DNA of 62,803 bases, the filler included, from Reclinomonas americana ATCC 50394 (lineage: Eukaryota): NCBI GenBank assembly GCA_048213135.1. It is 7 parts of 3 records of this genome, joined end to end, with 100 filler letters (N's around TTAATTAATTAA, not from the genome) between each part and the next. Parts side by side here need not be neighbours in the genome. Positions count along the whole stretch, not along the records: positions 15,244 to 33,596 come from PS015283.1; 6 more parts are not named here. The stretch is one strand, 5' to 3'. The notes beneath the pieces are model-generated. The model had not been told where the DNA came from. It saw only the letters and a program-made list of their open reading frames with translations, and did no database searches. This document shows positions 1 to 62,803 of the stretch, in pieces (positions within the stretch are counted from its first letter, which is position 1; each line of letters starts with the position of its first letter). The position numbers and the translations under genes are program-made.

Positions 1-498
1 GGCGCCTCCGCATCTTCGTTCATTGTGTGAGGACCGCCCCAAGTGCGCCGCGCGGACATAGGTGAGCTCACATGCACACAAGGCATGCACGCACTGCACA
101 CACAACCATGCAGCCACGGCAGCAAGCTGATGCAGCATTTCGTTTACAAAAAGGAAAAACACACATACACCTCAAACAGAAACCACGAGCATCGCACACG
201 CACACAACACAAGAACACACNNNNNNNNNNNNNNNNNNNNNNNNNNNNNNNNNNNNNNNNNNNNNNNNNNNNNNNNNNNNNNNNNNNNNNNNNNNNNNNN
301 NNNNNNNNNNNNNNNNNNNNNNNNNNNNNNNNNNNNNNNNNNNNNNNNNNNNNNNNNNNNNNNNNNNNNNNNAAGTGGGGAAGAGAGAAAAAGCGAAAAG
401 AGGGGGGGGGTGAGAAGTGCCGACATGCTCGACGCGATGTGATCACTCACTCACTCACTCTCTTTGCGTTTGTCTCTCTGTGCAGCAAACAACAAAAA

Positions 499-3400
499 AT
501 GGACGCGTACCTGGAGAGCCTTGGTGCACACCGCCGCATCCGTCGCATTCTGATTGCCAACAATGGTCTGGCGGCCGTCAAGGGCATCCGATCGATGCGC
601 ATGTGGTGGAACGAGCATCGTGCACTCCGTCAAGGAGGCGATGCCGATGAAATGGGCAGCTCACGCGATGAAAGTGCCATGATATGCAAGGGAATTGATG
701 ATGATGAACTGGTGTTTGTGGTGATGGCGACGCCGGATGATTTGCGCGCGGGAGCGGCGTTTGTGCGGCTGGCGCAGGAGATTGTGGAGGTGCCGGGCGG
801 GAGGAACTTGAATAACTATGCGAATCCTGAGCTGATTGTGGATGTGGCTGTTGGTGAGTGAGTGAGCGAGAGATGGAGATGGGGGGAAGGAGAGAGAGAT
901 ACGGGATTGTCGGAGTTGAGAGATGGAGAGAGGGCGGAAGGGAGGGAGGGAGAGAGCGGCATGAGGCTTGCAGGATCGCCATCTGAGTTCATTGTAGGGC
1001 TTTGCAGTTTCAGAGAGTAAGAGAGTGGCATGGCAAGGAAAGAAATCTGAAGCTTGCATGATGCTTGTTTCAGATTTCTTTCCTTGCCTTCTCAATCCCC
1101 CTCTGAAGCTGCAAAGCCCCTACAATGGACTCAGATGGCGATCCTGCAAGTCTCATGCCGCTCTCTCCCTCCCTCCCTTCCGCCTCTCTCTTACTGGAGT
1201 AGAGAACGAGAAGCAAGGCAACTGTAAGAGACGTGAAGCTTGCAGGATCGCCACCAGAGTTCACTGTAGGGGGTTTGCAGCTCCAGAGAGTAAGAGAGTG
1301 GCAGGGCATGAGAATGAGATCTAATGCTTGCAGGATTGCCCATTGAGTTCATGCAGTTTGTGAATGAGCGAGAGGGAGAGACATGAGCCCTCTGCTTGCA
1401 TAAGATCATCTTGTAGTTAGCGAGAGACAAGGCAAGAAAGAGGAAGAAACATGAGACTTGCTGTATCGCCATCTGAATTCACTGCAGGGGCCTTGCAGTC
1501 AGTGTGAGGAAAATGCTATCGCCGTTAGAGTTCACAAGCTGGCCCTGCAGTGAGTGTGAGGAGAATGCAATATGAGACTTGCAGAATCGCCGACAGACTT
1601 TGCTTGAGAAGCCTTGCAGTCTACATAACACGCCATCCAAAGCGGAGCCACTCACTTCTCTCTCTCTCTCTCTCCCTCTCTCCCCTTCTCTTTCTCTCTC
1701 CCTCCCTCCCTCCCCCCTCTCTTTCTCCCTCTCCCTCTCTTCTTCCCCACCTCACAGCCCGTCGCGTGGACGCTGTGTGGAGTGGCTGGGGTCATGCATC
1801 GGAGGACCCACGATTGCCGGAGCTGCTTGGCGAGCGCGGTGTGGTGTACCTCGGCCCGTCGGCGCACTCGCAGCGTGCGCTCGGTGACAAGGTGTCGGCG
1901 TCGATTCTGGCGCAGAGTGCTGGCGTGACAACGGTGGCGTGGAGTGGCGACGGGCTGGTGGTGGAGGGTGCCGCGAATCATGCGCACGGCGACGCACCGT
2001 TGAGTGTGGCGCCGGCATTGGCGGCACGTGCGGCCGTCGGCTCCGCGCAGGAGGCTATTCGACACGCGGAACGCATCGGGTATCCGGTGGTCCTGAAGGC
2101 CAGTGAAGGTGAAAAGATGCAGGATGCACCACCTATTGTTGTTGCCGCCTGTCGCTGACGCGCGAATCGTTGCAGGTGGCGGTGGCAAGGGCATTCGCAA
2201 GGTGATGCGCTCGGAGGACATGGCTCGTGCCCTGGCACAAGTGCAGTCGGAGGTGAGGGGAGGTTCTTCGAGGGATGCATGTCGTCATCTTTCGTGAGCT
2301 CACCACGTCGAGTAGGTGCCTGGTTCACCGATTTTTGTAATGCGCGTTCTCGAGTCGGCTCGCCACATTGAGGTGCAACTGCTGGCCGACGAGCATGGTG
2401 GAGTGGTGGCACTGTGGACACGCGACTGCTCCGTGCAGCGTCGCCACCAAAAGATCATTGAGGAGGGTCCAGCCGATGCTGTGCCGGCGCCGATTTTGCG
2501 TGAGATGGAGCAGGCCGCTGTGCGCCTCGCCAAGCTGGTCGACTACCGCAGCGTCGGCACTGTGGAGTACCTGTATACGCCCACCGGTTGGACATTCCTG
2601 GAGCTCAATCCGCGTGTGCAAGTGGAGCATCCGTTGCGTGCCTCGATCACTGAACGCACGCACTCCGGTCACTCATTGTCGAATTTGTCGACACTGCAGA
2701 GTCACGGAGGGCATTAGTGGAGTCAACATTCCCGCCGCCCAATTGCTGGTCGGCATGGGCATGCCACTCGGCAAGTTGCGTCGGTCCTTTGTGATGGAGT
2801 TGGAGATGGGTTGGAAGCTGACGACTCGTGTGTGTGTGTGACACAGCATTCCCGAGCTGGGTCGCCTGTACGGTGCCGATCTCAGTCTGCAGCCGGTGCC
2901 ACGCGGCCATGTGATTGCCGCTCGCATCACCGCCGAGAACGCAGACGAGGGTTTCGTGCCAACGACGGGTTCGATTGAGGAGATCTCGTTCCGCAGTCAG
3001 CCACACGTGTGGGGCTACTTTTCGTTTGAGCATCGCGGCTCGGTGCACCAGTTTTCCGACTCACAGTTTGGTCACATTTTTGCGCGCGGTGAGTTGCCCT
3101 CTTGGTGTGAATGTCAGCGTGCCCAGCACACTGCTCACTCATGCTTGGCGGCAGGCGAGACACGAGAGGAGGCGCGACGACGATTGATTTTGGCACTGAG
3201 CGAGTTGGTGATTCGCGGTGAGATCTACAACTCGGTCGGCATGGTGCGCAAGTTGCTGGAGAGCGAGGACTTTGCCAAGAATCGCCACGACACACAATGG
3301 CTCGACCGCATCATCAGCAAGTCGGTGCGCGCCGATCCGCCCGACTTTATGTTGGGAGTGGTGTGCCGCTGTGTGCAGTCGGCGTACGATTCGAGCCGAC

Positions 3401-6400
3401 GCAACCGTGCTGCGTTCGTGCAACAAATCAGCCAGGGTCACATGCCGACGCGTACACTCGTCGGCTACTCGTTCCCCATTGAGTTTGTGTTTGCCGATCA
3501 CCTTGTTGCGTGCTGGCGAAGGGTTGTGTGGTGTTGAGTCTTTGTGCTCATTCCGTGTATCTTCACTGTAGGTTTGTGCGACGGCGTACATCTCCGGCAG
3601 CGACTCGTTCATGGTGGAGATGAACAATTCTGTTGTCCACGCCACTGTGCGCCCCATTAACGAAGCTGGTGAGTTGCACTGTGCGTGTTTGCTCGTTTGC
3701 ATCACAATTCCTCACCTCTTTCATACTTGCACGCCAGCTATTTTGTTGGTCATCAATCACGCCAGCCACACGGTGTACTGGCGAGAGGAGGCCGGTGGTG
3801 TTCGCATGATCATCGACAACAGCGTGTGCTTCTATCCAACGCAGAAGGACCCGTCAAAGCTGCGCGCCGAGGTGGCCGGCAAGTTGTTGCGGTGCGTGAT
3901 ATCCTACCCCTCTTGTTTGGTGCATGCTGATGTGCCTCTGACATGCTGTTCCATAGCTTCCTTGTGCCCGATGGCGGCCACGTGGACGCCGGCACGGCGT
4001 ATGCGGAGGTGGAGGTCATGAAGATGTGTTTGCCGGTGGTCTCGGCCCTGGGCGGCCGCGTGCATCACCGCATTCCCGAGAAGACGGCGCTGGAAGTCGG
4101 CGACCTGATTGCCGATCTGGAGTTGGACGACACGGCGGCCAGCATGCAGGCCGCACCGCTTAGCGACCCGTTCCCCGAGAGCATGCGCTTCCAGTTCTCC
4201 GACGTCAGCTTGCCCTCCGACTCGGCGTACCAGGTGTTGCAGCGCTCGCTGAAGGTCCTCTCGGGCATTATCGACGGCTACGCTTGTCCCGAGTCCATTG
4301 TTAAGGTACTCCCCGAGCTTTTTACGTGTGTGTATGTTGCTCTCCTGCTCTCGTGCTCACTCGTGGTGTTTGCTCCGTAGGGCATGATTTCGCGCGCTGT
4401 CGCCAACCTGCAGCTGGTGCTCGACGAGTCGGTGCCGTTCGACACATTTGTTGATGGCTTTTCCGTCTTTGAGAAGCTGCTGCCGCCACCAGTCGTCGAA
4501 TCGGTGCAGCGTGCCGTGGCGGCTGCGCGCGTCGACGGCGTGTTCCCGTTCTTTGAGTTGCAGACGTCGCTGGAGCCATTCACCGACGACAACCCAGAGC
4601 TGGGCACGTGGATGTCACGCTTCCTCAGTCGCTACCAGTGCCCGTGCGTGCCTCTCTGTTGTTGCACACCAAAAACACTGAAGTTCTCTTCATGCTGACT
4701 CTCCATACGCAGTGAGTTGATCCCTGTGCGCTCGCCGCGCACGCCATCGCCGACACTGTCGCCGGCCAGCTCCATGCGCTCCCTCAGCAGTCCACTGGAA
4801 AGCAGCATGCGGACAAGCGATTCGTCTGGGGACTTGTCAAAACGTGCGTGCAGTCTCACCAGTGTGTCGATGCAGACCTTCTTATCTTCGCTTCTGTGCT
4901 ATTGCGTTTGCATGACGACAGCGGTGCGCATCGACGATCGAGCACCACTGGCGCAGGTGGTCGGCGAGCTGCTGCAGCAGTACATTTCGACCGAGGAGCG
5001 TTTCGCCGTGGTGACCACCGACATCGAGATTGTGGCCAACCTCAAGGAGGAGTGCCAGGGAGATCACACCATGCTCTTTTCGTACATGTTTTCGCACGCT
5101 GGCTTGTCGTTGAAGAACACCGTTGCGTGCCTCTTCGCGCGTGCCTCTTCCCCGCTTCTTCCTTTACTCACAACAACCGACAACCCACAGGTGGTGCTGG
5201 AGCTGCTCAGTCTGATCCAGCACGAAGGACTGTGGTTCTCCAACGTGTCGCAAATGGTGCAGCGCTTGTGCTCGTTCCAGCGACGTGGCGGATACGGCGA
5301 CGTGCCGCTGCGTGCCAAGCTAATGTGCGCGCACTCCAAGCTCGTGTCGGTGGAGGAGCGCACCGCTTCGCTGCGTGAAATGATCGAGCGTGTGGTGGAG
5401 GAGCAAGGCAATGCAGGACCACCGGTGTCATTGGTTCGTGAAGCGCCTGATATTTGTGAAGTGCACTCCATCTTTTTCGTGTGCTCATGCTTGCGCAATT
5501 TTGCAGGAGAGTCTGGCGGGCGATTCGGTCTTCTCCATCGAGGCGATCATCTCCCTGTTTTACCAGGCCACTGGTGCGGTGCGACGTGCAGCGATTGAGT
5601 TGTACATTCGCGTGTCGCATCGCACTCTCCCGATTCACGAGATCCAGCATGTGGAGGTGTGTTGAGGGAGATACCGAATGCTGTGCCGTGTGTGTGACAA
5701 TCAATCCAAAAATATGACAGGTGGACGACGTGCCGGCGGCATTCTTCTTGTTCAAGCAACCGGAGCGCACGCCAGGAGTCGATGCGGAGAGTGGTGGTAG
5801 TGGCGGCGGCACTGGCGACAGCATGCAACTGCGTCGCATCCAGTCGATGGAGGACCTGCGCAGCATGCGACTGGCCACGGGTTTCCTCGGCGTGCTGCCG
5901 CACATGGACGATGCGGCTGACTTGCGCGAGGCAGTTGCGCGTTTCATTAGCGGTCTCGTCACGGGTCCACTGGAGAGCCATTTCGATCAGCCGACGCGAA
6001 ATTCGCACGTGTTGAGCATTGCGTTGCCGATGGACTACAAGAACCGCGTTGTCACTGACGACGAGCTGGTCACTTTGTTTTCGTCGAGCCTCGCCCCGTG
6101 CATTCCGCTTCTCACCGAGTTGAGTAGTGTGGCGAATCAGTGTGTAATATTTTTCTCTGACCGCATTCTCCCACAGGCATGGTTTCCGTCGCGTCACCTT
6201 TACTGTGTGCGGCACCAATGCTCCCGAGCGCTACCGCAACATTCGCTTCTTCACTTTCCGCTCGCGGTTCGACTTCAAAATCGATCCGCTGTACCGCGAC
6301 ATTGAGCCGGCCATGGCGCACCAGCTGGGACTCATGCGCTTGCGGAACTACGACATTGAGCTGGTGCCGTCCAACTCCAACCGGCCGATCCACATTTACT

Positions 6401-9400
6401 ACGCCAAGGCCAAGAACGACAAGGTGCGTGATGGGGAGAGGGAAAGGGAAAGAGAGAAAGAGAAAGAAATAAAGAGAGAGAGAGCCACACACGCAGAAAA
6501 GGATGTCTGAGAAAGAGAGAGAAATCTTGTTTGGCGCATGCTGATACTGGGCGTGCAATCATTCACAGGTTTCTCCGGGAGGCGTGTCGGATCAGCGGTT
6601 CTTTGTGCGTGCGCTGGTGCTGGAGGGCGACATTCCCATCACTGGACGCGGACAGGATATCCGCACCACGGAAATCGAGAACTTGTTCTTGGAGACGCTG
6701 AGTTCTCTCGAGCTGCTGATTGAGGACACCAAGACGTACGGGCGCACCTTCTACAACCACATCTACATGAATGTGCTGACGGTGTTCCCGACCAACGCGG
6801 AGCGCGGCCTCTCGGTGATCTCCAACATTGCCATCAAGTTGCGCCCGTAGATGCAGACAAACGCTGCGATCCCTTTTTCGCGACTTGATCTTGACCTCAC
6901 GGTGCTTTCAGCTGCGCACCACGCATCTGGAGCCTCGGTGTGCGTGAGGTGGAGATTCGCGCGTGCATTTCCACCCCCAAGGGCGAGATCCGTTCGATCC
7001 GCTTCGTCGCCAACAACTACCTGCGGTACGATCTCGGCATCCAGATCTATCAGGAGGTCAAGGACGAACTGAGCGGGTCGACTGTGTTCCGCTACCTCGG
7101 ACCGGCCAAGAGCAGCTACGGTGGTGTGCTCGAGGCGTACGACTCGTGGGTGCGTGCATGCAGCGCGCAAAGTTGATGTCTCTGTATGTGTTCCTGAGTT
7201 GATTTTTTGGTGAAACCAGGATGGACTGCCAACGACGACACCCTACCGGTGTCTCACGCCACTCGACCACAAGCGCATCGCTGCGCAAGTGCAGAACACG
7301 CCCTACGTGCACGACTATCCCGCGCTGTTTGAGTTGGCCGCGCAGGAACGGTGGCGCAAGTATCGCACCGACAATGCCGGCGCACCGATGACGGGCTCCC
7401 GCCACGCCAGTGCTGGTGCTGCTGGTGCGGCGACGGCGGCGGCGGCGGCGGGCGAGAGCGAGCCGGTGTTGCTGGCACCACCGCCCAGTTCGCGCGCACG
7501 ACGCCACCTGGCGACGTCCATGGCAGAGGGACCGGCGGGTCAGTCGTGCATTGAGGAGAAGATAGCTGTAGATAATGTGTGCAGGTGACTCATATTTTTT
7601 CGTGTCGCGCGCAGTTCCTGGACCTCGTCAATTGCCGTCGCTGTCCGAAGACGAGAGCCTCGTGACAGCCACGCGCCTTGTGCTGGGTGACGGACCCGAC
7701 GGGCTGCAGGAGGTGGAGACGGAGGAGTCGGAGGTGTTGTCGAGCACAGTGGCCATGGTGGCGTGGCGCATGCAGATTCGCACTCCCGAGTACCCGAACG
7801 GGCGGCCTGTCTACGTCCTCGCAAACGACATTACGGTCTCGTCGGGATCGTTCTCGCTGGACGAGGTTTGATGTCTGTGTTTCTGGCCAAAGGTTGAGGC
7901 AAGTGCCAACTCACTTTGATGTGTGCAGGATGCGCTCTTTGAGCGAGTGTCTCGTCTGGCGCGCAAGCACGGTGCGCCACGTTTCTTCATGGCCGCCAAC
8001 TCGGGTGCGCGCATCGGCCTCGATATGGACGTGAAGCGCCTGTTCCACGTTCTGTGGAAGAACGCAGAGTTGAGTGTGTGTCTGTGTGTGTCTTTTGTGC
8101 CTGTGATGTGGCGCGCTAACTCTGTGAGGGTACGCAACACGCACACACAGAGACCCGTCGCAAGGCTTTGATGGACTGTACCTGACGGAGAGTGAGCTGG
8201 CTTCGCTTCCCGAAGGCACCGTGTCGGGCTCATTCCAGGTGCACCCGAGCACTGGCGAGCGGATTTTCATGCTCTCGTCTGTGAACGGCGCCGATGGTGA
8301 GCGGGAGGGCTAGAAGAGCGAGTTCTTCTCCCATTCGAATTGTCGCTGACTTGTCATCAACACAGGCATTGGTGTGGAGAACCTGAGTGGCTCGGGACTG
8401 ATTGCCGGCGAGACCACACGAGCATATCGTGAGTCGTTCACGGCATCGTTTGTGACTGGTCGCACAGTCGGCATCGGCGCCTACCTCGTGCGCCTTGGTC
8501 AACGGTGCGTCGCTTCTTGTCGCCGTCCTCCTTCTTGCTTCTGCCAGCTCTCTTATCTAACTGTGTCTTGTGCAGATGCATTCAGAAGCGCGACGAGCCG
8601 ATCCTGCTTACTGGCGCTCCTGCACTCAACAAGGTACTGTGCCCTTGCATCAATCCGTGGCCCATTTTTTGTGCCAGTTCTGACGCAGCTCGTACACACA
8701 GGTCCTCGGTCGCACCGTGTACCAATCGAATGTGGAGATTGGTGGCACTCGCATCATGTACGCAAACGGCATCTCGCACCTGGTCGTCTCGGACGACTTG
8801 AAGGGTGTGGCGGAGCTCCTCGCGTGGCTGGCCTTTGTTCCCGAGACGGTGTCGTCGCCGCTCCCGGTGCTGCCGTCGTCGGATCCAGTATATCGCCCAG
8901 TTGCGTTGCTGTGCTGCGAGATCTCCGTGATCATGTGAGGCTGATTCGCATTGCAGGTGGTGGTGGCTCCGCTGCCGGACGGCTCACTCGATCCGCGCCT
9001 GATGCTGGCCGGTCAAACGGTGGGTGGCCTGTGGCGACCGGGCTTCTTCGATCGTGGCTCCTTCCGTGAGTACCTGGGCGGGTGGGCGCGCAACGTTGTC
9101 GGCGGTCGTGCCCGGCTCGGTGGTATTCCGGTTGGCGTCATTGCAGTGGAGACGAGGCTCACAGAGGCGGTGAGTGTGAAAAGAGGGAAGGGCAGGAGAG
9201 GTGGACGTGGTGCTTACGCTTTCTCTTTGTTGCGAGTCAGTGGCGACCAGCGGAACCCGCGGACCCCGACTCGGTGGAACGCTATGTGCAAAAGGCCGGC
9301 CAGGTGTGGTTCCCGGACTCGGCATTCAAGACTGCGCAGTTGATGGATGATTTCAACCACGGTATGTCACCGTGGCGGGAGGAGAAGTGATGACGCTGTT

Positions 9401-10432
9401 TGTGATGACATGTGAATGCGTAGGTGAGAGGCTGCCGCTGTTCATCTTTGCCAACTGGCGTGGGTTCTCGGGCGGTCGTCGTGACATGTTTGAGGAGATT
9501 CTCAAGTTCGGCTCGATGATTGTTGAGCGTCTTGTCGACTATGACCAGCCAGGTGAGAGCAGAAGAACAGAGGGAAACAAGACAAGAGATTCAGTGGCTG
9601 ACTATTTGTTGCGCTCATCTCAGTGTTTGTGTACATTCCGCCGGAGGCCGAGCTGCGCGGCGGTGCATGGGTGGTGCTCGATTCTTGGTGAGTGGGATTG
9701 CAAGAACCAATCCACATGAGCAATCCTTCCCCCTTACCACCACTATCCACTCTGTGCAGCATTAATGCGGCGCGCATCGAAATGTACGCCGACCCGTCGG
9801 CCTCGGGAGGTGTGCTGGAGCCGGAGGGCATTGTGGAGATCAAGTTCCGCGAGCGCGACATTCAGTCCGCGATCCAGCGTCTCGATCCGGTGGCCAATCG
9901 CTTGGCGGCCGAGCTCAAGGAGGCCAGCCGGGCGCCCGACAGCGCGGCGCGCTGCGCTGAGTTGCGCGCTCGCCTGACACAGCGGGAGACTGCGCTGGCC
10001 GGCACATATCACCGAGTGGCGGTGGAGTTTGCCGAGCTGCACGACACGCCGGTGCGCATGCAAGCCAAGGGCGCCATTCGCGAGGTGGTCCCGTGGGAGC
10101 AGTCACGCGCCTACTTTTACTGGCGTCTGCGTCGCCGTCTGCAAGAGGACACCGCGGTGCAGCGCATCATGCGCGCGGCGGGTGCCAACGCCACCACCGA
10201 GCGCATCGAATACCTCTCGCGTCTGCGCTCCGCCTGCGAGTCGCACGTCGACTGGTCCGACGACGCCGCCGTGGTGGCGCACCTGGAATCGCATGCCGAC
10301 ACCGTATGCGCCTCGCTGGAGCACGACGCCGCACGGCAGCGCATGCAGCACATGCTGCGCGAGTGGTGGCAGGCGAACCCGGCCGTGTGCGAACAGGTTC
10401 TCCGCGAGTTCCAGCCGCCCAGCAACAAATAA
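499..10432 (+). CDS. ACC1: Multidomain (cytosolic-type) acetyl-CoA carboxylase, multi-exon
   Basis: BC domain [60 protein letters not shown]; biotinylation motif EVEVMKM (~4005-4026); CT motifs [54 protein letters not shown] 499, TAA 10430-10432; about 30 GT-AG introns. Confidence 0.97.
926..1620. repeat. Fold-back inverted repeat (~926-1190) plus further degenerate direct copies of a GCTTGCAGGATCGCCATCTGAGTTCA unit inside ACC intron 1
   Basis: 1141-1190 is nearly the reverse complement of ~926-976; GGCAAGGAAAGAAATCTGAA pairs with TTCAGATTTCTTTCCTTGCC around a short loop; the core recurs near 1237, 1326, 1455 and 1576. Confidence 0.85.
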
Positions 10433-10557
10433 TTTTTACTAGCTTTCCTTTCCTTGCATGTTTGTTTGTTTTGTTTGTTTGTTCATAGTACTATTGTTGC
10501 GATTTAGAGAGAAGGAGATTTTAAAGACGATCGATATCCGACAAATCCGGCAATCTC

Positions 10558-13223
10558 ATGAGTGCGCAGTCGCCACCTCCTCCCGAGTTTGTTCTCCGCG
10601 GTCACCTCAGTGGCGTGACTGCAGTGGCCTTTTCTCATCACTCCCGCGCGCTGGTCTCAGGGTGCATCGCAGACAAAGAGAGAGAGAGAGGAAGACAAGT
10701 CACTCACTCTTTCTCTTACACACAGGGCAGAGGATGGCGAGGTGTGCTGGTGGGACCTGGAGAGCTTCCGCGTGAGCTCGCGTCTCGCCGACTCCTCAGC
10801 TGCAGTGCTCTCACTGCAGTCGCTCGACAACGAGCAAGACAGTGATCTGTTGTTGTGGTCAGTGTGTGCAAGAGTCACAGTCTCTTTCTCTCACTCAGTT
10901 ACTCATGAGTGTGAGCAGTCAGCGACGTGATGGGAGCGTATGTGCGTACGATGCACGTGTGGCAGAGTCGATGGCGTGGGCGGTGCAGTGTCAGAGTTGC
11001 ACGTTTTGTGCGGCCGAGGCAACGCGTGTTGGGTGCGGGGAAGAGGGGGAAAGGAGGAGGGAGGGAAGGGGGAGGGAAAGGGGGAGGGAGAAGGAGGGAA
11101 AGGGGTGGAAGGAGAGAGGGAAAGGGGTGGAAGGAGGGGAGGGAGCAAGAAGGAGACCGAAGAGAGAAAGAGACAGGGAGATAGAAGGGAGGGAGGCCGA
11201 GGCAACGCGTCTGGAGTGCGGACAGCGAAGAAGAAGAAGGAGGGAGGAGGGAGACAGGAAGAGAAGGAGACTGGGAAAAGAGGCAGGAAAGAGAGAAGGC
11301 AAGAAGGAGACAGGGAGAGAAGGAGGGAGACAGGAAGAGAAGGGAAGCCGAGGCAACGCGTCTTGGGTACGCCAGAGAAGGAGAAAGAGGCAGAGAGAGG
11401 GCAAGAAGGAAACAGGGAGACAAGGAGGGAAGAAGGGAGGCCGAGGCAACGCGTCTTGAGTGCGGGAAGACAAGGAGAAGGAGGAAGAAGGGAGACCGAG
11501 GCAACACGTCTCGAGTCTGCTCACTGTTCCTGTGCGCCAGCGACTCGTTGTGGCTGGCGACGCCTGCTGAGGACTCGTCGGAGGTCAGTCACCTCTTGTT
11601 TGGATCTCGTGCCAGCTGGAGACACAGCTTATTCAGTGGTGTGCAGGTGCTTCTGTGGGATCCTCGAGCGACGCAGCAGCCAGTGTGGTCACTGAGACCA
11701 CCGGCGACTGCGGATAAGCTCGGTGCGATCGTTTTCTCTCCGTGCGCTGAGTTGTCTGTCTGTCTTGGTTGTTGATCGGCGTGACAGGCATGCTCATGGC
11801 TCTGCGCTGGTTGCCGCTCGGCTCGGCGACACCTGTGCTGCTCGCTGGGTTTGAGAACGGGAGTGTGTCGGTCATTGATGTGCGCGGAGGCAAGGGCGAG
11901 TTCGCTTCCATGCTCGAGACCGACAGCATGCTACCAGGTTGGTCGCGGCATGAGTTGTCGCTGGGAAAGGGGGTTTGCTGACTGCCGACTTGCAGTGCTC
12001 ACGATGACTGCGCTGCCGGGCTCACGTCGCGTGGTGACGACGACGGCGGGGCGCGATGTGTCCGTGCTCGAGTGTGCCGAAGACGCTGTTGCGTGTGCCG
12101 CACTCCTTTGATTGCACGCAANNNNNNNNNNNNNNNNNNNNNNNNNNNNNNNNNNNNNNNNNNNNNNNNNNNNNNNNNNNNNNNNNNNNNNNNNNNNNNN
12201 NNNNNNNNNNNNNNNNNNNNNNNNNNNNNNNNNNNNNNNNNNNNNNNNNNNNNNNNNNNNNNNNNNNNNNNNNNNNNNNNNNNNNNNNNNNNNNNNNNNN
12301 NNNNNNNNNNNNNNNNNNNNNNNNNNNNNNNNNNNNNNNNNNNNNNNNNNNNNNNNNNNNNNNNNNNNNNNNNNNNNNNNNNNNNNNNNNNNNNNNNNNN
12401 NNNNNNNNNNNNNNNNNNNNNNNNNNNNNNNNNNNNNNNNNNNNNNNNNNNNNNNNNNNNNNNNNNNNNNNNNNNNNNNNNNNNNNNNNNNNNNNNNNNN
12501 NNNNNNNNNNNNNNNNNNNNNNNNNNNNNNNNNNNNNNNNNNNNNNNNNNNNNNNNNNNNNNNNNNNNNNNNNNNNNNNNNNNNNNNNNNNNNNNNNNNN
12601 NNNNNNNNNNNNNNNNNNNNNNNNNNNNNNNNNNNNNNNNNNNNNNNNNNNNNNNNNNNNNNNNNNNNNNNNNNNNNNNNNNNNNNNNNNNNNNNNNNNN
12701 NNNNNNNNNNNNNNNNNNNNNNNNNNNNNNNNNNNNNNNNNNNNNNNNNNNNNNNNNNNNNNNNNNNNNNNNNNNNNNNNNNNNNNNNNNNNNNNNNNNN
12801 NNNNNNNNNNNNNNNNNNNNNNNNNNNNNNNNNNNNNNNNNNNNNNNNNNNNGAGTTAACCTGACACGCTGGGTGTCGCAGTCTTCCCTCTCCGCCGTCC
12901 ACCGCATCTCCACGCAATCGGCTGGGTTTGGTGCGGCCGCCGCACGCCCCGACGGTCGGATCTTTGCCACGGGTGGCTGGGATGGGCAGTTGCGGCATCA
13001 CCACCACAACTACTGCTCACCTCTCCTCCCTCCCTTATAACTTTGCACGCGCAGTGTGCGGGTGTACCACGGCACCAAGTACCAGCCGCTGGCAGTGCTC
13101 GAATACCACACCAAGAGTGTGCGCGCCGTGGCGTTTGATACGGCGCCAACGGGTCTGCTGGCGTCGGGCGGCGAGGACCGACATGTGGCCGTGTGGAAAC
13201 TGTACCCGCCCAAGACGAGATAG
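10558..13223 (+). CDS. GNB1L: WD40-repeat protein GNB1L/ASA1-like (multi-exon, spans a gap)
   Basis: N-terminus MSAQSPPPPEFVLRGH; C-terminus RPDGRIFATGGWDGHVRVY...PLAVLEYHTKSVRAVAF...LLASGGEDRHVAVWKLYPPKTR* matches the GNB1L/Asa1 pattern. Confidence 0.8.
11014..11516 (+). repeat. Five copies of the exon-end/donor motif CCGAGGCAACRCGTSTYGRGT separated by purine-rich spacers
   Basis: Cores at 11014 (true exon end, donor at 11033), 11197, 11348, 11441 and 11496; the last four lie in the intron. Confidence 0.85.
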
Positions 13224-14436
13224 TCGACAATCATTGCGCACACTAATACGATCACAATAATACCGAGTGGATGACAAGGGACAGACCGTCATGTGGCCGT
13301 AAGACGAGATAGTCGACAATCATTGCATACACTAATACGATCACAATAATACCGAGTGGANNNNNNNNNNNNNNNNNNNNNNNNNNNNNNNNNNNNNNNN
13401 NNNNNNNNNNNNNNNNNNNNNNNNNNNNNNNNNNNNNNNNNNNNNNNNNNNNNNNNNNNNNNNNNNNNNNNNNNNNNNNNNNNNNNNNNNNNNNNNNNNN
13501 NNNNNNNNNNNNNNNNNNNNNNNNNNNNNNNNNNNNNNNNNNNNNNNNNNNNNNNNNNNNNNNNNNNNNNNNNNNNNNNNNNNNNNNNNNNNNNNNNNNN
13601 NNNNNNNNNNNNNNNNNNNNNNNNNNNNNNNNNNNNNNNNNNNNNNNNNNNNNNNNNNNNNNNNNNNNNNNNNNNNNNNNNNNNNNNNNNNNNNNNNNNN
13701 NNNNNNNNNNNNNNNNNNNNNNNNNNNNNNNNNNNNNNNNNNNNNNNNNNNNNNNNNNNNNNNNNNNNNNNNNNNNNNNNNNNNNNNNNNNNNNNNNNNN
13801 NNNNNNNNNNNNNNNNNNNNNNNNNNNNNNNNNNNNNNNNNNNNNNNNNNNNNNNNNNNNNNNNNNNNNNNNNNNNNNNNNNNNNNNNNNNNNNNNNNNN
13901 NNNNNNNNNNNNNNNNNNNNCGGATGGATGGATAGAGAAGAAAAGGGAAGTATGCGCACTAATGATACCACAAGCACAACCGCGACCGCCACAATCACTC
14001 CGGCGTTGTCCACGCGCGGATGGAAATGAGGAGCAGGCAACGAGAACACACAGACACATCACCATGAACAAAAACACCACACCATCCCGAACAGATGGCG
14101 GGATAACGACGCAGCGGGTGCGACCGCAGAGAACACATTAAACAAAGGGGGGGAGGCGGGAAACACCAAATCGAGATCCGCGAGATTAACTAACACACAC
14201 ACACACACAGTTGACGGGCCGCACAAGTGGCATCGACTGGGCACGGAGAGTAGAGGAGGGTAGCGGATGCGCGGGGGGGAAGCGATGAACCACAGGGGAA
14301 CACGGGAAGGGAGGGAGGAAAAATAAGAAAGGAACGACGAGACCCTGTCACCACCACATGGGCGACTCTCATAAGCACTCTCGGGCCAGCCACGGGGCAC
14401 GAGATGTTTGGCACACAAATAGATTTTTCACACACA

Positions 14437-16914
14437 TCACGCGCGGTGATCAGCACCCGCCACTCCTGCAAAAAGCACACACAATATGAGTGAACTGACC
14501 ACATAAGCACGAGTTGCAACATTTCGCTGGCACACAAACCTGGTATCCGATTGCCTCGCAGGAACGCCACCACATCGTCGCATCGTGCCATCTCTTGCAG
14601 GAACGGGGTGATCTCGTTCAGCTCCGTGTCGTTGGGGTCGTCGAACCACGACGAAATCGGCAGTGCATTCTCCGGCTGGAAAATGTACGACGCCGGCGAG
14701 TTGTCGATAATCACTGTTCGTGAGAGCTCGCGGCCGATGCATGAGAGGTCCTGTAAGGGGGGAGGGTGAGCGACGGGGATAAGGGGGAAAGGGGGGAGAA
14801 GGGGAAAGGGGGAGGGGGAGAAGGGAGAGGGGAGAAGGGGAGGGGGAGGGGAAGGGGAGGGGAAGGGGAGGGGAAGGGGGAGACGCAGAGAGGGCGAGAT
14901 GCAAAGAGCGGGAGATGCAAAGAGGGGGAGGTGCAGAGAGGGCGAGACGCACAGAGGGCGAGACGCACAGAGGGCGAGACGCACAGAGGGCGAGACGCGC
15001 AGAGGGCGAGACGCGCAGAGGGCGAGACGCACAGAGGGCGAGACGCACAGAGGGCGAGACGCGCAGAGGGCGAGACGCACAGAGGGCGAGACGCGCAGAG
15101 GGCGAGACGCGCAGAGGGCGAGACGCGCAGAGATGGAGACGCGNNNNNNNNNNNNNNNNNNNNNNNNNNNNNNNNNNNNNNNNNNNNTTAATTAATTAAN
15201 NNNNNNNNNNNNNNNNNNNNNNNNNNNNNNNNNNNNNNNNNNNGAGGGCGAGACGCACAGAGGGCGAGACGCACAGAGGGCGAGACGCACAGAGGGCGAG
15301 ACGCACAGAGGGCGAGACGCACAGAGGGCGAGACGCACAGAGGGCGAGACGCACAGAGGGCGAGGCACAGAGAGGGGGAGACGCGCAGAGGGGGAGACGC
15401 AAACAATGAGGGCGAGACGCAGAGAGGGGGAGGTGCAGAGAGGGCGAGACGCACAGAGGGCGAGACGCACAGAGGGAGAGACGCACAGAGGGAGAGACGC
15501 ACAGAGGGCGAGACGCAAAGAGGGCGAGACGCGCAGAGGGGGAGACGCACAGAGGGGGAGACACGGAGAGGGCGAGATACAAAGAGGGCGAGGCGCAGAG
15601 ACGGAGACGAGAGTCGGTTCTGTTTTTCAAGCGAACCTTGACGTAGGAACCGCCGTGGTTGGCACACGCCTCGCGGAACAGCCGATGAGACACCACCTTG
15701 TGCTTATCCAGCTTGTCAATTACGGGGTTGGCGTACTGCAATCACAATGAGCAACAAAGGACTCCCCTCAGAAAAACAACAGCAGAGACAGGAGAAGACA
15801 CACACCTTGCTGAGACTGGCCGTGAAAATCACCACCTCAAACAACTCGCCCATGGCCTTCATAAACTTCTCCACAAATGGCCGCTGCACAAACACGAAAC
15901 AACATAAGCCACTGACCATCACTCATCGCAGCGCACAAGCAAACAAACCTTGAGCACATACACGTCGTGTCTAAACAAGCAAACAAGCAAACAAACAAAG
16001 CAATTAAGGCAATCTGCTTGCGAGGAGGCAAGGCATGAATATAAGGACGCACCGCACGTTGTCAAACTCGACAGGAATGATAAAGTCGCAGCCTTCCACC
16101 GGCTACACACAACAAACACAGAGTCAGTCAACAATACAAAAGACACAATTGTAATGAGGGAAATACACTCAACTCGGAATGAACTGTGCACGAGCGTCTC
16201 ATCGAGATCCAACACCAACGTAATGAGGTTCTTATTGCGGCCGGTTTGCGGCGGCAACAGGTACTCTCGCGAGGGCGGAGCTGTCTGCTGTTATTATTAA
16301 TAAACAAACACAAAAAAAAGTGAGCGACTCTGTGAAAGAGAGAGCTGGGGAAGGAGCAGGCGCAACTGGTGTGTCAAGTGACCGCCGTGGTGTGGGAATC
16401 CTCGGCTGCGCGCGCAGAAGAGTGTGAGAAATGGCCGTGTCGGACAACACACACTCTTCGCGTTCTTCTTCTTCTCACCGCTTGTGGCACCGGTTGGCGA
16501 TTGGTGAAGCAGCAGAACAGGCGACTCAAGAACCCGCGCTCGCCATCAGAAGCTACACACACACACACACACAAACGTGAGAAGTGTGTGTGTGACACAA
16601 CAAGAGAATCACGCGAACGCACACTTGACAACGCTGGAGGAGGACGAGGCGACACCACCGTGCCGCAAGCTGAGATCGGCATCCGCGTGATGCTCATGCC
16701 CAGGAGTCACCTTTTGTGTCACAAAAAAAACAACAAGAGAGTGAGTACACAGAGAGAGCCGCACAAGGCCATTTCACGCTCACAAAACAAACAAACAAAC
16801 AAAGCGTGTGTGTTTAGCGTGTGCGTGTTATGTAACTTGGTAGATGGGGTTCTCTTCGCCGCCGAGATCGGGTGCGGCGGCTGAGGATGCGCTGCCTCCG
16901 CGTGATCCAGCCAT
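14437..16914 (-). CDS. CTD small phosphatase (SCP/CTDSP, FCP1/NIF HAD family)
   Basis: TLVLDLDETLVHSSF (DxDxT), KRPFVEKFM...[76 protein letters not shown]; N-terminal RLFCCF. Start codon inferred. Confidence 0.93.
14875..15610. repeat. 16-bp minisatellite (AGAGGGCGAGACGCAC)n inside an SCP intron, interrupted by a linker gap
   Basis: Tandem copies are visible on both sides of the 15144-15243 gap; the flanking exons join as SYVK|DLSC. Confidence 0.95.
15188..15199. other. Artificial six-frame-stop linker TTAATTAATTAA within N padding (also 33641, 39530, 47848, 53608, 59744)
   Basis: The same 12-mer is centred in ~100-nt N blocks six times; it is an assembly spacer. Confidence 0.97.
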
Positions 16915-17347
16915 GGCGCCTGCGCCACTGCCTGAACCGGCCGTGGTGGCTGCTGCTGCCGAGTACCGCGACGCCGTTGTTGCTGCTGTAGTGGTCGACG
17001 AGGAGGAAGACGCAAGAAGAAGAGGACGCGCTTGTTGGTGTTGCTTGGTTGTTGTGGTGGTGCCGACTCGCAACAGAGGGGAGCTTTCGGTGGTGGTGGT
17101 AATGGTGGCGGCTGCGTGAGGTGCTGTGGTTGCTGCTGTGAGAGTGGCGGTCCGACCGATCTCCGGAGACCACGTGGTGGTGTTGGCTTGTGGGGAGCGC
17201 AAGAAAAAGAGTGAATGGAAGCGAATGGACAACTTCGCGTCGGTCGCGGCTCCCTTCCTTCCCGGTTTTTTTCGTGCTCGGCTCCCTGGCGACTCCTTGT
17301 GTAATTGGCATCGATGTTGTACATGCAAGTCCCGTGCGACTTTGTAG

Positions 17348-18811
17348 ATGTTCAGAGGAGCTGTGCGCGCTGCTGTGTGGTCGCCGCCGCCTGATCACAC
17401 GCGACGGCTGAAGGATGCGCTTGGGATGGCGCCGCTCGAGCTCACGCAGCCGTTCACGGCAGAGGCGGTGATGGATGCAGTGGATCAGCTTGCGCCGGTG
17501 CCGTGCTTCCGGACGCCGGCGCACCAGCAGCTATATCATCGCCTTGCGTGGACTACTGCGATGTTGCAGCGTGACGCGTTTGTCGGCAAGCGAGGTGTCG
17601 GTTCATCGCTGTTTGTTGGTGGCGTGGGTATCGGCAAGACGACCGTGTTGCGCACGTGGGCGGACCTGTGCGGCGTCTTCTTCCCCGATGTGATTGCCGT
17701 GCACGTCAACTACGCGGATTTCTCCGCGCCGGACTGTGTCGTGGGCCGCAAGAGCGTGATGCAAGTCGTGCAGGATTGCCTAGCGCAGACGCACGGCATG
17801 CGCGTCCGCGAGGACGTGAGCACGGAACTGCGGCTCATCGACACCCTACAGCGACACAACAAGAGGCTGCTGCTACTGGTGGACGAGTTGGATCAGTTGT
17901 ACCGCCTGGGTGGCGTTGACGTACTGGTGGACTCGCGCGCAGCTCAGCTTGCAGATGTGGCACTGGGAACACTCGCCGAACTCACCTTCCTCGGCGATCA
18001 GGCCTCGGGCCTCATCAGCACCAACCTGTGTGGATCTGCTGCGGTTCTGCCCATGCTGATCACGTGCAATGCGAGCCCTGCGCTTCGCGGCGAGTTCCCC
18101 GCTCTCAGCAACGCGCCCAACCTGAACGGCACCAAGTACCGCACCGACCGCCTCCATTGCAGCACTCCTGTCGACACTCGAACTGCGGCGGCTGTGCTCC
18201 GCGGCTGCATCAACTTGGTCGGCGGAGAAGAAGGTGCGGTGGAGCTGCTCCACCTTTGTCTCTTTCTGGCCGGGTCCACACCACGCGCCCTCGAAGACAT
18301 CATCGACGCCACGTTGGACCGCACGCGCAATGAGCCTGACCAAGGCTACACCACTGCCAAGGTTGGACGCTTCCGGAGCGCCCTCTTGGTCAAAATGTGG
18401 GAGAAGAATCAGACGTTGCTGGTCCCGTTCATCAACGACGACCACTTTGACGTGGCCCCTGCTCTCCGCGGCGAGTGGACCACGTTCTCTCCGTTGACGT
18501 GCGAGGAGGCGTTTCAAGTGTGGCAGCAGCAGTGTGTCACTGATGAGGACGCCACGATGAATAGCGCCGTGGAGGCGCTGCTTCACCTGGACTTCCGCTG
18601 CTGGTTGGTGCTGGACGGTGTGGAGAACTGCTGCCCGAAACGCATTTATCCGGCTTCCGTGTTCCAAGTCGTGAGGCATCGGCTGGAGAACGGACGAGAT
18701 GGTGCGGAGAATCCCGTTCTCGTGGACGCTCGTCGCAGACTTGCAGAGAAGCTCGTTGACTTGCTCGGCAAGTACGCTCCAGGTGTTCTCGGCAGCTCGA
18801 CCGTCGATTAG
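17348..18811 (+). CDS. Intronless P-loop NTPase (AAA+/STAND-like), 487 aa
   Basis: Uninterrupted ORF with Walker A GGVGIGKT and Walker B LLLLVDELD, then a sensor-like LCGS; no introns, unlike neighbouring genes. Confidence 0.8.
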   Translation: MFRGAVRAAVWSPPPDHTRRLKDALGMAPLELTQPFTAEAVMDAVDQLAPVPCFRTPAHQQLYHRLAWTTAMLQRDAFVGKRGVGSSLFVGGVGIGKTTVLRTWADLCGVFFPDVIAVHVNYADFSAPDCVVGRKSVMQVVQDCLAQTHGMRVREDVSTELRLIDTLQRHNKRLLLLVDELDQLYRLGGVDVLVDSRAAQLADVALGTLAELTFLGDQASGLISTNLCGSAAVLPMLITCNASPALRGEFPALSNAPNLNGTKYRTDRLHCSTPVDTRTAAAVLRGCINLVGGEEGAVELLHLCLFLAGSTPRALEDIIDATLDRTRNEPDQGYTTAKVGRFRSALLVKMWEKNQTLLVPFINDDHFDVAPALRGEWTTFSPLTCEEAFQVWQQQCVTDEDATMNSAVEALLHLDFRCWLVLDGVENCCPKRIYPASVFQVVRHRLENGRDGAENPVLVDARRRLAEKLVDLLGKYAPGVLGSSTVD

Positions 18812-18970
18812 GTTGCCGTGGTCGTCGTCGCAATATAGTTTGACTCACTGATTTCGCCGTAACATTGAGCCTTACTAATTTTGAATCGCTCAAACCGACG
18901 AAGTCTTCCAACCGACCCTGAAAACGCTGTTGGAGCGTTGGTCTCGCGCCAGGACGTAAGTGTCTCAACG

Positions 18971-19338
18971 ATGGGCTGCGCTTCGTCGAAGGTCTGCGTG
19001 TGTTGGAACATGGTCATCTTTACAGTAGACACTCACTCTGCATCCAGCAACAACGCGCCCAGGAAGTGGTGGACACAGGTATGATGATGCGCTGCGGGTG
19101 TGTGCGGGCGTGTTTGTGTGTGTGTGTGTGTGTGCGGGCGTGTTTGTGTTCTCCGATTTTGTGTGTGATGTTTTTTTGATCGCGATCGACTCATCGTTCA
19201 TTTACAGTGCGACGCATGTTTGAGACGCAAGTGCCCGTGTTCCGTCACTTTTCGCAGGAGAACCAGGAGCGATTGATTCGTTCTCATATCTTGACGTTCA
19301 AGCTGCTGCCCCCCAACTATTATATGAAAGTCATTTGA
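18971..19338 (+). CDS. Possible ~60-aa protein with an N-terminal dual-acylation motif (MGCASSK)
   Basis: Splicing 18992-19047 and 19079-19206 gives MGCASSKQQRAQEVVDTVRRMFETQVPVFRHFSQENQERLIRSHILTFKLLPPNYYMKVI*. The second intron has GT..CAG ends and a TG tract typical of introns here. Confidence 0.3.
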
Positions 19339-19452
19339 TTTTTTTGACGTGTTCGCCCAGACTGCGTGAGTTCTTCTATTGTTTCACGCCCCTCGGCGCC
19401 TCCTTTTCCCGCTTCTCACTCACACTGGTTGTGAGCACTTTCTTATTTCTCG

Positions 19453-19566
19453 ATTGCAGTGTTGGTGCACGAGGTGGCTCGCTGCACGCCGGAGACATGC
19501 CGTGGACACAATGTTTAGTTTGCGCGACATATGATGACGTTGGTAGGGTTGCTCGTGCGGAATTAG
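19453..19566 (+). pseudogene. Degenerate relic of the HExxH metallopeptidase C-terminus of the 23680-26558 gene
   Basis: Translates IAVLVHEVARCTPETCRGHNV*FARHMMTLVGLLVRN* versus IAVLLHELAHCTPETRQGHGVEFARYLTVIVGEVLRM in the intact gene; in-frame TAG at 19516-19518 replaces Glu and the second His is lost. Confidence 0.8.
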
Positions 19567-19807
19567 AAACTGCGGTTCTGATGGAAGGAGAAGAAGTCTG
19601 GCAGCAGCACTGCAATTAGCAGTGAGGCATGTTGGCAGTGAAAATGGTCACGTGCAATGATTGTCGATCGACAGTCGAGAGTTTCAGGCAATGGCCTCAG
19701 CTGATCAAGTACTGCCAAGCACAATGTTTAAGGAAGGCAGGCGCGCGCACCTCAATGAGATCGGATTCACTCCGCGAGACACTACGTCACATCGAACTCA
19801 GTAGATG

Positions 19808-22800
19808 TCAGTTGCTGCACTTGAACTGGCAGGCATTCTGGAACCACTGAACTCGAGTTTTGTCACTGCATATCCATTGGTTGTTACCGCCGAGGTCGCA
19901 CTGGGCGTAGATGGCCGCTGGTATGGTAAGCCACTGATCAGGGACTTGACTGGCTATTTTGCTGTTTTCAAGCCTCCTGCAAAAGATAGCATGTATAAGT
20001 ACTCCAACCGAATCGAAGACAACTGTGCATTCCCAATCACTCTCTTACAAGAGGATACTCACAAGTAGGTGAACTGGCGGGTGGCATACTCAGCAGGCAA
20101 TGCACCGTTGAACGAATTCTCCGAAATATCACTGCATGTGAGTGGTTTCCAAGTAAGTTGATGCAGATTGGGAGAGAACAGACAATAAAACGAACATCCG
20201 CGTTACGTTAGGCAGCCCAACGAGTGGAGGATATGTTGTCAGGAGATTGCTGCCAACGAACCTGTGAAAAAACAGAGACACGATGGATGACACAGAGTGC
20301 TGACATGAAAACCGCGTGTCTACTGGAACTTACAGTCCCTGCAGAGAATCCAACTGTAGTAATGGAGGTGGTATTGACGAGAGACGATTGGGCCCAACAT
20401 CCCTGAGCGACAGCATGAGTGACTCACTATTGGACACCAGACGCACGCCCCGATGGCCGCGGCGATACGTATACTCAACAGAACAGTCCACGGATTTTTC
20501 ATGTTCAACAGTTCAGAAGGAAGTTGAAAGAGCCCGAGGTTATACAGCTTTCTGTACGCCAGTAACTCAGAGTCCAGGTAGGCAACAACAAGTATGAAGA
20601 GAGAGAGCACTCACAGTTGTGTAAGGCCCGTCATCCCCAGGAGTGAAAATCCAAGAGTCACTGGTTGAGAAGGGTTGACATTACTATATATCCCAAGAGC
20701 GAGCCTCTGCAGCTGGCGCATTTGCCCCATACACGAGGTCCCGAAGATGGCTGATGATGATACCGAATTAGTAACCATCACTTCACTGAGCGTTAGTAGC
20801 ATGAGAAAAATCGTCAATGCCGTAAGCAAATGCTAAATGGATTCAATACGCACAAGACGAGTAAGTTTGCCAGCTTGCACACAGAGGGCGCGATCACCGG
20901 CTGTTTGATAGCTATGGACCTGAGAGGCGTATAGTAGAATGTCAGAACACGATAGCAAAAAACACATGTAATCAGCAGCAACAAACGCACAGGGTCTCCA
21001 GTAGAGGCAACTGTAGCAGCTGGTCGGTGACACTCGGGCATGCAAAGTTTAATCCATATGTCATCCTGCGTGGGTGTAACTGTCGACGTCAGGGTGCTGC
21101 AGTGATTGTTAACATGTTGTCAGCTTGCAGCCACTTACAATGTAACTAATCCCTTTGCGTTGAAAAAGACGTCATGGCAACCATACAGATTGTCATTGTG
21201 CGACACATCACTGACAAACGGATGTGAGCAACATGGCGTTGGAGACACAAGAATGGCAATGCGTCAAATGGACAATGTACGAACACATTAACCAAGTGAG
21301 TAAGCGATCGAATCGACTCCGGCATCCGCCCATTGAGACCGTTGAAGGCAAGGTGTCTATCGACAAACAATATAGTCACCACCATTATTTTGATTGATTG
21401 ATATCCAATCAGCTCACGCACATTTCAGTGACCTGCGGAGCAGCGAAATTACTATGTACAAGTGTGTTTGCAACAACAACGAAAGGGAGACAGTAAAGTC
21501 CTCACCGCTTCCGAATCGTCGCAAACAACACCAAACCATTCGCAATGTGACACGTCATCCAAAAGCCACAAATCGTTTCGGCTCCATTTTGCACCGTTGG
21601 TCGCTTGGTACAAGTCCGTAAGGATGGATCGTGATAGATCAACTTCACAAAAAGTTCCTGACCAAGTAGTAGAAGCCGTGATTAGCGAGTGCACGTGGAA
21701 AGTCGTGTCGCGTAATCGAAAATATTGTGCAGCCACAGCTCACCATTGTACGGTGGTTGACAAACGCAGTAGCTGAGTTGGAAATAGTCGGACTTCTGGC
21801 ACGCACCACGGCCGCTGCAAGAGACGGGGTAGCGCTCGCTGGTGCAGTTCACTGGAATGTTGAAGTAGGTGCCCAAAGCCTGGTTCAGCAACGCGGCCTT
21901 AGTGTTAATGTTCGAGTCATTGGGAAACCTAAAAGCATATGCAGCAGTGAGAGCACACTTGTCAGCGTAGAGACGCACGGATGCACACGATGCTTACCAC
22001 GCAGAGGTGAAGAAATCAGATATGAGCTTGGTGTCAATCCGAAGCGGCACTGGCGAGTTGATCACTGTCGGGGCCCAGGCAGTGAAATTTGTCGATATAC
22101 TGTCACCACCGTACGTCGAGACATGTAGATTCTGCGACTGGGTGGCCTGTTGCCACTTCTGGTAAGCGGTGGTGTTTGTGTTCACCTTGGCGAGTGGGAA
22201 AAGTCAGATCGCACACAAATCGAGCAATGTTTTTCTTGCAAGTGCGACGCGAGAAGAACCTTTTGTCCGGCATGAACGAAGAAATCCACCGAAGCTTGCT
22301 CTGAAACAACAACGCCTTGTTCTTTAAGCTGCTCGTAGGTAGACACGTCCAATGTCGACTGTTCCATCATCTGCCGCAGGAAAGAAAAGAGTCGGATACA
22401 AATCCAGTACATACACCAGAAAAAGACTCACCACTCCACCAAGTTCCATCTTGGCAACGGCATGTGTTCCGAATCGGGTGATAAAGTCAACGTAAGCAGT
22501 CGACATGTCGCCACTCGTTGGAAGGTGTGCCACTGCATTTCGGAAAGCCAAAGAAAACGCCGGCTGCTGCGAGTACGGGTCGAACTGCGGAGAAGCAATC
22601 CAGTACGAGGCTCGAGCCTTGTTGAGGTAGAAGTAGGATGACTGCGACTGGATACTCTCCGCCATGTTGTGTGTGTTGACGTCGAGTGAAAAGGCAAATT
22701 TCCAGAACTTGGTGTCAACGCCGACGTCAATTGTCTTGCTGTTCATGATATCTTGCAGACTTTCGAACGCGCCACTTTGGGAGTCGAAGTTGAGGGTAGC

Positions 22801-23345
22801 ACTGCACGACACTTGAATTCCGAAAGGCACGAGCAAGTCCGACTGACAGGTCCCATCAGCAGTCACTGCTCATTCACATAGTATTGAGTAGTCGTTCGTG
22901 CACAGGAATCGTGACACCGCCCCCACCCCCCTCTCTCTCTCTCTCTCCCACACACACGCACACACACGCACACCATTCGCATACCATTATAAACAAACGT
23001 GAAGATGTTATCGCGAAACGTTTCAAAAATGTCGTCTGAGCCCTGAAAGAACGGACTGCCCTTCAGCACATCTACACCTTGTGCCAGGTAGTTGATGCCA
23101 GGCAGGGCTGTGGGGGAGACGCAGATGAGAGAGGTGGACACAGCATGAAGCACGCGCCTGCGACCATTACTTTTTCCAACACGGTCGTGTTGACCGCGCA
23201 TGCGCGTGTGCACAATGCTGGGGAATGCTTGCGTGTCTTCTGTCAACGACACCATGACTGTCTCTCGAGAGCACGATGCAAGCATGCTCAGGCATGACGC
23301 GCATGCCAAGAGCGCCACACACAAGAACACAAATCGACCTCGCAT
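19808..23345 (-). CDS. Predicted secreted MACPF (perforin-like)-EGF-LRR protein
   Basis: Signal-peptide-like MRGRFVFLCVALLACASC; MACPF signature YVDFITRFGTHAVAKMELGG (~22435-22495) and WAPTVINSPVPLRIDTKLISDF; EGF-like CSGRGAC...CVCQPPY...GTFCE; LRR N-cap LTDLYQATNGAKW..NDLW..CEWFGVVC; ~11 LRRs (e.g. LDVGPNRLSSIPPPLLQLDSL); Cys cap CDLGGNNQWIC...C...C; TGA at 19808-19810; no transmembrane segment seen. Confidence 0.88.
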
Positions 23346-23679
23346 CTTTCAGCGTCCCCCACACACACAAATAATCAATAGTGGGCTCGCGCGCGCGACC
23401 GGGTGAGTGAAATTTTGCTGTCTTTTCACTTTCCACCTCCCTCCAGTGGAAGCCACAGTTACTGTGCGTCACACACACTGCTGCATATATCCGCGCTGCA
23501 ATCACCTCTGCCTTCCGCACAAAACACGAGTCGCACTTCCTGTCGTCCCGCCGCCGGGTTGTCATCAATCCTCCTTTCCACCCACCCACCAACTCCACCA
23601 ACGCATCACGACAACAACTCGACAATGCCTCGATTCTCCTTCTACCCCCCATCATTACTCTCGCCCTCGCACGCAGAGA

Positions 23680-26558
23680 ATGGACGCACCTCCGTCTCGG
23701 ACTCGTGTTTCCTTTCCCTTGCCGTCCGCCAACGCATCACCTGTGTCGACAAAGAACGTCTTTGAGGCACGACCACCACCAGCCCCTCTGTCCCCCACAG
23801 GCGACACGGACGACCACGCAGTTGTTGTTGTCGAACCCCCTCGCAAGAAGCAACGTGTGGGTTCTCCCGCTCACAGCGACAGCGACGAGAGTGACGACGA
23901 CGAATGCAACAGCAGTGCCGGTGACATGGATGTCGATGGCGATGATGTCGACGAGGATGATGATGAGAGAGCTTCGCGACGCAAGAAGTCGAGGAGGCCG
24001 CCGATGCCACAGAACTTGGTGCCGCCTGCGCCTGGCGACGACTCTGAGAGGCTGCGCAGGCTGTTCAGCAATGAGGTATTTTCCTTCCACCTCCTGCGCA
24101 TGCTCTGCATCGTGCCCATGCTCAGTTCTTGTCGCCACACAGGTGCAGCGCCTGGTCGACTTTGCCACGCCGCTCGCGCACGAGCTTTCGGCAAGCAACA
24201 TCCATCACTTGAACGTGACGGCCAGTTTCGGCTCGGTGGACGGCACGTGGGACTTGTCGGCGGCGATGCGAGAGCTGGTGCAGAACGCCTTTGATGCCGT
24301 GTGCGTGCATCATTCACCGGCCACGCACACCTTTGCCAACGAGGTCACCGAGCTCGCTGATCCGGCGAGCGGTTCCCTTGGTGGTTGGATGTTCCAGCAG
24401 TTCGCCACTGAGAACCGCTCCGTGCGACGCCAGTGCGTGGCGTGGTTTCTGCGGTTCGGCGAGTTGTTTGCGTGCTGGAACGTTGGCGCGTTGCCGCAAG
24501 ATGCCCTGCGCGTATTCGGTCGCTCGGCAAAGCAGGATCATGGTGGCAGTGGAATGGCGGGGCGGCACGGCGAGGGCCTGAAGATGGCCGCCACCACCCN
24601 NNNNNNNNNNNNNNNNNNNGCGCAGGGGGTGCTGATGATCGTCACTCCGGCTCCTGGCTTCCCTTCCCCGCACGTCAACGGCACTCTGCTGCTGTGCAAG
24701 CGTCCCGTCAGACTCAGCAAGGCACTGTCGCTCGACTTCTTTCGCGACATCCACCTCGGCTTCTGGCCTGCCAGTCGCTTGCTCGCCAATCCTGATGTTC
24801 TGTCGGTGGCCAGCGCTCGAGGCAGAGCTTCGTGTCCGTGGCAGCAGCGCCGAATCTTCACCAATTCGAAAGCGGTGTACGTGGCCGGTGCGCGAGTGAT
24901 GGAGGACCACGATGGACTTTTGTTGTGCGGCTACAACCTCCCGGCTGCGACGCCTGTGGGCCGCGATCGCGACTGGGTTGCTCCTTCCGACCTACGCGAA
25001 CATGCCGGCAAAGTGCTGTCCAAACTTTTGCTTGGCGAAAAGAGTGTCGCACAGGTTAGTAACACGCACTGCGTGTGTGTTTTTGTGCATGTGCATGTCT
25101 CAGTCTGACAAACGCATGCCTACAGGCGGTGGCCAAATTGTTGATCGACAAGTGCTGCACTGGCGATGGTCGCTGCGACAACACGCTGCAGGATGTGCGC
25201 GGTCTCGCCGAGATGTGCAACCGTGGTTCGAAACCGTATGAGGCACTGGTGGAGGCCTTCAAGGACAAGTATGGCGCAGACGCTCAGCCCACTGACGACG
25301 CCAACAGCGACTTTGCTCCGCTCCTTTCGGGCAAGCCGCAGCCCGTGTCGGCGTCCGTTTTCAGGTTGCTGACGGCTCACGGCCCGTATCCTCATCCGCG
25401 CAAAGCAGTCCATGCCATGCTGGACTCTCTGTTCAAGCAGCGGGGTGTTTCGGTGGACGCTGTCCCGCTGCAGTATCGCGCACACGTGGAGAGTGTGAGC
25501 CACGACCGTATTCTTCGTGCATCGCCGCTGCGAAACGTTGTACGTCTCCACCTCTCCGGACCGAAGGAGCTGATGCAGGATCGAAAGGTGCTCTTTGACA
25601 ATCGCGTTCACGCATCGCCCGTGTTGCATGTGTTCGCCGATCGCTGCCAGACGAGGGCCGAGGCCGACAACGGCATAGTGCAAGCGTACAGTGCGATCGA
25701 GTTGCACAAGAAGGCCGCCGGTCAATCGCAGCTGCCACTTCCACCTCCTTCGGACGACGGCGAGGAAGACGAGGTTGACCTCCCGTGCAAAGGCCGCGAT
25801 TCTCGTCGCCGGTTTACGCCAATGTTCACGCAGCGTGGGCCCGGCATCGATTCGCTCAAGGTTTATCTGGAGACCGTGACGCTGTTCAAAGTACTTTAGT
25901 CACCCTCTCTCTCTCTCTCTCTCGCAGTATCTGCAAGAGCGCACGAAAGCACTGCTCGAGCACGGTGCCGGTGCTGCAGTCCCAAAGTCGGAAGGCGACT
26001 GCAACAGCAAGCTGCCTGCCGATAGCAAGGTTCGCTGCATGATTTGCCGTCGATTGTTCTCAGCATGTTCACTGTGTGGGAGAGCAGATCGTGTCGGTGG
26101 ACGAGATCGAGGAACAAAAGTGGAATCCAGAGCCAATGATGGCTGCTGCTGTCTTGCGTCTTCTGCGGGAGCGACTGCCGGAGTGTGCCGAATTGACGAA
26201 TGCCAAATTCTCAGTCGACAGCTTCCTGTCGCTAGTGGACAAGCTTCGGATGGTGAAGAAGCTGCTGATGGGCTCCTGCGACGACAGCGTCAAGCTCAAA
26301 TTGTTCCACTCGTGCGCCAATCCGCGTCGACTGGACGGCTTGTGCGTTTTCAACGCGAACCGCACCATCGACATCTACATCAACATCGACTTGTGTACTG
26401 CGGCCGAGGATCGACGACGCGCACGTGGCGACTGCATCGCTGTACTGCTCCACGAGTTGGCGCATTGCACACCAGAGACGCGCCAAGGACACGGTGTCGA
26501 GTTTGCCCGGTACTTGACCGTCATAGTGGGGGAGGTGTTGCGCATGGCGAAGCAGTGA
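23680..26558 (+). CDS. GHKL-type ATPase fused to a C-terminal SprT/WLM-like zincin metallopeptidase
   Basis: WDLSAAMRELVQNAFD (ExxxNxxD), GRSAK, GRHGEGLK (GxxGxG); C-terminal LLHELAHCTPETRQGHGVEF (HExxH..H); N-terminal NLS-like PPRKKQRV plus an acidic tract. Introns ~24076-24142, 25055-25125, 25861-25927, 26030-26087; a short gap at 24600. Confidence 0.78.
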
Positions 26559-26701
26559 GAGTGGAAAAGTATACAGAAAAATAAATGTCACCACTATCTC
26601 CATACCAAACGTACCGCCAACTTGCAACTGTTTACTGTAAATGTGTGACAGCTCGCACGGTGTCGTGCAGTCTTTTACGTTTCGCCGATCAAGCAAGACT
26701 C

Positions 26702-27363
26702 ATGGCAGCGGTACTGCGCATCACGCCACTCGCTCGCATCCAGGAGTACATCAACCGCGGAGAGATCGACACTTGGACTTTCTGGGGTCAGCTCGTGCAG
26801 GTGCGTACGTCGAACGGGCCCGGGTGTGGCACCATGGTCGCGTCTCACAGCCCCACATAGGAGGCCTGCGAATCTGCTAACCGCCTGCGTGCACACTGCT
26901 ACTACAAACTGTACTGCAAGAACATGGAGAAGGGTGTGTGTTGTGTTTTCCTTGCTCCCTCTCTCGCCCTCTCTCGGTGCCAACGCAGCGCCCCACAGAC
27001 TCGGCTTGGCAGGCGCTGGGGGCCTTGGCAGAAACTCGCGGAAGTGAGAGTGTGTTCCACCGCCACCTGCTGAGCTCTTCGCGACGCCACCGGCGGCTGG
27101 GTTCGGAGGACGACGGCTCAGAGGAGGATGAAGAGGCAGACGAATCGTACTCGAGTGATACTGCCTGCGTGGCCGTGCGACGCAGCGACATTGCTCGCGA
27201 CTTGGGCATGTCGTGGAGGAGGAGGCAGTGCGCTTCCACATCGTCANNNNNNNNNNNNNNNNNNNNGGTGGTGACAGCGAGTGTGAGTGTCCTGTTGATT
27301 AAGTACGAGGCGCAATCGCGTGAATTGACAAAGCATTGTAATCTGTTTCGAGAAACTGACTGA
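26702..27363 (+). CDS. Hypothetical multi-exon protein
   Basis: MAAVLRITPLARIQEYINRGEIDTWTFWGQLVQ|EACESANRLRAHCYYKLYCKNMEK with GTGCGT/GTGTGT donors and AG acceptors; no family recognised. Confidence 0.4.
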
Positions 27364-27399
27364 ACAGCGTGCAGCCTCATACTCAACTACTCTCTGCCT

Positions 27400-27999
27400 A
27401 GCATACCAAACACGCATTCTCTGTCTCTTCTCGACTGATTCGAAAAGAGATAACATGGAAAGCAGCACACTCTCAAACACAACTTCGTTGCCCTGCATAC
27501 ACACGCATTTTCGCCTCTTCTCGACAGATTCGATGGGGATGACATGGAAAGCGGCGACGCCCTCAAACACGACTTCTCTGCCCTGTACAAAACCACGCAT
27601 TCTCCGCCTCTTCTCACTTCTTCGCACCGAGACAGCTGACTGACCAACATGAAGCAGTAGAAATAGCCTCTTTCGTACATACGAACACACACCAAACACG
27701 CACATGAAAACACAGCAACGCCGTCAAACACAATCACTCTGCCCGCAACACAAGCACGCATTCCGCATTTCCCATCAACACTGCGTGACGATCTCGACAC
27801 ACATTCACACCTCCCTTCTATTCTTTCTTTCTCCCCCTCTCCGCCAATCCCTCGGCAATTACGAGCATCTCCAGCCATCCCCAAAAAGAATGAGTGACGC
27901 TCTCTCTCTCTCTCTTTCTCACACACGCACGCGCGACACAGCAACGCCTTCAAACACAATCACTCTGCCCGCAACACAAGCACGCATTCCGCATTCCCC
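27400..27999. repeat. Degenerate tandem repeat with core TCAAACACRAY...TGCCC...CACGCATT
   Basis: The core recurs near 27472, 27562, 27724 and 27949; the last two copies are nearly identical over ~55 nt; abuts a gap. Confidence 0.75.
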
Positions 28000-28958
28000 N
28001 NNNNNNNNNNNNNNNNNNNNNNNNNNNNNNNNNNNNNNNNNNNNNNNNNNNNNNNNNNNNNNNNNNNNNNNNNNNNNNNNNNNNNNNNNNNNNNNNNNNN
28101 NNNNNNNNNNNNNNNNNNNNNNNNNNNNNNNNNNNNNNNNNNNNNNNNNNNNNNNNNNNNNNNNNNNNNNNNNNNNNNNNNNNNNNNNNNNNNNNNNNNN
28201 NNNNNNNNNNNNNNNNNNNNNNNNNNNNNNNNNNNNNNNNNNNNNNNNNNNNNNNNNNNNNNNNNNNNNNNNNNNNNNNNNNNNNNNNNNNNNNNNNNNN
28301 NNNNNNNNNNNNNNNNNNNNNNNNNNNNNNNNNNNNNNNNNNNNNNNNNNNNNNNNNNNNNNNNNNNNNNNNNNNNNNNNNNNNNNNNNNNNNNNNNNNN
28401 NNNNNNNNNNNNNNNNNNNNNNNNNNNNNNNNNNNNNNNNNNNNNNNNNNNNNNNNNNNNNNNNNNNNNNNNNNNNNNNNNNNNNNNNNNNNNNNNNNNN
28501 NNNNNNNNNNNNNNNNNNNNNNNNNNNNNNNNNNNNNNNNNNNNNNNNNNNNNNNNNNNNNNNNNNNNNNNNNNNNNNNNNNNNNNNNNNNNNNNNNNNN
28601 NNNNNNNNNNNNNNNNNNNNNNNNNNNNNNNNNNNNNNNNNNNNNNNNNNNNNNNNNNNNNNNNNNNNNNNNNNNNNNNNNNNNNNNNNNNNNNNNNNNN
28701 NNNNNNNNNNNNNNNNNNNNNNNNNNNNNNNNNNNNNNNNNNNNNNNNNNNNNNNNNNNNNNNNNNNNNNNNNNNNNNNNNNNNNNNNNNNNNNNNNNNN
28801 NNNNNNNNNNNNNNNNNNNNNNNNNNNNNNNNNNNNNNNNNNNNNNNNNNNNNNNNNNNNNNNNNNNNNNNNNNNNNNNNNNNNNNNNNNNNNNNNNNNN
28901 NNNNNNNNNNNNNNNNNNNNNNNNNNNNNNNNNNNNNNNNNNNNNNNNNNNNNNNNNN

Positions 28959-29472
28959 CCGCGCCTCCATTCTGCGCCTGCATCAGCTTCTCATGCTCAA
29001 ACTCCTTGACCTTGTAGTCGTAGTAGGCGTGGTACGGGTTCATCTCGAACAGGAACTGGAACTTGAGATTGGCGCTCTCGTTGCTCATGACTTTGCGCTC
29101 GAATTCCTTGCCGTTGTTGGCCACAAACTGCGCCGTCTTGTCCACAATCACACGCAGATCGGGTGGCGGATAGATGATACCTGTTGTGTCACACACACAA
29201 AGAGAGAGAGACAACATGTCAATTCACATGTGGACACTGCAGAGTGCAACTGAATGTGCACTCTCTCCTGCCGCGCGATGCACAGTGTGGCAACACGAGG
29301 CTGCGCGCGTGTGTGCTTGCGCGTGACATTGGAGAGGCATATGGCGCGCGCACGTGACAACTTTCTCTCTCTTTCTTTCCTCTGCGCGCGTGTGTGTATA
29401 TGTGTTGCGTACTGCACCTGCCGGCTTCTTCGGTGGCCCTGTGGGCACATCGGTCTCCATTGCGGTGGCCAT
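28959..29472 (-). CDS. SF3A1: Splicing factor 3A subunit 1 (Prp21), 5' part only
   Basis: SURP domain GIIYPPPDLRVIVDKTAQFVANNGKEFERKV..NE..NLKFQFLFEMNPYHAYY; runs into a gap. Confidence 0.92.
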
Positions 29473-29555
29473 TGTGTGGTGTGTGATGGACAGTTCCAAG
29501 CGCGCGGGCACCACTGTCCCACGCGCCATCTGTCCCTCTCACTCAAAAATCACTC

Positions 29556-30204
29556 ATGGCGTTGCGTGCACTGACCCCACACTCACGCACACACACGCGC
29601 ACTCAAGCCAGTTGCAGCAGCTGCACACGCGCTCCTCTCACGCACTCATTTTTTCCTATTTTGCTTGCAACAATGGCGCGCCATCTCTCACACACTCTTG
29701 CTCCTCTTCTTTAGTGCCGTGTCTGCGGATACTCTTGCGCTTCAACGCGACGTGCGTTCGTGGCTGGAGACAGTGCTCGGGCGTGCCATTGGCGGCTCAC
29801 CCTCGGACGATCTGCTCACATTGCTGCGCGATGGCAAAGTTGAGCGCGTGTGTTGTCAACACTCACGCGCAAACATGTCGCGACTCCTCTCACAGACAGA
29901 CGCACTCTCTCTCTCTCACAGGTGCTGCTTGCACTGGTGAAGAAGGTAAACCCCGGCGCGGCTGTTGCAGTGCGCGAGGGCGGCGGGCAGGCGGCCAACG
30001 CGGAGAATGTGCGGCAATTCCTCGCCGAGTGCAAGTCACTGGGAGTTGCCGAGCAGCGTCTCTTCTCGGTCGAGGACCTCACCGGCTCCGCCTCCTTCTT
30101 GCCTGATGCGCGTCTGCGTGTGGTGCATGGACTGGAGGCAGTCGCAACGCGCTTTGCGGAGAACAATCGCACTCCCCCACTCAACTCGAGTGGCCGTGCT
30201 TTTG
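29556..30204 (+). CDS. Calponin-homology (CH) domain protein, 5' part
   Basis: VRSWLETVLGRAI...DLLTLLRDGKVLLALVKKVNPG...AENVRQFLAECKSLGVAEQRLFSVEDL...RVVHGLEAVA; the first coding exon is ATGGC (29556-29560). Confidence 0.85.
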
Positions 30205-31560
30205 GTGAGCACACGCACACACACGCACGCACACACACACATNNNNNNNNNNNNNNNNNNNNNNNNNNNNNNNNNNNNNNNNNNNNNNNNNNNNNNNNNN
30301 NNNNNNNNNNNNNNNNNNNNNNNNNNNNNNNNNNNNNNNNNNNNNNNNNNNNNNNNNNNNNNNNNNNNNNNNNNNNNNNNNNNNNNNNNNNNNNNNNNNN
30401 NNNNNNNNNNNNNNNNNNNNNNNNNNNNNNNNNNNNNNNNNNNNNNNNNNNNNNNNNNNNNNNNNNNNNNNNNNNNNNNNNNNNNNNNNNNNNNNNNNNN
30501 NNNNNNNNNNNNNNNNNNNNNNNNNNNNNNNNNNNNNNNNNNNNNNNNNNNNNNNNNNNNNNNNNNNNNNNNNNNNNNNNNNNNNNNNNNNNNNNNNNNN
30601 NNNNNNNNNNNNNNNNNNNNNNNNNNNNNNNNNNNNNNNNNNNNNNNNNNNNNNNNNNNNNNNNNNNNNNNNNNNNNNNNNNNNNNNNNNNNNNNNNNNN
30701 NNNNNNNNNNNNNNNNNNNNNNNNNNNNNNNNNNNNNNNNNNNNNNNNNNNNNNNNNNNNNNAGAAGGCACACGAGTGATCTGTGCGTGCGTGTGAGTTG
30801 AGAGGCTGACGAGGGGAGAGGGAAAAGACTGCTTTTGAGTGAAAAAAAACGCACTGCTGCAAAGAATCAGCGAATCTCGACATTGCCCCAAGCTCCGACC
30901 AATTGATCCAACGACTGCTACATCGTTTACTTCATTTTCTTGCCTCCTCGTGAGCGAACGCTATCCCCCCAGCTAACCCCCTCACTCTCCACACACCACC
31001 CACGTTGCGTAACGCACTCTTCACCTCCCCTCACTTGACACACACGCGCTGGCATCATCGCATCTTTTTCTCCTGCAAAAAAGATGCTCATGTCACCGCC
31101 TTGTCTCCGCGTTGCTCACACGCATGCACACACACACTCTGTCTCTTTCATGCACGAGCGCCTTGTTGCTCGACATGTCACACACCACTCCAGCACGTGC
31201 CTTGTTTTGCTTTCGTCACACATTCATGCTCTCACTCTCCACCTCTCGTCCAGCGCGCACACCTCCATCTCCGCCGCTCATCTGCTTCTTTGCACGCGCG
31301 CGTGTGCGTGTGCGTGTTGTCTTTGTCACGACGATGGCGCAATTGCCCGTCTTTTTTGTTTGTGTTTTTCCTCAAACACGCACACTTTTCTCTCTCTGTC
31401 GCACACACACATGCTCTCCCCTCACTCCACTGTGCGCGCACACGCTCATTGTGCACGATTCTTCTTGTGTGACGTGCCTCGTGCTGATTCTGAGATGCGA
31501 ATCTCCGCGCCTGTTTGTGTGCTCAAACACCACTCTTGTCTCTCTGTGCAGGTTGTCAAC

Positions 31561-33520
<1,960 letters not shown>

Positions 33521-33696
33521 GTATGTGTAGCGTACCAGAAAGAAGAAAAAACTCTCCTCCACACACTCACACTTGCTGGTGCAACGACCACAGTTCNNNN
33601 NNNNNNNNNNNNNNNNNNNNNNNNNNNNNNNNNNNNNNNNTTAATTAATTAANNNNNNNNNNNNNNNNNNNNNNNNNNNNNNNNNNNNNNNNNNNN

Positions 33697-36600
33697 GTAC
33701 ATGCAAGCCGACAAAACTCACCGGTGGCATGTACGCGACCAAATCACGAGCACCCAGTCGCTGCAGTGGCGACTCAAGGGCGACAGTCGTCAACTCGCGC
33801 ACCATACGCGAGCTGCCCTCGTCGAGTGCCACACACGCCACATGCTGCCGGGAGAGGTAGGCAGTGGCGGTGGGCAGCAGCAGCAGCGAATGCAGCAGCG
33901 CTTGTGGCGTCTCCTCAAACTCCTCCGCCAGGTACGCCAAGTGGTGGACGACTTCGCGCCGCCGTTGCAACGCCTCCGTAATCACCAGCGACTCGATCGA
34001 CTCGGCGTGCGCCAAGTACGACAGCTCGGCGGCCGATAGGCCGGAGAAGCGCGCAAACGAAAAGGCACCGGAGGCGTTGGTGTGAATGTGCTCGGGCGTG
34101 AAGATGTCCAGGCGACTGATGGCACGCAGGCGATCGCTCGTGTCCACCGTGCCGCTCAGCGCCATGTTGCCGAGAGACGTCATGCCCTGCACGATTCATG
34201 AGCGAGTGGCCAAAAAAATGGTCACGGAGATAGGAAGGAGCAGAAAAATAGGCAAGTGTTCTTCCTCAGTCGATACGAAGTATTCGCGACACAGATAATT
34301 CAGAGTGAACTATGCTTTTGTTTTCGTTATCTCATCACGAGAAAACACATTTTGCCTCCTCTCCCCCGCCACGCTCCCCCTCTCATTCGCCATCACGACC
34401 CACGCACCTGACGATACAAGAATTTCGGCACCGTGAACGAGATCGGATTCTCGTTGATGCACGGGACCTCCAGCATGGGCACGACGCCGCTCTGCAGAAT
34501 GGCCTGCGCGTTGCTCGCCACGGCCGACAGCTGCTCAGGCTGCGGGAGACTGAACTGGAAGGGAGATTGCGTCTCGCGGCGCTCAAACAGGTCCGGATGA
34601 TTGCACACCTGCGGGTGACAAGACGGAGTGTCGGTACACAAGAGAGGCAAATACACACGCTGACACACACACAAACGCACCTTGCGCAGCTGCATCACAA
34701 TGTTCATGTAATGACTCTCGGAGATGGTGGTGTTGTTGAGCAGGTCCTGCAGCGACACCTGCGCCTTGAGCGCCGTGTACAACTCGCGCTGTCGGCGACT
34801 CAAACCGCAGTAAATCTACGCCAATAGGTGTGAGAACCAAGTTGGACAAAAAGTACAAACCGAAACTCACGCCACTTCACCTCCTTCTCAATCTTCTTCG
34901 GCATCTCGCACTCCACATCCTTCTTCACGCGGCGCAACATGAACGGTTTCAGAATGGCATGCAGGCGGTTCAGCTGCGCCTGGTTCATCACGCCCTTTTT
35001 CTCGGCGGCATTCTCCACACCCTGCAGAAGAAACAACAACGAATGAGGAAACTCTCTCAATCGACACGGTGTGCGCGTGCATGTGCGCTCACCTTGGAGA
35101 ACCACTCGTTGAATTCTTCGTGCGAGTCGAAAAAGCTCGGCATGATAAAGTGCAGCAGCGCCCACAGTTCCGCCATGTTGTTCTGAATCGGCGTACCGGT
35201 CAACAGCAGGCGGTTGCGCGCGTTGAACTGGAGCAAGCGCTTCCATCGCTGGCTGTCGGCGCTCTTGATGGCGTGTGCCTCGTCCAGAATCAAGTATTGC
35301 CACTGCGTGATCAACAACAGCAAAAAGTGAGTGCACTCGTGATGAGAGAACAAACAAATCACACAAACACACACCTTGATCGAGTTCAGGTACTTCTCGT
35401 CGGTAATGATAATGTTGTAGCTGGTTACAAGAACGTGGAACTCGGCTTCGCGTACACCCAGCCGTCGTCGGAAACCCTGGCGCAGAATCTTGCGCTCGCC
35501 AGCAGTGCCCCAGTACGGTAGTACCTGCATGAAAGATTGTTGGCAACACGCAGGCACCAACNNNNNNNNNNNNNNNNNNNNNNNNNNNNNNNNNNNNNNN
35601 NNNNNNNNNNNNNNNNNNNNNNNNNNNNNNNNNNNNNNNNNNNNNNNNNNNNNNNNNNNNNNNNNNNNNNNNNNNNNNNNNNNNNNNNNNNNNNNNNNNN
35701 NNNNNNNNNNNNNNNNNNNNNNNNNNNNNNNNNNNNNNNNNNNNNNNNNNNNNNNNNNNNNNNNNNNNNNNNNNNNNNNNNNNNNNNNNNNNNNNNNNNN
35801 NNNNNNNNNNNNNNNNNNNNNNNNNNNNNNNNNNNNNNNNNNNNNNNNNNNNNNNNNNNNNNNNNNNNNNNNNNNNNNNNNNNNNNNNNNNNNNNNNNNN
35901 NNNNNNNNGGACGGCGCGTCGGTGGCGGCGTGGACGGGATGGCGGGACCCGGTGGTCTCTTGGTGCCGATTTTGCGCGCCGTCGAAGACGACGTCCCATT
36001 CGGCGAGGTGGCTGAAGCAGCAGCTGCTGCTGCAGCCGCCGCCGCCGCTGCCGTCTCTCCATGCTTGCGAACAGCCGGGCCCAGCTTCGCCACGAGCCGC
36101 TGGTACACGGCGGCGGCGTCCTTGCTCTTGGGCCGGGTTGGAGCTTGCGCCGTCAGTCGAGTCTGTGTAAGTTGCCCGTCAGTTTCAGCATTCACGACAC
36201 AATGGATGCCACTGCACTCACCGGGCGCAGCAAAGCGGCCGACTGGAACTTGCCGGCAGCGGCCTCGTCCACCCACGCGCGGTACGCCGTCTGCACATGC
36301 TGCAGGTACGCCTCCGAGGCCACCGCAGACAACTGCGGCGACGGCTCCGGAAACGCCGACTGCGTGGCGCGAAGCAACGACCGGTAGTGATTCTCCTCGC
36401 CCTCCGCCAGCACCGTGTACCTGCAACAGAAGTCAGATGTGCACACAAGACAGACACACACGCACACACGTGATGCACACGCAACATTGACGACGTTGCT
36501 GCTGGTGGCTGTGCTGGAGGCCGACGTTGGTGTGGCCGAGATGGAGGTGGTGGCGGAGGTGGAGGTGGCGCAGGCGGCGCCATGGATTCTCCTGTACACA

Positions 36601-36928
36601 AGAAGTGTTGCGTGAGAGAGTGAGAGACGACAAACACACTTTGCATGCGCGCACACACACCATTCATCACCGCCGCCACTGGGAACGCCAACGCGGGTGG
36701 CAGCGCCGGTGGCAGCTGCACGCAATGCGCGACATGTCAGCACCAAACACACACACACAAAGCAGCAAGCACAAAAGAGCGCGCGACGCGTGAGGCGCGC
36801 AAACACAAACACACACGCACACACACAAGAGACAGACGCACACCACGAAAAAAACGCTGCACGCGCGTGCTATTGACAGACACACACACGCGCGCGCGCA
36901 CACACACACGGCTTTCACTCACCTCCAT
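33697..36928 (-). CDS. INO80: INO80 chromatin-remodelling ATPase (partial: internal gap, 3' end missing)
   Basis: [115 protein letters not shown] followed by the INO80-type insertion. Start inferred (ATGGAG|GTGAGT). Confidence 0.93.
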
Positions 36929-37192
36929 TCGCGCGCAAAATCAAACAAGTCGCGGGACCGACCGCCGCCAAAAATCCGACGAGATGGCGGAGATGCCCAC
37001 CGTCGACATGTCCCTCGTCGTTCTTTCGCGCTCACGTTGGCGCCATGGCCGAGCGCGCAGCCACAACACTCATGGCGCAATGAGGGCGGGCGACGACGGC
37101 GAACGGTGGTGAGTGGCACGGCGCCTGCACCGCCCAAAAAAATTAATGTGCTCGCAATTTGGCGGGAAAGGCACTTCGGTGTTTGCATTTGA

Positions 37193-40100
37193 ATGTCGAG
37201 CAAGAGTGCCGCAAAGACCAAGAAGCAGCTGCGTGCAGAGGCCGCAGCAGCAACAGCAGCAGCAGCGGCTTCGGAGTCGGAATCCGACTCCGAGGTGGAG
37301 ATGAAGCCGGCGGCGCCAATGCCGAAAGTGAAGCCGTCGTCGTCATCGTCGGCCGTGGCGCCGTTGAAGGCCAGCAAGCCGACGGTGGAGGCGAGCAAGG
37401 CCAGTGTGCCGGCCAAGAGCGCGGACAGTGCGCCTGCTCCACGCAAGCGCGGGCGGCCTCCGATGTCGCCCGAGGAGAAGAAGAGGAAAGCGGAGGAGCG
37501 GCAAAAGGCGACAAAGCCGGCGAAGAAGGCCGCGAAGCGTGCGCGTGATGAGAGCGAGGAGGACGAGGAGGAGAGCGATGCTGATGCTGATGATGAGGAG
37601 GAGGAGGAGGATGAGGATGAGGAGGAGCAGGAGGATGTCAAGATGAGCAACGGTGACGACAAGAAGAAAAAGGCGGCCGCGGCGACCAAGAAGACCAAGG
37701 GCCGCGACAAGAAGAAGACGCTGCTGAAGCAGAAGAAGAGCAAGGTGCGTGGCGGATGTCGCGTACGGATGCATGTTGTCACCAGTTGTCTCATGTGCGC
37801 GCTAATTAGCCGAGCAAGAAGACCGAGAAGGCGGATGATGACAGCGATGAGCAGAGTGGCAGCGACGACGGCGACGACGATGACGATGATGAGTACGAGG
37901 AGATGGACGTCGACAGCGAGGAGGAGGCCAAGAAGAAGAAGAAGCAGAAGAAGGAGCGGGAGAAGCTGAAGAAGAAGAAGGCGAAGAAGGCGCCGGCCAG
38001 CGACGATGACAAGAAGAAGAAGCCGAAGACGTCAAAGGCGAAGGCGAAGAAGGCCGAGTCCAGTGGCGAACCGCCGAAGAAGCGAGCGAGGAAGGCGGAC
38101 AGTGCGGCGGCTGCGGCAACAAGCGGGCCGCCACCCAAGCCCAAGATCGAGGAGGAGGAGAACCAGGTGCGTGTGGGGGCGAAATGTCGCGACATCTGCA
38201 CTTGTACACTTTTTCCCTCGCTTTCCACTTGTCGTGCTGCACGCTGCGTGGTACCTGCACGCGGGCGTAGAGGGACGGGGACCGTGCATTGTGTGTTTGT
38301 GTTGGTGATTCTTTCCCCGCCCTCGGAAACTAATCATGTGCATGTTCCCGCCATTATGCGCGTGTTGTCTGGCGCACATACAGTGGACTGCCTGGAAGGT
38401 TTGTCGCCCATTTGTTTTCTTGATAGTGTGTGTGTGTGCGTGCATGTGCTCACTCGTGGTGCCACGCAGGACTTTTACTTTGTTGGTGCGCATCAAGGCC
38501 ATTGTTGATCTCGATCTTATCGTTCGGCACACTCATGTGAGTCGTTGCAGGCACCGAGTGGGCCAACTTTGACAAGCTCTTCGAGTACCCGTGGAGCTTT
38601 GAGAATCTGGAAAAGTCACTCACGGAAGGCGATCTGAGCGACGGCAAGGTGTACATGTTTGGTGGCTCCGAGGGTGCGTACTGTTTTTTTTTTGGTGCAG
38701 TGTGCTGTGCTCCACATCAGCCCGCTGAGTGTGTATTCCCCACACGCGCAGCGCAAATGCTGCCGAGCCTAAGACCGACAGAGGGTGCCTCGGAGACGCT
38801 GGTGCTGATCCCGGTCATCTTTGCAGTTTCGTTTTTTTCTGTCGCCTTCTCGCTAGTGACGGGAGTGCTCATCGGCTGTGAATGCAGATCAAGTCCGCAC
38901 ACCCGCCGCCGACCGACGTCGGCATCAAGTCGGTGATGATGTTGAAGGAGACTGTTGTGCCGGGCTCGCAGTTGAAGCTCTCGTGGGTGCCGTACTTGGA
39001 GGAAGACATGTTGCGATGTGATGCTTGCATGACGATTGCACGACCGCCCAGCGATCCGCTGACGCGAATTTGTGTGCAGGGACGTGTCGACCAAGAAGCA
39101 GCGTCATGCCCTTCGGCTGTACTACCTCACTTGCGAACTGCGTGATTCGGTGCTGCGCAAGCTGCCCGAGGACAAGAAGCGCGAGTACGAGTATGGCAAC
39201 CTCTGTTGCGTCCACACGACACACTCTTCACCGCCGTCATGAATATGTCAATTTTCACACATATTCTTATCTCCGCCGCAGACGTGCAGCGAGAGAGCGA
39301 CGTGGGCAAGGTGGATGCCGACTCGACCGTGTCTGTCTGCCGCAATGTGGCCGGCAAGCAGTTGGTGTTCGACTACGACTGGGAGATGGACGACATTGAG
39401 GAGATTGTCGACGAGGTGGCCGAGCACCACGGTGTGTGCTCGCAACGTGTGGCGACCATCGGCAGCCTGCCAGCCTCACCCTTCTNNNNNNNNNNNNNNN
39501 NNNNNNNNNNNNNNNNNNNNNNNNNNNNNTTAATTAATTAANNNNNNNNNNNNNNNNNNNNNNNNNNNNNNNNNNNNNNNNNNNNCCTCTCCCCACCTTG
39601 CAGACCTGTCCGACAAGGCACACAAGGAGGAGATCACGGCCGCCATCAAGGAGGAAGTGGCCACGCGCAAGGAGTCCATCCGCGAGGAGAAGCGCCTGCA
39701 GCGCGAGCGCTGGGAGAAGCTCCCCGAAGTGCAGCGCAAGGCCATCAACTCGATGAAGGTGTACAAGTTCTACCCGACGTGCACGCACTGGGACATTTCG
39801 CACCTGAAGGTGGGTGGGAAGCAGGGAGAGTCAGGGAGAGAGAGCGAGACTCTGTAACAGCCCGCCAGCCTCTTCGTTCCATCATTTTCTTTCTCTGTCT
39901 CGCTTTCTGTCAGTCTCTGCTATCGTTCTTGTTTCCTCTCCTGTACCGCATGTGTCATCCTCTTCCATCTGTTCTCCGTCCTGTTTCACTGTGATTTCCT
40001 CATGGGTCCCTCTTCGTATTTCCTCCTGTGTGCAGCATTTGCCATTCTCGCTCTCTCTTTCTCTCTCTCCAGTTCACATCATACTCCTTCTTGTCTCGCT

Positions 40101-40272
40101 TTCTTTCTCTTCTGTAATCTCGCATTCTCTCCTCTCTCACCCTCTTCTGTCCCTCATTCTTATATCCTCTCCTGTGCTGCGTGTGTCATTCTCACTCTCT
40201 GTCTCCCTGTCTTCCTATGCGCAGGTCCCGTTTGTCAACCGCTACTACGGCAAGGCCGACACCGTGGTGTAA
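37193..40272 (+). CDS. HEAT-INTOLERANT 4 (HIT4)-like nuclear protein with AT-hook-like, acidic and Lys-rich N-terminus
   Basis: FVGTEWANFDKLFEYPWSFENLEKSL, KVYMFGGSE, PPPTDVGIKSV, LSWVPY, FDYDWEMDDIEE, MKVYKFYP and VPFVNRYYGKADTVV* match my recollection of the plant HIT4 family; RKRGRPP AT-hook-like motif at ~37442. Confidence 0.8.
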
Positions 40273-40553
40273 AAGGGGCCCGCGACAGGTGTTGTGCTCC
40301 AACATGACGTACGCCGTTTCTTTTTTTCCCCCTTCTGGTGTGTGTATTGTGCGTCGCCTCTCCCACATTGATTGTGCAACAATGTCGCATGCTAGTGTGT
40401 CGGGCGCTCTCTTTCTCTCTCACTCTTGTGTGACCGCCCCTTCCCCTGCGCGTCACGCCAATCCGTTTCTCTATATTCATTTATTCCCGTAAAAGTTGAA
40501 AAAAGGCACCACCTCTCTCTCTCTCTTCCCCCACCCTCTTAACCGTTCCTTGA

Positions 40554-43452
40554 TTAGTAACCACGAATCTTCATGAGGACAGCCGTCTGGTCGCCAGCTG
40601 CCACTGCGTCGAACCGACTTAATGATATGGAGTAGGCCGCGTTGCCTTGCGTCAGCGAGCGCAGCGAGGAGGAGTAGCCGACGGTGGTTTCCAGTGGAAC
40701 CTCGGCGCGGATACGCGACATGCGCTCCCCGGCCTCCACCTCCTTGACACGACCACGCCTCACATTCGTCAGATCGTTCAGCACATCGCCTGCAGGGGGG
40801 AGGATTAGCGCCGGACATACTACAAATTTGTGTGAAGAGTGGCGCATCCGTCGAGTCACGCACCAACATACTGCGACTTGACGGTCAATTCGAGATCCAT
40901 GATGGGCTCCAGCAACACAGCCGACGACTTGTGCACGCGGAGCAGCTCGCGTACGCACCCAGCTGTCAGCGCACGCAGAGCCGGCGTCAGCGACGCAGCC
41001 GTCTGTCCACCACTCGCTCCCGACGATGTGGTGGAATTGGGGTTCTGGCCGCCAGGCGCTCCGGCAGCATTGTAGTGGGTGAGAGTGACATTGACATCCT
41101 CCACGGGGAAACCGACAAGCGCGCCGCGAGCGAGCGCATCACGAGCGGCCTGCTCAATCACCACCAATGCAGACTGCCATTCGGTCGGCGAACTGAACGA
41201 TTCGGGAACCACCGCGTCTGTCGGCACCGACAACTGTTGTATCAAGAGTGAGTGGTACGCATAAGTTGAGGAACCGATAAACGCTGAGGCAGAAAACACC
41301 ACCACCCACCTCAAAGGTGGAACCAGTGCCTCGCGCAGTGGGCTCCACCTGCAACTCCATCTCACGCCCACCAAGTGTCACACGATGCCGGCACTGTGCG
41401 AGAAAAGAGTGAGAACGCACGCCTGCAACCTTTGTCGCCGAGAGTGCACGCAACTGCCTGCGACAAGGTCTCGCGATATGAGATCTCCACGCGACCGCGG
41501 TTTCCCTTGACACGGAAATCGCCAAACAATCGTTGACACGCAATCTCCAGATGCAACTCGCCCATGCCACACAGCAACGTCTGACCGGTCTCCTCGTTGA
41601 AAGACACCTCCAAACTCGGATCCTCCAGCAGCAAATCGCGCAGTCCCATTTCCAACTCGCGCTGATCGGCCGACGACGCCGGCTCCACCGAGCAGAAGAA
41701 CACTGGCTTGGGGATCTCAACGCCCTGCAGCACCAAGTGTTCCTTGTCTCGTGCCGCCAGCAAGGTGTCACCAGTTCGCGTGTGTCGCAACCCGATCGCA
41801 GCCACAATGTCTCCAGCCTCGACTACCCGGGGCGTGAGAGAAAGAGAGAAAAGGGGGAAGAAAGATTGCACATCCAAACTCACCCTTGTCAATCACTTCC
41901 TCTGAATCGGCAAACAGGCGCACCAAGCGCGTCGGTCGCTCCTTGTGCGTGTTGCCCAGCGCCATTTGCGTCGTGTTCACCAACGAGTCACCGGCCGACA
42001 TGCGGCCTGAGTACACTCGGAAGAACGTAATCGGTCCTTTTTGCGGGTCCACAGAGACCTTGAAGGCCAGCGCACACAGTTGCGGACTCGTCCAGTCGCG
42101 AACAATATCCGCAGCACCGCTCTGCATGCATGCATGCGCTGAGCAACTGGGGTCTGAGGGCGGCGATCACGAGGCACATGAAAATAACATACCTGCTTCT
42201 TCTTGCCACTCGCGCCACCACTGCCCAGCAGCGTTCCGCGTGCTGGTGGTTTGTCAGCTGGCGACGGCAAAAAGTCGATTACGGCGTCCATCAGCGGCTG
42301 CACACCGCGATTCTGTGCGACCGAGTGAGTGAGTGAGTGAGCATTGTGGGTCCCATAATGCCGCGAACCTTGAGTGAGGCACCAAGCACCACCGGCACGG
42401 CATCGCGTCGCAGAGTGACTCTCCGAATGGCGGCCAGCAACGGTGCCGCCGGCAACGCAGTCAGCGTGCCATTGTCGGCAGCCAGGAATTGATCCTGCGC
42501 ACAGTGAACACACAAAGACAACTTCAACAGAAGCAGCTCCAGACGCACCATGTACTCCTCGTCGCACTCCGCCACCGCCTCGGCCAGTGCATACCGCTCC
42601 TGCACCGCTCGTTCCATATCCTGCACCGTGTCTTCCACGCGCATCTTTGCACCATCGTCGCTGATCCACCGCACCGTGCGCAGGTGCACCAAATCAATCA
42701 ACGACCCATCGCCATACTCGCCCTGCGCGTCCACCGGCACCTGCAACAGCAGCGGTCGCGTGCCCAGCTTCTCTCTACACGACACGGCATCAGACACCTA
42801 TAGCAGTAGCAGTGGTGGTGGTGGCGACGCACCGCATCGACTGCAACGTGGCATGCAACGAGGCGCCCACACGATCCATCTTGTTGACAAACACCACCTT
42901 GGGCACATCATACCGCTCGGACTGTCTCCACACGGTCTCTGTCTGCGCCTGCACGCCGGCCACCGCATCCAACACCAACACCGCTCCATCCAACACTCGC
43001 ATGCATCGCTCGACCTCCAACGTGAAATCCACATGACCGGGCGTATCAATGAGATTCACTCGCGACTTGCGCCACTCCAGAGACACACACGCCGACTGAA
43101 TGGTGATGCCTCGCTCGCGTTCCACAGGCAGAAAGTCAGTCGTCGTGCTCCCTGCGTCGACATCTGTGGTTGTTGTCGCATTGTGAGAGACTGCGTGTGT
43201 GCAGAGAGAGAGAGAGAGAGAGAGAGAGTGTGTGTGTGCACACCTCCCATGCTGCGCAGTCGACCAGCGTAAAAGAGAATGCGCTCAGTGGTCGTCGTCT
43301 TGCCTGCATCAATGTGTGCCATCACACCAACTGCATACCAGTGAGTGAGACACACAGAGAGAGAGAAGCATGCATCAGTGTGTGCAACTGTTGCGCAGTG
43401 AGCGAATGGCATCAGTGGAGAAGAGCGATGATCGCCCTACGCTCCTCCACAT
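40554..43452 (-). CDS. GFM2: Mitochondrial EF-G2 / ribosome-releasing factor 2
   Basis: [116 protein letters not shown]; short presequence-like N-terminus. Confidence 0.9.
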
Positions 43453-43503
43453 GATGTGAGCTTGTCCTGTCAGTCTGTCACTCTCTTTGCTCACACACTC
43501 ACA

Positions 43504-44099
43504 ATGGACGACGACACAACAGGCGAGACAGCAGCTGCAGGCGGAGGCGCACTGGACAAGGGTACACACACTCTGTCGTTACTCTCTCTCTTACTCACAC
43601 TCATCTGACGATTTCTCTCTCTCTCTCTCACTCAGTGGTGATCATGTTCAAGGCCGCTGGTGACGCACCACTGCTCAAACGCGCCAAGTTCAAAGTGCGC
43701 GTCACCGACTCGTTTGCCTCTGTCATTGAGTTTCTGCGGAAGCAGCTCAAGCTGGAGGCCTCTGACTCACTGGTCAACTCGCCCTCTCTCTCTCTCTGTG
43801 TGTCTGTCTCTCTGTACATATGAGTTGACACTGTACGCATGCACAGTTCCTGTTCTGCACAACGGCCTTTGTGCCGGCTCCGGATGCGCGCGTTGGGGAT
43901 TTGTATCGATGTTTCAGCACAGACAACATGGTGTGTCTCTGTGCTGCTGCTCTCTCTCTCACTCTGTTGTTCTCATTGTCTGTCGCACGCGCAGCTCATA
44001 TTGTGGTATGCAAGAACACCGGCGTGGGTTCGTTTGTGTGCTCTTGTCGTGTTGTTTTTCTTCCGTGGGATTGACTTGTGGTTGTGCGCACAGGGATGA
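43504..44099 (+). CDS. ATG12: Ubiquitin-like autophagy protein ATG12
   Basis: KVVIMFKAAGDAPLLKRAKFKV...FASVIEFLRKQLK...LFLFCTTAFVPAPDARVGDLYRCFSTDNMLILWYARTPAWG*. Confidence 0.95.
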
Positions 44100-44329
44100 T
44101 TGGTGGTGTGTTGGTGGAGCAGCGACGAGTGAAAACACAGTGTGGCATCGTTGATTCATCGTGCGCAGTGGCAGACAAGGAGAAAGGGAGGGCGATCACC
44201 TCCACACGCAGTACTCCGCGAACATGTCGTGGTAGCTCTGCATACGCAAGGATTTGCCCTCCACTCTCTCAACTCACTCATTTCTCGTGTTCCCTTCTCT
44301 TCTCTACTGTCATCGCGACTTGCGAACCT

Positions 44330-44715
44330 TTCACTTCCTGTCAATCCTTCCCTCGCGTTCACTTGTCGTTCATCGCCCCTTGTGACCTCTCGATCCTCCC
44401 CTCGCGTTCATTTGTTGTTCTCTACCTGTGTCGCTCCGTTTGACCCCTGCACTTTCTCTCGATCCTCCCCTCGCGTTCCCTTCTCGTTCATCGCCCCTGG
44501 TGACCCCTGCACCTCCTGTCAATCCTTCCCTCGCGTTCGCTTCTGTTCTCTGCCTGCCATCTTCCTCTCCATCCTCCCCTCGCGTTCACTTGTCGTTCTC
44601 TACCTGCATCGCTCCGTTTGACCCCTGCACTTTCTCTCGATCCTCCCCTCACGTTCCCTTCTCGTTCATCGCCCCTTGTGACCCCTGCGCATTCTCCCGA
44701 TTCTTCCCTCATTCC
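44330..44715. repeat. Compound tandem repeat (core ATCCTYCCCTCGCGTTC, 50-70 nt units, higher-order ~180 nt period)
   Basis: Cores near 44344, 44393, 44462, 44522, 44571 and 44640, between the convergent ATG12 and RAB5IF 3' ends. Confidence 0.85.
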
Positions 44716-44938
44716 TTCACTGGCTCCATATCTGTGTGTGCAGATGTATGTGTGAGAGAAAGAGAGAAAAGAGTGCACATACTGCCGGCTACTGGAGTGC
44801 TGATAGCCCTCCCTTTCTCGCTCTCCTCTTCTTTCTTCTTCTCCTCGCCTCTCCCCACGCAGAAAGCTGACAACCATCGTCCTTCACTTCCTCTTCCCTC
44901 TGCTCTAGCTCGCTCCCGTCGAGTCACGCCGCACTATA

Positions 44939-45665
44939 TCACTCATGATCAAAGTTGAAGATGGTGTACACAATGATCCACGTGAGCTGCGCACACACAC
45001 AATCAGCAACCAACTCGCGCTGCAGCTTCGCCCCCCCGGGGACCACGCACCACAAAGAGCGTGTACGCCGGGAAGAATCCCTCCTGCAACAGCTTCGAGC
45101 GGCCTCCCATATCATCCTCATTGATGCCGCTCAAGTAGAACTTGTGCCACGCAAACACCAAGCCGCCAATCAACGCAACCGCCCTGTTTCATAAAAAAAC
45201 CAGCTGCATGAGTTGTCGCCTACTCGGAAGAACACGACAGGATACGCAACAACACCATAGGCACTGCGCCTTGCAACGGCACCACACCCCATATGACACC
45301 GACCACAAAGGCGACTGCAGAGCGGAACCAGAAGATCACATCCATCAACTGCGCACACGTAAACATCAGTGCACACAAGAGCAGCATATCACATCAACAA
45401 TGTCGACGCACTTCATCCTGCGCGCAAGAGACGACAAAGTGAGTCACACACTTGTGAGCACTCGCGCATTATACACGTGTCACTGTGCCTTGGTGAACGC
45501 ATGCGACGAGCGCAGCAGTGCGCGCTTGTACAGTGGCAGCTCCTCTGTTGATGATGATGATGACGAAGAGGAAGACGACTTGCGCGCAGATGCAGACGAG
45601 GAAGCCTTGCTCGGAGAAGGCGGTGAGGCCGGCGATGCTGCTGCTGCTGCTGGTCGACTCTTCAT
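44939..45665 (-). CDS. RAB5IF: RAB5IF/OPTI (Rab5-interacting, EMC6-like) membrane protein
   Basis: Spliced product KDELMDVIFWFRSAVAFVVGVIWGVVPLQGAV...FYLSGINEDDMGGRSKLLQEGFFPAYTLFVLTWIIVYTIFNFDHE*. Confidence 0.88.
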
Positions 45666-46328
45666 TGCCTCTGTGTGTGAGAGTGGCCATGAGCGCGACA
45701 TCTCACACTGCGCCTCATTCTCACGCACGCACGCATATCTCCTTCTCTTTTCCTGTTGCTGTTTGCGCATAGTGTGACGAACTGTGCGCATGCTATGCAG
45801 CTCACCTTCTTGCGCGTTTGATTGCGTGTGATTTCCATCGTCGGTTCCGATCGGCGGACTTGTACCCACCCCAATCGCACTTGAGAAGTTGCGCGCTGAT
45901 CCGCCTTTGGCCTTGTTCGCGTGCCGCTGTTGGGAAGGCAGCATGCGTGTGTGTGTTCATGTCTCAGAGTGTGCTGTGTGTCGCGCGCGTGTGTGTGTGT
46001 GTTGTTTCTTTGTGTGTGCTGCATGTGCATGTCGGCATGTCACTCGCCTCACTCGACGCCTTGTCGCTGTCGCGGTGCTTGTGTGTGTGATGGGCATGTT
46101 GTTGTTATGAGAGTGCGTGTGTGTGCGTGGCGTGCGTGTTTGAGCGAGAGAAGACGGTGTGAGAGTGCGCCATGGTGCCATGGTCGACAGCGCACAGTGT
46201 CTCTCTTGCTCTCTCTTGTTCTACCACGAGTGTCATCAAAAAGGAGATAGCGCTGTGTGTGTGTGTGTGTACATGTTGGTGTGAATCATGAAGAACAGAG
46301 TGAGCTGACTGTGCTGCTGCTTGTTAGA

Positions 46329-47069
46329 ATGGTCCGCATCGTCGCCCGCCCGGTGAACAAGATCCCCAAGGAGAAGAAGTACACGAAGCAGTTCAAGGTC
46401 AGCGAGCGGCATGCTGTGTCTCTCTCTTTGTTGTGTCATGATTGAGAGTGACTGATTTCGGTGCGTCGCAGCGCCACCACTCGGATCGCTACCACCGCAT
46501 CGCTACTTCGTGGCGCCAACCCAAGGGTATCGACAATGCTGTGCGGTGAGTTACACTCTCCTTATTCTCGAGAGAACACCACGAGTGCTAGAGACGATGA
46601 TGCTGATGCATTGTCATTCCGTAGCCGTGAGTTCAAGGGCAACCAGCTGATGCCCAACATTGGCTACCGAAACAACAAGAAGGTTACGTCTACGCTGCTG
46701 CTGCTGCCACACACACGCACAGGGCTTGTGATCACCGAGTGACCGACCTTTTCGTTCTGTCTGCGTAGACCCGCCATGTGGAGCGTGACGGCCTGAAGCG
46801 TTTCCTCGTCTTCAACGTCGCCGACCTGATGCCATTGATGATGAACAACCGCCGCTACTCTGCGGAGATTGCTCACAGCGTGTCGGCCCCCAAGCGCCGC
46901 GCCATCCTGAAGAAGGCTAACCAGTTGGCGATCAAGGTTGGTGATTGCTGCGACACAGCACCCCTGATTGTCGGTTGTTCACTCACTCATCTGCTCGCCC
47001 TCTCTGCGTGCTCGTATCGTGCAGGTCACCAACAAGGATGCCCGCCTCAAGAAGGTCGAGCACGAGTAA
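46329..47069 (+). CDS. RPL32: 60S ribosomal protein L32 (eL32)
   Basis: [56 protein letters not shown]...[34 protein letters not shown]...[10 protein letters not shown]. Confidence 0.97.
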
Positions 47070-47308
47070 TCAGTTGGCATGGGCACTCGCGATACCATTC
47101 GTTTCCTCTCGCGCGATTGAAGACTCTTGTTGCTACATCAACCATCGCAATCCTATTTCCACACACTCACACACATACAGTCGCTGTGTGTGGCATGTGC
47201 AGAGAGAGCAGGAGAGTGGATGTGAGAAAGCAGACGAAGCGGCGACTCCTCACTGGTGTCATGCATCAATGTCCTACATACCACGAATCTTGTGCGTTGC
47301 AAAGGAGA

Positions 47309-48297
47309 ATGAGCGAACCGTCAGCCAGTGAGTCAACGAGCGGTGAGCGCGCTGGTGCGCAGGGCAAGTTCGAGGGCGAAGTGCTCATCACGCAGGTACG
47401 CACGCACACACGCATGCCCGCACGAGGTATGTCCATTTTTCCACTCACGACTCTCAACGCACACACACACACAGGATGTTCTGCTCGCATACGAGTTGCG
47501 TTTGCACACTACACGGACGTGTACCACAATGCACTCACATCGATCTCTCTCGCACAGTCGCCTCCGTGTGAGTAACAGCTCCGGCAGCGCCATCGTCCGT
47601 TGCGTGCTCTCCTCAACTCCCCACCACACACTCTTCTCTCTCTCTCTCTCGCTTCTTACACTCCACATGCATGCGCAGTCAAGGTGACCGCCGATCTGCA
47701 TGTGATTGTGGACGATGAGATTGAGGGTGGAATGGCGGAGGTGGTCGAGGAGCTTTCCGAGTCGCGACCGGCCTTCATTTACTACTCATACCAGCATCGC
47801 CACNNNNNNNNNNNNNNNNNNNNNNNNNNNNNNNNNNNNNNNNNNNNTTAATTAATTAANNNNNNNNNNNNNNNNNNNNNNNNNNNNNNNNNNNNNNNNN
47901 NNNGATGATGGACGCGTCAACTACCCGCTCGTCCTCATCTGGTGCGTCACACAGCGAAGAGGAAGAAAGGCAGCAGTCAAATGATATCTCTCTCTGCTTC
48001 TGTTCCTCGTCTTGCTTCCCTGTCTGTTCACTCTCAAGCCTCTGTCTCTGTGTGTCTCGTTTCTCACCCACGCCACTCTTCGATCCAGGTACTCGCCAGA
48101 GACCGGCCACCCGCTGGAGCACATGCGGTACGCACCTGTGTGCGGTCCGCTGGCCAAGCACATGCCGGCCAAGATCCTGGAGACGCGTCGACTGGAGGAT
48201 ATCACTGAAGGTGAGGCCGGTGCTTCCTCCTCTTGTGACATTGTGTGCTCAACCTCCGTCTGCAGCGTGGGTTCGCGCCATGGCCGTGCGGCGATAG
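47309..48297 (+). CDS. GMF: Glia maturation factor (ADF-H family)
   Basis: AIVLKV, EELSESRPAFIYYSYQHRHDDGRVNYPLVLIWYSPETGHPLEHMRYA...KILETRRLEDITEAWV. Confidence 0.88.
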
Positions 48298-48421
48298 TGT
48301 GCTCGCAGAACACACGTGCTCTTTCCTCTCTTTGGTGCCCTCTGTGCTGTTTAACTAATGGGTGGCTTTTACAAAAATTGTTACACGTTTGCGATAAACA
48401 GTTGTGTGTTTGTGTGCGTCG

Positions 48422-62803: not shown

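What the first reader, a model, noticed from the sequence alone, without database searches (positions are those of the whole stretch)
19976..21432. One-LRR-per-exon cassette array, all symmetric phase 2
Seen: consecutive exons 21356-21285 (72 nt), 21210-21139 (72), 21065-20991 (75), 20919-20854 (66), 20785-20615 (171, two repeats), 20551-20480 (72), 20402-20334 (69), 20261-20196 (66) and 20131-20063 (69). Each is a multiple of 3 and is split after base 2 of the same hydrophobic LRR codon, so any exon can be skipped, duplicated or swapped in frame. The repeats are strongly diverged from one another. Known: exon-per-repeat LRR genes that diversify by exon shuffling are described in brown algal ROCO genes. 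Inference: a route to diversify the target specificity of a pore-forming toxin.
Basis: partly seen in the sequence, partly recalled or inferred. Interest (0 to 1): 0.75.

Follow-up and report, generated by a model that had tools for sequence, protein, structure and literature searches.

The report
One-repeat-per-exon LRR array, perforin-like gene
The exon pattern is real, but it is the familiar way leucine-rich-repeat domains are built in plants, brown algae and other eukaryotes; here it forms the tail of a secreted perforin-like protein and shows no sign of recent reshuffling.

Summary
Observation confirmed. On the minus strand, 23345-19808 holds an intact 18-exon gene with 17 GT-AG introns of 57-119 nt. 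The nine listed exons have exactly the stated coordinates and lengths. Ten consecutive introns are phase 2, and each splits the codon of the first hydrophobic residue of the LxL motif.

The modelled 761-residue protein reads: signal peptide, MACPF domain, EGF-like module, Cys cap, about 11 LRRs, Cys-rich tail.

The layout is already described:
- Rice LRR-kinase introns split the same residue in phase 2 (PMC3050792).
- Ectocarpus "type II" LRR exons have this register and show no shuffling (PMC3341825).
- The shuffling ROCO exons use a different register.

I found no trace of recent shuffling at this locus:
- Exon and intron nucleotide identity equals the shuffled background.
- There are no DNA repeats.
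- There are no relic LRR exons or paralogues in the 62.8 kb window.

Genome-wide paralogues, isoforms and selection could not be tested. The MACPF-LRR fusion was absent from 19 MACPF relatives and from three literature searches.

Verdict: an old exon-duplication array in a possibly unusual perforin-LRR fusion. Interest is modest.

The parts
19808..23345 (-). Whole coding span of the gene: 18 exons, 17 GT-AG introns, 2286-nt CDS, 761 codons plus stop
   Evidence: Model built from the open frame and GT-AG borders. An in-frame stop lies directly upstream of the ATG (ORF border 23348).
23165..23345 (-). Exon 1: start codon and hydrophobic N-terminus (signal-peptide-like, by eye)
   Evidence: No signal-peptide predictor was run.
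21998..23107 (-). Exons 2-5 (23107-22985, 22865-22432, 22370-22260, 22185-21998): MACPF domain with the FGTH...GG signature inside exon 3
   Evidence: Pfam MACPF on exon 3 alone scores 32.5 bits against a cut-off of 21.5; exon 5 scores 15.2 bits on profile positions 148-198. The spliced model aligns over residues ~60-367 to 19 of 19 MACPF proteins, up to 117 bits. Atlas nearest clusters are MACPF/thiol-cytolysin.
21744..21928 (-). Exon 6: end of the MACPF region plus an EGF-like Cys module
   Evidence: EGF_Teneurin 19.2 bits, below the 24.3 cut-off, and EGF 11.8 bits. It aligns with the MACPF+EGF protein P0014 through residue 415.
21506..21657 (-). Exon 7: N-terminal Cys cap of the LRR domain (C-x-W-x-G-V-x-C type)
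   Evidence: LRRNT_2 14.1 bits, E 0.059, below the 20.7 cut-off. The motif is visible.
21422..21432 (-). 11-nt micro-exon that moves the frame from phase 0 to phase 2 and supplies the start of the first LRR strand
   Evidence: This is the in-frame GT-AG path I found by hand between exons 7 and 9; I did not enumerate alternatives. Read-through of intron 7 hits a stop at codon 17.
21285..21356 (-). LRR exon, 72 nt, phase 2-2
21139..21210 (-). LRR exon, 72 nt, phase 2-2
20991..21065 (-). LRR exon, 75 nt, phase 2-2 (degenerate repeat)
20854..20919 (-). LRR exon, 66 nt, phase 2-2 (degenerate repeat)
20615..20785 (-). Double LRR exon, 171 nt (84 + 87), phase 2-2; most simply one lost intron
   Evidence: The unit HMM finds two units, at 20781-20704 and 20697-20617. 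The split is computed.
20480..20551 (-). LRR exon, 72 nt, phase 2-2
20334..20402 (-). LRR exon, 69 nt, phase 2-2
20196..20261 (-). LRR exon, 66 nt, phase 2-2
20063..20131 (-). LRR exon, 69 nt, phase 2-2
19808..19976 (-). Last exon: final LRR, a four-Cys C-terminal tail and the stop codon; no hydrophobic anchor seen
   Evidence: unit at 19972-19907. No Pfam family at E up to 10.

Best explanation
The nine exons are the core of the leucine-rich-repeat domain of one intact gene. That gene encodes a secreted protein in this order: signal peptide, MACPF (perforin-type) domain, EGF-like module, Cys cap, about 11 plant-type LRRs and a Cys-rich tail.

The one-repeat-per-exon, all-phase-2 layout is the footprint of an old tandem duplication of a single exon-plus-intron unit. 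The intron splits the first hydrophobic codon of LxL, the same place and phase as in plant LRR receptor kinases, and the exons have the register of Ectocarpus type II LRR exons. One intron was later lost, giving the 171-nt exon.

The layout still allows in-frame gain or loss of repeats. Because the split codon always has T as its second base, any junction stays hydrophobic. At this locus, however, the units have diverged to background, so the array now behaves as a fixed structure rather than an active cassette system.

Shown: the gene structure, the phases, the domain identities and the lack of recent duplication in the window.

Inferred: the LRR solenoid is the target-binding arm that brings the MACPF domain to a surface, taking the place of the C2 domain of perforin or the accessory domains of complement proteins. 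Whether the protein is used for attack or for defence is open.
For: - Gene model: 18 exons, 17 of 17 introns GT-AG, frame open from ATG to stop.
- Phases: 10 of 10 array introns are phase 2, against 1 of 7 elsewhere in the gene. The junction residues are all I, V, L or F.
- MACPF: Pfam above the cut-off, and 19 of 19 MACPF relatives align along the spliced model.
- LRR identity and class: a profile of the 11 exon-delimited units matches 86 PDB sequences at E up to 10. By name, the 60 best shown are almost all plant LRR receptor kinases or receptor-like proteins, with FLS2 at 4e-23 and 81 bits. The clear exceptions are two LIC-numbered chains.
- Same register in print: the Ectocarpus type II exon is xLxxNxLxxxxxGxxxxxxxLxxL, with no shuffled or inactivated exons found (PMC3341825, passages).
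- No recent duplication. Over 45 pairs, unit nucleotide identity has mean 0.539 and maximum 0.638, against shuffled 0.519 +/- 0.041 and maximum 0.639. Intron identity is 0.556 with maximum 0.635, against 0.513 +/- 0.043 and maximum 0.635.
- No direct repeat of 16 nt or more in 19700-21500, and no tandem array apart from microsatellites in intron 2.
- No extra units: the unit HMM run over the six-frame window finds only the 11 units themselves at E up to 0.013; the next hit is E 0.84 and the rest are E 3 or more.
- No paralogue: tblastn of the model against the window gives self hits only.
Against: - The array is fully permissive for shuffling: 9 of 9 skips, 9 of 9 duplications and 36 of 36 swaps stay in frame. 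Such arrays do shuffle in brown algal ROCO genes and in Tetrahymena (PMC3341825, PMC11378527, PMC6564038).
- I saw only 62.8 kb. The window is stitched from contigs with artificial linkers, so paralogues elsewhere in the genome are not excluded.
- There are no transcripts, no orthologues and no population data, so alternative splicing, selection and copy-number variation are untested.
- Several middle repeats are degenerate, and Pfam found no LRR family on any single exon. The exons may simply be too short for that test.
- The class assignment rests on many weak per-repeat scores (10 bits or less each in the alignments shown) that add up in long 24-residue-repeat proteins.
- The whole spliced LRR domain could not be sent to Pfam, to the structure predictor or to the large protein searches. 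Those tools take only unaltered contiguous window sequence.
Confidence: 0.6

Rival explanations
1. One reading: the array is an active diversification device. Exon gain, loss and exchange between paralogues, and/or alternative splicing of the symmetric exons, produce many LRR variants that retarget a pore-forming toxin.
For: All nine exons are 2-2 symmetric. Every skip, duplication and swap tested stays open, and every junction codon is hydrophobic. Precedents exist in ROCO LRR exons of brown algae, which also show splice variants (PMC3341825 and PMC11378527, passages), and in the Tetrahymena 90-bp phase-2 arrays (PMC6564038, passages). The gene's GC3 of 0.58 lies below the 0.60-0.84 of neighbouring ORFs, so its history or expression may differ.
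Against: Units and introns show no similarity above background. There are no DNA repeats, no relic or antisense LRR exons and no second LRR gene in the window. Introns of 63-86 nt leave no room for the intronic cassettes seen in ROCO loci. The exon register is that of Ectocarpus type II exons, for which no shuffling was found (PMC3341825).
Confidence: 0.15
2. Same gene, different role. It is not a toxin but a self-defence or developmental protein. In this reading the LRR domain recognises microbial or matrix ligands, and the MACPF domain acts as an immune effector or signalling module, as in complement or the plant MACPF proteins. This rival concerns function only and is compatible with the structural explanation above.
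For: The LRR units resemble plant pattern-recognition ectodomains most closely, with FLS2 the top hit. The MACPF-then-EGF order is that of perforin and the terminal complement proteins (recalled; the perforin-1 match is weak, E 0.17). A NACHT/AAA-type P-loop ORF lies convergent next to the gene. That is at most a hint.
Against: No experimental or expression data are available. The neighbour has no repeat domain, and adjacency alone proves nothing. The organism and its lifestyle are unknown.
Confidence: 0.2
3. The array is an artefact: a pseudogene, a mis-assembly or a chance chain of GT-AG-bounded open segments.
For: No transcript evidence is available. The scaffold is stitched from contigs. 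An 11-nt exon is needed to keep the frame.
Against: The gene span 19808-23345 contains no N. The frame is open across 18 exons with 17 of 17 GT-AG introns. The N-terminal half is collinear with 19 real MACPF proteins across five introns. The unit profile independently retrieves LRR proteins from the PDB. Seven of the ten array introns contain in-frame stops and three shift the frame.
Confidence: 0.03

Closest known systems
LRR exons of plant LRR receptor kinases (rice survey, PMC3050792)
   Same: Introns split the first Leu of xxLxLxx in phase 2. Most exons are 72 nt and hold one repeat, with others of 66, 69 and 75 nt and double-sized ones. The repeats are of the plant type, and the domain begins with a Cys cap of the CxWxGVxC kind.
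   Different: There is no transmembrane segment and no kinase here. The LRR domain follows a MACPF-EGF unit, and the organism is an unidentified eukaryote with ~70-nt introns. Whether the shared intron position reflects common descent or convergence was not tested.
Ectocarpus 'type II' LRR exons of LRR-kinases (PMC3341825)
   Same: They are 24-residue exons in the register xLxxNxLxxxxxGxxxxxxxLxxL, which matches the exon borders here. They are modular yet show no sign of shuffling, as at this locus.
   Different: The protein context differs (kinase there, MACPF here). The intron phase of type II exons is not stated in the passages I read.
Brown algal ROCO 'type I' shuffling LRR exons (PMC3341825, PMC11378527)
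   Same: One LRR per 72-nt symmetric exon, so exon gain, loss or exchange is frame-neutral.
   Different: The register differs (the exon starts at GxxP). ROC-COR domains are present there, along with intronic and antisense relic exons and near-identical paralogues with rearranged arrays. None of these is seen here.
Tetrahymena 90-bp LRR exon arrays (PMC6564038)
   Same: Tandem LRR exons separated almost only by phase-2 introns, with a 'junction' residue encoded by two exons.
   Different: Those exons are exactly 90 bp, occur in thousands of young genes and keep nucleotide similarity. Here the exons are 66-75 nt, in one gene, and fully diverged.
Perforin / terminal complement proteins (MACPF followed by EGF and a targeting domain)
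   Same: MACPF domain with the signature motif, followed by an EGF-like module and then a separate C-terminal domain. The perforin and complement domain order is recalled, not taken from a call.
   Different: The C-terminal domain is an LRR solenoid instead of C2 or TSP/LDLa/CCP modules. Sequence identity to any MACPF protein in the libraries is about 35% or less.
Gonadotrophin receptor LRR exons
   Same: One LRR per exon, and all introns phase 2, as cited in PMC11378527 (passage read).
   Different: This is an animal GPCR context with another LRR class. It was not examined here.

Membership tests
Plant-type exon-per-repeat LRR array (as in rice LRR-kinases / Ectocarpus type II exons) | One LRR (about 72 nt) per exon | tested here: met
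   Eight of nine exons are 66-75 nt with one unit each, and one of 171 nt holds two units.
Plant-type exon-per-repeat LRR array (as in rice LRR-kinases / Ectocarpus type II exons) | Intron in phase 2 within the codon of the first Leu of xxLxLxx | tested here: met
   10 of 10 introns; junction residues are I, V, L, L, F, L, L, L, I, L. The criterion is taken from PMC3050792.
Plant-type exon-per-repeat LRR array (as in rice LRR-kinases / Ectocarpus type II exons) | Repeats of the plant-specific LRR class with an LRRNT_2-type cap | tested here: inconclusive
   The unit profile retrieves plant LRR ectodomains first (FLS2 at 4e-23). However, LRRNT_2 scores 14.1 bits against a 20.7 cut-off, single exons give no Pfam LRR hit, and the middle repeats are degenerate.
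LRR receptor kinase | Transmembrane segment and cytoplasmic kinase domain | tested here: not met
   The model ends 55 residues after the last intron with a Cys-rich tail. No kinase or other Pfam family was found on the last exon.
Brown algal ROCO shuffling LRR cassettes (type I) | Exon register GxxPxxLxxxxxLxxLxLxxNxLx | tested here: not met
   The exons here begin one residue into LxL and end before the next LxL.
Brown algal ROCO shuffling LRR cassettes (type I) | Relic or antisense LRR exons in the introns | tested here: not met
   The unit HMM run on all six frames found none beyond the 11 units. The introns are 63-86 nt.
Brown algal ROCO shuffling LRR cassettes (type I) | Recently duplicated paralogues with rearranged LRR exons | not testable with these tools
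   There is none in the 62.8 kb window. The rest of the genome is not available, and no homologue was found in the protein libraries.
Brown algal ROCO shuffling LRR cassettes (type I) | ROC-COR GTPase domains in the same protein | tested here: not met
   The upstream part of the protein is MACPF-EGF.
MACPF / perforin superfamily | Match to the MACPF profile above the curated cut-off | tested here: met
   Exon 3 alone scores 32.5 bits against 21.5. 19 of 20 library hits are MACPF proteins, and all 19 align to the spliced model.
MACPF / perforin superfamily | Signature (Y/W/F)-G-T/S-H-x7-G-G | tested here: met
   An FGTH...GG stretch in exon 3 aligns with the perforin-1 motif. The consensus itself is recalled.
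MACPF / perforin superfamily | Oligomerisation and membrane pore formation | not testable with these tools
   This needs protein and membrane assays. No fold was predicted, because the domain spans several exons.
Tetrahymena 90-bp LRR exon arrays | Exons of exactly 90 bp | tested here: not met
   Exon lengths are 66-75 and 171 nt.

The most novel reading that the evidence does not exclude
The gene is one member of a lineage-specific family of secreted perforin-like proteins. In this reading their plant-type LRR arm is varied by in-frame exon gain, loss or alternative splicing, making a 'retargetable perforin' in a protist. It would be a new domain combination (MACPF-EGF-LRR) coupled to a cassette mechanism.
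Probability: 0.1. Interest if true: 0.7.

Novelty: new member of a known kind. Interest (0 to 1): 0.3.

Why it matters
The exon layout alone adds another lineage to a pattern already documented in plants, brown algae, vertebrates and ciliates. It also shows the plant-type phase-2 intron position outside an LRR-kinase context. That bears on whether this intron position is ancient or has arisen repeatedly.

The more unusual point is the protein: a MACPF-EGF unit joined to an LRR solenoid. None of the 19 nearest MACPF relatives carries an LRR domain. Three full-text searches listed no paper describing such a fusion, judged from titles and abstracts only.

If the LRR arm does direct a pore-former, it would be a simple natural example of recognition and membrane attack in one polypeptide. 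This is untested.

Tried and rejected
- Large protein searches with single exons found nothing close. The MACPF exon gave 0 hits among longer proteins. In the exhaustive representative search it gave only 20 hits, at identities of 35% or less and a best E of 4.3e-07. One of these, P0010, is a helix-hairpin-helix repeat protein and is probably spurious.
- The Cys-cap exon gave 0 hits even at E up to 10.
- Pfam on each LRR exon alone gave no LRR family. The exons are 21-24 residues, so I treat this as uninformative. I used a profile of the units against the PDB instead.
- Rfam found no RNA family in the window.
- Attempts to place the organism failed:
  - An acetyl-CoA carboxylase fragment in the Atlas gave only 'Eukaryota' with mixed phyla.
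  - The neighbouring P-loop ORF has a best relative at 41% identity. The organism's proteome therefore does not seem to be in the library.
  - The Acanthamoeba genome paper was checked for MACPF or LRR exon statements and has none relevant.
- The genome-contig collection (bacteria and archaea only) was not scanned, because the gene is eukaryotic.
- The spliced protein was not sent to Pfam, structure prediction, complex prediction or the big searches. Those tools take only contiguous, unaltered window sequence.
- No complex-prediction job was run.
- Supplementary tables of the papers were not opened. They may list exon phases for Ectocarpus type II exons.
Full report
**What is at the coordinates**

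I read the minus strand of 19700-27000. Joined, they are open in one frame only.

Extending the model by open frame and GT-AG borders gives a complete gene on the minus strand:
- The ATG is at 23345, with an in-frame stop directly upstream (ORF border). The stop codon ends at 19808.
- There are 18 exons and 17 introns of 57-119 nt, all GT-AG.
- The CDS is 2286 nt, or 761 codons.
- The span contains no N.

The intron phases run 1,1,0,0,2,1,0 through the first seven introns, then 2 for ten introns in a row. The run starts after an 11-nt exon (21432-21422) and ends before the last exon (19976-19808).

The codon split by each of the ten introns encodes I, V, L, L, F, L, L, L, I, L. This is the first hydrophobic residue of the LxL strand of the repeat.

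**Is it more than chance?**

- Seven of the ten array introns carry an in-frame stop and the other three shift the frame, so they cannot be coding.
- All 9 single skips, 9 duplications and 36 pairwise swaps of the nine exons stay open to the natural stop. Only 2 of 7 skips of the non-LRR internal exons do.
- The donor side always ends in AT, GT, TT or CT. All 12 possible junction codons therefore encode I, M, L, V or F.
- Ten of ten introns in one phase at one repeat position, against one of seven in the rest of the gene, is not a chance pattern. This is my inference; I ran no formal test.

The units are 9-29% identical to the first.

**What the gene encodes**

- MACPF domain. Pfam on single exons gives MACPF at 32.5 bits (cut-off 21.5) for exon 3, and a sub-threshold MACPF match for exon 5.
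- EGF-like module. Exon 6 gives sub-threshold EGF matches.
- LRR cap. Exon 7 gives a sub-threshold LRRNT_2 match, 14.1 bits against 20.7, on its C-x-W-x-G-V-x-C motif.
- MACPF relatives. An exhaustive search of 1.84 billion representatives with exon 3 found only 20 proteins at E up to 0.001. The best was 4.3e-07, and identities were about 35% or less.
  - Nineteen of them are MACPF proteins and one is a helix-hairpin-helix repeat protein.
  - In a local blastp all 19 align collinearly with the spliced model over residues ~60-367. One, a MACPF+EGF protein, aligns to residue 415. Scores reach 117 bits; the E-values there refer to a 23-protein database.
  - This supports the exon joins of the N-terminal half.
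- Signature motif. The FGTH...GG stretch in exon 3 aligns with the perforin-1 signature (weak, E 0.17).
- The Atlas look-alikes of exon 3 are MACPF and thiol-cytolysin clusters.
- Secretion. The N-terminus is hydrophobic and the C-terminus has no hydrophobic anchor (by eye). I therefore read the protein as secreted.

**Are the exons really LRRs, and of what kind?**

Single exons are too short for Pfam, which found no LRR family in ten pieces. I aligned the 11 exon-delimited units by reference and searched the PDB with the resulting 23-position profile.
- 86 distinct sequences match at E up to 10.
- By name, the 60 best shown are almost all plant LRR receptor kinases and receptor-like proteins. 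FLS2 leads at 4e-23, followed by MIK2, GSO1, HSL1, PSKR1, TDR, BRI1, ERL1 and the SERKs. The clear exceptions are two LIC-numbered chains.
- Per-repeat scores are weak (10 bits or less in the alignments shown) and add up over long arrays. The call for 'LRR' is therefore firm, and the call for 'plant-specific class' is suggestive.
- Several middle repeats are degenerate.

**Comparison with what is in print**

- Rice LRR-kinases (PMC3050792, abstract and two passages). [quoted passage not shown] Exons are 72 nt, and also 162, 144, 81, 78, 75, 69 and 66 nt. This is the arrangement seen here.
- Ectocarpus (PMC3341825, passages). The paper separates two exon types:
  - Type I exons (GxxPxxLxxxxxLxxLxLxxNxLx) belong to ROCO genes. 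They shuffle, leave relic and antisense exons in introns, and differ between near-identical paralogues.
  - Type II exons (xLxxNxLxxxxxGxxxxxxxLxxL) belong to LRR-kinases and eight other loci. No shuffled or inactivated exon was found for them.
  - The exons here have the type II register.
- Other phase-2 LRR arrays are reported for brown algal ROCOs and gonadotrophin receptors (PMC11378527, passages) and for the Tetrahymena 90-bp exons (PMC6564038, passages).
- Plant-like LRR-kinase sequences are reported across eukaryotic supergroups (PMC13091385, passages).

The closest precedent, however, is the non-shuffling type.

**Signs of shuffling at this locus**

I found none.
- Pairwise nucleotide identity of the ten exon units (45 pairs) has mean 0.539 and maximum 0.638. 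Shuffled units give 0.519 +/- 0.041 with maximum 0.639.
- For the ten array introns the values are 0.556 and 0.635, against 0.513 +/- 0.043 and 0.635. The slight excess fits shared splice signals.
- There are no direct repeats of 16 nt or more in 19700-21500. The only tandem repeats in the gene are microsatellites in intron 2.
- An HMM of the units, run over all six frames of the window, recovers only the units themselves at E up to 0.013. The next hit is E 0.84 and all others are E 3 or more.
- tblastn of the model against the window gives self hits only.
- The introns are 63-86 nt, too short to hide cassettes.
- The 171-nt exon holds two units and is most simply explained by the loss of one intron.

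**Limits**

- The window is a pseudo-scaffold. Six N44-TTAATTAATTAA-N44 linkers join its contigs. Only 15244-33596 is contiguous with the gene, and that stretch still contains ordinary gaps.
- The organism was not identified. The sequence is eukaryotic:
  - It carries a multidomain acetyl-CoA carboxylase, ribosomal protein L32e, an NIF-type (NLI-interacting-factor-like) phosphatase and an EF-G-like (elongation factor G-like) fragment.
  - It has about 55-60% GC and ~70-nt introns.
- The proteome seems absent from the libraries. The neighbouring ORF's best relative has 41% identity, and searches gave no hits.
- Genome-wide paralogues, isoforms, selection and strain variation could therefore not be tested.
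- The full spliced protein could not be sent to Pfam, to folding or to the large searches.

**Verdict**

The structure is an old tandem exon-duplication array, with the intron place and phase of plant LRR-kinase genes and the exon register of Ectocarpus type II exons. It is frame-neutral for exon gain and loss but shows no evidence of current use as a cassette system.

The protein is a secreted MACPF-EGF-LRR fusion, and the LRR arm is most plausibly the target-binding part (inferred). The fusion was not seen in the 19 nearest MACPF relatives. It was also not seen in the listings of three literature searches, judged from titles and abstracts only. This is the only mildly new element.

Noticed in passing
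window 21422-21432 (-): An 11-nt micro-exon is needed to join the Cys-cap exon (which ends in phase 0) to the first LRR exon (which starts in phase 2). It is the GT-AG path I found by hand that keeps the frame; I did not enumerate alternatives.
   Followed up: partly
window 23108-23164 (-): The first 'intron' is 57 nt, a multiple of three, and has no stop. It could equally be retained coding sequence, adding 19 residues after the signal peptide.
   Followed up: partly
window 15144-15243, 33597-33696, 39486-39585, 47804-47903, 53564-53663, 59700-59799: Six identical artificial linkers (44 N, TTAATTAATTAA, 44 N), which are six-frame stop spacers. The window is a pseudo-scaffold of joined contigs, so gene order across these points may not be real.
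   Followed up: yes
window 17348-18811 (+): A 487-codon open frame with weak AAA_22/NACHT P-loop matches (23.2 and 20.7 bits, both below cut-off) lies convergent to the MACPF-LRR gene. Its best library relatives are 41%, 32% and 30% identical, are about 500 residues long and carry no repeat domain.
   Followed up: partly
window 19808-23345 versus neighbouring ORFs: The MACPF-LRR coding sequence has lower GC (0.50) and GC3 (0.58) than Pfam-supported neighbouring ORFs (GC 0.58-0.66, GC3 0.60-0.84). Its introns are at 0.48.
   Followed up: partly
window 22931-22988 (-), inside intron 2: (CT)n and (CA)n microsatellites fill much of the longest intron (119 nt).
   Followed up: no
window 23411-26584 (+): A divergent neighbour about 0.3 kb upstream of the MACPF-LRR start has long open frames (396, 162, 278 and 234 codons) with no Pfam match.
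   Followed up: no
window 1529-10432 (+); 14190-15143 (-); 40554-41138 (-); 46769-47575 (+): Housekeeping genes are present: a multidomain eukaryotic acetyl-CoA carboxylase (biotin carboxylase, central and carboxyltransferase domains), an NIF-type (NLI-interacting-factor-like) phosphatase, an EF-G C-terminal (elongation factor G) fragment and ribosomal protein L32e.
   Followed up: partly

Follow-up and report, generated by a model that had tools for sequence, protein, structure and literature searches.

A predicted secreted protein of Reclinomonas americana combining MACPF, EGF-like and plant-type leucine-rich repeat modules

MACPF pore formers rely on ancillary domains or partner proteins for finding their membrane. 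Among the protein-recognition scaffolds of innate immunity none is more adaptable than the leucine-rich repeat (LRR) solenoid, and a role for it in targeting a MACPF domain to membranes was not found in the literature searched. In the present analysis we ask whether a locus of the GC-rich eukaryote Reclinomonas americana, located in a 62,803-nucleotide stretch of joined genome parts (hereafter the window), encodes both kinds of module in a single polypeptide, and what such a protein might do. The gene predicted there from sequence is intact, with 17 exons, and it places a MACPF domain, an EGF-like module and plant-type LRRs in one chain, an unusual pairing of predicted pore-forming and recognition modules. 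Pore formation and ligand recognition by the predicted protein, reasonable in view of the families involved, are discussed below as its putative activities.

Gene model

The model was built by hand and checked by script. From 23345 to 19808 on the minus strand it reads as one open frame of 780 codons and a stop, giving a coding sequence of 2343 nt (780 aa) which is divisible by three and free of internal stops. An in-frame TGA precedes the ATG (23345-23343, minus) by 6 nt, and the frame closes with a TGA at 19810-19808. The 17 exons are separated by 16 introns, all of them canonical GT..AG and uniform in size (61-119 nt), and the ten consecutive introns 7-16 are all in phase 2. The donor of intron 3 (GTTCTT) is atypical and this intron has many in-frame alternatives; intron 13 and exon 7, an 11-nt micro-exon needed for the best gene model, have in-frame alternatives as well, and all domains survive every one of them. 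A tblastn search for paralogues across the window gave nothing better than E=3.3 outside the gene, and Rfam applied to the whole window returned no families. Coordinates of all features are collected in Table 1.

Table 1. Predicted protein features and exons of the gene, in positions of the window (exons listed from high to low)
Feature	Residues	Position	Strand	Remarks
Signal-peptide-like N-terminus	1-27	23265..23345	minus	basic MRGR, then hydrophobic core
Linker/pro-region	28-79	23109..23264	minus	no recognisable family; RRR stretch inside
MACPF domain	about 80-365	21998..23108	minus	end of exon 1, exons 2-4, introns 1-3
MACPF signature F-G-T-H-A-x6-G-G	252-264	22473-22435	minus	x6 = VAKMEL
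EGF-like module	Cys393-Cys430	21647..21846	minus	split by intron 5
LRR N-terminal cap	433-477	21506..21640	minus	C-E-W-F-G-V-V-C (C-x-W-x-G-V-x-C motif)
11 leucine-rich repeats	478-749	19904..21432	minus	exons 7-17
Cys-rich C-terminal tail	750-780	19811..19903	minus	Cys 751/761/774/778; TGA next
Exons 1-6		23345-22985, 22865-22432, 22370-22260, 22185-21998, 21928-21744, 21657-21506	minus	
Exons 7-12		21432-21422, 21356-21285, 21210-21139, 21065-20991, 20919-20854, 20785-20615	minus	
Exons 13-17		20551-20480, 20402-20334, 20261-20196, 20131-20063, 19976-19808	minus	

MACPF domain and EGF-like module

The first-pass annotation had proposed a MACPF domain with an FGTHx6GG signature, followed by an EGF-like module, and both were recovered. 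Pfam was run exon by exon on 16 exon translations. The lack of a MACPF profile match, which that annotation had named as speaking against it, did not occur: exon 2 matches PF01823 over profile positions 3-87 of 214 with 32.5 bits (E=1.2e-7), against a cut-off of 21.5, and exon 4 aligns to positions 148-198 (E=0.025, 15.2 bits). Since exon 2 is above the cut-off and exon 4 corresponds to the end of the same profile, the MACPF domain is complete in order. In the Atlas the top cluster for exon 2 was MACPF at 0.97, and the MACPF-only set held 16 of the 30 matches.

The MACPF signature has the general form (Y/W)-G-(T/S)-H-(F/Y)-x6-G-G. Five of its seven fixed positions are kept here, including G-T-H and G-G, with F in place of Y/W and A in place of F/Y, and the motif aligns to Y-G-T-H-F-x6-G-G of perforin-1. 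In the PDB no entry matches exon 2 better than the latter protein, yet the match, aligned over the signature region, is weak (E=0.17). Single-sequence AlphaFold2 of exon 2 alone gave a mean pLDDT of 34.1, unusable as a fold. When exon 2 was compared with bacterial and archaeal genomes in one scan, there were 80 pattern matches and one locus, 27 residues at 60% identity in a Saprospirales MAG, which was judged a chance match because no ORF of at least 100 aa covers it.

When all 11-residue windows are ranked by period-2 amphipathicity, the top 25 include stretches at residues 130-148 and 164-186; these residues lie where the first membrane-inserting cluster of a MACPF domain is expected. Residues 270-322, the expected second cluster, have no strong amphipathic peak, and the length of this second region is uncertain because of the several in-frame alternatives for intron 3.

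The EGF-like module directly follows the MACPF domain. Its six cysteines (393/402/408/419/421/430) are spaced 8-5-10-1-8, and the last one is preceded by Y-x-G-x-x-C in the stretch C-V-C-Q-P-P-Y-N-G-T-F-C. On exon 5 alone the Pfam matches to EGF_Teneurin (E=0.0012, 19.2 bits versus 24.3) and EGF (E=0.3, 11.8 bits versus 21.5) stay below cut-off, since intron 5 divides the module and leaves its sixth cysteine to exon 6.

Leucine-rich repeats and ends of the protein

Immediately downstream of the EGF-like module lies the LRR N-cap, described initially as being of plant/protist type. This putative cap carries the cysteine-tryptophan motif, and its LRRNT_2 match stays below cut-off (E=0.059, 14.1 bits versus 20.7, profile positions 25-41 of 41). 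Searched against PDB, exon 6 gave weak N-cap matches to GSO1 and PEPR1 (E about 0.6); glycerol kinase, its best PDB match (E=0.011), was judged to be due to chance.

The initial estimate of about 11 LRRs agrees with the 11 units counted, each about 21-28 residues long and of the consensus type N-x-L-x-G-x-(I/M)-P. Exons 7-17 carry one LRR per exon, except exon 12 with two. The central units 3-6 are degenerate and the canonical LxxLxLxxNxL is not found in every unit. A strict pattern of this type, counted over residues 478-745, occurred 4 times versus 2.2 +/- 1.3 in shuffled sequences, 328 of 2000 shuffles reaching 4; as this was not significant, the count was replaced by a profile test with a control. 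Searched in the PDB at E<=10, the profile built from the 11 units brought up 62 sequences with MIK2 at the top (E=3.5e-12), and all 15 rows at E<=1e-4 were plant LRR receptor-kinase ectodomains. A control profile, made from 11 non-LRR segments of this gene cut to equal length, matched no PDB sequence at E<=10.

The hydropathy of the chain fits a predicted secreted, soluble protein. The maximum of the Kyte-Doolittle profile (19-residue windows) is 2.53 at residues 5-23, as suits the signal-peptide-like start read in the first-pass annotation, and the second and last window above 1.6 (1.81 at residue 562) falls within the LRR region. For exon 1, Pfam gave no families at E<=1 and the Atlas no usable match. 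At the other end a Cys-rich C-cap had been suggested; the four cysteines in the last 30 residues are there, and the C-terminal exon with the tail gave 0 Pfam families and 0 PDB matches. The tail is not hydrophobic, so the protein is predicted to have no transmembrane or GPI-like end, and the earlier reading of a stop without a transmembrane segment is borne out by hydropathy both for the protein and for 1 kb downstream.

Possible function and competing readings

We consider that there is about an even chance that the gene product, some 750 residues long once its signal peptide is removed, is secreted and soluble and acts as an LRR-guided MACPF pore former. Such a protein would enter the secretory pathway and be released outside the cell or into a phagosome/lysosome-like compartment. 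There its LRR surface would bind a protein or glycan of a foreign cell, be it prey, a competitor or a pathogen, thereby concentrating the monomers on that membrane, where the MACPF domains would oligomerise and their two helical clusters refold to beta-hairpins, leading to a pore and, presumably, to lysis.

The nearest animal systems are perforin and the complement components C6-C9, in which an EGF-like module also follows the MACPF domain and the ancillary domains are C2 (perforin) or TSP1 and LDLRA (C6-C9). The protein predicted here resembles perforin-1 and C6-C9 in its predicted secretion and in a G-T-H...G-G signature succeeded by a six-cysteine EGF; it differs in having an LRR solenoid as its C-terminal half and in its marginal sequence similarity. 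Neither C2 nor TSP1 nor LDLRA was matched by Pfam at E<=1 in the 16 exon translations, and for this reason we do not file it as a perforin or a complement component. The LRR half is closest to ectodomains of plant receptors and related proteins (MIK2, FLS2, the RGFR-like At4g26540, BIR3, HSL1 and PGIP are top PDB matches of the repeat profile), with which it shares both the repeat consensus and the N-cap motif. One repeat per exon is also known from some plant LRR-RK genes. Unlike plant LRR receptors, the protein has neither a transmembrane segment nor a kinase, it has only 11 repeats with degenerate central ones, and it is joined to MACPF-EGF.

Receptor-guided pore formation is known from pleurotolysin A/B, the Bacteroidales BSAP toxins, domain 4 of CDCs and the plant CC-NLR resistosomes. 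The logic is shared, in that one module chooses the target by recognition and another forms the pore; the recognition folds are different, and the NLR resistosome has a cytosolic LRR and a pore module other than MACPF. Another likeness is to the MACPF proteins of chromerids, apicomplexans and ciliates, protist proteins with lineage-specific extra domains. Pairing of MACPF with many lineage-specific binding domains, e.g. WSC in Chromera, is already known (PMC4501334), and the four Chromera MACPF proteins have various architectures including WSC arrays (PMC4501334, Appendix 5). The words 'leucine' and 'LRR' occur 0 times in the text of that paper.

No description of a MACPF-LRR fusion was found in the literature searched, which is consistent with the statement of the first-pass annotation that no characterised protein of this kind was known; protein databases lay outside that search. 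A much bolder claim, that the gene represents a class of receptor-guided perforins new to science, in a unicellular eukaryote, with a variable LRR picking the ligand and the MACPF perforating that target alone, is in our opinion distinctly doubtful. If true, complement-like recognition and attack would have a counterpart in a single chain, one that arose independently of animals and plants. The fusion is a single predicted gene, and its weight hinges on transcripts and on the spread of the architecture. Should the protein be expressed and lytic, a microbial eukaryote would join specific recognition with membrane attack in one secreted chain, offering a simple system for how target binding triggers MACPF assembly.

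The strongest competitor, which we regard as somewhat unlikely, is that this MACPF protein is not lytic at all and serves as a scaffold, adhesion or signalling module, with the LRRs mediating protein-protein contacts within the producer's own matrix or wall, or during its mating or development. Roles of this sort have been proposed for astrotactins, BRINPs and Torso-like, MACPF proteins not known to form lytic pores. The low similarity to proven pore formers such as perforin-1, the two altered signature positions and the weakness of the amphipathic signal where the second cluster is expected all suit such a role, as does the fact that LRR ectodomains are general protein-binding modules and that the PDB relatives found here are of receptor type. 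However, the domain is complete in Pfam order with G-T-H and G-G kept, hydrophobic and polar residues clearly alternate in stretches of the first cluster region, and the protein is predicted to be soluble and without an anchor, which fits a released effector. A non-lytic protein would be one more perforin-like protein turned to other uses.

The composition of the gene bears on another alternative, that of a decaying or silent relic. GC content is 0.496 over the gene span, 0.507 in the coding sequence and 0.474 in introns. As noticed at first reading, the gene is more AT-rich than its neighbours: GC3 is 0.586, whereas 9 coding segments of the neighbours, taken together, have 0.749 (range 0.69-0.84), and TTA, AAT and ATA reach 5.1, 23.0 and 11.5 codons per 1000 versus 1.6, 8.9 and 0.8. 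Relaxed selection could lower GC3 and make rare codons commoner in this way, and the degenerate central LRR units would agree with decay. We nevertheless judge a relic very improbable, as all 780 codons are open over 17 exons, GT-AG is kept in 16 of 16 introns, the run of ten phase-2 introns is preserved, and the structural cysteines of the EGF and N-cap are all present. Low GC3 is most simply explained by the weaker codon bias of a gene that is less expressed than the housekeeping genes around it, or expressed in certain conditions only. A recent transfer from a prokaryote as the source of the lower GC was rejected because of the 16 spliceosomal-type introns and because intron GC is as low as that of the exons.

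There is only a slender chance that an adjacent MACPF-EGF gene and an LRR gene were read as one, or that the assembly is mis-joined. Such an error is conceivable for a gene model predicted from sequence, as the window was put together from contigs and includes linkers and runs of N, and the best model requires an 11-nt exon. The span 19808-23345, however, contains neither N nor linker. Exon 6 is a single open stretch in which the last of the six EGF cysteines is followed by the LRR N-cap, and neither a start nor an ATG-led signal peptide belongs to the LRR half itself; the two halves are therefore continuous in one gene. Intron 5, which splits the EGF-like module, is just 86 nt long, and the micro-exon can be replaced by 13 single-intron alternatives, of which 13 keep exon 6 in frame with exon 8.

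Least credible of all is a membrane-anchored LRR receptor-like protein with missed transmembrane and cytoplasmic exons: although the closest solved LRR relatives are receptor-kinase ectodomains, the stop comes directly after the Cys-rich tail, the minus-strand frames of 19830-18812 have no open 19-residue window with a Kyte-Doolittle value above 1.4, and the next ORF (17348-18808) is on the strand opposite to the gene. Neighbouring exons in the window encode an RRF2mt-like GTPase and L32e, and their PDB matches did not tell lineages apart. Among the neighbours, a TPI-GAPDH fusion was also looked for and GAPDH domains only were found.

Gene model and domains

The model of the MACPF-LRR gene was built by hand from a minus-strand reading of 23500-19600 and then checked by script. 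Its 17 exons, separated by 16 introns (all GT..AG, 61-119 nt), yield a coding sequence of 2343 nt that stays open through 780 codons up to its TGA, and no N run or contig linker was found within the gene. The ATG at 23345, two codons downstream of an in-frame TGA, and the stop codon at 19810-19808 (-) are exactly those proposed in the first-pass annotation. Many in-frame alternatives exist for introns 3 (donor GTTCTT) and 13 (donor GTTGAG). In the best model LRR 1 starts with the residues of the 11-nt micro-exon 7 (21422-21432, -), for which 13 single-intron joins could stand in without loss of frame; two of them leave the N-cap whole. We prefer the micro-exon, because V-T-E-I-H-L-A-F-N-G-L fits the repeat register and the donor and acceptor sites are good; none of these splice alternatives costs a domain. 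Intron 1, the longest (119 nt), carries a run rich in GT/GC and, after it, a (GA)n microsatellite (22920-22975, -).

Domain searches were run exon by exon, each exon serving as a separate query instead of the spliced chain. The MACPF domain noticed at first sight was recovered by Pfam on exon 2, whose score of 32.5 bits exceeds the curated threshold of 21.5 (E=1.2e-7, positions 3-87 of the 214 in the profile), and exon 4 matched profile positions 148-198 (E=0.025); together these matches predict a MACPF domain that follows the profile order from one end to the other, exon 3 being its variable middle. In the Atlas, the top cluster for exon 2 was MACPF at 0.97, the MACPF-only set holding 16 of the 30 matches. 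The closest PDB entry to exon 2 was perforin-1, at E=0.17 only, in an alignment spanning the signature (F-G-T-H-A-x6-G-G here, Y-G-T-H-F-x6-G-G in perforin). A scan of bacterial and archaeal genomes with exon 2 gave a 27-residue match of 60% identity on a Saprospirales MAG contig (locus L001, 3001-3090), which lies outside any ORF of at least 100 aa and was judged to be chance.

Single repeat exons, too short for Pfam, gave no match to its LRR families, and the strict LRR motif count did not rise above shuffles (4 observed, a value reached by 328/2000), for which reasons a profile of 11 aligned exon-coded units was used. It retrieved 62 PDB sequences at E<=10, headed by MIK2 (3.5e-12), At4g26540 (2e-9) and FLS2 (4.3e-7), and all 15 rows at E<=1e-4 were plant LRR receptor-kinase ectodomains. 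Going by their names, the others among the matches listed were LRR receptor kinases, receptor-like proteins, PGIPs and LRXs, together with a few LRR proteins of animals or bacteria and a single antifreeze polypeptide. The control profile, composed of 11 equally long non-LRR pieces of the same gene, retrieved nothing from PDB at E<=10, and the initial count of about 11 LRRs is borne out. Exons 8-17 all start in phase 2 and carry one repeat each, except exon 12 with two, a layout that is a mark of tandem exon duplication. Of the Cys-rich C-cap suggested earlier, the cysteines stand (four in the last 30 residues), whereas their identity as an LRR C-cap found no profile or PDB match.

Predicted secretion and proposed mode of action

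The N-terminus is the only strongly hydrophobic stretch of the protein (2.53 in a Kyte-Doolittle 19-residue window), in agreement with the signal-peptide-like start described before, and we infer that it would be cleaved as a signal peptide. A weaker window (1.81) at residue 562 falls within the solenoid. The claim that the chain stops without a transmembrane segment was likewise upheld, as no open hydrophobic window was detected in any minus-strand frame over the 1 kb that separates the stop from the next gene.

MACPF proteins such as perforin and C9 are secreted as monomers, which oligomerise and insert into the membrane. By analogy, this protein would leave the cell as a secreted monomer and be concentrated on a target membrane through binding of its LRR solenoid to a surface ligand, after which the MACPF domain would oligomerise and insert there. 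We give this LRR-targeted mode of insertion about an even chance. In its favour we counted the complete MACPF domain with G-T-H and G-G retained, and clear alternating hydrophobic/polar stretches in the expected region of the first inserting cluster (residues 130-148 and 164-186); against it, the low similarity to proven pore formers, two altered signature positions, a weak and uncertain second cluster, and the degenerate central repeats. A non-lytic role of the protein seems rather unlikely.

One gene and its relation to known proteins

Six cysteines in an EGF pattern follow the MACPF domain (Cys 393, 402, 408, 419, 421, 430); the module stayed below the Pfam threshold in the exon-wise search because intron 5 splits it. 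Exon 6, a single open stretch, closes this module with the sixth cysteine and opens the LRR cap with C-E-W-F-G-V-V-C, where LRRNT_2 matched below cut-off (E=0.059) and the PDB search weakly matched the GSO1 and PEPR1 N-caps. That two genes were merged into one model is very improbable, given this shared exon, an intron 5 of just 86 nt, and an LRR half with no signal peptide of its own; the earlier placing of MACPF and LRR in one gene holds.

The MACPF-EGF core is the same as in perforin and C6-C9, whereas their C2, TSP1 and LDLRA domains are absent (Pfam, exon-wise), which places the protein outside those subfamilies. Its LRR half is similar to receptor ectodomains of the plant type; the protein has neither transmembrane segment nor kinase. 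Judged by titles and abstract openings, the plant-immunity and invertebrate-immunome papers listed name MACPF and LRR separately, and no paper with joined MACPF-LRR names was found. Neither 'leucine' nor 'LRR' appears in the passages of PMC8986115. PMC4501334 describes chromerid MACPF proteins with 'unique architectures', WSC arrays and a DERM domain; its text mentions no LRR. Figure 3-figure supplement 4E and Supplementary file 5 of that paper may bear on this. No MACPF-LRR protein is thus described in the literature searched, and the claim is limited to those papers.

Composition and surroundings

The AT-richness first remarked on was confirmed: GC3 is 0.586, compared with a pooled 0.749 for nine neighbouring coding segments (each 0.69-0.84), and TTA, AAT and ATA are, per 1000 codons, 3 to 14 times as frequent as in neighbours. 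GC amounts to 0.496 over the gene span, 0.507 in the coding sequence and 0.474 in introns; the 1-kb bins of 19001-23000 have 0.48-0.51, most N-free bins 0.54-0.62. Because the introns share the low GC and number 16, we interpret the gene as weakly biased, of presumably low or conditional expression, and reject recent transfer as the source.

The neighbours are ordinary, and the window holds no paralogue of the gene and no Rfam family.

Features surrounding the MACPF-LRR gene
Feature	Position	Strand	Evidence
Acetyl-CoA carboxylase, multi-exon, eukaryotic-type	about 1500-10430 (1529-10429)	+	Pfam domains in order: Biotin_carb_N, CPSase_L_D2, Biotin_carb_C, ACCA_BT, Biotin_lipoyl, ACC_central, Carboxyl_trans
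487-codon uninterrupted open frame	17348-18808	+	AAA_22 P-loop, sub-threshold (E=9e-5, 23.2 bits vs 27)
GAPDH, several small exons	about 31830-33490 (31829-33492)	+	Gp_dh_N, Gp_dh_C
Mitochondrial EF-G2/RRF2-like GTPase, multi-exon	about 40560-43280 (40557-43284)	-	PDB: GTP-binding exon closest to mitochondrial ribosome-releasing factor 2 (EF-G2mt) chains, E=1.2e-45; EFG_III, EF-G_D2, EFG_C downstream
Ribosomal protein L32e	46769	+	

The 487-codon frame (GC3 0.74) and the MACPF-LRR gene are arranged tail to tail. Upstream of GAPDH the search found no triose-phosphate isomerase domain, though an N run there (30243-30762) could hide one. The 32001-33000 bin in the GAPDH region has very strong strand skews (GC -0.37, AT -0.56), which suggests a C/T-rich intron. 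Six identical 100-base blocks (15144-15243, 33597-33696, 39486-39585, 47804-47903, 53564-53663 and 59700-59799) are read as linkers in a scaffold of joined contigs, across which the order of genes is the assemblers' inference; each consists of 44 N, TTAATTAATTAA and 44 N, with stops in all six frames.
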